Of a DNA stretch of 64,000 nt, positions 1-64,000 are shown in pieces. The stretch comes from an uncultured Methanosarcinaceae archaeon. Its GTDB lineage: Archaea; Halobacteriota; Methanosarcinia; Methanosarcinales; Methanosarcinaceae. The stretch spans positions 32,001 through 96,000 of the forward strand of contig CAVTET010000005.1 of NCBI GenBank assembly GCA_963733675.1, read 5' to 3'. The notes beneath the pieces were generated by a model that was not told the DNA's origin, did no database searches, and saw nothing but the letters and a program-made list of their open reading frames with translations. The position numbers and the translations under genes were made by a program. The stretch's first letter is position 1; the number at the start of each line of letters is the position of its first letter.

Positions 1-28
1 ATTTATTATCACGGTTATCAATAGCGAT

Positions 29-355
29 ATGGTAACAAGTATGAAACCACAGGGGAAGAAGAAAATTTTCTTTCTGTGCACTCACAACTCAGTCAGGTCC
101 CAGATGGCTGAAGGCCTTTTAAGAGCTATGTATGGATATCGATACGATGCTTACAGTGCTGGAGTCGAGACCACAACTGTTAATCCTCTTGCTATTGCAG
201 TCATGAAGGAAATTGGTATTGATATCTCCAGTCAGCATTCAAAAACTCCCCAAGAATTTCAGGATATCATATTTGACGTGGCGGTTACTGTCTGCGATCG
301 GGCTAAAACGGCTTGTCCTATATGCAGTAAGAATCTTTCGCTTTTCCATTTATAA
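29..355 (+). pseudogene. arsC: Thioredoxin-coupled arsenate reductase (LMW-PTP fold), C-terminally truncated
   Basis: P-loop CTHNSVRS (C-X5-R), SQMAEG and TVCDRAKTACP present; the expected C-terminal WxxxDP region is missing and IS remnants follow. Confidence 0.8.
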
Positions 356-496
356 TCCTTTCTGGTAATATGTAGATTTGTAACTATTCAACCTACTAAT
401 AATCAGTTTAATGATGTCGATTATTCCAATAATATTTAATTATAACGTTTTTGACGTAATGCCAAAATCCAGTGATAAACGTAAATTTAAGTTAGG

Positions 497-792
497 CAGT
501 GTCACAGATTTCCTGTAAATTGGAAGTTAATTCTGTGCATAAGAACCGTCAAACAAGATCATAGATCTGTAAATTGGATAGTTCGTCCATGCTAGGATTC
601 AGTCTTTTCGCTCTGCTAGTAAGACTTTAAAAAGAATTGAAGCTATGAATATGGTTAAAAAAAGACAATTCGATAATCTAAATTACTCTGTTGATTTAAT
701 TTTAAAATGTTAGTATATTTCCCTCGGATCTTTTGATTTTTATTTATTACTAATAGATTTACATGTTATTCTGAAGTTTTTGCAACGGAACC
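497..792 (+). mobile_element. IS6-family 3' remnant with right terminal inverted repeat
   Basis: Decayed EQDHR...LGF...IEAMNM-like transposase tail at ~545-670; TTTTTGCAACGGAACC end at ~777-792. Confidence 0.6.
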
Positions 793-904
793 AACTAGAG
801 ATACCTGAACTTGAAGATTATATCTAAATTCAGAAATAAATCCAAAAAGTAAATTACCAAAAGTAATAAGTCTCGGATTTTTTCTACTAATTGAAAGTAA
901 AGTG

Positions 905-1354
905 TTATTCTTTATTTGGCTCATAGATCGTTCGCAAGACTTCTCTGCCATGCATTTTTGTATGGTTTATTGCTGCACGGATTGCCACCCGAATCATTTC
1001 CGTGGGGAGGGTTTCTTCTGTTGTCCCACCTGATGTTACTGCCCGGCAGCATGTTGTATTCCCGATAAGATCACCGCAGGATGAGCATTCAGTATACTGC
1101 ACCATGGCACCCACGAGATGTTCAATCGGTATGTTGTTAATGAGCACCAAATTCGACTCTCCAATCCTGTCTTCCGTGAGGGCGTTATCGATGATCTCTA
1201 CCTGTATCCCTTCCAGCTCTCCTGATCGTTCTAGCGATGCGATCGCCTCCAAAATATTCCCGTAGGTACCACTGCATCGGTCACAGGTTTCGCCCCTTAT
1301 TTCGAGATGACGCCATTCGATAGTGAGACCCTGTTGAACCATATCATCCTTCAT
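905..1354 (-). CDS. DUF2703-family protein (thioredoxin-like, often near ars genes)
   Basis: IEWRHL...TCDRC..T, ESN..INxxPIE, CxSC...CCR motifs; probable start MKDD at 1354. Confidence 0.7.
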   Translation of the reverse strand: MKDDMVQQGLTIEWRHLEIRGETCDRCSGTYGNILEAIASLERSGELEGIQVEIIDNALTEDRIGESNLVLINNIPIEHLVGAMVQYTECSSCGDLIGNTTCCRAVTSGGTTEETLPTEMIRVAIRAAINHTKMHGREVLRTIYEPNKE

Positions 1355-1511
1355 ACCAAATCTCTCCTTTTTCCCACTGCATGATTTTAATAATTGCCCC
1401 GTTAACAATCTCAGTTTTTGAAAACCTATCTTCAGCAATAGTCTATCTTGACTATAATATATAATTTACAATGGACATTGTATTAAAAAATGTGCTTTAG
1501 ACCAAGTATCG

Positions 1512-1661
1512 GGTTCCGTTGCAAAAACTCTGGTTTTTTCACAAAATCATTGAAAAACATCACAATTCGGAAAGTTAATCATTTTTATTCGGGAGGACAT
1601 TATATAAAAATATAAGAATCGTAGTATCAGGCTATGGAAATATCATTTTTGCAACAATGTC
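1512..1661. mobile_element. Short IS6-like element/MITE
   Basis: GGTTCCGTTGCAAAAA at 1512 and inverted TTTTTGCAACAATGTC ending ~1661; no ORF inside. Confidence 0.5.
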
Positions 1662-1747
1662 GGAACTTTTCCTTGTAATTAAAGGTACTAATATCTCTGT
1701 CTTTCAAGACACTAACCAAATATAAAGGATTATAAAAATGGACTCAC

Positions 1748-2016
1748 ATGAAAACTAAAAAACGATATATGAATTATCAAAGAAATATGCGGATAAGAAA
1801 GGATATAAACTCAATCCAGATAAAGAGGTGCTTGACATTGTGATCGATGGACTCGCAAAAAATCAAGAAAAATATGGGAAAAGGTACTACCCTTGTAGAA
1901 TACTAACAGACGATAAAGAAGAAAACAAAAAAATAGTCTGTCCCTGCGCATATCATAAAGAATAAATCAAAATGAATGGAATGTGTCAATGTAAACTGTT
2001 TTTGAAAGGAGGATAA
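1748..2016 (+). pseudogene. Ferredoxin:thioredoxin reductase catalytic-subunit-like protein
   Basis: Manual translation KKGYKLNPDKEVLDIVIDGLAKNQEKYGKRYYPCR...IVCPCAYHKE*IKMNGMCQCKLF; early frameshift and in-frame TAA. Confidence 0.75.
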
Positions 2017-2804
2017 TTATACTAATGATAACAATTTTGCCTTATTCCTATTTATGCAAGGTGGAACTGATAGACCTCAATCAAATGCAAGGTACAATCT
2101 TCAGCTCTAAATTAACTATTGCTTCTTCCAATTCATGCAAACCAAAAACAGCAATTACTATTTTTATATTTTTATATTTAAAAATGCATTCTCTGTTTAA
2201 ATTCACCTTATTACTTATTTCTTCAAACGCAGAAATTACCTTTGTAAAAACTGTTTCTGCACCCTTTATGTATCTCCTTATTCCTGTATGGAACAAGCAG
2301 TGAAATTATTAAAAACAGAAATCCTAAAGCTCCCTTGGCTGCAACAGTCTGTTCACATGAGTATTGATTTTGTGCTCCTTTTAGGTTCATTATATATTTT
2401 ATGTTTAAACGGTCTGTGAATTTAGTATCGGAAAAATAGACGATAAAGAAGCAAAAGCAAATACGATGAAAAAGAGGTTAATAGATAACGCTTTTAGATT
2501 TGCCTGTATGTTTCTCATAGTTTTTTGCGTTTAATCGTACGCTACAGATGGGTAATAGAGTGTATATTTTGATGGCTGGGGTAGTTGGCTACCTATTCCT
2601 CGTTATTTAGAGTTTTCCTTTCTTGTTACTAGGTTCCGAGACTTTGTACTTGAGACACAAGCGAAACAACTTGGTTAGGAATCTCCTTACTAGACTCCGA
2701 AAGAGATGAGGAAGATCAGTTCACATGTATCAATTATTCTTGATACTCGTCCTGTGGGTTTTTAAAATTTAAGTATCTATTTATCTATTACATAGATTTT
2801 AAAT

Positions 2805-2946
2805 CCTACATTCCGCAGATGTACACAAAAATGCCATCAATTATCCCAATATGGCAATAGTTGAAAAATTAACCCATCCTTTGATGGATAATTTTGGGCA
2901 AATCGGCAAATAAATTCTTCATCTGTGTACATTTGCAGAATGTGGG
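2805..2946. mobile_element. MITE with IS1634-like terminal inverted repeats
   Basis: CCTACATTCCGCAGATGTACACA ... TGTGTACATTTGCAGAATGTGGG; flanks ttaaat/ttatat resemble a 6-bp target duplication. Confidence 0.6.
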
Positions 2947-3186
2947 TTATATAGATTTTGGAAAAATTTGATGAATTAAGGAGGCTGTGAATTGGGAAAA
3001 GAAAAGGATGCGGTGCCAGCAGAAAAAACTGAAGATGATCAAAAGGATGATGAAGAAGATATTCTTTACACGCATAAGCCTGATAATCGAGTTAGTAGCA
3101 TTCAATGGAACCCTGCTTTTTGCAGAAGACCTAGCCATTGAAATAGTTGTGAAAAATAGATAAAATTATTAATCGGAGGAAATTAA

Positions 3187-3540
3187 ATGTCATTTTTGAA
3201 TGATATATTGCCTGAAACTGCTGAAGCTTATGGACAGCTGAGAAATTCAATTTTCAAGGACAGCTACCTTGATGTTAAAACTAAAGAATTGATTGCTATC
3301 GCCTCCTCGGTTCTTATGCGCTGCCAATTCTGTGTTGTTGCACATTCCCAAAGGGCAGTTGCTGCAGGAGCCATAAAGGAAGAGATAGCAGAAGCAATTT
3401 CAGTTGCAATGTTTATTGCCGCAGGATCACAGATAGGATGGACTAACGTATATATCGAAAACATATACGACAAAATTTTTGACAACGATCTGAAAGAAGA
3501 TGCAAAAGAAGATGAATGCGGTTGCTGCTGTAAAAATTAA
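3187..3540 (+). CDS. Carboxymuconolactone decarboxylase (CMD/AhpD-like) family protein with Cys-rich tail
   Basis: LDVKTKELIAIA...RCQFCVVAH..A...GA..EEI.EA motif; GGAGG RBS; C-terminal CGCCC. Confidence 0.85.
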   Translation: MSFLNDILPETAEAYGQLRNSIFKDSYLDVKTKELIAIASSVLMRCQFCVVAHSQRAVAAGAIKEEIAEAISVAMFIAAGSQIGWTNVYIENIYDKIFDNDLKEDAKEDECGCCCKN

Positions 3541-3608
3541 AAGCTACCATTCATTTTCATTTCCAAGTATACCTATTTTTGATATTTTTTTAGCTGTGTG
3601 CCTAACTC

Positions 3609-3965
3609 TTATTCTTTTTCATTTTGGATCTGAGATATAATGCTCAAAATATTCCCAAATTCAGGGTTTAATCTGTAAAAATGCCATTTTGAACTGCTAT
3701 AACCTTCGATGACTCCACAATTTTTCATAATCGTCAGGTGATGGGAAACCAAGTTCTGTCGCACATTTAACTTAAATATTAGTTCACAGACACAGTGATC
3801 TCTTTGAGAAAGAAAGTAAGCAATCTTCAGTCTTATCGGATGTCCAAGAGCACTAAATATATCACTAGCTTTTTTTAGGTCATTTTCCAGAAAATCTATT
3901 TCCTGGAGCATTTTTTCTTCCCATTCTTTCTTTTTCTCTGGTTCTGTAGGGCAGCAATAGCTCAT
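3609..3965 (-). CDS. arsR: ArsR/SmtB-family transcriptional regulator
   Basis: FSALGHPIRLKI...CVCEL...QNLVSHHL motif; N-terminal CC; ars context. Confidence 0.85.
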   Translation of the reverse strand: MSYCCPTEPEKKKEWEEKMLQEIDFLENDLKKASDIFSALGHPIRLKIAYFLSQRDHCVCELIFKLNVRQNLVSHHLTIMKNCGVIEGYSSSKWHFYRLNPEFGNILSIISQIQNEKE

Positions 3966-4234
3966 AAATTAAAGAACTTAAGCTTTCTAATTAAGGATTT
4001 TCATATCAATTTTGTTTGATACATAATATAATTTATATATGTTTAGTTTGATGCCACAAATAAAAAGCCAATAATTAGCATGCTTCCGATATCTAGAAAA
4101 GAAAAGTATCAATAAAACAATATAGACATAACTTTGTTAACATAACCATTAATTCCACATCTTGCTTTTTTATAATGAAAGAAAAAGATGCAGAGTTAAT
4201 CAAATTTTACAGAACTTTGGGTACACTGCCAAAA

Positions 4235-4567
4235 TTAATGTGTGTAGTCAATAATTTTTACGGTATCGCCAAGTTTCCTAACGATGGAGTCTTTCATTGC
4301 TTGTGCATGAGGACACGGAAAACCTATAGGAGTACCCTTAAATATGCAAGAAGCAAATACGATTGTGTCTGACCTTCTTCTTACCATTTCTGCCGCTCTT
4401 GTTACAGCTTTTTTACCTGGGCAACCACCACAAGTATTGATACCTATTACTTAAATGTCTTCTGTAATTCCGTCAAAAGCCAGTTTCTTTTCTTTTATCA
4501 CCTTTAAACAAGCAGTAGCAGGACACATATCTTCTGTTTGAGTACATCTGATTAAGCCAACTTTCAT
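4235..4567 (-). pseudogene. CGGC-domain protein, in-frame TAA at 4451-4453
   Basis: Manual translation MKVGLIRCTQTEDMCPATAC...EDI*VIGINTCGGCPG...FASC...GFPCPH...IIDYTH. Confidence 0.8.
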
Positions 4568-4876
4568 AAAACATTCTCCTTTACGTTTTTTACAAATACA
4601 AATCATTGTTTGTTCTGCATAAATCTTCCATGCAATAAATTAATAGTTTTTTGCGTCTGTCTCCTTGTTAGCCTGTGTAAGAGCCAAACGTAAAGATAAA
4701 AACAAAATCTAATAGCTACTTCTTTGCCTTAAAACATAGCTATTTAGTTAAACGGATAAGTGAACTTTAAGTATTTTTCGATGTCTGAAACTTCCGAAGA
4801 GCTGCAGAAAATCGGAACTATTTTGCAGGAATAGAATACGCTTTAATAAAGTCATCACGAATGATTTGTAGAGAAA

Positions 4877-6022
4877 ATGAAACAGTTAAACAGCCTTGAC
4901 CATATTAAAAGCTCATATAAAGCGCGAATTTCTCAGGTAGCTGAGGAAAGGAAAACTGGAAAGAAAATAGTTGGTACTTTTTGTCTTTTCGTGCCTGATG
5001 AAATAATCTTTGCTGCAGGTTCTGACCGTATGATACTTTGCGGGGGTAAAAATGAAACTGTGTCAATAGCAGAACAATATTTACCTAGGAATATCTGCCC
5101 ACTTGTCAAGTCTTCTTTTGGTTCGATTGTTAATAACAGTTGTTCTGGTGTAAAGTCCTGCTCTCACTTCGGCATGATAGACATGATCGTCGCCGAAAAT
5201 ACCTGTGATAGTAAGAAAAAAATGTACGAGTTATTGGGAAATTATGTCTCAACCTATGTGATCGACCTTCCGCAAAGATCCGACAGCTCAGACGCCCTAA
5301 AATATTTTTTGAGAGAGCTTGACAAATTTAAAGGCGCCATGGAACAGCTTACAGGCAATAAGGTCACTGTTGAACAATTAAAGAAGGAAATAAAGTCCTT
5401 AAACGAAACTAGAAAATTGGTTCACAGGCTCTATGACTTACGAAAAATGGATCCCCCGTCTATCAATGGTGTCGATGTTTTGAAGGTCATGCAAAAGCAG
5501 TATTTCCTATCTCTGGATCAATTAAAGGAAGCCCTTAGCATGCTTATTAGGGAAGTAAAGCAAGTTAAGGTGGACTGGGTGCACAAGCCCAGGATAATGA
5601 TCTCCGGCTGTCCGATGCCGGGTGGCAACACAAAAGTGCCGGAGATAATCTAAAGTAAGGGTGGAGTAATCGTTGCGGAAGAAAGTTGTACGGGTACAAG
5701 ATCATTCTGGGATCTAGTAGATGAATATAAGGATCCAATGCTGGCTTTGGCAGAACACTACATCAAAATACCCTGTTCCTGTATGAGTCCAAATAACCGC
5801 CGCATCGATAACATCTTAGAACTTGCGAGAGAGTTTAAAGTCGATGGTGTAGTGTACTATACCTTGCAATTCTGCCATGGCTACAATATTGAAAAGTATA
5901 AAGTACAGCAGGCGCTGAAGAAAAAGGGAATACCTATGCTCACAATCGAAACTGACTACAGCGACTCTGATATCGAGCAGATAGGACTTCGTGTAGATGC
6001 TTTCATGGAGATGCTATCATGA
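4877..6022 (+). pseudogene. 2-hydroxyacyl-CoA dehydratase D / double-cubane cluster (DCCP-like) reductase, split by TAA at 5651-5653
   Basis: GTFCLFVPDE, LPRNICPLVKSSFG, ENTCDSKKKMYE, ISGCPM, EESCTG, IPCSCMSPN, LQFCHGY, IETDYS motifs in one frame across a single stop. Confidence 0.8.
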
Positions 6023-6780
6023 TCTCAGTGGGAATAGATGCAGGCTCAGCCACTACAAAGGCAGTCATGGTCATTGGAGGTCAGATTGTTTCCGACAATA
6101 TCAGGCCCACAGCATTCGATTTTGTATCAGTGTCAGAAGCGGCATATAAAAATGTGCTTGCCAATGCCGGAGTCGACGAAGACAATGTTGATCTCGTGTA
6201 TGCAACCGGATACGGGAGGAATAACATAAAGTTTGCCGACAGGGCTATAAGCGAGATCACCGCCCAAGCTAAAGGAATTTATCACCTGTATCCGGAAGTT
6301 AATGGTATAATAGATATCGGAGGCCAGGATAGCAAGGTTATCTCAGTGAATGGGGGAAAAGTAACTGATTTTTTAATGAATGACAAATGCGCAGCTGGCA
6401 CAGGCAAATTCTTAGAGTACACTGCAAGGGCGCTTGAAGTGCCGATAGAGGAGCTGGGGAGTCTGGCGCTTGCTTCAAAAACATCTGCAACCATAACAAA
6501 TATGTGTACTGTTTTTGCAGAGTCCGAGGTAATATCTCTTCGTGCGAGAGGATTTACGAAAGAAAATATCGCAGCTGGACTCATTGAAAGTATTGCTAGA
6601 AGGGGTGCTGTCATGGCCAGGCAATTAGAATTAAAACAAAATGTAGCTTTTGTGGGTGGTGTGGCTAAAAACGCTGGTATTGAAGCAGCGTTGGAAAAAG
6701 AACTGGACATCTTGCTTTATGTGCCACAGGAACCCCAAATTATGGGAGCATTAGGAGCAGCACTGTATGGCATAAGTTAA
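6019..6780 (+). CDS. ATP-dependent activator (HgdC/BadF ASKHA [4Fe-4S] family)
   Basis: GIDAGSATTK, ATGYGR, IDIGGQDSK, MNDKCAAGTG, CTVFAESEV, GGVAKN; ATGA overlap with the upstream gene. Confidence 0.9.
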   Translation: MISVGIDAGSATTKAVMVIGGQIVSDNIRPTAFDFVSVSEAAYKNVLANAGVDEDNVDLVYATGYGRNNIKFADRAISEITAQAKGIYHLYPEVNGIIDIGGQDSKVISVNGGKVTDFLMNDKCAAGTGKFLEYTARALEVPIEELGSLALASKTSATITNMCTVFAESEVISLRARGFTKENIAAGLIESIARRGAVMARQLELKQNVAFVGGVAKNAGIEAALEKELDILLYVPQEPQIMGALGAALYGIS

Positions 6781-7079
6781 AACAACCATCTTATCTCCCG
6801 CTTACATTAAAATTGGCTCGTTGCTGTTTTATTCCTGGAAGCCACACAAACCGTTAGCTTAGCTCCAAAGGGTAAAGCTAACTTCAATTCTTCTGAAATA
6901 ATCTATATATGTACAGTCTTGGCTCGCCAGAAGGCATATAATGCTTATAATTAAAATATTCAAGTAAGCTAAAATCTTCTCCTAAGAATTTTACCAATAT
7001 ATTTTGCTCATAGTTTTTAACATCCAAACCGCTACATTTTTTGCTCCTTCTAGCGAAAAGGCAGAAATAATGACATAAC

Positions 7080-7660
7080 GGTTACGTTGCAAAAAATCCA
7101 TTCTAATGATATGATAGAATAAAAAGAAAACCAAAGATCGTAATATGCTATCTAATTCCTTTAAATGGAAGCATTATGAAGGAGAAATCATCTTATTGAA
7201 TGTAAGATGGTACTTAAAATACCCACTTAGCTATAGAAATTTAAAGAAAATTGATAGAAAGAGGAATTCAAGTTGATCACAGTACTATAATGAGATGTGT
7301 GCATCAATATTCCCCTGAAATATAAAAGAAGATAAGAAGACATTTAAGACCAACAAATGATTCGTGGAGAGTTGATGAAACCTATATCAAAGTAAAAGGT
7401 AAATGGAAATATCTTTATCGAGAGTTGATTCAAATGGAGATACAATTGATTTCATGTTAGGTTCAAAACAAAATAGAAAAGCAGCGAATAGATTCTTTAA
7501 AAAGGCTTTAAGTTCAAATCATAATCAAATTCCAAGGGTAATAACCGTTGATAAAAATCCAGCCTATCCACCTGCTATAGATAAACTGAAAAATGAGAAG
7601 AATTTGTTTAAAAATGTTGAAATTAGATAAGTGAGGTATTTGAATAACATTATTCTCTAG
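7080..7660 (+). mobile_element. IS6-family transposase pseudogene with left TIR, 3'-truncated
   Basis: GGTTACGTTGCAAAAA end; FKWKHYEGEIILLNVRWYLKYPLSYRNL, WRVDETYIKVKGKW, VDKNPAYP, YLNNII with stops and frameshifts. Confidence 0.85.
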
Positions 7661-7744
7661 GTTAATGACCCTATTGTCCACAAAATCGGGTCTTGGATAT
7701 CTTCATATGAATTCGCGTGCCCGAGAAAATAGCCATATATATTC

Positions 7745-7991
7745 CTCACCTGGAGATAAAAGTGAAATCAATTATATGATTTTTTTATCAAAGACAGTAA
7801 CTAGTCCGTGATCAGTTACATGCGATCAAACAGAAATTCATAAATCAGAGAGATATTGAATAGGTATATTCTACTTACTGTCTTGCAAAGTCATAGATTA
7901 AATATATGTTTATTATTTTACTAAAGAAATTTTATTTAATTTTCAAGTAATTATTAACGAAAGCTGTAAACAATATAGGTATTTATGGTAG
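7745..7991 (+). repeat. ~245-bp dispersed repeat (probable IS end); diverged inverted copy at 29069-29312
   Basis: Shared blocks GGAGA(T/C)AAAAGTGAAATCAAT, CTGTCTTGCAAAGTCA, TTTTCAAGTAAT, TGTAAACAATATAG. Confidence 0.7.
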
Positions 7992-7993
7992 TT

Positions 7994-8318
7994 GGAGCTG
8001 AACCAAAGTATTCTCCTTCAAAAGTCATGCAAATTATAAAAAGTATTATAGCAAGATAAATCTTTAAACAATACCCTGAAATCAAAAAACAGCTTTAGGG
8101 TGGTGAACTGTGGAGTGATTGAGGTTACATTGGAACTATAGAAGATGGAACAACTTCAGATGTTATCAAAAACTATGTTGAAAATCAGGGAAACAGGGAA
8201 GAAAAAGAAGCATATCAGCAAATGAAAATATTCGATTTTTAATAGCCATTAAAACCAGAGCGGGGGCGCGAACATACCCCGCTACAAGCAGCGGGAGGCG
8301 CCAGCGCAACTTTGATTT
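7994..8318 (+). mobile_element. IS200/IS605 TnpA 3' remnant with downstream hairpin
   Basis: PKYSPSKVMQIIKS...YPEIKKQL*GGELWSD*GYIGT...IKNYVENQG; hairpin CCCGCT-ACAAGC-AGCGGG. Confidence 0.8.
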
Positions 8319-8319
8319 A

Positions 8320-8792
8320 GTGATTCCTTTTGTATCTGGATTTTTAACCCACTACTTCTTAAGTCCTTCAAAAGGAGCGGAATGGTATGATAATAAATTT
8401 ATTCCTAGGACAGGTCCAATTTCGCTTTATGCTCTATTATTTACGATTATTGTAATGTTCTCTTTAAAAGGTGAATATATTGTTACGTTGCCTTTAGATG
8501 TTGTAAGAATTGCAATTCCACTCTTAATTCATTTTGGAATCATTTTCGGAATCTCTTTCTTCGTCTCCCAAAAAATGGGCATTAACTACGCACAAACAAC
8601 ATCTCTTGCTTTTATCGCAGCAAGTAACAACTTCGAGCTGGCGATTGCAGTCGCAGTAGCAATCTTTGGTATTAATTCAGAGCAGGCATTTGCAGCGGTA
8701 GTAGGTCCTTTGATTGAAGTGCAGTTATGGCTGGACTTGTGAATGTAGCACTTTACTGGAGAAAGAAATATTTTTCTGTTGCCTATTCTTGA
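8320..8792 (+). pseudogene. acr3: ACR3-family arsenite efflux transporter, 3' fragment
   Basis: [33 protein letters not shown] motifs; 5' half lost next to the IS200 remnant; frameshift near 8725. Confidence 0.85.
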
Positions 8793-8914
8793 TTACGCAA
8801 AATATGGTGGCTAGTTATTCCAACATATTAAAAAATGATTTGTATAAGCTGAATAAAAGTCAAGCCGAGAGAATATTAGTGTAAATAATATATAAATTAA
8901 AGGAGAAATATTTG

Positions 8915-9283
8915 ATGGCAAAAATAACAATTTTTGACCCTTCAATGTGTTGTTCCACGGGTTATGTGGACCTGTAATTGACTTGGAGCTTTTAAGGATA
9001 TCAACTGTTATAAGTAATCTTGAAAAAAACAGTGTAAAAGTTGAAAGATATAACCTTAACAGTAATCCACAGGCTTTTGTAGATAACATAGTTATAAACG
9101 AAATACTAAACCGAGATGGTGTTGAAGTGTTACCCGTAACTATTGTTGACGGTAGTGGTCAAGACTAAGAAATATCCTACAAACGATCAGCTGCTTAAAT
9201 TTTTGGATGTACCAGAAAGCTATATATAGAGAAAAGAAAAGCCTGCGACGAAGGACTCCTGTTGTAGCGATGGTCGTTGCTAA
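8915..9283 (+). pseudogene. arsD: Arsenite metallochaperone ArsD, frameshifted
   Basis: MAKITIFDPSMCCSTG/CGPVID...RYNL..NPQAF...LPVTIVDG; Cys-rich tail; two frameshifts. Confidence 0.85.
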
Positions 9284-9298
9284 CATTAAGCCAATTAG

Positions 9299-11053
9299 GT
9301 GAGTATATTGTTTGAAACATTTAACCCCAAAAAAATAAAACTTACTAAACATTTATTTTTTACAGGTAAAGGCGGTGTTGGAAAAACATCCACTGCATGC
9401 GCAACTGCTGTGACTCTAGCGGATGAAGGGGAAAAGGTTTTGCTGATTAGTACTGATCCTGCCTCAAATCTGCAAGATGTATTTAACATCGAGTTAAATA
9501 ATAAAGGGGTTTCTATAAAAGATGTGCCCAATTTGATTGTGGTCAACATTGATCCTGAAGAAGCTGCACAAGAATATAAAGAAAATATTGTAGCACCATA
9601 TAGAGGGAAGCTACCTGAAGTAGTAATTAAAAGTATGGAGGAACAACTTTCAGGTTCATGTACTGTTGAAATAGCTGCCTTTAATGAGTTTTCAGCATTT
9701 ATAACTGATGAAAAGATAGAGCAAGAATATTACTATATCATTTTTGATACAGCTCCTACTGGACACACTCTTCGATTAATGCAGCTGCCTTCAGCCTGGA
9801 GTAATTTCATAAGCGAAAGTACACATGGAGCTTCTTGTTTAGGCCAGCTTTCCGGGCTTGAAAGTAAAAAAGAGATTTATAAACAAGCCGTAGAAACACT
9901 ATCTAATAAAGACATGACTACTCTGATTCTTGTTTCCCGCTCGGAAAAAGAACCTCTTAAAGAGGCTGAGAGCGCTTCACAGGAGCTGAAATATTTAGGA
10001 ATTAATAATCAAATACTTATAATCAATGGCATGCTGCAAAGCTATGATGATATTGCATCTCGAAGCCTTTTTGACAAGCAACGAGAGGATTTAAAAGGCA
10101 TGCCCGTTGATTTAAAAAATTTCATGACTTATAAAAGTCCTCTCAGAGTCTATAATATTACCGGTATAGATAACGTAATGGCATTCTTACACCAGGAGAA
10201 CGATAAAATTAGAGGTGAAAAGATCCGTTCTAAGCGGATTCCTAAACTCAAAAATGTTATAGATGACCTGTATGTTTCTGGCAAAAAAGTAGTATTCACC
10301 ATGGGTAAAGGTGGAGTAGGAAAAACAATGATTGCAGTAGCAATTGCATTAGGTCTGGCCAGAAAGGATGCTAAAGTTCACTTTACAACAACAGACCTTG
10401 CAGCGCACGTTAAATCTATGATAGAAGAAAGTAGTGATATAACAATAAGTAGGATTGACGAAGAGGCGGAGCTTGCTAAATATAAAGAATAAGTGCTTAG
10501 CAAAGCAAGGGAAACAATGAGTGAAGAGGATATCGCCTATATAGAAGAAGATTTAAAATCCCCCTGCACGCAGGAAATTGCTATTTTTAGAGCGTTTGCT
10601 CAAATTGTAGAGAAAGCTAAAAATGAGGTTGTTGTTATTGATACAGCTCCCACAGGACCTACTCTTTTACTTCTTGATTCAATCCAAAGTTATCATAGAG
10701 AAATCAGTCGTTTGCAAAGTGATATCCCAGAGTCAGTTGAAAATTTGTTACCCATGTTGAGAAATGCTGAAGAAACCGAAGTTCTGATCATTACATTAGC
10801 AGAAACTACACCTGTGTACGAAGCAGTGCGGCTTGAGTCTGACCTCAAACGTGCTGGAATCAATAGCAAATGGTGGATAATCAATGCCAGCTTATATGCA
10901 ACTGAAACAGCGAATAAAACACTTAAGGCAAAGGCCAGCAATGAGATTGAATGGATAAACAAGATTGACAAGCATTCCAATGGAAATTTTGCGGTTATAG
11001 AGTGGACAGCAGATGAAATTAAAGGTGAAAAGCTATTAGATCTGATAGAGTAA
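9299..11053 (+). pseudogene. arsA: Arsenical pump-driving ATPase ArsA, in-frame TAA at 10490-10492
   Basis: Two GKGGVGKT P-loops, DTAPTGH, SGSCTVE, GASCLG, SPCTQE; the two ORFs are contiguous in frame across one stop. Confidence 0.9.
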
Positions 11054-11133
11054 TATGAAGCTCAAATACATAGAAATAATAATACGTGCAGTCAAGTAAA
11101 CCTAAATTCAATTGACTGTCGATTTTTTTACTA

Positions 11134-11835
11134 TCAGTACCCCCGCCTGAGAATAGCTATCAGTTCATCTGCATGTGGCATTCTATCTTCTATTTTTGCG
11201 CAGACTGCATCGATATCGTAATTGAGCCGAAGATGTTCTGTTTTTCCGTTTTCAGTATCAAATACAGCACAGCTTGCTCTGGGGTCTCCATCTCTTGGCT
11301 GCCCCACTGAACCCGGATTTATTATAGTTAGGTTTCCGAGTTTCCGATTCATTTGGATGTGAGGGTGCCCGACAACTAGAAATTCTGCGTCCACTTGCTC
11401 CCTTGCTTCATTTACCATATTCCGGATTTCTTCATCTGGAGTTTCTGGTTTGATATATTCGAACATTGAACGGGGACTTGCATGGGTTAGGTAAAGTTTT
11501 TTTCCTTCTATTTCTTCTTTAATCAGAAATGGGAGTTTCTGCAGATATGTTATTCTAGGTATGTCAAGAACTTTCCATGTATATTTCCTGGTCGCAATTG
11601 ATAGATGCTTATACTTATATCCACATCGGCAGTCTACCTTAAAAGCGACTGCATTATCATGGTTTCCTCTTATTGTTGGGATTACTTTTTCTCGCAAGAG
11701 ATCAATACATTTGTCAGGCTCCGGCCCATAGTCCACAATATCTCCAAGGCAGATGACCCTATCGTGAGGAACTTCAAGAACAGTCTTGAGAGCTTCATAG
11801 TTTGCATGGATGTCAGCAATCAGTAAAAGTTTCAT
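11134..11835 (-). CDS. Metallophosphoesterase (YfcE/MJ0912-like)
   Basis: DIHAN, GDIVDYG, GNHD, GHPH, NPGSVGQPRDG motifs. Confidence 0.9.
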   Translation of the reverse strand: MKLLLIADIHANYEALKTVLEVPHDRVICLGDIVDYGPEPDKCIDLLREKVIPTIRGNHDNAVAFKVDCRCGYKYKHLSIATRKYTWKVLDIPRITYLQKLPFLIKEEIEGKKLYLTHASPRSMFEYIKPETPDEEIRNMVNEAREQVDAEFLVVGHPHIQMNRKLGNLTIINPGSVGQPRDGDPRASCAVFDTENGKTEHLRLNYDIDAVCAKIEDRMPHADELIAILRRGY

Positions 11836-12375
11836 TCTATTTTCTCCTTTCTAAAGCTTATTTATTTCTCTATTAATTTATTACAGACTGAGAAATGGCA
11901 TTAAGATTATTACTGAAAATAAAATCAGCCAAATGACATGGAAGGCCAAATTTTGTCAGCTGTATATAATATGGAGAATAGATAACTCATGAAAATCAGA
12001 GATTTATCAATTATCCATATTTTGTTATAAATAAGGTGCTTATTGGAGGAAAAGTATGTTAAAATATATTGAGTGAGATGAATATAAACGTACAGATATA
12101 ATTATATATATATGCTATACTCTATTTAGAGAAATTATTTACATGTATTCAGTTCTCTATTAATAAGGTGCTCAGGAAAAAAGTTAATAAAGGACAGTAC
12201 ACGAAAAAATGTAAAATAAAAAAGTGTGCATGTGAATTAATACCTGAAACAGACTTTATAAACATCACCTTTAACAACAGAAAAAAATTTTCTGACAAAT
12301 TAAGACGGCAGAGGAATACTAATTTCTAAATGCAAAAGGAAGTTTACTTATACCATTCAGATATCAGGATAAACA

Positions 12376-14856
12376 ATGACTCTCTGGGTCCTAGTCTACG
12401 CTGAAAAATCGAAAATATTAATAATGGCCATAAAGGACCGGAGGAAGCAACCACTTTATATGGCCGAACTCCACGTAAATAGTAGTCATAAAGGACCGAG
12501 ACCTCACAAAATAAGACTCCTAAACGACAAGAAAAAAGAAGAATTTATCCCCCCACAGAAGTTTGTAGAGCTTTTACGCAGTGCAAACAGGATCATGTTT
12601 GCGGAAGGAGGGAATTCTGTAAATGAGGCTAGTTTTCTAGAAATGCTTAAGGGTTTTCAACTCAATGCAGACAGAGTTAAAATCTGCAAACACTGCTGGA
12701 TAAATAAACGTTTCAATTTTACAAATAGTAAGTCTATCAAGTTCCATAATGAACTCATATGTTGGGAATGTGCGAAAGAAGAACTTATGCGAGTAGTCAG
12801 CTCAGCAGATTCACATTACGGAGAAAAATCAGTAAGTTTTCTGGAGAAAGTTCTCTTTAAAACAAAGGATCTGGATAGAACCATAAGAATGCTGAACCCT
12901 GAAAAGCTAGATCCCGAGTTCACCAGGTATGATACTATCAAGACAATTCCTTCTACTACTACATTGAGGGTCGAGGACCTCCCTCTAGAAAAAAATTTTA
13001 AGAATATTCTAAACCAGAAATCAGAAACTCTACTCCCCGTCCAGGCACTGTCTGTAGAAGCCGGGCTTTTGAAAGGAAAAAACCAATTTGTAGTCTCGGC
13101 AACTGCAACTGGGAAAACTCTTATAGGGGAGATGGCAGGAGTCCAAAACCTTTTGGACAAAAAAGGAAAGATGATCTATCTGGTTCCCTTAGTAGCTCTT
13201 GCAAATCAGAAATATGAGCAATTCAAAGAACGCTATTTAAAGCTTGGACTTACTACTTCCATAAAAATTGGTGCAACTCTTATAAAGACATCTACGCGCT
13301 TGAAAATGCAGACCAGTCCGAATGCAGACATACTCATAGGGACTTACGAGGGCGTAGACCATATGCTTCGATCAGGAAACGCCGATTTTTTGGGCAAAAT
13401 AGGAACTGTAGTTGTGGATGAAGTCCATATGCTCGAAGACCAGGAAAGAGGACACAGACTGGACGGGCTGATTGGAAGATTACTTTATGCGGCACCGACA
13501 GCTCAATTTATCTACCTTTCCGCAACCGTTGCGAACCCTGCAGCCTATTCAAAAAAACTTGGAGCTCAGCTTGTCCTTTATGAACACAGACCCGTTCCTA
13601 TCGACAGGCATCTACTTTTCTGCCAGGAAAATGAAAAAGCAAAGCTGATTTCCCAGCTTGCAAAAGAAGAATATTCAATGTTCTCTTCTAAAAATCACAG
13701 GGGACAGACGATTGTCTTTACAAATTCACGTAGAAACTGTCATAGGCTTGCAGGAGCTCTCTCAATCCAAGCAGCTCCCTATCACGCAGGACTTACCCAA
13801 TATGAAAGAAACAAGGTTGAAACTCTCTTTTCAAGAGGACAACTCCCTGTAGTTGTGACAACTGCTGCTCTCGCTGCAGGTGTGGATTTCCCGGCCTCCC
13901 AGGTTATATTTGATACACTCGCAATGGGGATAGAATGGATTTCGGTCCAAGACTTCCTACAAATGAGCGGGAGGGCAGGAAGGCCGGATTACCATGACAG
14001 GGGAATTGTTGTGCTCATACCAGTGCCAGGAAAATCTTATTCAAGTTCCCAACCAGATACAGAAGAAGAAGTCGCAATTAAGCTGCTGCAAGGAGAAATG
14101 CTGTCCATAGGGGTTGAATATGGAGAAGCTGAACAACTTGAAGAAGTTCTTGCATCCGTTGCGGTCACCTCCTCTATCCAGGATCTCAAAAAGATCCACA
14201 GCCTTATGTTCGGAAGCTTCGATCTGGATAAATTGATCTTGCGCCTGCAAAGCTACCGGTTTTTAGAAAAAAAGGGAAACAGGATTACTCTTACTCAACT
14301 AGGGAAAGTTATTGCGGCTCATTTTCTACCTATATCCAAAGCTTTCCTTATTAGGGATGCTGTGCTTGGAGATAATGATTCTCTTAAGATTGCAACAAAC
14401 CTGGAATTTTTCGATGCTGCTTATTTTAAGTATGCAAAACATATCGGAAGCTCCTTGCATGTGAATATGCCTTCAAGGATTTTCCAGGGAGCTACCCTTG
14501 ACATAATCTTTGATGGAGAATCCCTCGACCAGCTTGACACAAAAATTAGGGAGCTCATGTTGAACTTTGCTTCGGACTTTTTAACATGTGCCTGCAAGGA
14601 CTCGCCTTATTGCGGTTGCGCAGAACAGAAATTTTCGGAAAAAATAATCCGGCTGCGTACTGAAGAACTGGATCCGTCACAAATCATAAAAAAACTTGAA
14701 GATAATTACGGAATTTCCGCATACCAGGGCGATATTTTTGGATACCTTGACAATGCAGTGCGTAACCTTGATGCTGTGGAACTGATAGCAAAAGTGTACT
14801 CAAAAAGGAAAGTTGCAGAAGAAGCAAAGAAGCTTAAAAAGAAGATCCAGGGTTGA
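12376..14856 (+). CDS. Superfamily II DEAD/DEAH-box (Ski2-like) helicase with archaeal C-terminal Cys domain (DUF5814 type)
   Basis: ATATGKT, DEVH, LSAT, HAGL, QMSGRAGR; C-terminal CxCxxxPYCGC. Confidence 0.9.
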   Translation: MTLWVLVYAEKSKILIMAIKDRRKQPLYMAELHVNSSHKGPRPHKIRLLNDKKKEEFIPPQKFVELLRSANRIMFAEGGNSVNEASFLEMLKGFQLNADRVKICKHCWINKRFNFTNSKSIKFHNELICWECAKEELMRVVSSADSHYGEKSVSFLEKVLFKTKDLDRTIRMLNPEKLDPEFTRYDTIKTIPSTTTLRVEDLPLEKNFKNILNQKSETLLPVQALSVEAGLLKGKNQFVVSATATGKTLIGEMAGVQNLLDKKGKMIYLVPLVALANQKYEQFKERYLKLGLTTSIKIGATLIKTSTRLKMQTSPNADILIGTYEGVDHMLRSGNADFLGKIGTVVVDEVHMLEDQERGHRLDGLIGRLLYAAPTAQFIYLSATVANPAAYSKKLGAQLVLYEHRPVPIDRHLLFCQENEKAKLISQLAKEEYSMFSSKNHRGQTIVFTNSRRNCHRLAGALSIQAAPYHAGLTQYERNKVETLFSRGQLPVVVTTAALAAGVDFPASQVIFDTLAMGIEWISVQDFLQMSGRAGRPDYHDRGIVVLIPVPGKSYSSSQPDTEEEVAIKLLQGEMLSIGVEYGEAEQLEEVLASVAVTSSIQDLKKIHSLMFGSFDLDKLILRLQSYRFLEKKGNRITLTQLGKVIAAHFLPISKAFLIRDAVLGDNDSLKIATNLEFFDAAYFKYAKHIGSSLHVNMPSRIFQGATLDIIFDGESLDQLDTKIRELMLNFASDFLTCACKDSPYCGCAEQKFSEKIIRLRTEELDPSQIIKKLEDNYGISAYQGDIFGYLDNAVRNLDAVELIAKVYSKRKVAEEAKKLKKKIQG

Positions 14857-15004
14857 AAAACAATAAACTTCTTTGTAGACACTTTTTTGAAGTACCACCC
14901 CACCCCTTATCTGTAACTATTCAATCAATATAAAAACACCAACAACAATTTTTCAAGATTCAATGGCCACATTTTTGAGTTAATTTTGTTAAATTTCAGA
15001 GAAT

Positions 15005-15165
15005 TGAGAGAATCTCTACCCATTTGAGAGTTCGGGAATTTAAATTTATTTGTATTAACTTATATTCAGAATAATTTTTGATGATTTTTCTATTAAAGAA
15101 GAAACAAAAGTCTTCAGTAAGTTGGAGACAAACCTACTGAAATTGGTTCCTTAATTGATTGTAAT
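15005..15165 (+). mobile_element. IS5-family 5' remnant
   Basis: AAAAGTCTTCAGTAAGTTGGAGACAAAC...CTTAATTGATTG matches the IS5 remnants at 42.7 kb and 58.6 kb. Confidence 0.55.
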
Positions 15166-15174
15166 TATTTTTCA

Positions 15175-15515
15175 GTGACTATCAACCTGACAAAAAATTG
15201 CAATAGCGATCTTTACTAAAATTAACTGAGCAAAATATCTGATGGCTTATTTTATACAACTGTTAGCTATTGATCACTCTATCATTTTTCCTTAAATCAA
15301 AAATAAGAAGTATCCTCACACTTTCCACAAACGTACACAAGAATATTATCTATTTTTTCAAGATGACAAAAGTTTAAAAATTAAAATAATTTTCAATGAA
15401 TTATGGTTGGCAAATGTGTAAACAAATTCTACACCTGTGTGCACCAACAAAATTTTGAAACGATAGCAAGGGAATATATAGAATTAAACTGATTTTTGCT
15501 AAGCTGAATTATTAT
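15175..15515. mobile_element. Diverged IS66-like MITE
   Basis: GTGACTATCAACC start and AAGCTGAATTA end; internal similarity to 20241-20436 and 53934-54129. Confidence 0.45.
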
Positions 15516-15632
15516 GTCCTTTTTACGTAAATAAGATTGGTTAAAATAAGAAAAGAACTGCTGTGATCTACAACAGCCAGGTTTTAGCCTTTATTCAGAT
15601 AGAAGTATTTCAAATCTTATGGCTATCAGTAC

Positions 15633-17111
15633 TTATATTCTGCATATTTCACTCTTTTTGAGCCAGTCAATATCGGATTGGTAAAGAAGCCTCAGGTCTT
15701 TAAGTCCTAATTTAAGCATTGCGAGTCTGCTGACCCCTAATCCCCAGGCAAGAACTGGTTCTTTGATCCTGAAAGGTTCAGTGACCTCTTTTCTGAAAAC
15801 CCCTGCGCCTCCAAGTTCAACCCAGCCGAGGTCGTCTACATAAACCTCTGGTTCCACACTCGGCTCGGTATATGGAAAATATCCCGGACGGAAGCGAACA
15901 TCCTCGAATCCCATCCTATGATAGAATTCTGTCAGCAGCCCGAGCAAGTCTGCAAAGGACATTTCTTTATCCATAACAACTCCTTCAAGCTGCTCGAATT
16001 CAGGAGTATGGGTAGAGTCAATTGTTTCCCTGCGGTAAGCTCTATCAATGCAGAAGACCTTTACCGGAGGTTCTGGATTGTCAGCAAGATATTTGATAGT
16101 GATTGCAGTTGTATGGGTCCTCAGAACATTGCGTCTGGCAAGATCCCTATCCCAGATACCATCCCACCCACATGAATCAATATCTCCGCCGCACTCATGC
16201 ATTGCAGCTACTTTTTCTGAATATTCAGCTGGGAGCTGACAGTTACTAGCCAGATGGAAGGTATCCTGCATGTCTCTTGCTGGGTGGTCCTGGGGCTGGA
16301 AAAGGGCATCGAAGTTCCAGAAAGAACTTTGAATGATTTCGCCCTTGATCTCAGTGAAGCCCATTTCCAGGAAAATCTGGCGCATCTTTTCTATAAGGCG
16401 CCTATAAGGGTGTATCTTAGCCCCATAGAGAGGGATAGGAGTCATATCAAGCCGATAGGACTTAAATTTTTTTCCTTTCCAAGATCCACTCTTAAGTAAT
16501 TCGGATGTGATCTGGGCAATTTCCTCTTCGAGGATAATACCCTTAGCTGCGAGAGCACTTCCCATAGAAGTTATGGAAACAGTCCTGAATTTTTCCTCGT
16601 GCTTTGTGACAAGTTTGCGCTTGAGAAGGTCTTTTACTGCTCCTTCACCGTCCACAAGTTCTCCGATAATTTGTACTTTGTTTTTAAAAGCTGTAAGGGC
16701 TTCTTCATCTTTTCCAGCCTCAGCTTTTCCAGATGGCACCATTAGTCCGTTTTCAACTTTTGCCCACCCCTTTTTTACGATCCATCCGACTGCAATACCT
16801 ACCATCTGCGGAGAAAAGTAGCTTTTTAATTCTTCAAGAGAAGTAGGGGCTTTTAGGATGTCAATAATCTGGCGCTCTGGAAGCCCATTTTTTGTGTATT
16901 CTTCTCCTTCTTTTGTAAGGAAGTAACTTTCAAGCACCTTTTCGGAAACTGAAACCAATCCCTTTTCCGCAAGCATGAAAGCTGCCTGCATTGCCGCATC
17001 TACCTGAAGCCCTGATTTTTCCTCTAGGTCTTCAGGTACTGTAGACCTTAGTTTCTCAAGAGCAAGCAATACTTTTTTCTCGTTAGTTGTGAGATTTTCC
17101 TGAAAACTCAT
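15633..17111 (-). CDS. pheS: Phenylalanine--tRNA ligase alpha subunit (archaeal long form)
   Basis: [55 protein letters not shown]. Confidence 0.97.
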
Positions 17112-17182
17112 TCGTGATCACATTCTTATAGTCTAAAAATATTGGAACTTTGAGATTACAAGCATTATATTTAATTAGAAAT

Positions 17183-18673
17183 TTAGTTTTTGTATATGAT
17201 ATTATATTCATCGAGGTGTTCACGCGCAAGTTCCCGCTTTTCCCAATGATCCTTTAATAGCTCATATATCTTTTCTGCTGCAAATTGCTTGCATGAGCCG
17301 CACATCCTCGTTCCTGAGATGCATTCCTGTTTGACCTCTAGCAATTCGTTATCATCTTCAAGCAGATGAAAGAGCATGAGTTCGAAAACTGAGCATTCTT
17401 CAGGATTTCCACCTTTTTTTTTCTGTTCTTCGAGAGTCACACAGCCTCCAGTCTTTGCTTTCTTCACTTTTTTTGCCCCTTCCTTGGGATCATCAGTGAG
17501 AGCTATATAGCTGTCTGGAACGCTGCTAGACATTTTACCACCCTGGAGACCACTCATGAATAGGTGGTAAGTAGAAGCAGGAGGAATGAAAGCATAGCCT
17601 CCAAATTCGGTAGCCACCTCGCTTACAATTTCGTTTAACAACCTTCTGAAAAGCTTCGATATTTGTTTTTGAACTAAATGTTTTTCGTAGTAAATGAATG
17701 TATAAGGGCTAATTTCATTAATAAAGACTGCCACTTCTTCAATTTTATTTAAATAATACTTTCGCCGATCTCGTTGACTAATTTCTAAACCAAATTTCTC
17801 TAGCAATGAGAAATCAGGGACCTCGAGTACATCTAGGTGCTCTTCATATAGCTTTATTTTACACGGGATACGAGTATTGAGCTCCTTTAAAGCCTCTTTA
17901 GATGCACTCTTTCCACGGATACTCAGATATTTTCTACCTATCTTTGCATCTTCCCGTTCTTCCACTCTAAACATATTCATCTTGCCTGCAAGCCCTCGAG
18001 TTAGCCTAATGTGAGGGTCCTGGTCAGGCCCGACAGGAATTACAACTGGTTTTGGCCCTCCGAACTCTTCGAGCTGGGGTTGAAGAATATCTGCAGCCTG
18101 GGTTGTTACACTTAACATATGCGAGAGGTTCGTTTCTCCTGAAAAACCATAAATAGCCCCTAGTTCCGAGAAATTAACCTTAACCCCAAGTTCAAATGCC
18201 AGATCCTTAACGCTGTTGCAACCTGACTGGAAGTAAATTAGTCCGTCTGGCTTGAAACCGAGAGCAATAAGACTTAATATATATTCTTCTAACCCTATTT
18301 TACTACATTTCTGCCAGGGAAAACCACGCACTGAAAATGCTTCCCTGTCCGCAATTCCAACAAAAGCACTAGCTCCCTTTTCCTGGTGCCAGATTATCTG
18401 GTCCATAACCATTTTGTGTCCCAAGTGAACTTTTCCTGAGGGCATAAAACCGTCCATGACCGAAAATGGAGCATCTGTACGCATTGCTTCTACAATTTGT
18501 TCGTAATCACGGTGACCGAAGATAACTTTCCTACTCATGTACTTGTGTGGGCAAGGAACTTCTGGAAGCAGGTTTTCAAAAGGAGAAATCCCGAATTCTT
18601 CGAATAACTTGGAATAGTCAGCGATGTCGCTTGAATTCCACGGATCAATTTTAGTATTCATGAAATACCTCAT
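17183..18673 (-). CDS. trpS: Tryptophan--tRNA ligase
   Basis: [12 protein letters not shown] (HIGH), QAADIL, DQDPH, KMSSS. Confidence 0.95.
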
Positions 18674-19007
18674 TGCTGCCTTTTGGTGGAATGCCTTCTT
18701 AAGGCAGCTTTCTCTTGTTGAACATAGTTGGGGATATAAAAGTCATTCCAGCAAAATTGCTCTTTAAAAATACCTGCTCATATGTAAATGTTTATCCTCT
18801 GGAACACAAGTCCCGATATCAACACTCAATTAATTCTCAATCATCGAATTTAAACTTGGGTCATTTATTCCAGTATGTTGTCTTGAATGCAAAACTGAAG
18901 AATATAGCTCTCAAAGTAAAAATTAGCATTTCAAAAACTTAGAAAAATGGACTTGTCATCAAGGATATGCATCTCTCCACTATAGTAAACTCAGCAATTA
19001 ATTGCAG

Positions 19008-19273
19008 AAGATTTCGACAAACCCTTAAATTTAGTCATTTGCTGATAAATGATATATAAAAGGCTTATAAAAATCAAAGGTTTATCGAAATCGCATATAA
19101 AATAATGTTTAATAGGTGATGTATTTTCTTTAATTCCTTTTCCAAGTTTTTTGAAAATATTTATTAGATTGTCAGATATTCTATAGAAAATTTCGATAAA
19201 CCTCTAATTTCAACAAATTGTATATATAGGCTTTACAAACAACCAGCAGAAAATTGAGGTTTATCTAAATCCT
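19008..19273. mobile_element. Two tandem ~85-90 bp IS5-derived MITEs (19008-19093, 19183-19273)
   Basis: Each bounded by ATTTCGA(C/T)AAACC ... GGTTTATC(G/T)AAAT; similar motif forms the left end of the IS5 remnant at 42670. Confidence 0.55.
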
Positions 19274-19769
19274 TTTAAGTTTTGATATTGTTGCTGGGCC
19301 AACCAGAAAAATTAAAATGATTATGAAAGTTATACTGCTCAAGGGGTAGGTGGTATCGCATACTTGATGCAAATTCCAAGTTGAATCTCTGGATACTATA
19401 TGTTTTTTGTTTATTCCGAAGTGTATTTAACCTACTCATAACTTTTTTGAGCATATGATTTAGCAGAAAAATCAACACACTTCCTACAGTCCTAATAGTG
19501 CACTAATCCAGACAGCACGATCTCTGGAAACCATCTGGATTTTACTGAGGTTCTGGGTTTTAAAGTTGTCTGCCTTGAAGCAAAATCGATGCTATAACCC
19601 CTAATTGCAGCTGAAAAGCTTTATTGAAAACAGAATCTTGAAAAAAAAGAGGGAATACAAAAATTCAATTCCGATATCTTGGAAAGGAGCTTAGTATTAA
19701 TAAATTGAAGAAATTTGTAAATTGTAAAAACTTTCAGAAATTTACTATTGATATAACAAAAATTTGGTT

Positions 19770-19847
19770 TGGTGCTCCGGCCGGGATTCGAACCCGAGTC
19801 TTCGGCTCGAAAGGCCGGAATGATTGGCCGGACTACACTACCGGAGC
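19770..19847 (-). tRNA. tRNA-Glu(TTC), CCA encoded
   Basis: GCTCCGGTAGTGTAGTCCGGCCAATCATTCCGGCCT-TTC-GAGCCGAAGACTCGGGTTCGAATCCCGGCCGGAGCACCA cloverleaf. Confidence 0.97.
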
Positions 19848-20044
19848 ACGTTGCATCTTGCAGCGAGACCTTCATTATATGTTTGCAATATATAAATCTA
19901 TCCATCATAAAGTTATTTTTATTGATTTTACTACTCAGAGAGAATTTTATAAAAATAGTCTCCAGAGTAAATTATTGTACTTTTTTATAGTTTTATTTGA
20001 CTTGTCAGTAACTCAAGCCAATGCATTATAATAATTCGACTCTA

Positions 20045-20113
20045 TGCTTCTGCTAGGATAAAAATCCGAATTTTCAGTTTTAAAGGCTAGAATAATCGGG
20101 GTGGACTACAATA
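20045..20113 (-). pseudogene. Decayed duplicate of the adjacent tRNA-Glu
   Basis: Colinear alignment with 19773-19840 (TGCT..G..GGAT..AA.CCGA.T.TTC.G.T..AAAGGC..GAAT.AT.GG..GGACTACA), changes mostly toward A/T. Confidence 0.7.
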
Positions 20114-20240
20114 AATCTTTTTGTTATTTGCATTTTTAACCTTGTTTAAGGGTATTCTTTAATAAGGAATAAATTTATAAGCAGTTATGGGCGTTCGATT
20201 TTCTAACTATATGTTGTTTTTATACAGTTATTAACTATTT

Positions 20241-20436
20241 GTGACTATTCAGCCTGGAAAAAACAATACCAATATTCATCTTTACCAAGATTCACTGAGC
20301 TAATACAGTAGGGTGTATTTTATTTAACTGTTGGCTATTGAAGTTATTTTGTAGTTATCAATCAGTTAGTAATCAGAAGCATTAAATTATATCAAAATAG
20401 ATATCATTAACTGATTTTCTGTAAGCTGAATGTTTA
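20241..20436. mobile_element. IS66-like MITE (~195 bp)
   Basis: GTGACTATTCAGCC ... AGCTGAAT ends; colinear with 53934-54129. Confidence 0.6.
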
Positions 20437-20445
20437 AAGACTTTT

Positions 20446-20850
20446 TCAGATGTTTTCTCCAACTTCGCCAATATTTTCAAAAATCGGTTCTATTTCATCG
20501 ATTTCTTCCGATTTTCTAGCTTCTTCTTCCATTAGTTTTCCTATCCATTCGCTTAACCTCCCACAGTATTCGGGCTCGCAGTCACAGGTACAGCCAGTGC
20601 AAGCTGAAAACATTTTCCCTGCAAGTAGGAGGTCATATTTCTCCTTAATCTCTTCTTTTGCTTTCAAGAGGTATGTTCTTGCCCCATTCGAGACACCGAC
20701 TTCACGGATAATAAGATCTTTATCCAGAAGCTTTTTTATGATTCTGGAACATTTTCTGCTGTCTATTTGCAGCTCTTTCCAGATGACATTCTGGAAAACT
20801 CCTTCCGTGTGTTTTTTTATGATATTATATGTTTCTTCTTCAAGATCCAT
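20446..20850 (-). CDS. Winged-helix protein with C-terminal Cys cluster (RPC34/TFE-beta-like)
   Basis: GVFQNVIWKEL.IDSRKCSRII..L wHTH plus CTGCxxDCEPEYCGRL; adjacent to the Lsm gene. Confidence 0.7.
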   Translation of the reverse strand: MDLEEETYNIIKKHTEGVFQNVIWKELQIDSRKCSRIIKKLLDKDLIIREVGVSNGARTYLLKAKEEIKEKYDLLLAGKMFSACTGCTCDCEPEYCGRLSEWIGKLMEEEARKSEEIDEIEPIFENIGEVGENI

Positions 20851-20883
20851 GATTCCACACTTAATTTTATTCCTTGTGAAGTT

Positions 20884-21108
20884 TTATTCTTCTACAGGAG
20901 TAATCAGTATGATGTTATTGCCCCGAAGCACAACAGAACCAAGGGAGCGAACTTTTTCTCCTTTTACAATTTCCATGGTGTCCAATAGATGCAGGTTCAT
21001 ATAATCATCAACACTCTTAAGAGTACCTTCAAGCAGATTAAAATCGCCTTTCATTTCTACCTGGATCCTGGATCCAACAATTTTCTGAACTTTTTTATTT
21101 GGGAACAA
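20884..21108 (-). CDS. Sm/Lsm-like RNA-binding protein
   Basis: Sm1 GTLKSVDDYMNLHL and Sm2 VVLRGNNI motifs. Confidence 0.92.
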   Translation of the reverse strand: MFPNKKVQKIVGSRIQVEMKGDFNLLEGTLKSVDDYMNLHLLDTMEIVKGEKVRSLGSVVLRGNNIILITPVEE

Positions 21109-21438
21109 ATTTAAACCCTCACTTAGTTATTCCTGGTTCCCGTACTCTCGGGTTCCTGCTTTTCACATTCCAAAGCTAGTGCGAGCAAACCTTATCAGAA
21201 TAATATACACTATTTTTAGCATGGTGCCCCTATCAAAGGCTCCTACAAGCAACTGAAAATTACTCTGAATCTTCACTTCACCGACTTTGAGGAAAACTAA
21301 AAATTACATACCCTTTACAGAGATATATAACCATCGATATCCATAGGTCCTTAAATATCTGTCAGTTCAAGTAGCTCTATTCAAAAATGAGATATCAAAC
21401 ATCAAGGCGTAGAAGCAACTATTGTATCTTTTATCCTA

Positions 21439-21837
21439 TCAGATGTAACCCTTAATTTCCGTAGATTCGTCACCATACTTTGTAGATTCTTTACTCGATA
21501 CTTGAATCGCTCTTGCGATGGGTCCAAAGACAGATTCGTATTCATTAATATGCTGAGTAAGCCAACGATTAAGTTCAAGAGCAGCAACAGGAGAGAGAAT
21601 TACTTCAGTTTCAACACGCCTTTCAACAATCCTAGAATCTGGAACATCCCCAAACATCTTTGGAGTATCATTGTAAAAACCAATCCTGAAATCATATGGA
21701 CTATGCCCGCCTGCAGCTCCTATGGCATATATCTGCTTGAAACATTCAGCTTTCACAAATTCAATTATAATACCTTTTTTATCATTTTTGAAATCTGCGT
21801 TTTCGATATTTTTTCTGGACTCTGAATCCTCGGCCAT
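21439..21837 (-). CDS. Conserved hypothetical protein (DUF3467-like)
   Basis: IYAIGAAGGHSPYDFRIGFY...VILSP...YESVFGPI; GAGGT RBS. Confidence 0.65.
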   Translation of the reverse strand: MAEDSESRKNIENADFKNDKKGIIIEFVKAECFKQIYAIGAAGGHSPYDFRIGFYNDTPKMFGDVPDSRIVERRVETEVILSPVAALELNRWLTQHINEYESVFGPIARAIQVSSKESTKYGDESTEIKGYI

Positions 21838-22716
21838 AAAATTACCTCTATATTTTGCTCTAAAAACTATTTCTTAGATTAAGCTCTAATCTCATATAAT
21901 ATCCAAGATATCTGGTTTTCATGCTTGAATGTATGAGCCGAACTATAAGTTGAGATATAATTAATCATCTACGATTTATGCGGTTGCACTTTTTGCTATT
22001 TTTATACTGGTAAATTTCGTTATAAAAGGCTTTCCATATTTCAAAATGATCATTCATCTCCGAATTTCACTTGTTTTATTTGTTGTTTTTATGCAATGAT
22101 CAGATTAAAACATCGATAGATTATGTGGTAACACTTTATTGTTATCTCGTGTACTATTTTACTAGCTTAATTGTGAGTACACTTTTATAATTAATTGAAC
22201 AAAAACAAAGATTACGGATATAAGCAAAGAGAAATTGTCTCTACATAGCTTGAAGAAGAAAGGAGACAAAAACAAGAATTATCCATGTTTCATACTTGGT
22301 TCAATCACCACAATCAGAATTGGAGCTATTGGAATAGACATCCCACAGATGAACACATATGCACATAGATGTATAATTCTATTTATCTGTTTGACTACTA
22401 TTATCTATTGGTCATCGGTTAAGGAATTTTCCTGCCTGATAGTCTCGAGTTCAAGGCAAAAATTAATCACAAGTTTTGATCACTTAAATTGAAATCAGTA
22501 TAAATATTTCAACTTTACATTATGAGTAATTTGAAAAGTTTGAAAATCGATGTAATTTAGCACGATTCCTCACTTAAACAATGATGTATGAAATTCAATT
22601 AGACATTAACCTTATATGATGGTACTTTATCCTAGCTGTGGGACCAAATTTAATTTGAAGGCATTCTCTAATAAATGAACAATATTTATATATGGCTAAA
22701 GTACATTTAAATTTCA

Positions 22717-23148
22717 ATGCTTATTTTTGGACATATTGGCGTCACATTGGGAATATTTTTTGGAGTTTTATTTCTCATACCACAATTACAGACTATTATA
22801 GATCCAACGTATCTGGTCATCGGATCGCTTCTGCCAGACTTAATAGACAAACCTCTAGGAATAATTATATATTCGTCTACCATTGCAAACGGACGGACGA
22901 TAGCTCATACATTGCTCTTTTCTGTTACCCTCTTTCTGACAGGTTTATACTTATGCGATAAAAGAGGAGATACCAAAATCCTTACCCTTGCATCATGTTC
23001 TATATTTCATCTTATGGAGGACCAGATGTGGGCATCGCCTAGAACTTTATTTTGGCCTTTTCTAGGATGGCGTTTCTGCAAAAATCCGCATCATACTGGA
23101 CTAAAATACTTATTAATGCTTTTTAAAAGATCTTTTAGAAATTTATAA
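22717..23148 (+). CDS. Membrane metal-dependent hydrolase (YdjM/DUF457-like), possibly 3'-truncated
   Basis: FGH, GSLLPDLIDK, GRTIAHTL, HLMED, LFWPF. Confidence 0.75.
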   Translation: MLIFGHIGVTLGIFFGVLFLIPQLQTIIDPTYLVIGSLLPDLIDKPLGIIIYSSTIANGRTIAHTLLFSVTLFLTGLYLCDKRGDTKILTLASCSIFHLMEDQMWASPRTLFWPFLGWRFCKNPHHTGLKYLLMLFKRSFRNL

Positions 23149-23371
23149 AAAGACTATACCTCTCGTTTGCCATCAGACAATATATTTGAAGTACATATTT
23201 GAATACTATATATAGCGATTTTATAACATAATTCTTAGATGTATGAAAAAAAATAACGCTATTTGACGTTTTGTACCTTAACCGCATCAGCAGTGCACCG
23301 AAAGTTCTGTAAATTCGGAATTACTTCGTATCCTTTTTTTCACCACAAAAAATAGCATTTATCTTTTTTAC

Positions 23372-23399
23372 TAATGTATATGTTTTGACAAATACATTA
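23372..23399. promoter_or_regulatory. 11-6-11 inverted repeat upstream of the integrase (candidate recombination core site or operator)
   Basis: TAATGTATATG-TTTTGA-CAAATACATTA, arms 10/11 complementary. Confidence 0.45.
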
Positions 23400-23437
23400 A
23401 ATTAGCTGCATAGGTATTTGTTCGGTTGCGATCTCAA

Positions 23438-24722
23438 ATGAAAGTTAATGAGTTAGAGAATGACAAAACAATTAAGGATTGGCTTTCCGGAATCAAGGCA
23501 GCTGATGAAACAAGAAAAGGGTATCTGCAATCAATGCAGCAATTTACTGAGTTCACCCATAAAACTCAATTGCAGCTTATAGAAGAAGCTGAAACAGAGA
23601 TGCAGGCTGGACTCCTGATGCGTGAGAGAAATATAACCAGTTATCTCCGAGAGTTTAGAGAACAATTAGAGAGAAAAGATATCGCTCCACTGACTATTAA
23701 AGGTAGAATGACAGGAGTATGCTCGTTTTATAGATTGTATAATATTCAGTTGCCAGTACTCCCAAAAGGCACAACAAATGCGAGACCAGAATTAAAAAGA
23801 AAGAAAATACCAACTAAAGATGATATAAGAAAAATTCTTAATGTTTGTGATCCCCTTGAGCGTGCTCTTGTGCTAGTGGGTGTTAGTAGTGGATTAAGTG
23901 CTGTGGACTCTCTAATCTGAGAGTCAGTGATTTCGTAGATGGTTATGATCCCCAAACAGGCATAACAACGCTACACCTAGTCAGGAAAAAGAAAAATTAT
24001 GAGTTCTACACATTTTTATCTCCCGAAGCTTCAAAAGCAATTCAGGATTATCTTAACTGGCGAAATAGGGAGCCTAATTATAAAAGCGTAGTAAGAGAGA
24101 AACAACTTGAAAAACAACATGTCACTACTAAAGAAGGATATCTGTTTGTCACCAGAACTGTGCCTTCTGAATATCTAACAGCTAAGAAAACAAAGGATAA
24201 AGAAGATCTAAGAAAGCTAAGTAAAGGAACGATAATATCTATTTATCAGAGACTGAATGAAGAAGCTCAGACAAATTCAGAGAGTGGTGAATACAATATA
24301 AACAGATCACATAATATGAGGAGATTCTTTAATACCACGTTACTCAATGAACGTGCCAGTATATCTTACTAGGACATCAATTGGACGCGACACATGAAGC
24401 ATATTATAGAGCGTCCCCTAAGAAGTTGAAAAAAGAGTATGCAAAATATATCTCATATCTAACTATTGAAAAGTCAATAGATCCTACTGAGCACCCCGCT
24501 TTCATTCAAATGAAGGACGATAAAGATGCATACAAGCGAATTACTGACATTATGACCCAGGAGAGAAGAGACGAAAGATCAGAACTGCAAGAACTCAGGG
24601 CAGAAATTGAAAGAATAAAAAAAATTAATGAAGACACAGCCGAGTTCCAACAGAGGATTCTCAACTTTAAAGATCCAATGGTATTGGAGCAATTAAGAAA
24701 ATTATTGAATGAAAATCAGTAG
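23438..24722 (+). pseudogene. Tyrosine recombinase/integrase, at least two frameshifts
   Basis: SSGLSAVD box, FYTFLSPEA, SHNMRRFF (HxxR), LLGHQLDATHEAYY (His/Tyr box), C-terminal coiled coil. Confidence 0.85.
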
Positions 24723-24849
24723 TTTATAAAATTTATAGTATTATTTTCTTTTGTATGCAGATCTAGCAATAGATTTTTCTTTTGTTCCCCTTTTGTTACC
24801 AAAGTTGTTTTGAAAAATGTTTGTTAAGACTCCTTCTTTTATTTTATTG

Positions 24850-24893
24850 TAGCTGAATTTTCAGTTATTAGTATAGCTGAATTTTTCAGCTTA
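24850..24893. promoter_or_regulatory. Tandem palindromic operator-like sites
   Basis: TAGCTGAATTTTCAGTTA and TAGCTGAATTTTTCAGCTTA directly upstream of the AGGAG RBS of ORF 24913. Confidence 0.5.
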
Positions 24894-24912
24894 AATTTAG
24901 GAGAAATTTTCA

Positions 24913-25215
24913 ATGTACAAAGATATAAGTTTTAAAATAAATTTCAATATAAGTGGAATAGCTGATGCTCTCAAAAGCTTGGTATCAGTCGGCGAACAGG
25001 TCATGAGGTCTATTAAAAATGGGTTCTTCAACGCAATGCACAAGCACGATTTTATAGAGATTCCTTATGCTAACAGGGTGGCAGTCAAGATTGAAGAAGG
25101 AGACGCCATTTTCTGGTGGATTTTGAGTCGCTATCGGGGTAAATATCGTAGGATCGACATAGTTAGGAATATTAGTCTCAATACTGCTCCATCTGCTTGC
25201 AGGAGCGTGGTTTGA
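24913..25215 (+). CDS. Hypothetical mobile-element protein
   Basis: RBS; stop overlaps the next start (TGATG). Confidence 0.6.
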   Translation: MYKDISFKINFNISGIADALKSLVSVGEQVMRSIKNGFFNAMHKHDFIEIPYANRVAVKIEEGDAIFWWILSRYRGKYRRIDIVRNISLNTAPSACRSVV

Positions 25216-25394
25216 TGCAGGCAAAAACTACTTTTAAACCTGAGACGGTTGCTGAAGTCAGCAAAATTTACAATGACTTCAAAGACAGCATCGAATTCAA
25301 AGCTCGTTTTGGGAATCAGGTTGAGCGAGCCTTTGTTCTCACGATTTTTGCAATCGCTGAGGTAAAGCTGGAAGGTGGAACCTATGAGATTTGA
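25215..25394 (+). CDS. Small hypothetical mobile-element protein
   Basis: Translationally coupled start MQAKTTFKPE; overlaps the next ORF. Confidence 0.55.
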   Translation: MQAKTTFKPETVAEVSKIYNDFKDSIEFKARFGNQVERAFVLTIFAIAEVKLEGGTYEI

Positions 25395-25963
25395 TGAGAC
25401 TAAGAGCTTTGACTTCAGATCCTTGTGCCAACCGACCACTTTTGAGCAAGATTCGGTCACAAAGAAATTAATCACGACTATTTTTCTCAAAAAACCGAGG
25501 TCTGGTCTTGATTTTATTAGGATAAGAGAGGAGCCAGATTGGACAGTTGTAATCTACCTTATGGACATGGGAAGAGAGGAGGAAAAAATATGCCGTCGCC
25601 CCAGACATCATACCTGAAGTCATGGATACTGGGAGACTGAAGCGGGTCAGACTTTATACCGGAATCACATTTAATGGCGACGATCTCTTTCTATCTGACA
25701 TTCCCTTCCCAGATTCCGATGGGAAAGAAAATGAATACAATAGAACCCGTGCCATAGCCTATGAAATGGCAAAGCACAAATGGGTTAAGCTTCAGGTCAA
25801 CAGGGCGCTTGAGGCGTACGAAATCGTTGAAACGAAGAGCAATCTCCCTGAGCCGATCTGGCCTGAGGAGCTATCAGATATCATAAAAGCCTTAGAGATC
25901 TGCTTTAAAGACAAACTGATAGACTCCGTTGACCATCCTGTGCTGAAGAAGGTTGAGGGGTGA
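25384..25963 (+). pseudogene. Unknown protein immediately upstream of PolA, frameshift in an A-run near 25585
   Basis: Joining frames gives ~190 aa: TTIFLKKP..DFIRIR...EEKYAVAPDII...LYTGI...FLSDIPFPDSDG..N...KWVKL..N..LEAYE...PEPIWPE...CFKDKLIDSVDHPVLKK. Confidence 0.7.
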
Positions 25964-25969
25964 AATTTG

Positions 25970-27695
25970 ATGTTGCCTCAGTTTAATCGAATTCACGTTA
26001 TTGACTTCGAGTTTGTGGCTGATCCAGGAGAAAAGCTTAAACCTGTGTGCCTCGTTGCACACGAATTTAAATCAGGAAAAACGTACAAAATATGGCTAGA
26101 AGGGCAAGCACCTTCTTTTAAACCTTTTTTTCCTTTTAGGGAGGAAGATCTTTTTGTGTCATACTATAGTTCTGCTGAATGGGGATGTTATCTAGCACTA
26201 AATTGGCTTTTACCTGTTAATGTGGTAGACTTATTCGCAGAATTCCGGGTTTTAACTAATGGCTTGCCAGGGATCTCCAATAGCCTACTTGGAGCTTGTC
26301 AGAGATTTGGTATCAATACTATTTCTGCATCTGAAAAGGAAAATGCGAGACTTCGGATCTTACAGGGTTCCCCATTTACCGAGGAAGAGAAAACGGAGAT
26401 TCTAGATTACTGCGAGAGTGATGTTCTAGAAACCGCAAAGCTGTTTCGTAGAATGCTTCCTTATATTGATATCCCGAGAGCTTTGATTCGAGGTAGATAT
26501 ATGGAGACCATAGCCACGATGGAACATATTGGAATCCCTATTGATGTAGAAATTTTAAAACTTCTAAAAGAAAACTGGGATCAAATCCAAGAGAGATTAA
26601 TCTCAGAAATCGATAAAGATTACGGAGTTTATGAAGGGACTTCATTTAAGGTTGCTAAATTTGAGGAATATCTTGTTAATAACAACATTGTTTGGCCTAG
26701 GACTGAGAGAGGAAATCTGGAACTTAAAGATGACACATTCAAAGAGATGTTGCATTAGGTACCCCAGGCTTCAGAGGCTACGAGATCTTAGGTACATTTT
26801 AGGGCAGCTCAGATTCTCGAATCTTCTAGTGGGAGCTGACAGTAGAAATAGGTGTCTACTTTCACCTTTTGGTTCTAAAACTGGTAGGAATCAACCGAGC
26901 ACAAGTAAATTCATATTTGGGCCTGCAGTCTGGCTTCGAAGTCTGATTAAACCAGAAAAAGGGAAGGTGTTAGCTTATATAGATTTTGAACAGCAAGAAT
27001 TTGCAATTGCTGCAGCACTCTCAAAGGATAAAGGGATGAAGGCTGCATATGCAACTGGTGATCCTTACTTAGCTTTTGGCAAGCAGGCAGGAGCAATTCC
27101 ACAGGACTCGATTAAAGAAACTCATAAGGCTGAGAGAGACTGTTTCAAACAATGCGTGCTGGGCGTGCAATATGGCATGGGTGCGGACAGCTTGGCTATG
27201 AGAATAGGGAAGTCAAGGCCGTATGCTGAAGAATTCCTTCATCATCACAAACGAGTTTACAGCAAATATTGGAGCTGGAGTGAACATGTGCTTAATACAA
27301 CTCTTTTCAATAGAAGAATCACGACTTGCTACGGCTGGCAATTGAACGTTATTGGATCTGAAAGGAAGGAAGCTAGGACAATCAAGAACTTCCCCTGCCA
27401 AGCTACAAGCGCAGAAATCCTACGAGTGGCTTGTATTCTTTTAGTGAAAAATGGGATAAAAATCATAGCTTCTGTGCACGATGCTATCCTAATCGAGTGT
27501 GAGGAAGAAGGTGCAGATGAAACTATTAAAAGAGCCCAAGAACTGATGACTCTAGCGTCTACTGAAGTATCGGGCCCTGATAATCCCATCCGAACAGAAG
27601 TGGAAATAATCCGATACCCCAATAGATACATGGACAAGAGAGGGTTAGAAACCTGGAACATTATAATGAATATTTTGAAAGAGTTGAAAGATTAA
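25970..27695 (+). pseudogene. Family A DNA polymerase (3'-5' exonuclease + polymerase, no 5' nuclease), single frameshift near 26750
   Basis: ExoI VIDFEF, ExoIII YCESDV; KTGRNQP; motif A YIDFEQQEF; motif B ERDCFKQCVLGVQYGMG; NFPCQ; motif C SVHDAILIE. Confidence 0.9.
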
Positions 27696-27726
27696 ACTAT
27701 GGGCATATTTGTCAAGTCTTGGTGCA

Positions 27727-27880
27727 AACAGTGGCAAATCTGGCACCTAACTGGTGACAAATTAGACACCTAACTGATGACAGATTTGCCACCACCTACG
27801 GAGTAGGCATTCTTGACATCAGTTTCAATGAAAAACGGGATCTACAGGCTTCTCATCCTAAAAAAACAAACTGGTGACAA
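27727..27880. repeat. Iteron-like cluster: three ~23-bp direct repeats with palindromic cores plus a partial fourth
   Basis: AACA-GTGGCAAATCTGGCACCT / AACTGGTGACAAATTAGACACCT / AACTGATGACAGATTTGCCACCA; AACTGGTGACAA at 27869. Confidence 0.7.
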
Positions 27881-27925
27881 GAAAGCCTACACCGTACAAT
27901 AGATTGTATTTATTGGAGTATACTT

Positions 27926-28261
27926 ATGTATGTATTAGAAAGCAAGGGTAAGAATAAGAGCAGGAATATACCTAAAGAAAAATTAGATAGTATATTTATC
28001 CCTCCTATGCCTTGGAGCTGGATACAGAAACTTCAGGCTCCTAAAGGGGGAGCCACTTTCAGGGTAGCCCATTATATTTGGTTCCAGAAAGGCGTGAAAG
28101 GGACCAAAGAAAGTCTTGTTATCTCAAGTAGTGGACTAAACAATTTTTACAAAATGGATAAGCGTACTTTCATTAGGGCTCTCCACGAATTAGAAAGCTT
28201 AGGGATGATTACTGTTGAAAGGCAGGCAGGGAAGAGCCCAAAAGTTACAATAAAAATTTAA
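27926..28261 (+). CDS. Winged-helix DNA-binding protein (replication-initiator-like)
   Basis: C-terminal wHTH pattern MDKRTFIRALHELESLGMITVERQAGKSPKVTI; follows the repeat cluster. Confidence 0.7.
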   Translation: MYVLESKGKNKSRNIPKEKLDSIFIPPMPWSWIQKLQAPKGGATFRVAHYIWFQKGVKGTKESLVISSSGLNNFYKMDKRTFIRALHELESLGMITVERQAGKSPKVTIKI

Positions 28262-28381
28262 AGGTCTTGCTTTTTATTAAGACCATCGAGTCCTTTTTAG
28301 TGTCTTTCCTTTCGATGTTTAGTAATGTTAAGTAAGAATAAAAAATGTGCGATGTATTATTAATTATTTTAATAAGAAAAT

Positions 28382-29069
28382 AAAATTGCTATTTAACACT
28401 TTCAAGAACTCACCTAGAGTTTACGAAAATGAATAGATTATGATAGATTCTCAGAAAATCTAGAACCCAAAAGCAATATCAATACAACCTTTTACTCGTA
28501 TATTGACACATAAAGATGTGATATGATTACTTATATTCTCAATTTCTAAATGAGATTTCATTTACTTTTTTATTACTTGAACTATCTTGCTAATCCTATT
28601 CTAGATTTTGTTTACAGAGTACCATAACCTGACTTATTCTCAGCCCCTTCATTGAGTTTTTGATATTAGGTATAAACTTATCTAATTCAAGAAAATGCCT
28701 AGAATAGCCCCACGTTCGTTCCTGTATAACAAGTCATAGGTGAAAGTTTTAAAAGCTATAAGCAGTCAATAGCTCAAAATACCCATTCCATTTGTGAGTT
28801 CATAACTCGGTTTCATAGATAAACAAACTAAAAAAAATATTAAGCATAACACTCAATTATATTTATTAAAAAAAGTAAAAACGAGATCAAAATGACAAGA
28901 TCTTCAAAATTGACTAAAGAGTTACAACAGCAAATCGGTGAGAATGTTGCATTGGGACTTACTTATGCTTTAGCAGCAGCATCCGCAGGAATAACGTATC
29001 AAACATTTAATGACTGGATGAATAAAGGAAAAAATTCAAAATCTGGGGAGTATTTTGAGTTCTATAAAC
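28382..29069 (+). repeat. 688-bp inverted repeat, left arm (partner 35487-36174)
   Basis: Reverse complement of 35487-36174; both arms 688 bp; no mismatch seen by eye. Confidence 0.92.
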
Positions 29070-29077
29070 TAACATAA
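28892..29077 (+). pseudogene. Truncated copy of the HTH/terminase-small-subunit-like gene
   Basis: First 59 aa identical to 35230-35664, then cut by the ~245-bp repeat. Confidence 0.8.
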
Positions 29078-29312
29078 TTATCTATATTGTTTACAACGTT
29101 TGTTTATTATTACTTGAAAATCAAATAATATTTATTTAGTAAAATATAATAGTTATATATTTATCTGTGACTTTGCAAGACAGCAAGTGGAATATACCCA
29201 TTCAATATATCTTTGAGTTGTGAATGTCTGCTTGACTGCATGATTGGTTGCGGTCTGGATGTATTCTGATAACAAATTCAAAGGATTGATTTCACTTTTG
29301 TCTCCACGTGAG
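29069..29312 (-). repeat. ~245-bp dispersed repeat (probable IS end), homologous to 7745-7991
   Basis: Colinear reverse-complement similarity to 7745-7991. Confidence 0.7.
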
Positions 29313-29560
29313 CTAACACTAAAATAAATCTTCGCTTTTTCCTAATATAAGCCATGCTTGATTAAAGTTTCACCATTCTTCAACTAGTCCATGCATTTGA
29401 AAGAGATTTATCTTGCTTCAAAAGGGCATAAACTTAGATTAGATTCTATCCGAGAAGTCATTTAATGGTGTGTTGTAAGTATCAGAGGAATAGAAATCTC
29501 TAGATAAATATATGAGCTCATTAGGAGCCCACAGTGGGATTTAAATCAAATCGTAATAGG

Positions 29561-29884
29561 TTAGATATAGTCTACTGCCAGTTTCTTACTGGCCACCAAA
29601 TCATCTAAACAAAATCCCAGTGAAGCAAAATTCTGGACCAATTCGTTATAGGTTTCTTCAAAAGCTATAAAGACGCCTGGCTCATCGTAGTTTTGGGCTC
29701 CATTGACCAGGAACTCCATGGCCATAAGTGTCTTTCCTGAACCTGCACTTCCGTATACAAGTGTAGTACGACCCTTTGGCAATCCACCATCAGTTAGTTC
29801 ATCAAGACCAGTTATGCCAATTGGAGATTTTTCAAGATGCGCTTCTGTTAAAGTTGGGCTCTCTTCTTCAATCATCAAATGCAC
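29561..29884 (-). pseudogene. kaiC: KaiC-family ATPase, N-terminal fragment
   Basis: LEKSPIGITGLDELTDGGLPKGRTTLVYGSAGSGKT...EPGVFIAFEET; ends after ~105 aa. Confidence 0.8.
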
Positions 29885-30133
29885 CTTTTAATATTAATTT
29901 TGAAATTATTATATTACCCTACTATTAAAAGTCAGACCTTCTTTATTATAAATTAGCCTATCAATTGAATTTATTTAGCCTGCATTTGATATTTTAAGTC
30001 TTTTATGACAATATATTCAAAAGTTTAGATATTCACTAATTTACAGAAGCATAGAGTATTTGGCAGTTTAGTAAATGCAAAAAATAGTAAGAAACAGATA
30101 AGCAAGATTTAATAAATCCTAATGTTATCGATT

Positions 30134-30589
30134 TTAAATTGAAGCAGTTGATGGCTCTTTTTGTTTACCAACCAGAGAAAACTTATCCATGATTTCTTTC
30201 CGTATTATATCGAAGTCCTTGACGATTATCTCAACCGTCTCATTCGTGTTCTCTGAAACTGTATTAATTTTTCTATAGACCCGCCGTCCAAACTCGTCAG
30301 GAAATCATCTTTCCAAAATCCACATGCAAACTTGACAGTTTCCAGCTTTTGCTGCTGCGTTTAAACTCTCAAGAAGTTTCTTAGCCCCTTCAGCATTGCA
30401 TTTTTGAATATATTGAGCAAACAAAAAATACTTCCCAGATTTCTCTGTCTGCCCCCTTTTCAGCCATGAGTTTAAACTTTGGTAGATTACACCCGCAGCT
30501 TCGGCAGCTAGAGCATAAGTCAACCCAAGAGATACACCACCACCGATTTCCTGTTGCATTTGAAGCGTGAGTTTCGAAGGACGTGGCAT
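30134..30589 (-). pseudogene. HTH/terminase-small-subunit-like gene, in-frame TGA at 30305-30307
   Basis: MPRPSKLT...LGLTYALAAEAAG...CQVCMWILER*FPDEFGRRVY...; paralog of 35230-35664. Confidence 0.75.
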
Positions 30590-31131
30590 GATAACACCGT
30601 TTTTTATTTTACATAATTGATATTAGTAAGTATTGTATTTAATGTTTTTTAGTTCCTTTATGCACTAAAGCGGGGTTTATACCGCCATATCAAAAATAAG
30701 CCATTATCAGCCGTTTTAAGACGTTTTTTAACTAAGGTAAGATATCTAGGACTCATTATAAAAGTCTCACTAGTAGTCCCAAATTAAGTCATTTTTTCAA
30801 CAAAATAAATTCCCCCTGATTTTACTGCCATAGCACGGTAAGTACCTTCGGGATATTTTTCATATAGTTTTATTATTTTAAAATAATATAAATTATGTTG
30901 CAATATTAGGTGCTTAGATTTTAAGATTGGATTTCACATAAATTTCATATTCTTTAGTTTAAGGTCGAAAAATAAGGACATTCTTTAAAAAAATTTAAGC
31001 TATTTACTTACCACATATTTATGAGAAGTATCTAACAAAAACTACCGATTGTGGGGCTATTTAAGGCATTTTTTTGAGTCGGATGGGGTTATAAAAATCA
31101 GTTAAAAAACTTAATATAAGGGTTGAGAGAA

Positions 31132-31191
31132 AGTCCAATTACTGGCAAGCTTTCTGATACTAGTCCAATTACTGGCGAGCTTTCTGATACT
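31132..31191. repeat. 2 x 30-bp tandem duplication
   Basis: AGTCCAATTACTGGC(A/G)AGCTTTCTGATACT twice. Confidence 0.85.
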
Positions 31192-31582
31192 TTCTGATAT
31201 TTAGACTGATATTATTCATTTTTATGTTCCGGTTGATCATGTCAATTAATCAGAATCTATAACATCTTTCGCCGTCCTTAGGCTCTGCGAAGAATACTAG
31301 ACAGATAATCCCTTACTCTTCTTTATCTTGAATTTGGTTTGTAGGCCTTATTATCCGGGGTAAGCCACGGACAAATAAACCTACGCATAACTGATAGATT
31401 TTGGCTTGCACATCGAGAATGCAGGATAGCCGACCTATCAGTCAGTGGATATTATTTTTCTCGAAGTTATACCACTCACTTTTGCGTTTGTTTTATACTT
31501 GGTCAGCCACCTTTCACAGACGGTAGTTGCATGATCTTTACATCCAGATATTCATTCAAAACCGTCATATGACATTTCAATC

Positions 31583-31965
31583 TCACTGTCGGGCCATGAC
31601 AATACGCATCTCAGTTTCCTTGTCTTCTATCAGCTGGCCGCTCACGTCCACTATCACGCTATGGATCTTGCCTGTGAACTCGGGGACGGTAGTCTGGTGT
31701 GACTGGTGATCTATGAGCTGAGCCACAGGTTACTCCACCAGTTAACCCTAACACAAGTGGAATAGTTACAGGTACATCAATTTGGCCGACTAACTTCCCA
31801 TCTATAAAGAGCTTAGCAATTCCAGGTGAACCCTTACCATTAGCAAAATCTGGCTTACCAGTCACCTCGAACTCGAACCCGAGTCGATGTCTCCCTTCGG
31901 GAACATTCTCATTGGACTCTACATGATACAAGGCTCTAGATACGTAATTGTGCACCCAGTGAAGT
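31583..31965 (-). pseudogene. Arylsulfatase C-terminal fragment
   Basis: HNYV...VPEGRHRLGFEFE.TG.PD...GKGSPG..KLFIDG...GLTGGVTCG...FTGKIHSV.VDVSG.LIED...MARQ. Confidence 0.65.
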
Positions 31966-32670
31966 TTCCCATTTTACCGAATTTTTCAGAAAGCACCTGA
32001 ACTTTGAAGTTAGCAAGTTCTTCTACCTTGCTTATTCCCATCTTTTTTAGTGCTTCAGTTGTTTTTTTACCAATGTAAGGTACTACAGATACCGGTAGTG
32101 GGAAAAGGAAGTTTCTGACATTTTCAGGTCTAACAACTGTTAACCCATCGGGTTTCTGAAACCCAGATGCTATTTTGGCTACCAATTTATTTGGACCAAT
32201 ACCAACTGAACATGTAATTTTTTCTTGCTGCTTAATTCCATCCTTAATCGTGCGTGCACAGAGAACAGCATCTTCAAAATTACTGATATTAAATGGTACA
32301 AGATAGGCTTCATCTATGCTAACTTACTCAAATTTTTCAGAAAATTCTCGCAGAATCGACATCACATTGAATGATGCTGTTTTATACAACTCCATATTCA
32401 CAGGCAAAAAAAGTGCAACCGGGACACAATTTATGGGCCCTACTTACCAGCATTGCGGAATGTACTACAGATTCCCTTGCTTCGTATGAACATGTGCTTA
32501 CAACGCCGCTCCTAAGTGTTGGATCAAATCCAATAACAGCACACAGAGCCTTCCCTCTTAAATTAGGGTGCTCTTTTACTTCCACTGATGCAAAAAAGCT
32601 ATCCATGTCAACATGCAAGACTATCCGCCTTTCATGGTTATCTGTTTCAGAATTTGAGGCAGCATCATTG
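31960..32670 (-). pseudogene. dinB: DNA polymerase IV (DinB) paralog, fragmented and 3'-truncated
   Basis: HVDMDSFFASVE, GVVSTCSYEAR, SIDEAY, TCSVGIGPNKLVAKIAS, KPDGLTVV; stops and frameshifts. Confidence 0.85.
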
Positions 32671-32917
32671 TAAGATGGTTCAAATAACTGATAAAATGTT
32701 GCGAAAAATCTAGTGACCTTATATATAAGATTGTAGGAGAGCTAGTTGAAATACAGAACTTTGTTAGGCTTAAATTAGCTTTTTCGACTACATTAGAAGC
32801 TCACTATATTAAGGACCAAAGGAAAATGATGTTTATTATGAGTATAATTTGACTCTAAAGATGAGGCTATAAAAAGGCGTTATTTCATAACCCACCATCA
32901 TTTTTCTTAATATGTAC

Positions 32918-34030
32918 TTAAATAAAATCAGTAATCAGAGTTTGTCTTTCGTCTCTTTCTCTGAGATTCGAAACTCCTACTCCTATAAGCCTGAGCTTTT
33001 GCCTTCCAATAAACTCTGAAAGTAGCTGCATAACTATCCGTTTAATAACAAAAATATCAGAAGTCCAGACTGAGGTAGTCTTTGAGCGTGTATATGTGGA
33101 AAAATCCTCGAAGCGCACTTTAAGAGTTACTGTTTTGAAAAGGAAGCTATGTCTGAGGAGAGCCCTATGAACGCTCTCTGCAAGCATGTCCAGAGAGCCT
33201 GCAATTTTTACAGGGTCATTTGTATCCTCTTCAAATGTTCCGCTCCTGCTCATTGACTTTACAGCTTCCTCCCATCCCTTTACTTCACTGAAATCTAGAC
33301 CATAAGCCACCTGCTTCATCCAGAGACCCATTTTCCCGAACTTTTCAGAGAGTATCTGTACATCGCAGTTTGCTAGATCCTCCACTTTTGTAATCTCCAT
33401 CAATTTAAGGATCTTGGTTGTTTTTTCACCTATACCAGGTATTTTTGAGACGTCTAGCGGGTAAAGGAACTCTTGAACATCTTCTGGCCTGACAACCGTA
33501 AGGCCATTAGGTTTATTAAACTTTGAAGCGACCTTTGCAATAAGTTTGTTTGGTCCAACCCCTACCGAACATGTGATTCTTTCTTGTCTCTTGATCTCGT
33601 CCTTTAATCTAAGTGCAATTATGGCAGCCTCTTCAAAGTTTCTTATTTCGGGTCCAGGCACTAGAAAAGCTTCGTCTACGCTATACTGCTGGAACTTCTC
33701 GGCAAAACCCTTCATTATCTCCATTACGTTTGCAGAAACCTGGGCATACAGCTTCATATTTACAGGTACAAAGGCAGCATCTGGACAGAGCTTATAAGCC
33801 TGTGAAATTGGCATCGCCGAATGTATACCATATTTTCTTGCCTCATATGAGCACGTGCTCACGACCCCTCTCCCTTCACCTCCCTTTGGATCTGAACCAA
33901 CGACAACGGGTAGACCTTTAAGTTCCGGCTTTTCTCTGGTCTCCACAGATGCAAAAAACGAATCCATGTCTACGTGGAGAACAATCCGCTTTTCGGTGCA
34001 GTTTGTATGATGATTGAGCGACAACATCAA
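32918..34030 (-). CDS. dinB: DNA polymerase IV (Y family)
   Basis: LHVDMDSFFASVE, STCSYEARKYGI, SVDEAF, KLIAKVAS, little-finger KVRFEDF...LRLIGVGVSNL; intact. Confidence 0.93.
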   Translation of the reverse strand: MMLSLNHHTNCTEKRIVLHVDMDSFFASVETREKPELKGLPVVVGSDPKGGEGRGVVSTCSYEARKYGIHSAMPISQAYKLCPDAAFVPVNMKLYAQVSANVMEIMKGFAEKFQQYSVDEAFLVPGPEIRNFEEAAIIALRLKDEIKRQERITCSVGVGPNKLIAKVASKFNKPNGLTVVRPEDVQEFLYPLDVSKIPGIGEKTTKILKLMEITKVEDLANCDVQILSEKFGKMGLWMKQVAYGLDFSEVKGWEEAVKSMSRSGTFEEDTNDPVKIAGSLDMLAESVHRALLRHSFLFKTVTLKVRFEDFSTYTRSKTTSVWTSDIFVIKRIVMQLLSEFIGRQKLRLIGVGVSNLRERDERQTLITDFI

Positions 34031-34199
34031 TGCGATATTAGACTAAAAATATAATAGGCATAAGTAAGCTGGGTGAAAGTATTAAATTTATAGACTTATT
34101 ATTCTACAAAAAGACTTGATTAAAATTATGCTTTATAAGTTTGACCAAATATTATATAAACACTATATATTAGTTATTACATAAAAGGAGATAAATGTC

Positions 34200-34905
34200 G
34201 TGTGTTGAGCGTATGGATTTTCAGTAATGAACGTGAATGACATATATGATAGGTTTGGTATTGAAAATGCTTTGGAGAATTTCAAACCGAGATGGAACAT
34301 CAGACCGGGACAATTAAATCCTGTTATCGTCAATCTTGAAAAAAAGAAAATTGAATTTATGCTTTGGGGACTACTCCCCCACTTTGCCAAAAATGAGCAT
34401 TATAAATACAAAACGATTAACGCTAAAGCTGAAACAGTAGATAAATTGCCTACATTCAGCAGGTCGTTTCTTCATAAACGTTGCTTAATCCCAGCTACAG
34501 GATTTTACGAACCCGATAAGATTCATTTTTCAAAATCACCTTTCTCATGGCATTACTTCCAAATGAAAGACCATTCGATTTTTGCTTTTGCTGGCCTATA
34601 TGACGTTTGGAAAGACGAAAATAACTGGGAAAATCCATAGCTATACAATCATTACCCCAGTCCCAAATGCAATTGTTGGGAAATATCATAACAGGATGCC
34701 TGTTATTTTAGAAAAAGAGGATGAAAAGGTATGGTTGAATCCTGATATTATTGAAGCGGCTCAGCTTCGTCCCTTTTTGAAGCCTTTCCCTGGTAACAAA
34801 CTGGAAGAATGGGAAGTTGGAGCTAAAGCGAGAAATTCGAAAAACGATTCTCCAGAAGTTATTGAGGCGCTTAAAATCAAAAGACAACGAAACTTATTTG
34901 ATTAA
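34200..34905 (+). pseudogene. SRAP (HMCES/YedK) abasic-site-processing protein
   Basis: GTG-TGT-TGA start (Cys2 then stop), PRWNIRPGQ, WGLLP, INAKAET, RCLIPATGFYE, FAGL, HNRMPVIL; frameshift near 34620. Confidence 0.88.
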
Positions 34906-35229
34906 CTTTTTGATAATGTAATGTCTAAGAGAAAGAATATTTTCCAGTGAGTGTAGAGCCTATAAATTTTCAATTTCTGAATTTTGACTTTTATTCTTCA
35001 GTCGTATGTTGACCGGCTGATTCTGAAATTTTTGTAACGGAACAGATGCAGCCACTTATCAATCAAAAAGCAATTGCAGTCCAAGGAGCAAAAAAGCCAT
35101 GATTGAAATTTTGGTAACCCTAGGCACAATTATGTCAGCAAATTAAATGAGTAAGTGAATATGTTTTATTAAAGAATAGTTTGCTTCAGACTGGAGTATC
35201 TGATTATTTGATGACGTTTCATTATCTTA

Positions 35230-35664
35230 TTAATTAGGATTTATATAATTATTAAACTTTGCTATAATTTGTTTTCTAATTATATCTGCATCGTTGACTA
35301 TTATCTCAACATTTTCGTTTTTATTCTCGGAAATTGCATTAATTATCCTATATTCACGCCTTCCAAAATCGTTAGGGAACCATCTCTCAAAAATCCACAT
35401 GCAAACTTGGCAATTTCCCAAATCAGCAGCATCATTAAGGCTCTGTAGACATTTCAGGGCCCCGTCAGCATTGCATTTTATGATGTGTTTATAGAACTCA
35501 AAATACTCCCCAGATTTTGAATTTTTTCCTTTATTCATCCAGTCATTAAATGTTTGATACGTTATTCCTGCGGATGCTGCTGCTAAAGCATAAGTAAGTC
35601 CCAATGCAACATTCTCACCGATTTGCTGTTGTAACTCTTTAGTCAATTTTGAAGATCTTGTCAT
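35230..35664 (-). CDS. HTH protein resembling phage terminase small subunit
   Basis: SKLT...I...V.LG.TY..AA..AGITYQTF..W..KG...G.Y.EF...A...W.FER.FP..FGR pattern recalled from TerS-like proteins. Confidence 0.6.
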   Translation of the reverse strand: MTRSSKLTKELQQQIGENVALGLTYALAAASAGITYQTFNDWMNKGKNSKSGEYFEFYKHIIKCNADGALKCLQSLNDAADLGNCQVCMWIFERWFPNDFGRREYRIINAISENKNENVEIIVNDADIIRKQIIAKFNNYINPN

Positions 35665-36174
35665 TTTGATCTCGTTTTTACTTTTTTTAATAAATATAAT
35701 TGAGTGTTATGCTTAATATTTTTTTTAGTTTGTTTATCTATGAAACCGAGTTATGAACTCACAAATGGAATGGGTATTTTGAGCTATTGACTGCTTATAG
35801 CTTTTAAAACTTTCACCTATGACTTGTTATACAGGAACGAACGTGGGGCTATTCTAGGCATTTTCTTGAATTAGATAAGTTTATACCTAATATCAAAAAC
35901 TCAATGAAGGGGCTGAGAATAAGTCAGGTTATGGTACTCTGTAAACAAAATCTAGAATAGGATTAGCAAGATAGTTCAAGTAATAAAAAAGTAAATGAAA
36001 TCTCATTTAGAAATTGAGAATATAAGTAATCATATCACATCTTTATGTGTCAATATACGAGTAAAAGGTTGTATTGATATTGCTTTTGGGTTCTAGATTT
36101 TCTGAGAATCTATCATAATCTATTCATTTTCGTAAACTCTAGGTGAGTTCTTGAAAGTGTTAAATAGCAATTTT
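35487..36174 (-). repeat. 688-bp inverted repeat, right arm
   Basis: Reverse complement of 28382-29069. Confidence 0.92.
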
Positions 36175-37189
36175 TATTAATATGATTAATATTGTGTACT
36201 TTTAGTCTTTTATTTTATAACGGTCATGTTATTACCTATTGACAACTTCTACAATCCCCTAGAGCGATTACACTGGCAATATTATTTTTATACATCCAGA
36301 AAATTATGAATATAACAATGATAACGTTCACAATGTCGGTTATAAAGACTACAGCGGTACTATAGCACATTTATTTAATACTATTTGGCAGTGAACCCTA
36401 TGGATATAGCGGTGTACCTTTTGGATATAACTATGTATGGGATAGTGGACCTTCTAGCATAGCAGAAATACCAAATTCAGATTATCATTGTTCCACTGCA
36501 AAGGTTTCTTCGCCTGGGGGTTCCAAGGCCAGATTGAGTAGTCCCAAATCTAAGGATTCTATAAGGTAGAAGAAACATAAAAAATATTCCAAACATCAAA
36601 AGGCGAGAAAAAAATTGCCAAGTGTAGAGTAAAAAATGCCTTGATTTTTCAGTTCCATTAATTGGAAGCAGCACCCAAAAAAAGTTGTATCATTGCTGCA
36701 AGTTTTATGGATAATAAGCTCTAATAACAAAAATAAAATGAGTAGAAGGATCTACGGTCCATATTTGCTTAATCCTGCAATAATATTTCTCAATTGAATG
36801 CTCATAATATATATATATTTTTAAATTAGGAAATAAAAGAGTTAAATTTCTAAAAGTTAATACCTATTCAGATATCTATAAGTACTGACAAAAACCTGTG
36901 CATCAATGAAACAATAAATATAGACACATTATCAGCATGATCATGGACTTAGAATCCTTTTTTTATAGCGAAAGAAAAAAGATATAGAGTCAATCAGATA
37001 TTACAGAACTTTCGGACACTCCATGCAATCAATCAAAAACCAGAAAGTAAAAAAAGTCTCATATCTAGAGAAAACTGTATTATAGTCAATCGGGCAATTT
37101 TATTCAGGAAAAACCTGAAAGCATTCAGTGATCAATTATCAAAATATTTATCTGTAGTCAAATGTAGCTGAGTTTTTAATCGTGAGGAA

Positions 37190-37738
37190 ATGAGCTTGGA
37201 CTGGAATGAAGTATATAATGGAACACCACCATGGAATATAGGTCACCCACAACCAGTTTTCGAAGCCCTTATAAAGGAAGGAGAAATTGAGCCTAGAAGG
37301 GCGCTGGATATTGGATGCGGCCGGGGTGATAATGCAATAATGTTAGCTATGAATGGGTGTGACGTCACAGGTATAGACCTTTTTGAAGATGCCATCTCTG
37401 ACGCAAAGGCAAAGGTAATAGAGCGCCATGTTAAGGTAAATTTCGTCGTCGGGAATGTATTAAGCATGGATCAGCTTTTCATGGAGGCTGAATTTGACAT
37501 CGTTATAGATTCGGTTTTGTTTCATGCGGTGACGGATGAGGATAGGCCAGTTTTTGCACGGCAGATACATAGAGTTCTAAAACCAGGCGGCAAATATTTC
37601 ATGCTGAGTTTCTCTGATAAAGAGCCCGAAGGCTATGGGCCCAGAAGGATTTCAAAAGCTGAAATAAAGCGTACTTCCACGCCATTTTTTAATATTATAT
37701 ATAAAAGATTCGGCTTTCTATTCGAAAGCAGAGCCTAA
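37190..37738 (+). CDS. Class I SAM-dependent methyltransferase (TPMT/TehB-like), possible 3' frameshift
   Basis: PPWNIG.PQP, ALDIGCGRG, VTGID, FDIVIDS.LFH, LKPGG. Confidence 0.8.
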   Translation: MSLDWNEVYNGTPPWNIGHPQPVFEALIKEGEIEPRRALDIGCGRGDNAIMLAMNGCDVTGIDLFEDAISDAKAKVIERHVKVNFVVGNVLSMDQLFMEAEFDIVIDSVLFHAVTDEDRPVFARQIHRVLKPGGKYFMLSFSDKEPEGYGPRRISKAEIKRTSTPFFNIIYKRFGFLFESRA

Positions 37739-38150
37739 TAACAGTAAATTCTGCCTTTTATCTGCCTCCTGGAGTTAATTAGATCGATGCAGGTATTTAA
37801 TGCTTAGGTTGGAATCTTATCCAAAAAATCACTTATGGCATGTTGTAAAATTACAAATCGGTCTTTAATATCCGAGTATCCGTTCCGGTTGTGAATAGTG
37901 TCAATTGTTAAAGTTACATAGGTCAAGCACTTTTCGGATAAACTCTTAAAAAGAGTTTCTACATAGCCAAACTATAAACTCCAAAATTATGCTCATCAAA
38001 AAAAATCATAAACCCTTTATTTTATAGATGTACACAAAAATGCCATCTACTTTTCTCATCCAGAACTGGAGCAAATAAGAAATACTACCTTTAGAACAAA
38101 ATATATATATCACAATTCCTTTATGGTATAGATCTGGCCATCTGCCTTAT

Positions 38151-38233
38151 GCCGAGGTAGTCTAGTGGTAGGGCGCAAGCCTGGAAAGCTTGTGGGGCTT
38201 AGCCCCTCGGGAGTTCGAATCTCCCTCTCGGCG
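38151..38233 (+). tRNA. tRNA-Ser(GGA)
   Basis: GCCGAGG acceptor, CAAGC-CT-GGA-AA-GCTTG anticodon arm, long variable arm, GTTCGAATC. Confidence 0.96.
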
Positions 38234-38529
38234 TCGTATTTTCTACATAATTTTTAATGTAAGTTTCTCAATATTTTCATCTATATTTCAGCACTTTGCT
38301 CGAATAGTCGATCTTCAATCATTTTTCCATTTAATCTTGCTGGAATTCGTATTGAATAGAAAGCTAGTGAAGATAAAATTATATACTGGTAGTTTCATGT
38401 AACTGAAATCATCAGTATATGCTGTAAAGAAGCTCCTTTAGAGAGCTGCTCCTGAGTCTTTCGCATATTTATTTTGGGTGTTCGATCAGGGGCTACAGGA
38501 TGCTGTATGCACTCCATTGGAGGAAGTAT

Positions 38530-38988
38530 ATGGTAGAAGAAAAAAAGAACGACGAATTAAGGCATCTTGTTCGAATTATGAATACCGATCTGAAGGGGGC
38601 AAAGCCAGTACAATATGCCCTCACAGGCCTTCAGGGAATAGGGAGGCGCACTGCAATACTCATTGCAAGAGGGGCAGGAGTGAGCCCAACTGCTATACTT
38701 GGATACCTGCCAGACGAAGAAGTGGCTAAACTAGACAATACTATAGAAAAGTTTGAAGATATTGTTCCTAGTTGGATGTTGAACAGGCAAAGAGACGTGA
38801 TAACAGGACAGGACAGGCATCTACTCGGAACGGATATCTTGCTGACCTTCAGAGAAGATATTAATAACCTGAAAAAGATCCGCGCCTACAGAGGGCTCAG
38901 GCACGAAAGAGGCCTTAAGGTGAGGGGACAGAGAACAAAATCTACAGGCCGTCGTGGATCAACTGTTGGAGTCAGCAGGAAAAAGTAA
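38530..38988 (+). CDS. rps13: 30S ribosomal protein S13 (uS13)
   Basis: [43 protein letters not shown]; start after GGAGG RBS. Confidence 0.96.
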
Positions 38989-39010
38989 TTTTCCGATGAG
39001 GTGGTTCTAG

Positions 39011-40047
<1,037 letters not shown>

Positions 40048-40105
40048 GTGAATTTTCAAAATTCTATTTTTTGAATGGATAAAAATATAAGGAAAATTAG
40101 GGTAT

Positions 40106-40906
40106 ATGACGATGGAAGTAGACATTCTGGAGTTATCGGAAAGATCTGCAAAATTCGTACTTTCCAATGTAAGTACAGCTTTTGCCAACAGCATTAGACG
40201 TGCCATGATTGCAGATGTACCAACTCTTGCGATTGAGTATGTAAACCTTTATGACAATACCTCGGTACTCTATGATGAGCAGCTAGCCCTCCGTCTGTCC
40301 TTAATACCGCTCATAACGGATATAGAGACGTATGTACCACAGGCAGAATGCGATGTCTGCGGGGGGGAAGGCTGTCCTGCCTGCGAGGTGTCATTAAACC
40401 TTAGCGCAGAAGGCCCAGCAACTGTTTATTCGCGGGACCTGATTTCTTCTGATCCAAAGATCCAGCCAGCTGATCCTAACATACCTATTGTTGAGCTAAA
40501 AAAGGGGCAGAAACTCGTGCTTGAGGCTATTGCCCATATGGGATACGGTAGAGATAGCGTTAAATGGCAAGCTGGTGTAGCCTGCGGTTACAAGAACGTA
40601 CCTATCATAACTATTGAAAACTGTGATGCATGTGGTCAATGTGCTGCAGAATGCCCAAAGGATATCATACGAATCGAAGGAACAGGAGCTAGAATTGCTG
40701 AGGATGATGTCATTAAATGTTTTCTCTGCAGGCTCTGTGAGCAGGTATGTGACATTCATGCGATTAAAATAAACTTCAATGAAAAAGCTTTTGTGTTTAC
40801 CATGGAATCAGATGGTTCTTACACAACTAAAGACCTTGCTCTAAATGCAGCAAACGTGATTAAAGGTAAAGCTGAAGAAATATTACACATACTGGATCAG
40901 CTCTAA
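40106..40906 (+). CDS. rpoD: DNA-directed RNA polymerase subunit D (Rpo3) with ferredoxin-like insert
   Basis: ANSIRRAMIADVPTLAI, NTSVLYDE.LALRL, CDACGQCAAECP and CFLCRLCEQVC. Confidence 0.96.
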   Translation: MTMEVDILELSERSAKFVLSNVSTAFANSIRRAMIADVPTLAIEYVNLYDNTSVLYDEQLALRLSLIPLITDIETYVPQAECDVCGGEGCPACEVSLNLSAEGPATVYSRDLISSDPKIQPADPNIPIVELKKGQKLVLEAIAHMGYGRDSVKWQAGVACGYKNVPIITIENCDACGQCAAECPKDIIRIEGTGARIAEDDVIKCFLCRLCEQVCDIHAIKINFNEKAFVFTMESDGSYTTKDLALNAANVIKGKAEEILHILDQL

Positions 40907-41158
40907 GCGGCTGCTTAGATGCAGTCCATAATCTACTTTTGTCATAATTCAGGTCTTTTGACTCTAAAAGTTTCAATTGGAGATATTTCTCTGAACTTTT
41001 TTATAACTGAATACTTTATCTATTGTTTTGCTTTATCAGGATCTTTAAAAGTATTGTAATGATCTTTTATGTCTCGAAATGTTTATATATTATCCACGAT
41101 ATTGTGAGGAATTGCCGGGTGCAAAGCACGCATACATATCAAAATAAAAAGAGATTTA

Positions 41159-41206
41159 AGGGTTGCCTAGCTAAGCAGAGTAAGTAGTCTGAGGACAGTT
41201 CTTATA
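41159..41206 (+). pseudogene. Possible decayed 5' half of a tRNA-Leu duplicate
   Basis: AGGGTTGCCTAGCTAAG...TAGTCTGAGG...TTCT resembles AGGGTTGCCCAGCCAGG...TAGGTTGAGG...TTCT of the downstream tRNA. Confidence 0.45.
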
Positions 41207-41288
41207 TTTTTGAGTAAAACTTCGTTTGTTAACAAAAAAATAACACATTGATAAATGCTTGATATTAAGACAGATGAACATTCTATGT

Positions 41289-41376
41289 GCGAGGGTTGCC
41301 CAGCCAGGTCAAAGGCGATAGGTTGAGGGCCTATTCTCGTAGGAGTTCGTGGGTTCGAATCCCATCCCTCGCACCA
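41289..41376 (+). tRNA. tRNA-Leu(GAG), CCA encoded
   Basis: GCGAGGG acceptor, ATAGG-TT-GAG-GG-CCTAT anticodon arm, variable arm, GGTTCGAATCC, ACCA. Confidence 0.96.
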
Positions 41377-41428
41377 AATTTTATAATTATCAAATTTCAA
41401 GCTTTATTCATTTCTACAGATTTTTCTT

Positions 41429-41625
41429 ATGAATTACGCTCAACTGAAGGCTAAGTGGCTTCTTGGTTCATCCCTTTCTCTTTTGGGAACAAGTCCCCAA
41501 TTATATCCCCGCATTACATGGGCATCTGAGTCAAATTCGATTTTGATCAATGAAAACAAATTTTTGATATTAATTGCAGCATAAAGTCTCTATTATTTTG
41601 TTTCTTGCAATCACGACATTTTCAT
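41429..41625 (-). mobile_element. IS605/IS1341 tnpB 3' end plus right-end (omega-RNA region) relic
   Basis: Decayed (H)NRD..AAINIK..FIDQN tail then GGGGACTTGTT...GAACCAAGAAGCCACTTAG..TTCAGTTGAG..TAATTCA; homologous to 51573-51800. Confidence 0.7.
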
Positions 41626-41685
41626 TCTCTGTCTTTTTTTCTGAAAAGTAATTTATGCTAGTAGTCCTTTTTTATTTGGGTTTGA

Positions 41686-42666
41686 ATGAGAGAATTTGTT
41701 AAGCCGAGAGTTGTGGTTAGTAAATGCCTTGAGTTTGATCACTGTCGATATAACGGAGATCTGATAAGAAGCTTAATAGTGGCAAAGCTTAAGGAGTATG
41801 TTGATTTCCTGCCTGTTTGTGCGGAAGTGGAGATAGGGCTTGGTATTCCAAGAAGTCCAGTGAGAATAATTCTTGAAAAAGGAGAACACAGGCTTATCCA
41901 GCCCATAAGCGGCAAGGATGTAACTGAAGATATGAAGGCTTTTTGTGCTGATTTTCTTGATTCACTAGGAGATGTTGACGGTTTTATTCTGAAATTCAGG
42001 TCTCCTTCCTGTGGGCTGAAAGATGTAAAAGTTTATCCTTCTGTCAGTAAGTCAGGAGCAATTGGGAAAACATCAGGATATTTTGGGGAAGCAGTCCTGA
42101 AAAGACATCCTTTCCTTCCAATTGAGGATGAAGCAAGGCTCAGAAACGGCCGCATTAAAGAACATTTCCTGACAAAGCTATTTATATTTGCAGCTTTCCG
42201 GAAAGTAAAATCCAAAGGAAGCATAAAGGACCTGATCAGGTTTCATACTGAAAATAAGTATCTTCTCATGGCTTATAGCCAGGCAGAACTTCGGAAACTG
42301 GGAGCAATTGTTGCAAATAAAGAAAAAAAAACCTTTAATGAACTGATTTCAGATTACGAAGGACACTTTTACAGTATTTTCACCAAACCTCCTCGATACA
42401 CTTCGAGTATTAACGTCCTCATGCACGCCTTCGGGCATTTTTCAGAGAATATTTCAAAAGGCGAAAAAACCCTTTTTTTTGACTGGATTCAAAAATACAT
42501 GGAAAGAAGAATCTCTCTTTGCCCCGCAATAAACACAATCAAATCATGGATAGTGCGTTTTGAGGATCAATATCTTATGCATCAGACTTTTTTTGAACCT
42601 TATCCAGAAGACCTTTTGGAAGTGGACCTTATAGCCCCCAACTTAATAAAAGATCTCTGGAAATAA
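41686..42666 (+). CDS. DUF523 (2-thiouracil desulfurase-like) + DUF1722 (YbgA) protein
   Basis: VSKCL...RYNG, CAEVEIGLGIPR, RSPSCG, FHTENKYLLMA, NVLMHAFG.F, Q.FFEPYP. Confidence 0.88.
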   Translation: MREFVKPRVVVSKCLEFDHCRYNGDLIRSLIVAKLKEYVDFLPVCAEVEIGLGIPRSPVRIILEKGEHRLIQPISGKDVTEDMKAFCADFLDSLGDVDGFILKFRSPSCGLKDVKVYPSVSKSGAIGKTSGYFGEAVLKRHPFLPIEDEARLRNGRIKEHFLTKLFIFAAFRKVKSKGSIKDLIRFHTENKYLLMAYSQAELRKLGAIVANKEKKTFNELISDYEGHFYSIFTKPPRYTSSINVLMHAFGHFSENISKGEKTLFFDWIQKYMERRISLCPAINTIKSWIVRFEDQYLMHQTFFEPYPEDLLEVDLIAPNLIKDLWK

Positions 42667-42669
42667 GTT

Positions 42670-43490
42670 ATAGAGAATTTCAATAAACTCCTATGCATTT
42701 GACTATTGGAGAGTGTAAGTATCTTGAAATAATTTTCACTCGTGAAAAAATCTTACTGATTTTGCTCTTAAAAAAAATACAAAAGTCTTCAGTCAGTTGG
42801 AGACAAATTTGCTGAAATTTGTTTCTTAATTGATTGGAAATCTCTTCGTATCATTTTTGAATCCATATATTTTAACAAAACAGTTTCAGTTGCAGACCTG
42901 AAGCTGACGTAATCATTACGTTTAGAATGCTTGTTTTACAGCAATTCCATGGTCTTTGAGACTTTGAACTTGAGAAACAATGTATTGATCGAATTTCTTT
43001 CAGGAAATTCCTTGATTTATCTTAGTAAATTTTAGATAGTACTACAGTCTGGTTATTCAGAAAAAGAATTATTGATAACTGTAAAGAAGAAAAAATGTGG
43101 TGACAGTTGCAAAGCCAAATTGTTTGTCTTGGTTTGTAAATAAAACAGGAATGATTAAGGACACTACTTTTATCAATTCAGATCCTGAACATGCAAAAAT
43201 CGATAAACTTCGAGAAAATGAAGCCAAAATAAGGAGAAGCAGAGGTGAAACTGGAAAAAATGGGTCGTAAATCATACTTTGGATATAAACTGCATAGCAT
43301 AATAGCAGGGATTATGAGCCAGTCAGAAGATCCAAAACGCCCACTGATCACTTACTTATTATCAGTAGATTTATCAGAAAAAATGAAATGGTTTACAGAG
43401 GCAGAAGATACTTTGGAGCAAAATCAAAAAATCATGGTGCAACAATGAAACAAGCAGTAAAAGAACATCCTCTGGGAATTTTCTATACTA
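42670..43490 (+). mobile_element. IS5-family transposase pseudogene
   Basis: Left end GAGAATTTCAATAAACTCC; DFAL..SLQSVGDK..LIDW, CIDRISFRKFL, DSTTVW, DTTFI.SDP.H, YFGYKLH with many lesions. Confidence 0.8.
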
Positions 43491-43517
43491 ACCGATTTCA
43501 AGCTTATTATAAAAAAA

Positions 43518-44581
43518 ATGCTCGGGATAGAGAAGAAATTCGATATTGATGCCTTTTTACTAGAAATCCGAGAGATGCTTACCCGGGAACTTGATCTCAG
43601 AACCGAAGCTGTTAATATGCGACGTTTTGAGGATAATTTTAAGAATGTGAAAAATGTTGCAGTGTCTGAAATTTATCCCGATTACTGTTCTGCCAATGTC
43701 CTCACAATGGTATTTATCCAGGGAATTCAGATCAAAGATATAATCAACCTGCCAATACTGCAAAGCAAGAAATCGGAGTACTCGCGCACTATTACCAAAA
43801 GTTACCTTAAGCAGGTCGTCTATATCGATGGCTTTTATCACGCAGATCCTCATGGAGGCAATATGATAGTTCAAGAAGACGATACTATTGCCTTCATAGA
43901 TTTTGGGGCTGTTGGCAGTATAGGTGACGAGCTTAAAAGAAATACTCTGAAATTTTATTACGCTGTCAATAACAGGGATGTAGAAAGAGCAACCCAGAGT
44001 TTTCTGAAAATAGGGGATGCAGATTCCGATGATGTGGATATTAACAGGCTTAGAAAAGATATGGATAACCTGATCACAAACAGAGCTATGGGCTTGAAGG
44101 CAGGCAGAGTGACAATTTTGCAAAACTTGGGATGAAATATAATATCCGGCTCCCTGGAGAATTTTCAACTCTTCAGAGGGCAATCCTTCTCATCGAAGGA
44201 GTCTGCCTGGAACTTGACCCTAAATACAACGTAAAACCTATTGCAATCTCTGTTCTCGTGGAAGCTTATAAAAAGCTTAATATCTCAAAAAGCGTTGCTC
44301 TTGATATTGAATTTACCGCTGAACCAGCAGACGAAATGGAAGAATTAACGACTGCAATCAGAGAAATCAGTGAAAAAATGGAAAGAGTTGGGGGTAAATT
44401 CATTTCCATTAAACAAAATGAAAGCATAAGAAGTGTTTTTTCAAAGGAATTCTACTTTACTGTCCTTCTTATAGTTTCGACTTACGTGTTGTTAAATGGA
44501 GGTGCTTTTTCCTGGGTTGGGTTAGTTGGGTTTGTGGGATCGGTTTTGATAGTTATTCTTGCTATAATTTGGGATAACTGA
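43518..44581 (+). pseudogene. ABC1/AarF/UbiB-family kinase, 3' part, frameshifted
   Basis: ELDL..EA.N..RF, VLTM, GFYHADPHGGN, IDFGAVG, LIEGVC.ELDP, two C-terminal TM helices; 5' part lost at the IS5 remnant. Confidence 0.82.
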
Positions 44582-44587
44582 GACGAT

Positions 44588-44680
44588 AGAGGATTTTGAT
44601 AAATCCCAAATTTTGGCCGTTTGTATATAATGATTATATAAGCAATTTGTTGAAATCGAAGGTTTATTGAAATTCTCTAT
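44588..44680. mobile_element. IS5-derived MITE
   Basis: AGAGGATTTTGATAAATCC ... GGTTTATTGAAATTCTCT inverted ends as at 19.0-19.3 kb. Confidence 0.5.
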
Positions 44681-44726
44681 ATTTTAACATATTATTAATT
44701 TGAACAAAATAAACGGACTGGAATAA

Positions 44727-45075
44727 ATGTTAAAACAATTCTCTAGTGGAATGAAAATGTTACTGGCAGTCCTTTTTGTAGTATCCTTGACAGCAGTGGC
44801 AACAAGTGCACAAGGCAAAGGTGACGTTTCAAGTAACGGTAAGACTGTAGATGTTGCCATTCAGGAATTTGCTTTTAACCCGGAATTAGTCAAAATACCC
44901 GCAGTGGATGCAATAAGATGAATTTAAATGGACTCAGCCAACATACAGTAGAGGGAGCTATTTTCACGTCTGAAATAATATCCAAAGGACAAAATTACAA
45001 GTTTCTGTTTACTGACCCTTGAGTCTATAAGTTTGAATGCTCGATTCACCCTAATATGAAAAAAACTGTACCATT
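44727..45075 (+). pseudogene. Secreted cupredoxin (plastocyanin/amicyanin-like)
   Basis: Signal peptide, VAIQEFAFNP, then broken W.N.DS..HTV and FECSIHPNMK copper-ligand motif. Confidence 0.7.
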
Positions 45076-45430
45076 TGCAGCGAAAAAGTGAGGATCTTAC
45101 AAAGTGCATAGAGAACTGGGGGGCGAATTGTAATTACTTTCATAAATATTTATTTTAAGTCTTTTAAAAACGGCTATTTTCAGCAGTGTGCTGATTTTCG
45201 ATCGTATCCTATTAGCTGGTTTATATTTTCATTATAGAATACACTTTGTTCAAATGTACTCATTTTCTAAGCTTACCTATACAGAGAACTAAAAACTGCA
45301 ATGTATAGAAAATAATATGCAGAGAGTAGTCATAAGATTTATCTGGATAAATATTGACTCATTATTGATGACCACCAAAAATCATCAATGAATAAAAATT
45401 AAGGAGACTGTATATCAAAAATAATTATTT

Positions 45431-45660
45431 TTAGCCCTCGTTCCCTATAGCATCAACAGGGCAGTTTTCTAATGCCTCTTCACAAGCTTTTTTTCCTCAT
45501 CGTTTTCAGGTTGCTTATATACAAAGGAATTTGAATCATCATCATTCATTTTGAAGTTAGTTGATGCAGTATCCACGCATAACTGACATGCGATGCATTC
45601 ATAATCACAATAATAAGGTCCAGGAACATTTTCAGCAACTTTATCTGACTTATCAGCTAT
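45431..45660 (-). pseudogene. Ferredoxin (single-cluster type)
   Basis: ADKSDKVAENVPGPYYCDYECIACQLCVDTA...YKQP..(fs)CEEALENCPVDAIG; start is ATA, frameshift in an A-run. Confidence 0.75.
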
Positions 45661-46941
45661 ATTTTACCCCTCCAATTGAATTTATCTTACAAGAAAGGTA
45701 CTTAAGAGGATTTATATATATATTTTAAATTTAAAGTGGGTTTTCAATTCGTGAAATTCCTCAGTCTATCTGTAAACTTACACATTTGCAGTGCAAAAAT
45801 CACGTACTATTGACTTTAGAGCTAAACTCATGTTTCAGACAATTTGAGGTTTAATGCTATTGATTTCCAGTTTAACTTTTAAGTCCTAGAAGAGTTCTTA
45901 GTCTTTCTATTGAACTTTTCAGATGTGGCTAAATTAATTAGAGTCACATACTAATAAATGGTATTTTAAAAATAAATTATAGTTACAAACCTAATTATTG
46001 ACGCTTAAGTTATTCGAAATTATATAACCACGGGAAAAAACGTAGCGAAATATACCCAGGTTCTCTCATCCCCTTATGATCTTGTTTTCTATGTTTTCCG
46101 TAGATTTGTTGGCCGTAGAGATTTGTTTGATGATTTTTCGTTAACGATAGCTTTTTTATACTGTTTATTTAGCATATTTTCAGTGTCATTTAACACTTTG
46201 ATTGAATAGTTGAAATTCATTTTGGGATCTGTAATGAAAAATCCCATGTCATCGTGGTAGCTGCAACGACGATATCACTTGTAAAAAAAGTGACTAATTA
46301 AGAGTTAAATCATATGCTACACTTTTTAGACACATAAAAATGCCAGTTTACATTGAGAAAAGTATTGTGTATTCCATTGCATGAATATACTGGTATACAT
46401 TGCATGGCGCACACAATAAAGCTATTTGTTTGCAATTTATACCATATATGTTTAATTTCAAATTCTATCTCGAGTTCTCTATTCTGAAATCTTTAGAACT
46501 AGAATTTAATAAAAGCATATATTTAATAATACTGAAATACGCTTAAAGACTCTGTTTGATTCAGACGATCTAAAGTTATATATTTTGTTCGTCGTTTTTT
46601 GATATTTCCATTTCTCCGAAAAAATATGTGCTGTTGTTAAGAATTTTTATGAGAAAAACTAACTTATCACTACGATTTTCCAGATGGTACAACCCTTACT
46701 TATTTTGGTTAAGCCGCGGTATTTAGAAACAAAACTTCAGTATAATCTAAAATATATGACTATTAATTATTAGATAATATAATTCAATAGCTAGCTTGAA
46801 TATTATCAATTAAATTATACTATAGTTAAACTTATTTGCTTAAATAGGATGTGTGAATGTTTATTTGATGGATTAATATTCTCACAGCGTGTCTATCGAT
46901 AGAAAACATAAAAATGTATCAAATTAAGCAAAATTTTAAAG

Positions 46942-47211
46942 ATGAAACAAACGAGTAAGCAAAAACTTTCCAGAATAAAAACGACAATTAATATTTTGAT
47001 AGCTGTATTTTTCATAATAACATTAACAGTTGCTTCAGCAAGCGCATGTTCTAGTCAGTCGGTCAAAAACTCAAATTCGGTTGATAACAATATCCCTGTC
47101 AACTCGAATCCGGTTAATTACGAAAATCCCAGCAACATGAATCCAATTAATTACGGAAGCCCCAGCAACATGAATACGATTAATAACGGAAACCTTGATA
47201 ATTGGTTTTGA
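46942..47211 (+). CDS. Small secreted Asn-rich repeat protein
   Basis: Basic N-terminus, hydrophobic stretch, ASA-C; 11-aa repeats NPVNYENPSNM/NPINYGSPSNM. Confidence 0.6.
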   Translation: MKQTSKQKLSRIKTTINILIAVFFIITLTVASASACSSQSVKNSNSVDNNIPVNSNPVNYENPSNMNPINYGSPSNMNTINNGNLDNWF

Positions 47212-47641
47212 TTTTTAACAGTTGTATTTGAACGGTTTGTTTGGCAGCTATAAGGTCGATGGGGTTTTACAAAAAAAATATTTGAAACAAGAGCTTTTTT
47301 AATCATTTTCTGGATTTTTGATTGATTGCAGTTAATTGCTAGTGAAATTACTTGTAAATCTTGTCGATTGCAGAAGATGATAACAAGTCTCTTTTTTCAA
47401 TATCCATTTTGAAATCATTGGGTGTATCAATACATAGTTTATATTAAAATCTAAGTATTTGTGGAGGATATGGACAGAGAATAACTCTAAAAATTCCTGA
47501 AATCTCCAAAAATACGTAGATTTTACGATAAAAACTATGCATTCTCCATAAGAAATGGAACCAGGTCTACAGCTGACCTAATCTAGAGGATACCCGGACC
47601 TTAAAGGCTCTAAAATTCTATGCTTTGACATAAGGGATTTC

Positions 47642-49631
47642 TCAGGCTCCAGGTTCAAAAAAACGTCTGATTTCTTCAAGTTTTTGAGGGAGACTGATCA
47701 AAAGCAGGATATCATCAGGTTTGAGTTTAGTCTCAGCCCCTAAATCGTATATAAGCCGATGGCTTCTGGAAATTGCAAAAACAGAAACCCCATATTTTTT
47801 CCGGATAGCAAGATCTCCTAGGGTTTTTCCTGCGGCTTCCGAGTTTTTCCCAACTCTTATACTTCTAATTTCCACGTCTGAAAAGTCAAGAGCAAGCTTA
47901 CAGATACTTTTTCGGTGCGTTTCTGGACTTCGAAGTATACGGTAATGGTCAGCTCTGAGTTCATAACCCTGGTTTTCAATCTCATTCAGCGGAACCATAT
48001 ACTTGTTAAGTACTCTGGAAAAGAGCTCTATCGAGCACTCAAATTCATCCGAGACAACTTCATCAGCTCCTACAGAATAGAAATTGTCAAGTTGGTTCAA
48101 GAAGTGAGCCCTAGCAATGATATGGACATCAGGGTTCAACCTCCTGGCCGCTTCAATGATCCTTTCGGAGTTTGCAGGACCGATTGAAGTTACCACTATT
48201 GATTTTGCACCCCGAATGCCTGCATGCTCAAGCACCGTTTTTTGAGCTGCGTCTCCATAGATAATTGGTTCACCTTTCTGCTTTTCATACCGTACAGTCT
48301 CAGGATTAATTTCTATTATGATATAAGGAATTGAAACTTTTTTGGCAGCAATTGCAACATTTCTCCCATTGATCCCAAAACCTATTATGATCAGGTGGTT
48401 TTCAAGCTCTTTATCCTGCACATCTTCCTGGAAATCCCTGTATCGGTTATATGAAAGTATTTTAGGAAAGGGAAGTCTCTCGATATAAACAATAAAACGG
48501 GATCCCAGTCCTATAAAAGAAGGGGTTAATACCATGGAAAACACGGTAACAGCCAGGAACTCTTGATAAATTTCCCCGGAAAGAATTCCATTTTCAAAGC
48601 CCACATTTGCCGTGATAATGGAAAATTTTCCAATTTGAGCCAGAGAAAAACCTACCAGAAGCATTGTATGCAGAGGGAATCCTATAAGAAAAATAGTTAA
48701 AGAGTTCACAAAAGTTTTCAGGAAAAAAACCAGAACAGTAGCTGAGAGAATAAGTCGGGAATGTGCTCTCACAATATCTAGATTTAGCAACATGCCTGTT
48801 GAAACAAAAAAGATACTCATGAACATGTCCCTGAAAGGAATAACATTTCCAAGTGCCTGTACGGCATATTCGGACTCAGGAGATGATAAGCCCTGCCAGA
48901 AAAGCCCCCAGAGCAGGGGAGAGGCCTGCCAGATAACTTATCCAGGCTACTGAAAGACCTATTGTCACTATGCTTAGCAAGAAAAGTTCGTTATTGCGTG
49001 TCTTTGCTATCTGGTACAGAAGAGAAGGAACTACATAGCGGGCACTTATAAGAGTGAGAAGAACGAGCCCTATTCCCCGAAACATAAGATTAAAAAGAGC
49101 ACTTCCAACTACTGCCTCTCCTGCAAGCAGTGGAGCAAGGATAATTATCAAAACAGCAGCTATATCCTGGAAAATGAGGATTCCAAGTGCAATTCTCCCG
49201 TGAGCGCTGTAGATCTCCCCCTTCTCCTGCATAAGTTTCAGGACAATAGCTGTGCTGCTAAGTGCCACAATAAGCCCCATAAAAACTGCAGCTTTAGGAG
49301 AATAACCAAGCCACACGAAAATAAAGCCGACAACAATGCTCGTAATAAAGACCTGCAGCCCTCCTCCCAAAAGTACTATTCTTTTGAGCTTCAGGAGCTC
49401 GCTCAGGGAGAACTCTATTCCAGTTGTAAAAAGCAGCAGTACGACTCCGATTTCAGCCATAACTTCTATGTTTTTGATCTCTTGAATTAGTCCGAAACCG
49501 AATGGCCCGGCAAGGATACCCGCAAGCAAGAAACTCACAAGTGGAGCTATTTTTAATCTCGAGAATGTAAAAACAACCGGAATAGAGAGCCTGAAGATGA
49601 TCAAGAGGTCAGCTAGAAGATTATATGCCAT
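47642..49631 (-). pseudogene. CPA2/KefC-type cation:proton antiporter with TrkA-N and TrkA-C domains, frameshift near 48880
   Basis: AEIGVVLLLF.GIEFS, ALSSTAIV, ILIFQDI, LGAFLAGL, PFRD.F, IIGFGING, YGDA; apparent 1-nt insertion in ISESEY. Confidence 0.87.
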
Positions 49632-50092
49632 TAATATAAATTTAATTTTTAAATAATATAAAGATGATTCCACAGATAGCTGTCTGAAAATCTGAGTTGA
49701 GTATAATGCAGAATAAGATTTAAGATCCAAAAATCAAAATTTCAAATCAGAATTATATTTTAAAACTATAAACAAATAGGCATATTACAAAGGAGAAGAA
49801 GAATGAGCACAAATTTGAATAAACGTAGAGAAGAGAGGAAATTCTCATGTATCACATATGATGCAGTAAACTGTAGGAAAATAGATAAATAATCAAATAT
49901 TGGCAAATGTGTAAGCCGAAATAAAAGATCTAAAAATGGAACAGGAATCAAAACAGAAGATTAAGGTATATAGGGCAGATTGTATAGAAAATTATGCACG
50001 CTGCCCTCTTTGAATAGTCACGGAAATTTGTTATTTCAGATAATTTCTACAGCGCCTAAATTTCGATGTTGTTCTCCCATCTAACATTTGCA

Positions 50093-50278
50093 CTATTTGA
50101 TCATTTCCTGGACTTTTCGAATATTAGCTATAGCTCCTTTCTTCATCTCAATCATTTTTTCCATATCAGATATTTTCATTTCTAAAAATTTAATTATCAT
50201 ATCCATTCTCATTACTGTAACTTTCTTTTTCTGTTCTTCAGTCAGAAGTTCCCATGTCTGAGTTATCACAGTCTGCAT
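50093..50278 (-). CDS. Small hypothetical coiled-coil protein
   Basis: WELLTEEQKKK...helical ORF; start uncertain. Confidence 0.45.
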   Translation of the reverse strand: MQTVITQTWELLTEEQKKKVTVMRMDMIIKFLEMKISDMEKMIEMKKGAIANIRKVQEMIK

Positions 50279-50879
50279 TATTGGACCTTTTCCTGCTAAA
50301 TCGTGATGCTTAAATATCTCCTTTCACCTATAATATTCTGCAAATTTACACTTCAATAACTGATCAAATATTTTAATATATATTAAACTTTAGTTTTAAC
50401 AAATTGTTTATAAAGTTTATATAAGTAATTTGTTGCAACCAGATATTTACTACTTCTCCATGCTATTTTGAATTAATGATACAAAAAATAGTTTCTGAAT
50501 AAAATTTACTTTCAAATAAAATATTTTAAAATTGAACAATAATTAGATATTTAATATTAAATATAATAATTTTAGAACAAAACTTACCCCACATGAAAAA
50601 ATCTAAAATGGAATAATAAATTAATATTAACACTATTTTTATAATTACCAAAAATATTTCACATACTTCACATTGAGTTTTCCCCCTAAAAAAATAGACT
50701 AAAGTGAAAATACGTCTAAAAAAAAACTAAAAGCCGTAATATTCTGGACTCTTAGTAGTAGAACGGTTTCGAAGCAAGATGCAGGATGTTTTTATTGGAA
50801 TAAAATTTTCCCTTCTAAGAAACGCTGGCACAGTTCCTGGAATCCCCTTTCCGTACCTATTTCCTCTTCACGAACTTCT

Positions 50880-51512
50880 TCACCACGGACCTTGGATACC
50901 ACGCTGATATGAGCCATTTCCTTTCTTTCTTGCAAAAATCCTTTTTACGTATTTTGCAAGCACAATATCACCTTTCCTGGACCTGAATTCACCGTCCCTT
51001 ACCTTAATTTTGTTGATGAAAAGGCGCGTATTTCCAACTATTTCCTCTGCTCCTACAACAAACTCATAATCACCAGGAACGCATTTTTCGATAACCTCTG
51101 TTTTTTCAGTTCCTGACTGTGCAGAAAACTTTACAATTACCTCTTCAATATACCTGCCCCATATTGTTTTAATGTCTTCTGCCTTAGCCACCTTGACCCG
51201 TTTCCCTCTAGCATCAAGGGCAGTAATCATGATAGGAAAAACCATTTCTGCTTCTTCATCATCTACAACCATTTCGTCATCTACATGAAGAACAATCTCG
51301 GAATCCAGTTTAATTTTGTATGTGCGCGAAATATCCATCTTGCTGACTATGACCTTCAAAACAGAGGCTTTTGGTATTTTTATCTTCGCTGGACGTACCT
51401 GGCCACACTCCAGACAACGAACTAGAGCGCCTTGCCCTTCTTTTAGAACTTGATGCCCGACTTCTTCCTTAGGGGAACATGAAGGGCACTCGACTTCAAT
51501 TTCTCTTATCAT
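50880..51512 (-). CDS. HVO_0476-family zinc-finger protein
   Basis: CPSC...H...CLECG, IVS, I..IWGR, EF.VG, AKYVKRIFAR. Confidence 0.8.
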   Translation of the reverse strand: MIREIEVECPSCSPKEEVGHQVLKEGQGALVRCLECGQVRPAKIKIPKASVLKVIVSKMDISRTYKIKLDSEIVLHVDDEMVVDDEEAEMVFPIMITALDARGKRVKVAKAEDIKTIWGRYIEEVIVKFSAQSGTEKTEVIEKCVPGDYEFVVGAEEIVGNTRLFINKIKVRDGEFRSRKGDIVLAKYVKRIFARKKGNGSYQRGIQGPW

Positions 51513-51572
51513 GATACAATCAAAGATATATTCGAAATACTAAATACTTAACTTTTCAGGTGGTACTTTTCC

Positions 51573-51800
51573 GTGCACCACCACTCAGCTGAAGACTAAG
51601 TGACTCCTTGGTTCAGTCCTTTCTCTTTTGATAACAAGTCCCTAATTACATCCCCCTTATTTCACAGGCGTCAGGTCCAATTAGATTTTGATCAATGAGA
51701 GAGGATTTTTTGATGTTAATTGCAGCATTAATGTATCTATCATGTATTGTCGTGCAATCAAAAAATTCCAATTCGCTATCTTTTAATGTTAGCTCAGAGC
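51573..51800 (-). mobile_element. IS605/IS1341 tnpB 3' end plus right-end hairpin (omega-RNA region) relic
   Basis: SELTLKDSEL..DCTTIHDRYINAAINIKK..LIDQNLIG then CACTTAG-TCTTCAG-CTGAGTG hairpin and GGTGCAC end. Confidence 0.75.
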
Positions 51801-52204
51801 TATGGTATCCAAAAAATTCACCAATTAATTTGCGAATGGCTTTTAAAAAAAAATCTAGACAACCTTTCTGCCCAAGATAATGCTGAATCGATAACCAAAA
51901 GAGGTAATGTGAAAAAAAATTCATTTTTGTGTGTCTGTTATCCGAAGAATTTCATTTTCTTGTTAGACCTCTCCCATGCTGATAGCTTCGTAAAGTACCC
52001 AATTTCATCAACAAATCAGCGAATGACAAGTTTTTTCTCTTCTCCTACATCATCCAAATAAAGTTCTGTAAATAATTCTCTGAAATTTGGAAATTTCCGT
52101 TGTTCATCCATGTACTCGGAATACTTACTATCTACTACAATGTTTCTTCCCTGGATATTATATTCCTGGTTGTCTGAATATATGTTCCTAACCTTTTTCT
52201 GATA

Positions 52205-53026
52205 TCAGAGTCTTACAGAAACTCCCCTATTTCTAAGGTACTCTTTAACTTCCTTTATTGAATACTTATTAAAGTGGAATATACTTGCTGCAAGAGCTGC
52301 ATCGGCTTTTCCCTCGGAGAACCCCTCGTACATGTGTTGAGGATTTCCGATCCCTCCTGAAGCTATGATAGGTATATCCAGCTCTTCGGAGAGTTTCTTT
52401 GTAATAGGGATATCATAGCCAGCGCAGGTGCCGTCTCGATCCATACTGGTAAGCAAAATTTCTCCAGAACCGAGTTCTTCTGCCCTTATAGCCCACTGCA
52501 CTGCATCAATTCCTATTGCCTGCCTGCCTCCATAGATAACTACTTCGTACCAAGCAAAAGTTCCATCTTCAAGTTCCAAAATAGTCTTGTCAGGATTATT
52601 TTTTATGTCATTATTCCGCCTGCAGTCAATTGCAGTGACAATGCACTGGGCTCCGAATACATCTGAAGACTCTTTGATAAATTCAGGATTTTTAACTGCT
52701 GATGTGTTGACAGAGACCTTGTCTGCTCCAGCCCTGAGAATCTGTCGGATAGCTTCAATGGAACTTATCCCGCCTCCAACAGTGAGAGGAATAAAAACCT
52801 CATCTGCAGTTCTCTCAATAACATTGATCATTGTTTCTCTACCATGGGCAGAAGCTGTGATGTCCAAGAAAACAAGCTCATCTGCGCCCTCTTCATTGTA
52901 GCGCTGAGCGAGTTCCACAGGATTTCCAGCCTCTTTAAGGTCGATAAACTCTATCCCTTTAACAACACAGCCGCCTACTCTGTCAAGGGTCACATCAAGG
53001 CATGGTATGATTCTTTTAGTGAGCAT
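52205..53026 (-). CDS. hisF: Imidazole glycerol phosphate synthase subunit HisF
   Basis: [45 protein letters not shown]. Confidence 0.97.
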
Positions 53027-53233
53027 CTATTGAATAATTAAGTGAAATGCTATTAAAAGCTTACCGAAATTAAGACAAATAGTAATATCTTAGATTTAAT
53101 CTGTGAAAAGAAAAAGCAATGAACTGTAGAAATGAATCCAAAAATAGCTCTCAAGATAAGATAGATAAAAATTTTAGAGTGAAGGTTGAAGGCTCAAGAA
53201 TGAGAATTCTGCATATTATAACTTCTGTGCGAT

Positions 53234-53704
53234 CTAACCAAAAATATTTATCACACGGGCACCATCAAGTTTGGACATCTCCACATCAGAACTTTCTAAT
53301 ACCTTTTTTCTAATCCTGATAGGAGCTCCTGCACGGAGAGCAAGAGCAATGCAGTCGCTTGGTCTTGCATCGAACTGCATGATATTATTATCCTTTCTTA
53401 TAAGAAGGCGGGCGTAATATATTTTTTCCACTTTGTCGTCGATCATTACGCACTCAATTTTTATTCCCAATCTATCAAAAATATTAATCATAAGGTCATG
53501 GGCCATCGGGCGAGGAGGTGAGATATTTTTAAGCACATTACCTATTGAGAGAGCTTCCAAGTGGCCTATGAACATAGGAAGCAGATTCCCCTCCATATTT
53601 TCAAGGAGCACCATGGGTGTTGGGTCCTCAAAAATATCAACTATATAGACATCTTTGACGTGAATTTCTTCGAAGTCATTATCGATATTGATGTCCATAA
53701 TCAT
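53234..53704 (-). CDS. Bifunctional nuclease (DUF151) family protein
   Basis: LPMFIG..EA.SI, PPRPMAHDL, FDARPSDCIALALR. Confidence 0.9.
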   Translation of the reverse strand: MIMDINIDNDFEEIHVKDVYIVDIFEDPTPMVLLENMEGNLLPMFIGHLEALSIGNVLKNISPPRPMAHDLMINIFDRLGIKIECVMIDDKVEKIYYARLLIRKDNNIMQFDARPSDCIALALRAGAPIRIRKKVLESSDVEMSKLDGARVINIFG

Positions 53705-53933
53705 TAGTTAATCTCACCCTATTAATACTTAATTAAATGTTCAGGATTAATTAACGTCTAGTTTTTTTTAAGCATGGAAATAATACTCACAATAACAGAA
53801 AGAAAATTTCCATTTTGATTGTAAAAATCAATTTTTAATCCTGCAGAAAATTTACTTCTTTTTGGTTCCGAAAATCTCCTGATACAATAATCATTTTGAA
53901 CAATATAATTTATCGTAAAGTGTAAATTTCTTT

Positions 53934-54129
53934 GTAATTATTCAGCCTGGGGAAAAAATTGCAATAACCATTGTTACAAGAACTTAATGAGCAAATTTCA
54001 ATGGACTTATTTTATTTACTATCGTCTATTGATCATTTTCTCTATTTTCCAATTAGTTATTAATCAGAAATATCATATCACATTAAAAGAGATATCAACC
54101 AACTTGTTTTTGGTAGACTGAATAGTTAT
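53934..54129. mobile_element. IS66-like MITE (~195 bp)
   Basis: GTAATTATTCAGCC ... GACTGAATAGTTA inverted ends; colinear with 20241-20436. Confidence 0.6.
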
Positions 54130-54414
54130 ATCTTCTTAAAAATTTAGCCAGTTTTCCCCTTTAATACTTTTATTTTTGAATAATTTTATTGATGTTAACG
54201 TTTTGAGCCTTAGATGGCCTACGATGTCTCAAAAATTAAACTTCATACAATAATTGTTTATACAGAAGCAACATAAAAGTTTGTGCATTGGAAACGGTGA
54301 TGATACCTTTATTGACAATTATAATACAAAATCATGATCGCAAAAATTCATCTTTACTTACCGCATTCTGTGATCGCAATAAATCAAAATTACAATAAAT
54401 AATTCACATTTTAA

Positions 54415-54660
54415 TGTCTTACCCAACTGCAAACAACTGGGTATGCTCTAGCCTCCATTCAGGATATACAAAAATAACTCTATACAATCTATTTTAATTA
54501 ACTTATATTATTTATTTTCCCTAGTACCCAACATAGTTTTTAATCATATCTAAAGTTGTACAATCATCAAAAATTCCTATATAACCTACATCATTCCATG
54601 ATTCATGACCCAAAAACTTTTTCTTGAGCCTCTATCATTAGTGGAGTATTCTATATTCAT
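54415..54660 (-). mobile_element. IS200/IS605 TnpA 3' remnant with hairpin
   Basis: KKFLGHESWNDVGYIGIFDDCTTLDMIKNYV resembles the 8.1-kb TnpA tail; followed by ACCCAGTTG..GCAGTTGGGT hairpin. Confidence 0.55.
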
Positions 54661-55621
54661 AGAACCAATGAATTTTTGAGTTACCAACGTCTTTCATTTA
54701 CTATGTAAAAATAAAAATTGTATTGTCGACTTACGATTATCCAATAAAATCTGGATATTAAAGCGGATCAATAACTATAAAGTGATGAAATGTAGCTATT
54801 TTTGACTTCGTAGCTTTTTTGGCTTATACGTTCGTTATTTGCCCCAAAAATTAGCTAAAAATCAAAGAAATCGCTCCCCTTTAACTATAAAGGTTGCTAT
54901 ATTGGATGATTTTTTATAATAATCAAAGATCGTGAATCATCATATTTTGAGCGTCACTCAGTTTTAATTATAGCCTCATATTTATGCATGAAAAATAAAG
55001 AGGAGATAGGTTTCTCCCATCCCAATAAGTTTGTTTAAGGCACCTGCACAACATAATAATTATTTGCATTGAAGTTTCTGGTACTTGCACCATTAGTGAG
55101 TGCATGTCTTCCAATTGCTTTTTCTCTATGATAATTTTGATCCCATACCGAAAATCCAATAATTTTCCCGTTGAAATGTACATCTACAGAATGTCGGGTA
55201 TAAAAATAATTGGTTAAATGATCGCAATTATGGAAAAAAAGGGAAGAATACGTAAGTAACTATTTTCATCATGCACTTTCATGAAAAAATATGGCGAAAA
55301 ATTTGCAGACAGCTTCTAATGTATCTGTCACTTGCCAACATTTATGCAGTGAATCTCAAATAAGTGTTACTTAAAACTTATTCAGTTATATTTCCAAACT
55401 GCAGACAAAAACCTTGTATCTTCACTGACTGAATATAGTAGCACACAACATTTTCAAGAAGAACTTGATTTCAGGTTTTCAATTTATTCATGATCTTCTA
55501 TTTTTTCAAAAATTTATTCTGATTCACTTTTACATAATAAATGAGATACTTTTTTATTTCTTAGAGACAACATAATATTAGAGTATTTATATGAATCCTG
55601 TATTTAGAGGAGTAATTAATA

Positions 55622-56023
55622 ATGTCAGGAGCAGAAACTACGGAAATGTTAGTAGGTTTGCAGTTGAAGATTCTAAATAACACAGGTGAGGATCTTGTGC
55701 TTCAGGCCCAGAAACTAGAGAAAGGAAAATACAAAAAAGGCCATCAAGCTCCAGCTAAAATAGAATCCTATGAAGAAAAGGAGATCGAACTTGTAGCATG
55801 TGACGGAAGCTGCGAAGGTGGAGCTGATATAGAGGGTTGGATCAAGTATGGGTTAAGTTGCTCAGAAGGATACTGCAAGTTACATTTCAAATATGTAGGA
55901 AGGGAAAACAAAGTCACAAATTCCTGTGAATGTCATATACACGATGGGAAAATACTCTATGAGACATCAACAGATACTATAAATGGGAGAAGTGTGAGCT
56001 GGATAATAGGCCCTAAAGCATAA
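55622..56023 (+). CDS. Aegerolysin-like beta-sandwich protein
   Basis: GAGGAG RBS; I.NNTG..L.L....L..GKY....P..I....EGWIKY....LHF pattern and 133-aa size resemble aegerolysin/Cry34-type proteins. Confidence 0.5.
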   Translation: MSGAETTEMLVGLQLKILNNTGEDLVLQAQKLEKGKYKKGHQAPAKIESYEEKEIELVACDGSCEGGADIEGWIKYGLSCSEGYCKLHFKYVGRENKVTNSCECHIHDGKILYETSTDTINGRSVSWIIGPKA

Positions 56024-56807
56024 GTAGGGAGGTTTTCTCTATTGAATTTATCCTAAATCCCTTTATTAATCAGCTCATTTTTATTATTTTTGTAAAGTTG
56101 TTATTTTTAGGAAGTATACCGATTTAATCGGAAAGATTTTTCTTCCTTATTTATTTTCTCAATTTTTTTATTAGATCTTCAATATTTCATAACCACCTAA
56201 AGATGAAAAACGCCGATATAGGAAATATGGAAACAACATTACTGTTCTTTCAATGCGTTTCAGTGATTAATTTGCATTATAAAATTAAGAAAAATAAACT
56301 CACTTGACGATAAATGCACTTTTCTAAGTTTATTAAGTGTTCAGTTTTTACGGTGTAGACTATAAGAAGAAAATTGGAGAAACAAAAATTGTGAGTGAAA
56401 ATTACCAAAATAGCCTGCACTTAAACATAAATAAATTCTGACACATGTAAAAATGAATTTAATTTGACAACTCCAACTTGTTTATATATCTTGCAGTTTC
56501 GAGATCTACAAATCTCGAAGTAAAGTAAAGTTGATTAAGGCTAAAATTAATTTTTTAAATAGTATTATATATAATTACACACTTTTATGATTTAATTTCA
56601 CAATCTTTTACTGAAATATAATTATTGCATCCGAAGCTCTGTACATATACACAAATGTAGAATCTATTTGCCCACTATTTATTCATTGAAAGTTAGATTC
56701 ATTTTTAATCTACTGTCATTGAGAAAATAGATGACATTCTTGTGTACATCTTAGGAAAGTGGATTGCATGAAATTTCACTCATAAAAGGCAGTTTGAGGT
56801 ACTAAAG

Positions 56808-58094
56808 ATGACAATTGTAGAAGATGCTCAAAAAGGAATAATTACAGAAGAGATGAAGATCGTTGCAAAGGATGAAGGACTTGACCCTGAATTTATCCTC
56901 CGTGGTGTTGCAGCTGGAAGAATCGTCATTCCAACCTCTCCCTACAGAAAAGTAAAAATTTGCGGAATTGGAGAAGGACTCCGAACCAAAGTCAATGCAT
57001 CCATTGGTGTATCCTCAGACATCGTTGATGTAGATATGGAAGTCAATAAAGCAAAAGCTGCGGAAGCCGCTGGAGCAGACACCCTTATGGAACTAGGAAC
57101 TGGCGGAGATTTCCTAGCAATCAGAAAAAAGGTAATTGACAGTATCTCCCTTTCTGTAGGTTCTGTACCCCTATACCAGGCTTTCATTGAGGCCGCAAGG
57201 AAGTATGGTTCAATAGTACATATGACTGAAGAAGAACTCTTCAAGGCAACTGAAGATCAGGCAAAGCTCGGGACCAACTTCATGGCAATCCATACAGGGA
57301 TTAACAATATCACTATGGAGCGACTCAAAGCTCACGGGAGGTATGGTGGGCTCTGTTCTCGTGGCGGAGCATTCATGACTTCCTGGATGCTCCACAACGA
57401 AAAGGAAAATCCCCTATATGCTAACTTTGATTATCTGATTGAGATTCTCAAGGAACACGAAGTTGTACTCTCCACAGGAAATGGGATGAGAGCAGGAGCA
57501 GTACACGATGCAACCGATAGGGCACAGATCCAAGAACTGATTATCAACGCCGAACTAGCAGATAAGGCCCACCAGAGGGGGCTGCAGGTCATTGTCGAAG
57601 GCCCAGGGCACGTTCCACTCGATCAGATTGCAACAAATGTAAAACTCATGAAGGAAATGAGCGGACACAAACCCTTCTACATGCTCGGTCCACTTGTAAC
57701 CGACATCGCACCCGGCTACGACCACATAGTGACAGCAATCGGTGCATCAGTAGCTGCATCATATGGATGTGACTTCCTATGTTATGTGACTCCTGCAGAG
57801 CACCTTGCCCTTCCAAACATCGAAGACGTCATCATGGGAGTCAAAACAGCCAAGATTGCAGCTCATGTAGGGGACATGGTAAAGTACCCAGACAGAGAAA
57901 GAAAACAGGACCTTTCGATGGGTAGAGCCAGAAGAGAACTCGATTGGGAAAAGATGTACTCCCTTTCAATCGACCCGCAGTACGCAAGAAAAATCAGGGC
58001 CAGCAGAGCACCTGAAGACACAGACGCTTGTACCATGTGTGGTAACTATTGCGCCCTGAAGATAGTTAACCAAAATTATAACCTCGCAAAATAA
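56808..58094 (+). CDS. thiC: Phosphomethylpyrimidine synthase
   Basis: KVNASIG.S, SRGG, ENPLY, EGPGHVP, LGPLVTDIAPGYDH, CYVTPAEHL, CTMCGNYC. Confidence 0.95.
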   Translation: MTIVEDAQKGIITEEMKIVAKDEGLDPEFILRGVAAGRIVIPTSPYRKVKICGIGEGLRTKVNASIGVSSDIVDVDMEVNKAKAAEAAGADTLMELGTGGDFLAIRKKVIDSISLSVGSVPLYQAFIEAARKYGSIVHMTEEELFKATEDQAKLGTNFMAIHTGINNITMERLKAHGRYGGLCSRGGAFMTSWMLHNEKENPLYANFDYLIEILKEHEVVLSTGNGMRAGAVHDATDRAQIQELIINAELADKAHQRGLQVIVEGPGHVPLDQIATNVKLMKEMSGHKPFYMLGPLVTDIAPGYDHIVTAIGASVAASYGCDFLCYVTPAEHLALPNIEDVIMGVKTAKIAAHVGDMVKYPDRERKQDLSMGRARRELDWEKMYSLSIDPQYARKIRASRAPEDTDACTMCGNYCALKIVNQNYNLAK

Positions 58095-58254
58095 GCATGT
58101 ATTAGTAAATTAACAATAAGTATTTAGTGCTTTATTATCTGATCCTCTTAAAAAAGAGGGTCTTAAATTAGCTCTTAAAATCCGTAATCTAATTTGACAA
58201 TTGTTGCTTTAAAAATATTCCCCAAATTAATTTTTTTGAACTTTATTTTACAAA

Positions 58255-58525
58255 TCAGCAAGCATCAATAGTTGATATTCAATAAAGTTCAGGAATGAGT
58301 ATAGTTTCCTACTTCCTTTCTTTACTCTCCTGACTTCAAATTTTACTGTATCCTTGAGATGGTTATGTATTTTCCGCACTCCATATTTTTTTAGATAGTT
58401 CTTTGAATGAATCATATCTAATATTTCGGTTTCTAACTCTGAAAGACAGAGAATGGATTTGGCCTGAATGTTAAAAAAGCACAATAGAGATACGAATGCA
58501 GCTATAAATATTAAGAAAATTTTGA
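58255..58525 (+). mobile_element. tnpB remnant (zinc-ribbon/RuvC-III region)
   Basis: LTLKDREWI.PEC..KHNRDTNAAINIKK; interrupted by the following IS5 remnant. Confidence 0.6.
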
Positions 58526-59520
58526 TAAATTCCTATACATTTGAGTATTGCTAGTTAAAATCCCTTAACAATGATTTTTACTCATTAAAATTTATACTGA
58601 TTTTGCTCTTAAAGAAATAACTAAGCTTCTTCAATCAATAAGAGACAAACTTATTGAAATTAATTCCTTAATTGATTGGAAAATTTTTCGTATCATTTTT
58701 GAGTCCATATGTTTTAACAAAAAATTTCTGGAGCCATATCTGAAGCTGACGTAATCATTACGTTAAAAATGCTTTTTAACAGCAATATCATAATTTCCCC
58801 TACTTTGAAATTGATAAATTATGTATTGATCGAATTTCTTTCAGAAAATTCCTTGGTTTTTCTTAGTAAATTTTAGATAATACCAACTTCTGATCATTCA
58901 AAAAAATTAGAACTACAAAGAAAATATAATATTGGGACATTTGCAAAGCCAACTTGATTACCTGGGTTTTGAAAATCAAAAAGGGATGATTCAGGATATA
59001 ATTTTATCCATTCAGATCCTGGACATGCAAAAGCGGATAATCCTCGAGAAAATAAGCAATAATTAGGAAAAGCATCACATAATTTGGTAAAAAAGGGTGA
59101 TAAGTTACAATTAGGATATAAACTTTATAGTATAATAGACAGAGATTATTAGCTGATCAGAAGAGTCAAACCAATAACTTCATTACTTCATGATTCTCGG
59201 ATAAATTTATCAGAAAAAAATGAAATGGTTTACAGAGATAGAGAATATTTGAAGCAAAATCAAAAGGTTATGATACAACAATGAAAAGAGCAGTAAAAGA
59301 ACATCTACTGGGAATGGATTGTATATTAAGAAACAATAGAATTTGTTTAAAAAGAGTTACTTGAACGATTTTATGCATTACTAAAAAATTCAAACCAGGA
59401 AAATTGCTCCCCATTATTTTTTTAAAAAGTAAATCGAATGATATTGTGGACAGTTTTATGTTATAATCTCTACCCTTTGATGAAACTGAAAATAAAATAA
59501 GTATTTTGAGGATATCAGAA
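58520..59520 (+). mobile_element. IS5-family transposase pseudogene, nearly full length
   Basis: Colinear with 42670-43490: DFALKE, LIDW, CIDRISFRKFLG, SDPGHAK, GYKL, LHDS, YRDR. Confidence 0.8.
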
Positions 59521-60051
59521 GCTATTTTTAAAATCAAAGAATAGTAGATCAGAGAAGGAAAAATATGGACAGATACAGAAACTAGCAAGAAAGATTTGGA
59601 TAGGATTATTTGAGGTAAAAAATAAGAGGTAAACTGTTACCCTCCATCTACTTAAGGTTAGGTGATCAAAAATAATATCCTTTTGAGATATTTTTAATTT
59701 TGTATCTTTAACCTTATACCGTTGCTTGCAGATCCAAAATTACTGGTAGAAGAGATTTTAGCATAAATAAAGTATTGTGAACTTTTTGATAGCTATAATT
59801 TGGTTTATCAGGATAAGTTATTATATAGCGCTGCTACATAATTCAGAAGATACAGGAAGTAAACAAACTGTGTCTATGCCAGGAGTGAGGTCACCTTTTG
59901 TAGTAATAATCAACCACTACGTTACCTCCAAGACCTTTTTTGATATTCTTCTGATTTGTATTAATGGTTTCGAAACTGACGGGATTTGGAAGTATTATAC
60001 ATGTGAGAGATGATTAGAAATAAATAAAAATATCGAAATTGAGGTGATTTT

Positions 60052-60429
60052 GTGTATAATAAAAGAGTCATGGACCATTTCATGAACCCAAGAAATGTAG
60101 GGGAAATTGAAAATGCTGAAGGCATTGGAGAAGCTGGGAATCCACACGGAGATCACATGAAAATTTTTCTAAAAATTCGAAATAACCGAATTGAGGACGT
60201 AAAGTTCAAGACATTTGGTTGTGCAGCGGCAATTGCATCCAGCAGCATGGCAACAGAACTGATAAAAGGTAAGACCCTTAAAGAGGCTTATGAGCTCACA
60301 AATGAGGATGTTGCTGAGGCTCTTGAGGGCTTGCCTCCCGGAAAACTTGAATGCTCAGTAGTTTCCAGGGAAGCTATACATAGTGCAATCAGTGATTATC
60401 GCAAAAAACAAAGACTTGAAACGCTTTAA
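60052..60429 (+). CDS. iscU: IscU/NifU-type Fe-S scaffold variant
   Basis: Y..VMDHF.NPRNVG, FKTFGCAAAIASSSM, LEGLPP.K.ECS; GAGGTGA RBS. Confidence 0.85.
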   Translation: MYNKRVMDHFMNPRNVGEIENAEGIGEAGNPHGDHMKIFLKIRNNRIEDVKFKTFGCAAAIASSSMATELIKGKTLKEAYELTNEDVAEALEGLPPGKLECSVVSREAIHSAISDYRKKQRLETL

Positions 60430-60954
60430 GAGAGACCTTTAGGTAAAAGATGAGAATACCCCTCAGCTATACAGGCTTACTAAAAAAGATTACGATTTAT
60501 CTAGTAATTTTTATCTTCGCAGGGATCCGGCCCATATCTTTCTCGCTAATTTCTGTACTTGCCCCGATTTTTCCTTTTCTGATCATTATTCTTTGCTTGA
60601 TCCCTACAGATGCTACAAACTGCAGTAACGAATAAAAGAATGTTAACATAAATGTCCTGTAGGTGCACTGATATTTTGATCTATAGGCCAGTAAATACTG
60701 GTTAGTATATAAGTTTCGATAGATATTATGTACTTAGACAATTAATACACAAATATTACTATTCATGAACATATATATTAATAAATAATCTAGGTCTGTA
60801 CTGTATAAATATATGTGTATTTCAAAACTTAGGTGGGTTTCCTAATTGGTTAATGGTCTTTAAATATTGTATTAACACTGGGAAGCGGATTAAAATATCA
60901 ATAATTGTAAGTTATGAATATTTTAACTACATACAGTTTTGGAGTGGGTTTTTA

Positions 60955-61341
60955 ATGAGAAAACTAATTTTTGACAGAACAAAAAAGATGCTGAGTATTT
61001 TATTTATAGTCTTTTTTATAGCATCCGTGATGACTACAGTTAGCACAGCTAATTGCTGGAATGGGATAGGAAGCTTTAATACTGGTAGTTCTAACGGAAA
61101 CCGTAATGGAAATGGAAATCATGGTTCTTTTAATAGGAACAATGACGGAAATAATAATTTTGGTTCTGGAAACGGAAATAATAATGGAAACAGCAACGGT
61201 AACGTGAAAGTTTGTCGTCAAACATGTGGATATGAATGTCCAACATGTGGATATAGTGATCAAATATGTGGATGTGGATTCCCAACATGTGGATTTGGAG
61301 ATCAAACATGTGGGTGTGGAGTCAAAACATATGGATGTTGA
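60955..61341 (+). CDS. Secreted Gly/Asn-rich protein with C-terminal Cys heptad repeats
   Basis: Signal peptide, GSxNGNxNG repeats, 21-bp repeats encoding TCGYECP/TCGYSDQ/ICGCGFP/TCGFGDQ/TCGCGVK. Confidence 0.65.
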   Translation: MRKLIFDRTKKMLSILFIVFFIASVMTTVSTANCWNGIGSFNTGSSNGNRNGNGNHGSFNRNNDGNNNFGSGNGNNNGNSNGNVKVCRQTCGYECPTCGYSDQICGCGFPTCGFGDQTCGCGVKTYGC

Positions 61342-61793
61342 TTAACAAATAAATAATAAATAAATGTCAAATGTGTAAAATAGCCTTAGTTTCAGGAACT
61401 ATGATTTTAATACTGGTAAATATCATCTGCTAGAGCCCGAATTATCCATCTCCTGCAGACTTTACAAAACAGGATTTATTTGTTTCACTAATGCATATGT
61501 TTTATAGCAAAAACTATGCATTTATGATTGATCTTTTCATATTTATATGGTTATAACAAAATTCAATCCAGCTTTCCAAAAAAGGTAGGGGAAAAGATAA
61601 ACATCTGTTATAATTCATGAGATTAGGATTCTAGGATTCCTATACTAATTAGTTAAAGCTATTACTATATAGTGTATGTTTGAAAACTATATAATTAACA
61701 ACATATGTTTAGAATAATGTGAATAATGTTTGTATAATTTCTAGTTACCACAGGAAAAATAAAATTTTGTGGAAAATGAAAGGAGTTATGATA

Positions 61794-61975
61794 TGCAGGA
61801 AATTATGAAAGTTAACATAAATGAGGCTACTTTACAAAAGTTGACCTTAACCGGAGAAACTTCAAAAGAGTTAATATTATAGGAGTTGACTTTATAAAAG
61901 CCAACTTATAAAAAATCCTGCTTTGAAAGAATTAATCCTAAGGAGCTGAATTTAGAGAAGCTTACTCTTTAGCAT
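61794..61975 (+). pseudogene. Pentapeptide-repeat protein remnant
   Basis: RBS AGGAG; mixed frames give VNINE/ATLQK/VDLNR/VNIIG/VDFIK/ANL..AEFRE/AY. Confidence 0.4.
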
Positions 61976-62521
61976 TTGAACAGCTTTCTAAAATGAAGAA
62001 AGGATCCCTTTCCTTTATCACGAAAATTTAGTTCTGTATCAACTAAATAATACTAAAATTAAGCATATAATCGGAAAGCTAACAATATTTATAACCATGG
62101 TTGCCATCTTTAAATTATAGTATTTAGTGATAATTTGTGGTATTATTCTGAAATAATTATAGGATATAATTAATATTTAATTAGTATTATTGCTAAAAAT
62201 ATTTTATGTAGAAATAAACTATGATTAATTTTAAATTATTGTTCAATTTAAAAATATTTTATAGGGTATAAAATTTAATGTTAAGTTTGTGAAAATCTGC
62301 TGACATAATAAAAACACAAATAATATTAATTTATATTTTGCTTTAAAACATTTTATGGGAAAGTAACTTTTATGTAAAAATTATTTTTGTATAATTAATT
62401 TAAAATAACCAACAACTAAGTAATTTTTGTGGTTCATTAAAATTTGTTGGTATACTAGAATCGATATCGATTAAATACAAAAATTGGTCTTTATGTCCAC
62501 TTTTCATAATCATAAAGAAGC

Positions 62522-63858
62522 ATGACCAAATCACTGCAATCCACATCGTCCCAAACACGGCAATACCAGGAAAACAGAGCTATAAGGCTCCTAAAATCTT
62601 TCAAAGGATTGCTTAAGATTCTTGGTCCCGGTTTCATTACAGACGCATCAGATGACGATCCATCTGGTATCTCAACCTATGCGCAAACGGGAGCAATTTT
62701 TGGATATAGTCAACTTTGGCTTGTTTGGTTCACATGTCCGTTCATGATTGTCATCCAACAGATGTGTGGTCGGATTGGGGTGGTGACGGGGAAAGGTCTA
62801 GCTGGCGTCATCCTCGAACATTACTCAAAGCGAGTGCTATACATAACGATTTAGCTGCTCGTGATCGCGAACACAATCAACATCGGCGCAGATCTCGGAG
62901 CGATGGCTGCATCGGCACAGATGCTGCTGGAGTTGCCGTTTCTTTTTTGGTTGGTACTCATTACAGGGTCTGTAATCGCCCTTGAGATATTTGTTCCTTA
63001 TATGACCTACTCGAGGATCCTTAAGTATCTAGCATTGACCCTCTTTGCGTACGTTCTGACAGCCTTCGTCATCAAGCTTGACTGGGGACCATTTTTCACG
63101 TCACGCTGATTCCACATCTTGAGTTTTCGGCAGACTACCTGCTAAATATAGTTGCGGTCCTGGGCACAACGATTTCTCCGTATATGTTCTTTTGGCAGGC
63201 ATCGGAGGAAGTCGAGGAGGAGATATTGAAGGGAAAAATTTCAGATATTGGTATCGGGAAATAATGTGTGACGCGAAGGGGTATAACCGAGATGGACGGT
63301 GACACATGCATTGGAATGTTCTTCTCCCAGATCATTATGTTCTTTATCATTGTCACTACCACAGCCACCCTGCACACCAGCAGGATCACTACAATCCAAA
63401 CCGCAACACAGGCAACAGAGGCGCTGCGGCCTCTAGCTGGCGACTTCGCTTACTTGCTCTTCGCAGCCGGAATCATAGGTACTGGGTTTCTAGCAGTTCC
63501 GGTGATGGTCGGAGCATCGGCTTATGCCATTTCAGAAACTCTCGGGCTGAATCAGGGACTCGGCAAGAAGCCTGGCTGGGCCCCGGGGTTCTACGCAGTG
63601 ATTACGATATCTACGTTTATCGGCATGTTCCTGGACTGGTTCGGAATTAACCCAATCATGGCCCTCTACTATACGGCCGTGTTGAACGGCCTAGTCGCTC
63701 CACCACTTATGGCACTGGTCGTAATGATTGCAAGCAGGAAGGACATCATGGGTCGATTCATTAACTCGAAAGCTAGTAGTGTCTTAGGATGGATAATCGT
63801 GTTGATCATGGCTCTGGTAGGGGTGGTGCTAATCTTCAACTCGGCAAAGGGACAGTGA
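62522..63858 (+). pseudogene. NRAMP-family divalent metal transporter
   Basis: LGPGFIT.ASDDDPSGISTY.Q.G, NTINIGADL, LGTTISPYMFFWQ, IIGTGFLAVP, LNGLVAPP; in-frame TAG (62852), frameshift (~63095) and TAA (63262). Confidence 0.88.
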
Positions 63859-64000
63859 CTTTTCGTTGAATATCCCAAATATTTTTCGTGGGGGTGATTT
63901 TGGCCGACAAATGCTATTTTAGATGCAATGAATCTGAATATTTTTGGATTCGGATGGTTAATAAATTTTGTTCCAGCATGACAAATCCTTTAGCGTACAG

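What the first reader, a model, noticed from the sequence alone, without database searches (positions are those of the whole stretch)
23291..37021. Candidate PolA-driven, PICI-like virus satellite / self-replicating integrative element in a methanogen
Seen: one ~13.7-kb block ordered as tyrosine recombinase, operator palindromes, a coupled operon (two small ORFs, an unknown protein, a family-A DNA polymerase), iterons, a wHTH protein, terminase-small-subunit-like genes and DinB/SRAP/KaiC cargo. No capsid, portal, large terminase, primase, helicase or Cas1 is visible. Established: bacterial PICIs are 10-15 kb with integrase, a replication module with ori, terS and cargo; casposons and pipolins use family-B polymerases. 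Inference: this is an integrase-mobilised element that replicates with its own PolA and borrows a helper virus for packaging. I do not recognise this architecture as described in archaea. This copy is decaying.
Basis: partly seen in the sequence, partly recalled or inferred. Interest (0 to 1): 0.85.

Follow-up and report, generated by a model that had tools for sequence, protein, structure and literature searches.

The report
Archaeal integrative element with terminase gene
A decayed, composite copy of a small mobile DNA element in a methane-producing archaeon that carries its own DNA polymerase and a virus DNA-packaging gene but no capsid genes, so it may hitch rides in the particles of other viruses.

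Summary
The block is real. A close relative (G045) has an empty site that defines it as a 13.5-kb insertion (window 23393-36892) with a 7-bp core, TGACAAA, at both junctions.

It is a composite, not one element. The rest holds repeat insertions, a second TerS remnant, KaiC, sulfatase and DinB pseudogenes, one intact DinB, a broken SRAP gene and a full TerS gene. A perfect 688-nt inverted repeat links the two TerS copies.

The synteny recurs in this genome and in relatives, including one intact copy (G063:C73). F2-PolA-wHTH is a conserved trio, found in 76-77 of the 80 loci examined (10 archaeal, 70 bacterial). No family library or paper search named it.

The TerS call holds: relatives sit directly before TerL in archaeal viruses. 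This genome has 34 TerS loci behind at least three kinds of replication module, and no TerL, portal or capsid gene.

Best reading: a virus-derived integrative element, plausibly a satellite of tailed Methanosarcina viruses. Packaging is untested.

The parts
23290..23390 (+). Copy of a dispersed host repeat (core CCGAAAGTTCTGTAA). It is host flank, not part of the element.
   Evidence: 97 matches with up to 2 mismatches in the genome. It is present in the empty site of G045. blastn finds at least 8 other loci.
23386..23392 (+). attL core TGACAAA (left junction of the insertion)
   Evidence: The G045:C53 flank identity ends at 23395. Other copies of the element start at 23385-23398.
23438..24722 (+). 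Tyrosine integrase pseudogene in three frames, broken near 23893-23908 and 24363-24375
   Evidence: Alignment to the intact 432-aa integrase of G063:C73, 89-95% identity in three frames. Pfam and PHROG hits.
24913..25394 (+). Two small ORFs (100 aa and 65 aa) of unknown function, conserved only in elements of the window's type
   Evidence: 50-87% identity in L105, L106 and L107. No family match.
25366..25963 (+). F2, a conserved ~190-aa protein of unknown fold. Its stop lies 3 nt before the PolA start.
   Evidence: Family present in 76 of 80 PolA loci. 190-aa intact form in L107. Contigs of 4 runs lack one A at 25583, which opens a 198-codon frame. No Pfam, NCBIfam, PHROG or PDB-sequence match.
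25967..27695 (+). Family-A DNA polymerase (3'-5' exonuclease plus polymerase), with one frameshift at about 26724-26767
   Evidence: Pfam DNA_pol_A 2.7e-27 and phrog_17 1.7e-38. Aligns in two frames to the 574-aa intact PolA of L107. The frameshift is not corrected in X1 and X2 contigs.
27731..27880 (.). Iteron-like repeats (AACTGRTGACA: 3-4 direct copies and 1 inverted) in the PolA-wHTH spacer. Candidate origin or operator.
   Evidence: The spacer is 87% conserved in G059:C14 and G063:C73. The C4 copy has a 26-nt repeat pair in the same spacer.
27926..28261 (+). wHTH protein (111 aa), third member of the conserved trio. Candidate origin-binding initiator.
   Evidence: Family present in 77 of 80 PolA loci. 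Weak PHROG hits to DnaD-like loader and replication initiator families, 9.4e-5 to 3e-3. No Pfam or NCBIfam match.
28382..29069 (+). Arm 1 of a perfect 688-nt inverted repeat: the TerS leader plus the first 59 codons of TerS (ORF 28892-29077, truncated)
   Evidence: In run X1 it is a separate 688-nt contig at depth 19.2, against 10.9-12.5 for the neighbouring contigs.
29045..29547 (.). Dispersed repeat(s) that cut off the TerS copy of arm 1
   Evidence: blastn finds about 20 other loci at 74-85% identity.
29561..29884 (-). KaiC/RecA-type ATPase fragment (107 aa), a pseudogene
   Evidence: Pfam KaiC 1.1e-29, covering profile positions 2-85 of 231 only.
30173..30965 (-). Second TerS gene (one in-frame TGA; ORF 30305-30589) with its conserved leader. 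Remnant of another element.
   Evidence: phrog_4102 6.2e-14. Profile match with one TGA inside. DNA similarity to about 30 TerS loci that runs into the leader.
31659..31955 (-). Fragment of a sulfatase-like gene (my reading of the 813-aa family member; no family scan run). Fragments of this family lie near other TerS loci.
   Evidence: family of 5 loci.
31919..32618 (-). DinB (Y-family polymerase) pseudogene
   Evidence: Pfam IMS and IMS_HHH on fragments. 88% DNA identity to C4:154474-155383.
32918..34030 (-). Intact DinB (370 aa). Possible cargo, or part of another insertion.
   Evidence: Pfam IMS 1.2e-49 and IMS_C 8.5e-24. It lies inside the insertion relative to G045.
34227..34905 (+). SRAP (SOS-response associated peptidase) gene with one frameshift
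   Evidence: Pfam SRAP 8.7e-35 and 6.3e-14 on two overlapping ORFs. It is the only copy in the genome.
35230..35664 (-). Full-length TerS-like gene (144 aa)
   Evidence: phrog_4102 1.5e-18. 38% identity over 132 aa to the TerS that precedes TerL on G047:C342. AF2 model: HTH plus a long helix. The top 5 Foldseek PDB hits are phage Sf6 TerS.
35487..36174 (-). Arm 2 of the 688-nt inverted repeat
36798..36892 (+). Conserved right end of the insertion, with attR core TGACAAA at 36886-36892
   Evidence: The right-flank matches of G046:C58 and G063:C52, which hold other insertions at this site, begin at 36798 and 36841, inside the block's right end. The G045 flank starts at 36877.
36951..37022 (-). 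Second, inward-facing copy of the dispersed host repeat (host flank)

Best explanation
SHOWN. Window 23393-36892 is a 13.5-kb insertion at a recombination hotspot, with a 7-bp core (TGACAAA) repeated at both junctions. It is a decayed composite. The left 5.7 kb is one copy of a family of small integrative elements. These are built from a tyrosine integrase, a conserved three-gene module (F2, a distinct clade of family-A DNA polymerase, and a wHTH protein with iteron-like repeats in front of it) and, in this Methanosarcina-like lineage, a terminase small subunit (TerS) gene as the last gene. The remaining 7.8 kb holds repeat insertions, a second TerS-element remnant, pseudogenes, one intact DinB gene and a duplicated TerS region.

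INFERRED. The integrase inserts and excises the element at the TGACAAA core. The excised circle replicates with its own polymerase. The wHTH protein marks the origin at the iterons. F2, whose gene stop abuts the PolA start, is an accessory of the polymerase. Priming and unwinding are left to the host, because no primase or helicase is encoded. TerS then binds the element's DNA and recruits the large terminase and capsids of a co-infecting tailed virus that has a related TerS. The 6-7 kb element would be packaged, probably as concatemers. That makes it a virus-derived satellite. This particular copy can no longer do any of this, because its integrase and polymerase are broken.
For: Insertion and att:
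- G045:C53 joins window 20908-23395 directly to 36877-41040 at 95-96% identity.
- Three other genomes hold different insertions at the same left junction, 23321-23394.
- Other copies of the element begin at 23385-23398.

Recurrence:
- PolA gives 21 matches in about 10 places in this genome.
- The full synteny is found at C4:167.5-174.8k, C4:43.8-55.6k and C1:1066-1073k.
- The C4 copy is 7.3 kb, and nifH starts 1.1 kb after TerS. Two other MAG loci (L117, L118) show the same order, TerS followed by nifH.
- An intact copy of the window's type lies in G063:C73: integrase 432 aa, F2 190, PolA 574, wHTH, TerS 151.

Conserved trio:
- F2 is in 76, PolA in 79 and wHTH in 77 of the 80 best loci, out of 479 confirmed in species-representative genomes.
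- A tyrosine integrase lies directly downstream in 34 of the 70 bacterial loci.
- The 7 archaeal PolA rows form one clade, SH-like support 99.
- The alignment keeps invariant Asp/Glu in DYSQQEF and His-Asp in VHDA, which I read from memory as motifs A and C.

TerS:
- phrog_4102 at 1.5e-18.
- A homologue lies directly before TerL and portal in Methanobacterium virus PhiF3.
- TerL follows the TerS relative in 11 of the 43 IMG/VR loci that I examined, of 78 fetched. It also follows in L017 and L018, at 42% identity.
- A contig of the same genus, G047:C342, carries primase, TerS (38% identical) and TerL.
- The top 5 Foldseek PDB hits are Sf6 TerS.

Modularity:
- This genome has 34 TerS loci, 14 of them with an ORF of at least 130 aa.
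- They follow at least three kinds of replication module: the F2-PolA-wHTH trio, Toprim plus a canonical PolA, and a UvrD helicase plus a 440-aa protein.
- In G048 the order is integrase, regulator-like gene, DUF927 protein, TerS.

No structural genes:
- Terminase_6N, TerL_ATPase, GpA_ATPase, Phage_portal and Phage_capsid each gave 0 matches in the genome, which is 92% complete.
- 13 TerL and 2 portal queries, then 3 GpA and 2 capsid queries, gave 0 hits in 26 archaeal loci (442 kb). Positive controls matched.
Against: - No evidence of excision, circles or packaging. Contigs of four metagenome runs show neither an empty-site joint nor a circle joint. All listed runs are DNA contigs, and none is a virome.
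- No helper provirus in this genome. Only 3-5 TerL-like fragments of about 55 aa were found.
- Only 8 of the 34 TerS loci lie within 12 kb of a tyrosine recombinase gene, and 9 of 34 lie behind a PolA. Most TerS genes therefore stand in wreckage or alone, and could serve another role.
- In bacterial relatives the slot after wHTH often holds a small excisionase-like HTH gene and the integrase. TerS could therefore be a recombination or regulatory factor.
- The structural match to TerS is weak: E 0.14-0.65, TM 0.37-0.45, model pLDDT 67.9.
- No att repeat could be found for the other copies.
- The TerS-TerL binding test and the F2 fold could not be run.
- The orientation of 29070-35486 is not settled by short-read contigs.
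Confidence: 0.5

Rival explanations
1. Integrative plasmid-like element with no virus involvement. It integrates, excises and replicates by itself. The TerS-like protein has been taken over as an oligomeric wHTH recombination directionality factor or transcription regulator.
For: - In the circular form, TerS sits next to att and the integrase.
- Bacterial relatives have small HTH genes that look excisionase-like by sequence (my reading; no family scan was run) between wHTH and the integrase. Four small families cover 6, 4, 3 and 3 of the 80 loci.
- Oligomeric wHTH directionality factors exist (abstract of PMC11963761, seen in the listing).
- No helper and no structural genes are in the genome.
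Against: - Similarity to viral TerS runs over nearly the full length, residues 3-134 of 144, beyond the HTH.
- The same gene ends at least four unrelated replication modules. That pattern fits a packaging function shared across elements.
- 14 of the 34 copies keep full-length ORFs, although only 8 of 34 lie near an integrase.
Confidence: 0.27
2. Eroded provirus. The element is what remains of a small tailed virus whose replication module was F2-PolA-wHTH followed by TerS, TerL, portal and capsid.
For: - In 6 of the 16 IMG/VR contigs with this PolA clade that I examined, a GpA-type large terminase follows the trio. Three were checked in Pfam (GpA_ATPase 2.4e-80, 9e-60 and 2.4e-90).
- Two of those contigs also carry capsid genes: Phage_capsid_4 3.6e-50 and Phage_capsid 4.8e-15.
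- This genome holds short TerL-like fragments.
Against: - No TerL, portal or capsid hit in 26 archaeal loci (442 kb) or in the 80 genome loci with 10-kb flanks.
- The compact C4 copy has nifH starting 1.1 kb after TerS, and two other MAG loci show the same TerS-then-nifH order.
- TerS is the last gene behind several different replication modules.
- The archaeal TerS (phrog_4102 type) is not of the Nu1-like type seen with the bacterial GpA terminases.
Confidence: 0.08
3. Domesticated TerS genes. The many solo TerS copies are kept by the host, or by the elements, as decoys that disturb the genome packaging of incoming tailed viruses. The polymerase element is only their vehicle.
For: - There are 34 TerS loci in this genome. 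At least 19 were scored by the profile search, against 0-1 in each of the other 26 genomes of the genus sampled.
- About half stand without recognisable replication or integrase genes.
- A leader of about 300 nt is conserved upstream of the genes.
- Satellites that interfere with helper packaging are known in bacteria (abstracts seen in the listings).
Against: - 20 of the 34 copies are truncated or broken, so most are not maintained.
- No test of selection or expression was done. No RNA run was listed.
Confidence: 0.1
4. Assembly artefact. The block, or its inverted duplication, is a chimera produced by assembling repeats.
For: - The perfect 688-nt inverted repeat and many dispersed repeats.
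- At least one single-base indel in an A-run differs from short-read contigs.
Against: - Contigs from four runs of two studies cover the block piecewise at 99-100% identity and bridge both edges of arm 1: X2 28382-29965, X4 28326-29087, X5 28084-28963.
- The arm has about twice the depth of its neighbours.
- Relatives carry the same parts.
- Only the orientation of the segment between the arms stays open.
Confidence: 0.03

Closest known systems
Phage-inducible chromosomal islands (PICIs) and PICI-like elements such as the PICI-like tycheposons of Prochlorococcus
   Same: Site-specific integrase, own replication module with repeats next to it, and a terminase small subunit as the only packaging gene in many members. 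No capsid or tail genes. Modular exchange of replication genes. Specific att site. (PICI features from the abstract of PMC6092414. Tycheposon passages of 10.1101/2020.12.28.424599.)
   Different: The host is an archaeon. Replication uses a family-A polymerase trio instead of primase/helicase Pri-Rep. No homologues of PICI regulators were seen. Compact copies are about 7 kb. Induction, interference and packaging are untested. No helper has been identified experimentally.
Known or proposed archaeal virus satellites: pSSVx/pSSVi, haloarchaeal and nanohaloarchaeal SRCEs, Asgard NMV2S
   Same: Small archaeal elements thought to borrow the virions of a helper virus (passages of 10.1101/2025.02.15.638363, and 10.64898/2026.08.12.739948).
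   Different: pSSVx/pSSVi and the SRCEs are plasmid-derived, and their helpers are spindle-shaped viruses. SRCEs carry Rep plus a capsid protein and/or an AAA+ ATPase. [quoted passage not shown] In the passages I read, none has TerS, a family-A polymerase or the integrase architecture seen here.
Self-synthesising integrative elements with their own DNA polymerase (casposons, pipolins)
   Same: A chromosomally integrated mobile element that encodes its own DNA polymerase. Methanosarcina is a known casposon host (listing and abstract of PMC10359463).
   Different: Those use family-B polymerases, with Cas1 (casposons) or tyrosine recombinases with primer-independent PolB (pipolins; this point is recalled). 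Here the polymerase is family A with a 3'-5' exonuclease. There is no Cas1, and a TerS gene is present.
Small bacterial virus-like contigs with the same F2-PolA-wHTH trio (IMG/VR L222, L223, L225, L227, L234, L236)
   Same: The same three-gene replication module in the same order, often with an integrase.
   Different: They go on into a packaging and capsid module: weak Nu1-like TerS, GpA terminase, and a capsid or protease-capsid fusion. The archaeal elements stop after an unrelated TerS of the phrog_4102 type.
Tailed archaeal viruses with a phrog_4102-type TerS (Methanobacterium virus PhiF3; the G047:C342 contig; IMG/VR L017 and L018)
   Same: Homologous TerS, 31-42% identity.
   Different: In the viruses TerS is followed at once by TerL. 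PhiF3 goes on with a portal and a capsid-related protein. The G047 and L017 contigs carry a primase or primase-helicase upstream. The element has none of these.

Membership tests
Family-A DNA polymerase | Match to the DNA_pol_A profile above the curated cut-off | tested here: met
   PF00476 at 96.2 bits (cut-off 34.3) on the window's C-terminal ORF. 95.5 bits on the intact relative L114.
Family-A DNA polymerase | Conserved catalytic carboxylates of motifs A and C, and the exonuclease DxE motif (motif names recalled from memory) | tested here: met
   In alignment A2 of 14 sequences: invariant D446/E451 (DYSQQEF), H611/D612 (VHDA), R497/K501, and nearly invariant D108/E110. The window copy itself is frameshifted.
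Terminase small subunit (TerS) | Sequence-profile membership in a TerS family | tested here: met
   phrog_4102 at 1.5e-18 over residues 2-111. There is no Pfam or NCBIfam model for it.
Terminase small subunit (TerS) | Gene lies directly upstream of the large terminase gene in viruses | tested here: met
   Met for relatives: PhiF3 ORF8-ORF9, 11 of 43 IMG/VR loci examined, L017/L018 and G047:C342. Not met for the element copies, which have no TerL.
Terminase small subunit (TerS) | N-terminal HTH followed by a helical oligomerisation core; fold similar to solved TerS structures | tested here: inconclusive
   The AF2 model has an HTH (residues 9-47) and helices 53-81 and 85-95, with pLDDT 67.9. 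The top 5 Foldseek hits are Sf6 TerS, but at E 0.14-0.65 and TM 0.37-0.45.
Tyrosine recombinase (integrase) | Phage_integrase catalytic domain | tested here: met
   Intact relatives score PF00589 at 4.3e-11 (L114) and 2.1e-21 (L116). The window copy is broken into three frames and was not picked up by the genome-wide PF00589 search.
PICI | Unique and specific attachment site | tested here: met
   Empty site with a 7-bp core, and the same junction used by different insertions in 4 genomes. Other copies sit at other sites and their att could not be defined.
PICI | Exclusive PICI genes (regulators, Pri-Rep) | tested here: not met
   No primase/helicase Pri-Rep in the PolA elements. The replication genes are F2-PolA-wHTH, with no family match. 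One related Methanosarcina element has a DUF927 protein.
PICI | Conserved replication-origin organisation (iterons next to the replication genes) | tested here: inconclusive
   4-5 copies of AACTGRTGACA between PolA and wHTH, conserved in 3 copies. Origin function not shown.
PICI | Phage-dependent induction, interference, and specific packaging into phage-like particles | not testable with these tools
   Needs cultures or viromes. The listed runs are DNA metagenome contigs only.
Provirus of a tailed virus (Caudoviricetes) | Large terminase, portal and HK97-type capsid genes | tested here: not met
   0 matches for five Pfam hallmark families in the genome. 0 hits in 26 archaeal loci.
Casposon / pipolin | Family-B polymerase, with Cas1 in casposons | tested here: not met
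   The polymerase is family A. No ORF of the block that I scanned matched Cas1 or PolB.

The most novel reading that the evidence does not exclude
Methanosarcina-like archaea carry a superfamily of small integrative elements. They combine an integrase, interchangeable replication modules and a stand-alone terminase small subunit gene, and they are satellites of tailed archaeal viruses. That would be the first PICI-like system in Archaea. One of the replication modules (F2, a distinct family-A polymerase, and wHTH) defines an unnamed, polymerase-A-driven lineage of self-replicating integrative and virus-like elements shared by Bacteria and Archaea.
Probability: 0.4. Interest if true: 0.85.

Novelty: new variant of a known kind. 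Interest (0 to 1): 0.7.

Why it matters
No satellite of a tailed archaeal virus that relies on a TerS gene is described in the papers my eight searches returned. Archaea have no cellular family-A polymerase (recalled), so an element that brings its own poses a clear question about how it is primed and unwound.

If the reading holds, it gives:
- a testable helper-satellite system in methanogens, with candidate helper-type TerS-TerL contigs already in hand;
- an explanation for dozens of orphan TerS genes in one lineage;
- a conserved three-gene replication module, two of whose proteins match no family library, present in hundreds of bacterial and archaeal genomes and in small capsid-encoding contigs.

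The window copy is a wreck. It matters as a pointer to intact copies such as G063:C73.

Tried and rejected
- **tRNA target:** none at the junctions. The nearest tRNAs are at 19770-19847 and 38150-38235. No tRNA was found in six other element loci.
- **Terminal inverted repeats as element ends:** rejected. They are copies of a 97-match dispersed repeat that is also present in the empty site. Pairs of that repeat elsewhere enclose ordinary small genes and no transposase.
- **att repeats for other copies:** none convincing.
- **Empty site for the C4 copy by DNA search in relatives:** not resolved, because of nif paralogues.
- **Rfam on 19000-39000:** only the two tRNAs and a chance miRNA hit.
- **Single-sequence TerS scan of IMG/VR:** found nothing. 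The alignment-based scan worked.
- **PolA clade in the phage and plasmid collections:** no close relative. The best phage hit was 31.6% over 58% of the query, and the best plasmid hit was 28.3%.
- **F2:** no match in Pfam, NCBIfam, PHROGs or PDB sequences.
- **Read laying:** no empty-site or circle joint in contigs of 4 runs. One joint between the two TerS paralogues (30411 to 35581), seen in a single contig with 19 foreign letters between the sides, is not counted. No RNA holder was listed.
- **Literature:** eight searches, plus passages of PMC8651126, PMC4158269, PMC9796341, PMC4889955, 10.1101/2025.02.15.638363, 10.64898/2026.08.12.739948 and 10.1101/2020.12.28.424599, and the abstract of PMC6092414. 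None gave a description of a PolA-plus-TerS element. A 2023 compendium of methanogen viruses that I recall was not seen here. Supplements are closed, so lists of integrated elements there may bear on novelty.

Full report
**1. What is in the window.**

- A tyrosine integrase in three fragments (23426-24722).
- Small ORFs (24913-25617) and a 113-aa ORF (25622-25963).
- A family-A polymerase split into two overlapping ORFs (25967-26758 and 26631-27695; Pfam DNA_pol_A 2.7e-27, phrog_17 1.7e-38).
- A wHTH ORF (27926-28261).
- Three TerS-like ORFs (28892-29077, 30305-30589, 35230-35664; phrog_4102 1.5e-18 and 6.2e-14; no Pfam match).
- A KaiC fragment, a DinB pseudogene and an intact DinB gene.
- A frameshifted SRAP gene.

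None of the ORFs I scanned in the block matched a capsid, portal, large terminase, primase, helicase or Cas1 family.

**2. Boundaries.**

A DNA search of 59 genomes of the genus, followed by alignment of fetched loci, found an empty site.
- On contig G045:C53, window 20908-23395 is joined directly to 36877-41040 at 95-96% identity, with a 19-nt overlap.
- Comparing the empty site with the two junctions leaves a 7-bp core, TGACAAA, at 23386-23392 and 36886-36892. The insertion is therefore 13,500 bp (23393-36892).
- Three other genomes carry different insertions at the same site: G046 9.2 kb, G063 1.95 kb and G059 4.9 kb. Their left-flank matches end at 23321-23394.
- Copies of the window-type element at other loci begin at 23385-23398.
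They are present in the empty site, so they are host flank.

**3. The block is a composite.**

- A perfect 688-nt inverted repeat (28382-29069 and 35487-36174) duplicates the TerS leader and the first 59 codons of TerS.
- The arm-1 copy is cut off at 29067-29069, where another dispersed repeat family begins.
- A second TerS gene with an in-frame TGA and its own conserved leader lies at 30173-30965.
- Then follow a fragment I read as sulfatase-like, the DinB pseudogene, DinB, SRAP and the full-length TerS gene.

I laid contigs of four public metagenome runs from two studies on the block.
- They cover it piecewise at 99-100% identity.
- They bridge both edges of arm 1.
- In X1 the arm is a separate 688-nt contig at about twice the depth of its neighbours.

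The duplication is therefore real. Short reads cannot fix the orientation of 29070-35486. If that segment is flipped, wHTH is followed by the full-length TerS gene in the same direction, as in other copies.

The contigs also lack one A at 25583. Removing that base opens a 198-codon frame, so the split of F2 is a homopolymer error or a polymorphism. The PolA frameshift (about 26724-26767) and at least one integrase frameshift are not corrected by the contigs.

**4. The element recurs.**

- The polymerase has 21 matches in about 10 places of the 3.92-Mb genome.
- The order integrase, F2, PolA, wHTH, TerS is found at C4:167.5-174.8k, C4:43.8-55.6k and C1:1066-1073k.
- The C4 copy spans 7.3 kb, and nifH starts 1.1 kb after TerS. 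Two other MAG loci (L117, L118) show the same order, TerS followed by nifH.
- These in-genome copies are 82-87% identical to each other in DNA, but their PolA is only about 50% identical in protein to the window's. At least two sublineages coexist.
- Copies of the window's type lie in G063:C49, G063:C73, G059:C14 and G062:C5 (integrase only) at 87-93% DNA identity.
- G063:C73 is intact: integrase 432 aa, 168-aa and 65-aa ORFs, F2 190 aa, PolA 574 aa, wHTH, a TerS fragment and a 151-aa TerS.
- Integrase types and PolA types are shuffled between copies. G062:C5 has the window-type integrase with the C4-type PolA, and G059:C14 has the reverse.
- DinB genes lie next to TerS in G059:C14 as well but are missing from the compact copies, so their status as cargo is open.

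**5. The replication module.**

- An alignment-based scan of one genome per species confirmed 479 loci.
- Among the best 80 (10 archaeal, 70 bacterial), F2 is present in 76, PolA in 79 and wHTH in 77, always in that order and on one strand.
- A tyrosine integrase follows directly in 34 bacterial loci. A serine recombinase family is present in 13 loci. TerS is present only in 5 archaeal loci.
- F2 and wHTH match nothing in Pfam, NCBIfam or PHROGs, and an F2 profile matches no PDB sequence.
- The PolA alignment keeps the residues I read as catalytic.
- A FastTree of 74 rows puts the 7 archaeal rows in one clade (SH-like support 99). The bacterial rows do not follow taxonomy. The outgroup branch is long, so the root is not safe.
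- The clade is missing from the phage and plasmid collections.
- IMG/VR has 92 relatives. Of the 16 clade members I examined, 6 carry a large ORF downstream of the trio. In the three scanned, this is a GpA-type terminase, and two of those contigs also have capsid genes.
- None of the 80 genome loci, the 26 archaeal loci or this genome has those genes.

The module therefore serves both capsid-encoding virus-like elements and minimal integrative elements.

**6. The TerS gene.**

- Beyond the PHROG match, tblastn finds homologues in Methanobacterium virus PhiF3 (31%, directly before the putative TerL and portal) and in haloarchaeal virus HJTV-4 (25%, upstream of its terminase gene).
- 78 IMG/VR loci encode relatives. 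In 11 of the 43 I examined, a PhiF3-like TerL follows.
- In the closest two (42% identity), an overlapping 466-aa ORF follows. It is related to Terminase_6N-type TerL proteins of the genus.
- Terminase_6N occurs in 9 of 59 genomes of the genus and not in this one.
- One such contig, G047:C342, carries a primase, a TerS 38% identical to the window's over 132 residues, and TerL.
- The AF2 model (pLDDT 67.9) shows an HTH and a long helix. Its five best PDB matches are Sf6 TerS, at weak scores.

**7. TerS is shared by different elements.**

- The genome has 34 TerS loci. 14 have an ORF of at least 130 aa, 9 lie behind a family-A polymerase, 4 lie behind a 440-aa protein with a UvrD helicase, 11 have a convergent RHH-like gene, and 8 lie within 12 kb of a tyrosine recombinase gene.
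- One polymerase type is the trio. A second is a canonical DNA_pol_A with a Toprim protein.
- In G048 the order is integrase, a regulator-like gene on the other strand, a DUF927 protein and TerS.
- The profile finds TerS in 18 of 201 genomes of the class. It scores at least 19 copies in this genome, but 0-1 in each of the other 26 genus genomes sampled.

**8. No helper in this genome.**

- Five hallmark Pfam families gave no match. The genome is 92% complete.
- Only 3-5 fragments of about 55 aa resemble the G047 TerL.

**9. Mechanism and rivals.**

- Shown: site-specific insertion, recurrence, modularity, TerS homology, and absence of structural genes.
- Inferred: replication of the excised circle by its own polymerase from the iteron region, with host priming and unwinding, and TerS-directed packaging by a helper tailed virus.
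- I put this reading at about 0.5.
- Main rival (0.27): a plasmid-like integrative element whose TerS-like protein acts in recombination or regulation.
- An eroded provirus is unlikely for the archaeal copies (0.08). The bacterial capsid-encoding relatives make a viral origin of the module likely.
- Solo TerS genes kept as packaging decoys (0.10) is speculative.
- An assembly artefact is largely excluded (0.03).

**10. Comparison and novelty.**

- The architecture works like PICIs and PICI-like tycheposons.
- It fails PICI membership on the replication genes, and it could not be tested on induction, interference or packaging.
- Archaeal satellites in the papers I saw are of other kinds.
- I found no description of this trio, or of TerS-only archaeal elements, in eight searches. 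Supplements were closed, and one recalled compendium was not seen.

I rate it a new variant of a known kind. The window copy is a decayed pointer to intact relatives.

Noticed in passing
window 23290-23390 and 36951-37022; genome-wide: A dispersed repeat of about 60-100 nt (core CCGAAAGTTCTGTAA, consensus near GGCAGTGTACCGAAAGTTCTGTAAAAT...) has 97 matches with up to 2 mismatches in the 3.9-Mb genome. It is often found in inverted pairs around small ordinary genes, and no transposase lies between them. The integration hotspot lies between two inward-facing copies.
   Followed up: partly
window 28382-29069 and 35487-36174: A perfect 688-nt inverted repeat. Short-read contigs cannot fix the orientation of the 6.4 kb between the arms. 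In G059:C14 the TerS gene is inverted relative to wHTH, so this region may flip by recombination.
   Followed up: partly
window 29045-29547: A second dispersed repeat family, with about 20 other loci at 74-85% identity. It truncates a TerS gene. It looks like a MITE or an IS remnant.
   Followed up: no
window 37024-37804: A SAM-methyltransferase-like gene (182 aa; my reading of the sequence, no family scan run) directly outside the insertion has 4-5 paralogues at 72-82% DNA identity elsewhere in the genome. This stretch is missing between the flanks in G062:C5.
   Followed up: no
upstream of TerS genes, e.g. window 30590-30965 and 35665-35755: About 300 nt of non-coding leader upstream of TerS is conserved across 24 aligned loci, with promoter-like AT-rich boxes and GGTG before the ATG. 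It could hold the promoter, a regulatory site or a packaging site.
   Followed up: partly
window 27749-27880 versus 23386-23393 and 36886-36893: The iteron motif (AACTGGTGACAAAT) and the att core (TGACAAA, followed by T at attL) share the string TGACAAAT. This may be chance.
   Followed up: no
G000 C1:1159892, C3:665683, C4:1540, C8:668: Four near-identical 380-aa tyrosine recombinase genes, three of them within ~3 kb of a contig end. A homologue of a 221-aa protein of the G047 virus-like contig lies next to at least three of them. This is another multi-copy element that breaks the assembly.
   Followed up: no
G000 C1:722961-723134, C4:295997-296149, C1:241033-241194, C1:348514-348807: Short fragments of about 55 aa, 43-49% identical to the nuclease part of the G047:C342 large terminase. 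They are probably fossils of tailed proviruses. One lies 3 kb from a PolA-wHTH remnant.
   Followed up: partly
L018:4352-6820 (IMG/VR contig with the closest viral TerS): Its 822-aa protein shares repeat domains (45-57% identity) with many proteins of this genome that I take to be surface proteins. That fits a Methanosarcina-like host for this virus.
   Followed up: no
IMG/VR L222, L223, L225, L227, L234, L236: Bacterial-type contigs of 5-18 kb combine integrase, F2-PolA-wHTH, a GpA terminase and a capsid or protease-capsid fusion. They are small capsid-encoding elements that may be small phages or capsid-forming satellites.
   Followed up: partly
window 31132-31191: Two tandem 30-nt copies (97% identical) in the non-coding stretch upstream of the second TerS leader.
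   Followed up: no
G000 C1:606001-618000 and C1:1018001-1030000 (L215, L216): A second kind of TerS-linked element carries a Toprim protein and a canonical family-A polymerase with the DNA_pol_A_exo1 domain. Two unrelated PolA lineages therefore ride on TerS-bearing elements in one archaeal genome.
   Followed up: partly

Follow-up and report, generated by a model that had tools for sequence, protein, structure and literature searches.

The window, a stretch of 64,000 nucleotides from an uncultured Methanosarcinaceae archaeon, contained an integrated element of approximately 4.9 kb, in which a tyrosine integrase (broken), a small gene denoted cl1, a family-A DNA polymerase gene (PolA), three 23-bp tandem repeats and a second small gene, cl2, followed one another in that order (Table 1). 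The element was delimited by comparison with L024, an intact copy carried by a related genome; the two were 89% identical over 4835 aligned bases and, by both blastn and MAFFT, homology ended at both borders. A search for att sites found the border zones to have no 10-mer in common, whether in the window or L024, and the element's ends to carry no direct repeat of at least 10 nt; a search for circles found terminal overlaps of at least 12 nt in none of 29 short whole contigs.

Table 1. Features of the integrated element and its downstream margin (positions in the window)
Feature	Position	Strand	Remarks
Integrated element	23385..28269	.	DNA common to the window and the intact copy L024 7236-12276 (related genome)
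Tyrosine integrase pseudogene	23426..24722	+	Three ORF pieces: 23426-23920, 24160-24372, 24381-24722
Remnant of 168-aa ORF, function not assigned	24901..25215	+	tblastn: residues 61-168, 50% identity
cl1, ~190 aa, candidate ssDNA-binding partner of PolA	25375..25963	+	Split into two ORFs: 25375-25617, 25622-25963
Family-A DNA polymerase (3'-5' exonuclease + polymerase), pseudogene	25967..27695	+	One +1 insertion, T at 26750/26751
Iteron-like repeats, candidate origin or operator	27731..27880	.	Three tandem 23-bp units, 27731-27799; extra AACTGGTGACAA copy, 27869-27880
cl2, 111-aa winged-helix DNA-binding protein, candidate iteron-binding initiator/regulator	27926..28261	+	Appears intact
Terminase-small-subunit-like gene, 5' fragment (61 aa)	28892..29077	+	Adjoins element, outside shared DNA

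The pieces of the integrase were 93–96% identical to an intact 432-aa integrase found in L021 and L024 (PF00589 at 2.3e-10, phrog_1 at 2e-20); the window gene has lost 1 nt at 23908 and 13 nt at 24363, and the contigs of run X1 were gap-free at both places. The 168-aa ORF had acquired many deletions and stop codons relative to L024. It is lineage-specific, lies outside the conserved core described below, and its intact form returned no family in Pfam and PHROG scans. Single-base errors of the assembly lie behind some of its apparent pseudogenes, since short-read contigs left out base 25583 in all four runs and base 27860 in three of the four. The first of these errors, an extra A, accounts for the split in cl1, which without it is an open frame of 192–195 aa.

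The polymerase and its frameshift

The polymerase was a single gene read as two overlapping ORFs, at 25967–26758 (263 aa) and 26631–27695 (354 aa). The second was assigned to Pfam family PF00476 (DNA_pol_A; 2.7e-27, 96 bits against a cut-off of 34.3) and a Pfam scan of the first returned no family. The initial annotation had described the exonuclease motifs and polymerase motifs A, B and C as intact, and all were located by script: ExoI (DFEF) at 26003–26014, ExoIII (YCESD) at 26408–26422, motif A (DFEQQE) at 26982–26999, motif B (RDCFKQCVLGVQYG) at 27135–27176 and motif C (VHD) at 27474–27482, in addition to a KTGR motif at 26877–26888. The acidic proofreading residues (DxE of ExoI and Yx3D of ExoIII) were present. 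In a family alignment of 41 sequences the catalytic columns were conserved throughout, D338, E343, R389, K393, H503 and D504 being invariant and D12, E14 and D151 at least 90% conserved. Equally, family scans of the window PolA and of an intact ortholog agreed with the annotation in finding no 5'-3' nuclease domain.

The intact ortholog, a 574-aa protein from a related genome (G032:C73), was 88–89% identical to the window PolA. Where the ortholog reads FKEM-CIW-YPQL, the window reads atg-T-tgc; the extra T falls at 26750/26751, a base or two from the single frameshift annotated near 26749. This insertion breaks off the reading frame at 26758, so that the window copy cannot be translated whole. 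Alignment to the ortholog disclosed no further lesion, that is, neither stop-codon substitutions nor a second indel. The read-level check reported no indel at 26750 in any of the four runs, and the site was bridged gap-free by short-read contigs of X1 (24467–28400) and X2 (24920–27455); contigs of other runs carry the T as well, but run X1 may be the source sample and is not an independent check. Programmed frameshifting, and pyrrolysine read-through of the TAG at 26756, were considered and rejected, given that the ortholog is unshifted and that the zero frame soon meets another TAG. The window polymerase is a pseudogene through one real frameshift.

A conserved trio of genes around PolA

Neighbouring genes were surveyed for the best 80 of at least 558 relatives (the profile scan of genome contigs used a 12-row alignment). 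The cl1–PolA–cl2 trio was retained in 72–79 of these 80 loci, whose hosts represent many bacterial phyla and four lineages of methanogens. A cl1 homolog lay directly upstream of PolA in 79 loci, the single miss being a PolA that starts 40 nt from a contig end; cl2 lay directly downstream in 72 loci under strict criteria and in 78 by clustering. A tyrosine integrase was present within 7 kb in 53 of the 80 loci, and in 30 of the 36 that extend 5 kb or more to each side, at a median distance of 1.5 kb. The order integrase, cl1, PolA, cl2 recurred in all five further loci compared from the window's genome and G032, though one of them gave no match for the integrase. These observations bear out the earlier suggestion of a compact mobile-element PolA clade, with a neighbourhood that is conserved. 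They also sustain the claim that no primase or helicase adjoins the polymerase: neither family turned up in scans of ORFs within and next to the window element, or of those of the intact ortholog's element, and no helicase or primase cluster occurred in four or more of the 80 loci.

The structure model of cl1 was confident (pLDDT 92). When searched against viral models with Foldseek, it had three matches at E ≤ 0.001, all uncharacterised phage proteins, with phage proteins annotated as SSBs at E 0.015–0.08; against the PDB it had none at E ≤ 0.001 and weak matches to gp32 and the RB69 SSB (E 0.24, TM 0.22–0.27). The best score in the ESM Atlas (0.77) concerned unnamed clusters and gave no lead. 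By sequence, cl1 matched no family in Pfam, PHROG, NCBIfam or PADLOC and had no link to SSBs, its profile produced a single chance-level match among PDB sequences (E 0.57), and one of 63 cl1 members scanned matched one unnamed PHROG (0.0046). The modelled fold bears a weak likeness to phage gp32-type ssDNA-binding proteins.

A complex of PolA and cl1 was predicted with a score of 0.77, against 0.08 for the best of three controls. Of 80 solved complexes, 58 attained that mark, as did 2 of 110 mismatched pairs; the counts hold only roughly because the analysis used its own alignments. Separate runs shared at least 64% of contacts and the pLDDT of the partner was at least 76. The predicted interface comprised residues 2–19 of cl1 and, on the PolA side, included the family-invariant residues G175, S351 and W436; cl1 is thus predicted to dock on PolA through its N-terminal peptide. 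Natural fusions of PolA to cl1 or cl2 were absent among 270 family proteins. Long PolA relatives were fused instead to Toprim/DUF3854, Toprim_2 or 5-hmdU kinase domains. One copy in the window's genome (C4) reads as a cl1–PolA fusion in a 684-aa frame; this was considered suspect, because the assembly has proven single-base indel errors, and was not counted as evidence.

The cl2 protein was 81% identical to its ortholog. Pfam matches to MarR/HTH families were weak and sub-threshold (0.0016–0.0035). In the model the winged-helix part had a pLDDT of ~95, and it resembled generic winged helices in the PDB, with a best E of 0.015 (CodY, TubR, ORC2 and the N-domain of plasmid RepA). As modelled, this fold fits an initiator and a repressor alike and does not separate the two; no match to known Rep families was found. 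The sequence AACTGRTGACA (allowing one mismatch) had six matches in the window, where 2.2 were expected over its whole length, and four of the six lay between PolA and cl2, at 27749–27879. Arrays with a 21–23-bp period occupied the same position in six other archaeal loci, and arrays detected by TRF were found between PolA and cl2 in 18 of the 80 loci, against an expectation of 0.025 per region.

Subfamily, distribution and origin

Two PolA subfamilies had previously been reported from Methanomicrobia by Czernecki et al. (2023, NAR, PMC10201439). One is CHEAP ('Cellular' Highly Efficient Auxiliary Polymerases, cluster #15), which that paper describes as cellular, with 'no known partners', occurring chiefly in Proteobacteria but also in Methanomicrobia, and as the subfamily nearest to the CCPols; a bacterial member was shown there to be an efficient proofreading polymerase. 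Another trait of the subfamily is a 'broken thumb' that folds back on a C-terminal helix. Within the literature searched, the full name was used by this founding paper alone. Compared by its described traits and host range, the window polymerase most probably belongs to CHEAP. It shares with that cluster a length of ~575–600 aa, a 3'-5' exonuclease and polymerase with catalytic motifs kept but no 5'-3' nuclease, a range of Proteobacteria and Methanomicrobia, a host replicase that is not replaced, and Leu at the third position of motif B (...KQCVLGVQYG in the window; L397, at least 90% conserved in alignment A1 and invariant in A2). The CHEAP reference enzyme is that of Ideonella dechloratans; in Burkholderiales related to this species (Roseateles, Limnohabitans, Polaromonas), matches to the family had 48–50% identity. 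The difference lies in the setting, for CHEAP was published as cellular and without partners, whereas here two small genes, iterons and an integrase almost always flank the gene; it is because of these flanking features that PolA looks element-borne. The other PolA type of the genus has Phe at the third position of motif B and resembles the Taq and apicoplast polymerases (1e-57 to 1e-52), which fits published archaeal cluster #8. The window PolA did not group with ordinary Pol I, and its closest solved relative matched at only 9e-16.

Within the window's genome there were nine PolA-bearing loci of the element's PolA family, most of them fragments or interrupted by stops. The family was present in 7 of 36 other genomes of the genus, in none of 24 from other families of the order, and in 5 of 400 in a sample of the phylum at E ≤ 1e-80; this patchy archaeal distribution fits a mobile element. 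The initial annotation had regarded PolA as abnormal in archaea; the surprise is smaller given the two subfamilies already listed for Methanomicrobia in PMC10201439. The further claim of a probable bacterial origin was, as worded, not supported. The phylogeny excluded L025, L027, L073, L086 and L088, five of the 80 loci, in which no single ORF of 540–680 aa covered the match. In it, a branch with 100% SH-aLRT support separated the 66 bacterial rows from the archaeal ones, which were not nested among the bacterial, and the root was unresolved. Among named records, 660 from phages and 18 from plasmids matched PolA, all at less than 60% identity, and these give no close context because the best of the matches listed were only 22–29% identical.

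Interpretation of the element

Taken together, it is likely that the window PolA is the recently inactivated replicase of an integrative element of ~4.9 kb, bearing a cl1–PolA–iterons–cl2 cassette, and the best reading of that element is a self-contained episomal replicon. Replication, iteron binding, ssDNA binding and priming would be the functions of the cassette. After excision, the element would replicate as a small circle: cl2 would bind the iterons and open the origin, cl1 would coat the single strand and hold the polymerase by its conserved N-terminal peptide, and the proofreading PolA would copy the circle by strand displacement, so that no helicase would be needed. Most speculatively, the primer might be made by the PolA–cl1 pair itself, in the manner of the staphylococcal CcPol-MP; alternatively, it might come from a host primase or a transcript. 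The element may in this way replicate without any host primase or helicase. Bacteria replicate with DnaB and DnaG, and methanogenic archaea with MCM and PriSL. It is possible, if rather doubtful, that the cassette is a minimal replicon independent of the host replisome, in which PolA and a tethered, gp32-like cl1 both prime and copy the circle; this would explain how the trio works across hosts with unrelated replication machinery.

Three known systems invite comparison. Iteron-controlled plasmids combine a winged-helix Rep protein with tandem repeats of ~20 bp, and the classic examples recruit the helicase, primase and polymerase of the host. The tandem repeats of the element, similarly, have a period of 21–23 bp (about two helical turns), adjoin a winged-helix gene and vary in sequence between lineages; the element differs in supplying its own polymerase and a candidate SSB, and its cl2 falls in no Rep family. 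Pipolins, with a primer-independent PolB that self-primes, and casposons, also with PolB, are self-replicating integrative elements that carry their own polymerase. Like them, the present element encodes a DNA polymerase instead of a Rep-helicase, but of family A rather than B; it is far smaller (~4.4–5 kb), and its integration enzymes are unlike those of casposons.

The third comparison is with CcPol-MP of SCCmec, described as a PolA-SSB primase of Bacillota mobile elements (Bebel et al. 2020, eLife, PMC7581432) and as a complex that primes de novo (Rice 2023, PMC10061031, where piPolB is also mentioned). In each case a family-A polymerase on a mobile element with a site-specific recombinase has beside it a small protein outside the known sequence families, for which binding to the polymerase is predicted and binding to ssDNA is possible. 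There are several differences. The cl1 gene is upstream of PolA, the small gene of CcPol-MP downstream; a helicase, such as the Cch2-like one of that type, was absent from the window element, its ortholog and further ORFs scanned, and formed no cluster in four or more of the 80 loci; and the element's PolA is full length with its exonuclease intact. The predicted contact places the N-terminal peptide of cl1 on the polymerase domain, whereas in CcPol-MP it involves the polymerase's truncated N-terminus. Finally, the recombinase is of the tyrosine rather than the large serine type, and the trio's hosts span many bacterial phyla and archaea.

A different reading assigns the cassette to a head-tailed provirus or to a virus satellite that takes its capsids from a helper, in either case as a module for replication, with the TerS-like gene redirecting packaging. 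SaPI/PICI satellites redirect the packaging of their helper through a small terminase. A TerS-like gene lay 0.6–0.9 kb after cl2, on the same strand, at four loci of the window's genome and also at L027 (full-length copies matched phrog_4102 at 2.9e-18 to 8.8e-23); IMG/VR listed 13 contigs with the trio's PolA family at 37% identity or more; and one viral contig (L104) carried an integrase, then cl1–PolA–cl2, a 152-aa ORF and a gpA-type large terminase (2.4e-80). The position of that trio, just upstream of a large terminase, indicates that the cassette serves a real prophage in some hosts. Yet the DNA shared by the two recent copies stops at 28269, after cl2, the nearby TerS-like pieces being ~66% identical where the element is 89% identical, and the surroundings of the Methanosarcina copies showed neither capsid nor portal nor large-terminase genes; the ORF after the full-length TerS-like copy in G032 was a surface protein. 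Moreover, 25 loci with TerS-like genes had only the PolA module (6) and a 133-aa opposite-strand ORF (9) in common, the median of 1.5 kb between integrase and core leaves no room for a virion module, and 50,697 phage records held no close relative, the best of the matches listed being 22–25% identical. It is uncertain that the TerS-like gene is part of the element, and the viral reading as a whole is unlikely.

PolA could also be a cellular auxiliary polymerase for repair or replication, acquired by the host, with its neighbours incidental. This would accord with the listing of CHEAP, quoted above, as cellular, without partners and efficient in proofreading. It is made very unlikely by the multiple decaying copies and patchy distribution already described, by the tight linkage to an integrase, two conserved small genes and iterons, and by the occurrence of the same 4.9-kb unit in two genomes within different flanks. 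Less likely still is an anti-virus defence system built on a PolA-like enzyme. The operon is compact, patchy and mobile, and a bacterial PolA matched the PADLOC model RTasPolA (DRT) at 1.2e-26; however, its 92 bits do not exceed the 92–96 bits of the generic Pfam PolA model, there is no reverse transcriptase, none of cl1, cl2 and the integrase matched a defence family apart from a chance-level integrase match (E 0.0049), and iterons with an intact proofreading replicase indicate replication. That the locus is an artefact of assembly, whether from contaminating bacteria, a chimeric join or a spurious frameshift, is hardly credible in spite of the proven errors at 25583 and 27860, as contigs from other runs bridged the frameshift site and both borders gap-free (X2 over 23385; X1, X2 and X5 over 28269), the flanks were archaeal housekeeping genes (LSm, aminoacyl-tRNA synthetases, tRNA-Glu) on a 346-kb contig, and related copies exist in other genomes of the genus.

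A methanogen family-A polymerase had already been published; as far as the literature searches reach, its genomic setting had not. New here are the confident cl1 model with its weak ssDNA-binding likeness, the predicted docking of cl1 on PolA, and the 21–23-bp iterons between PolA and cl2. The 'cellular' CHEAP polymerases are probably element-borne. If the trio is a self-sufficient replicon, it would answer how a polymerase with neither primase nor helicase can run a mobile element, and would extend the idea of a PolA-SSB primase beyond Bacillota; as a very small cassette that may function in both Bacteria and Archaea, it would be useful for methanogen shuttle vectors. Were the reading as a host-independent, self-priming replicon true, the cassette would represent another PolA-based primase-polymerase, the second and of a different structure, as well as the smallest cross-domain replicon known.

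Conserved neighbours of the polymerase

Relatives of the polymerase numbered in the thousands. A scan with one genome per species returned 558, and the best 80 of these (46-100% identical) came from Methanosarcinaceae, Methanoregula, Methanoperedens and at least a dozen bacterial phyla. When the ORFs neighbouring the polymerase (PolA) were clustered across these 80 loci, the small gene cl1 was found directly upstream of PolA in 79, the sole miss having no room at a contig end, while cl2 was found directly downstream in 72 (strict) to 78. In 53 of the 80 loci (30 of the 36 with long flanks) a tyrosine integrase was present no more than 7 kb away, and in several bacteria the complete unit, cl1-PolA-cl2-(small HTH)-integrase, occupied approximately 4.2-4.4 kb. 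These counts bear out the initial annotation, which had proposed a compact mobile-element PolA with a conserved neighbourhood. The lack of a linked primase or helicase that it described also held more widely: neither family was detectable in the window element or in the intact orthologous element of a related genome (G032), no other cluster outside the polymerase gene reached 13 of the 80 loci, and among clusters present in at least 4 loci neither function was represented.

Among viral contigs, 13 carried the polymerase family, with cl2 in all 13 and cl1 in nine; in the other four, PolA began at the contig end or within about 70 nt of it. One of the 13 ran on into a large terminase. Sequenced phage and plasmid records held no close relative, the best rows among the matches listed being 22-29% identical. 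Archaea showed a patchy distribution: 7 of the 36 further genomes in the genus carried the gene, none of 24 from the rest of the order did, and a phylum sample gave 5 of 400. Some relatives (P0206, P0231, P0152) carried fused extra domains, namely a Toprim-like DUF3854 region (1407 aa), a C-terminal Toprim_2 and a 5-hmdU DNA kinase helical domain; thus, in some lineages the polymerase is physically tied to primase-like or DNA-modification modules.

The window element and its surroundings

The DNA common to the window and the G032 copy spanned 23385-28269 at 89% identity, while the flanks differed beyond; therefore, this 4.9-kb unit is taken to be the mobile element itself. The left flank comprised archaeal housekeeping genes (PheRS, a class-I tRNA synthetase, tRNA-Glu and LSm) and both borders were spanned by contigs from other runs, which excluded a contaminant or chimeric join.

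Genes of the element, in order, and further genes of the window
Feature	Position (strand)	Remarks
Element 1: tyrosine integrase		broken by 1-nt and 13-nt deletions
Element 2: remnant of lineage-specific 168-aa ORF		
Element 3: cl1		~190 aa; in the intact copy, its stop overlaps the polymerase start
Element 4: family-A DNA polymerase	25967-27695	two overlapping ORFs, 263 and 354 aa
Element 5: 230-bp spacer		three tandem 23-bp repeats
Element 6: cl2		111 aa; winged-helix gene
TerS-like gene	28892-29077 (+)	phrog_4102
KaiC/RecA-like ATPase, N-terminal fragment	29561-29884 (-)	106 aa scanned; DNA 87% identical to C1:476695-476946
TerS-like gene	30305-30589 (-)	phrog_4102
Fragments of second DinB copy	31919-32618 (-)	adjoin intact DinB
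Y-family polymerase (DinB/IMS), intact	32918-34030 (-)	369 aa scanned
TerS-like gene	35230-35664 (-)	phrog_4102

The second polymerase ORF matched Pfam DNA_pol_A (2.7e-27). All the exonuclease and polymerase motifs named at first reading were present (ExoI DFEF, ExoIII YCESD, motif A DFEQQE, motif B RDCFKQCVLGVQYG, motif C VHD), on invariant or near-invariant columns of a 41-sequence family alignment. The G032:C73 ortholog was intact (574 aa, 88-89% identical), and relative to it the window copy had one additional T at 26750/26751 (atg-T-tgc) with no further indel or stop substitution, so that the single frameshift first placed near 26749 was its sole lesion. The read-level check used assembled contigs from four public runs of two studies, placed on the region; no insertion or deletion was reported in them at 26750, and the extra T was retained. 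Contigs of runs X1 and X2 spanned the position without a gap, X1 being possibly the source sample and so not independent. Given this bridging, the frameshift is real in that population. The window copy is a dead polymerase gene inside a decaying element.

Single-base errors are present in this assembly: an A at 25583 was omitted by the short-read contigs of all four runs, and the base at 27860 by three of four. The superfluous A creates a false frameshift that splits cl1, and pseudogene calls in this genome require checks at read level. Nine loci of the genome bore PolA of this family, mostly fragmentary or stop-carrying; because assembly errors are proven, some of the breaks may be artefactual.

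Just upstream of the integrase of the intact element (locus L024 of G032:C73, 6130-6693) were the remains of a second PolA element, a PolA C-terminal part with a piece of cl2; therefore, such elements pile up in tandem. Short intergenic repeats (90-200 bp) occurred in the window at 18997-19092, 19176-19282, 20238-20436 and 23290-23386, one of them immediately left of the element border; dozens of copies genome-wide, at 70-88% identity, gave a MITE-like pattern.

The gene resembling a terminase small subunit (TerS-like, approximately 150 aa) had 25 long copies plus fragments in the 3.9-Mb genome. No large terminase or conserved neighbour lay beside these copies except the PolA module (six loci) and a 133-aa opposite-strand ORF (nine). 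In four loci it stood 0.6-0.9 kb after cl2, and at G000:C1:612-615k it came after the other PolA type of the genus; it may be a site targeted for integration, a packaging gene of a satellite or a small repeat element. An inverted duplicate of 712 bp (98.7% identical; 28358-29069 and 35487-36191), comprising the 5' part of the TerS-like gene together with the sequence upstream of it, flanked a 6.4-kb segment with the KaiC fragment, a TerS-like gene, DinB pieces, DinB and an SRAP gene. The DNA over the second-DinB fragments (31968-32878) was 88% identical to C4:154474-155383, elsewhere in the genome. In a related genome (L025) the 712-bp sequence was single and the DinB stretch was oriented oppositely; the segment seems to have been inverted through recombination between the 712-bp copies.

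Subfamily and origin

In the available text of Czernecki et al. 2023 (PMC10201439), family-A polymerases are split into 19 clusters, with Methanomicrobia in clusters #8 (Aquificae/apicoplast-like) and #15 (CHEAPs). There, CHEAPs are described as having Leu at motif-B position 3 and intact motifs, occurring mainly in Proteobacteria and being nearest to staphylococcal CCPols, and no known partners are given. The window enzyme shares this Leu, whereas Phe stands there in the other PolA type of the genus, so the window gene is most likely a CHEAP, as judged by the described traits of the subfamily. The other type, which resembled Taq, Klenow and apicoplast enzymes at 1e-57 to 1e-52, is probably cluster #8. 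It is unrelated to the window type (25% identical to the intact G032:C73 polymerase) and was likewise split in the window's genome (G000:C1:611349-613239 and G000:C8:6482-8199); the copies L012-L015 in further genomes of the genus were intact, at 551-586 aa.

A quick IQ-TREE analysis of 81 rows included 75 of the 80 loci, the window copy (with X at the read-through), an additional copy from the window's genome and an outgroup of four distant PolAs. A branch with 100% SH-aLRT separated the 66 bacterial rows from all the archaeal ones; the sample, consisting of the 80 sequences nearest an archaeal query, was biased. The tree fixed neither the root nor the branching among archaeal lineages, and the probable bacterial origin proposed initially did not follow from it; one old inter-domain transfer, in either direction, would fit.

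A putative replication cassette

Among sequence families, cl1 had no match. Its model was confident (pLDDT 92) and returned nothing significant among solved structures, the weak top matches including T4 and RB69 gp32; among viral models, three uncharacterised phage proteins matched at E<=0.001 and several SSB-annotated phage proteins at E 0.015-0.08. The modelled fold is suggestive of phage-type ssDNA-binding proteins, short of proof. The predicted complex of PolA with cl1 scored 0.77, against 0.08 for the best control; among solved complexes 58 of 80 attained this mark, and among mismatched pairs 2 of 110, both figures applying only approximately since our own alignments were used. At least 64% of contacts agreed between runs, with partner pLDDT of at least 76, and the prediction has residues 2-19 of cl1, its conserved N-terminal peptide, contacting a face of the polymerase in which some residues are invariant across the family.

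The fold of cl2, a winged helix, by itself fits initiator and repressor alike. A tandem array whose units each span about two helical turns, next to a winged-helix gene, is typical of iteron origins or operators. The window's PolA-cl2 interval held a fourth, partial copy after its 23-bp units, and of the six places in the whole window that matched the core motif, four fell within this 130-bp stretch. Arrays of 21-23-bp period occupied the same place in six other archaeal elements, their sequence different in each, and directly behind PolA TRF detected an array in 18 of the 80 loci, some of them bacterial, against the 0.025 per region expected from the background rate in the rest of the loci.

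With gene content, repeats and linkage observed and protein roles inferred, our chosen explanation is that the cassette is a replicon. In this, cl2 would bind the origin, cl1 would bind ssDNA and tether the polymerase, and PolA would act as a strand-displacement replicase. Self-priming by PolA with cl1 is speculative and rather doubtful; otherwise, a host primase or transcript would supply the primer. As far as the available text of Rice 2023 (PMC10061031) describes them, the PolA-SSB primases of Bacillota elements have the order Pol, small OB-fold protein, helicase, and de novo priming is described for the staphylococcal pair. The cassette studied here is alike in idea but departs from that description in gene order, in lacking a helicase, in its full-length proofreading polymerase, in the predicted contact and in host range. 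The polymerase family is already known in methanogens; within the literature covered, the novelty lies in the conserved arrangement of three genes plus iterons and in the contact predicted between polymerase and cl1. The presence of the cassette in hosts with unrelated replisomes is an argument, rather than proof, for its independence of the host.
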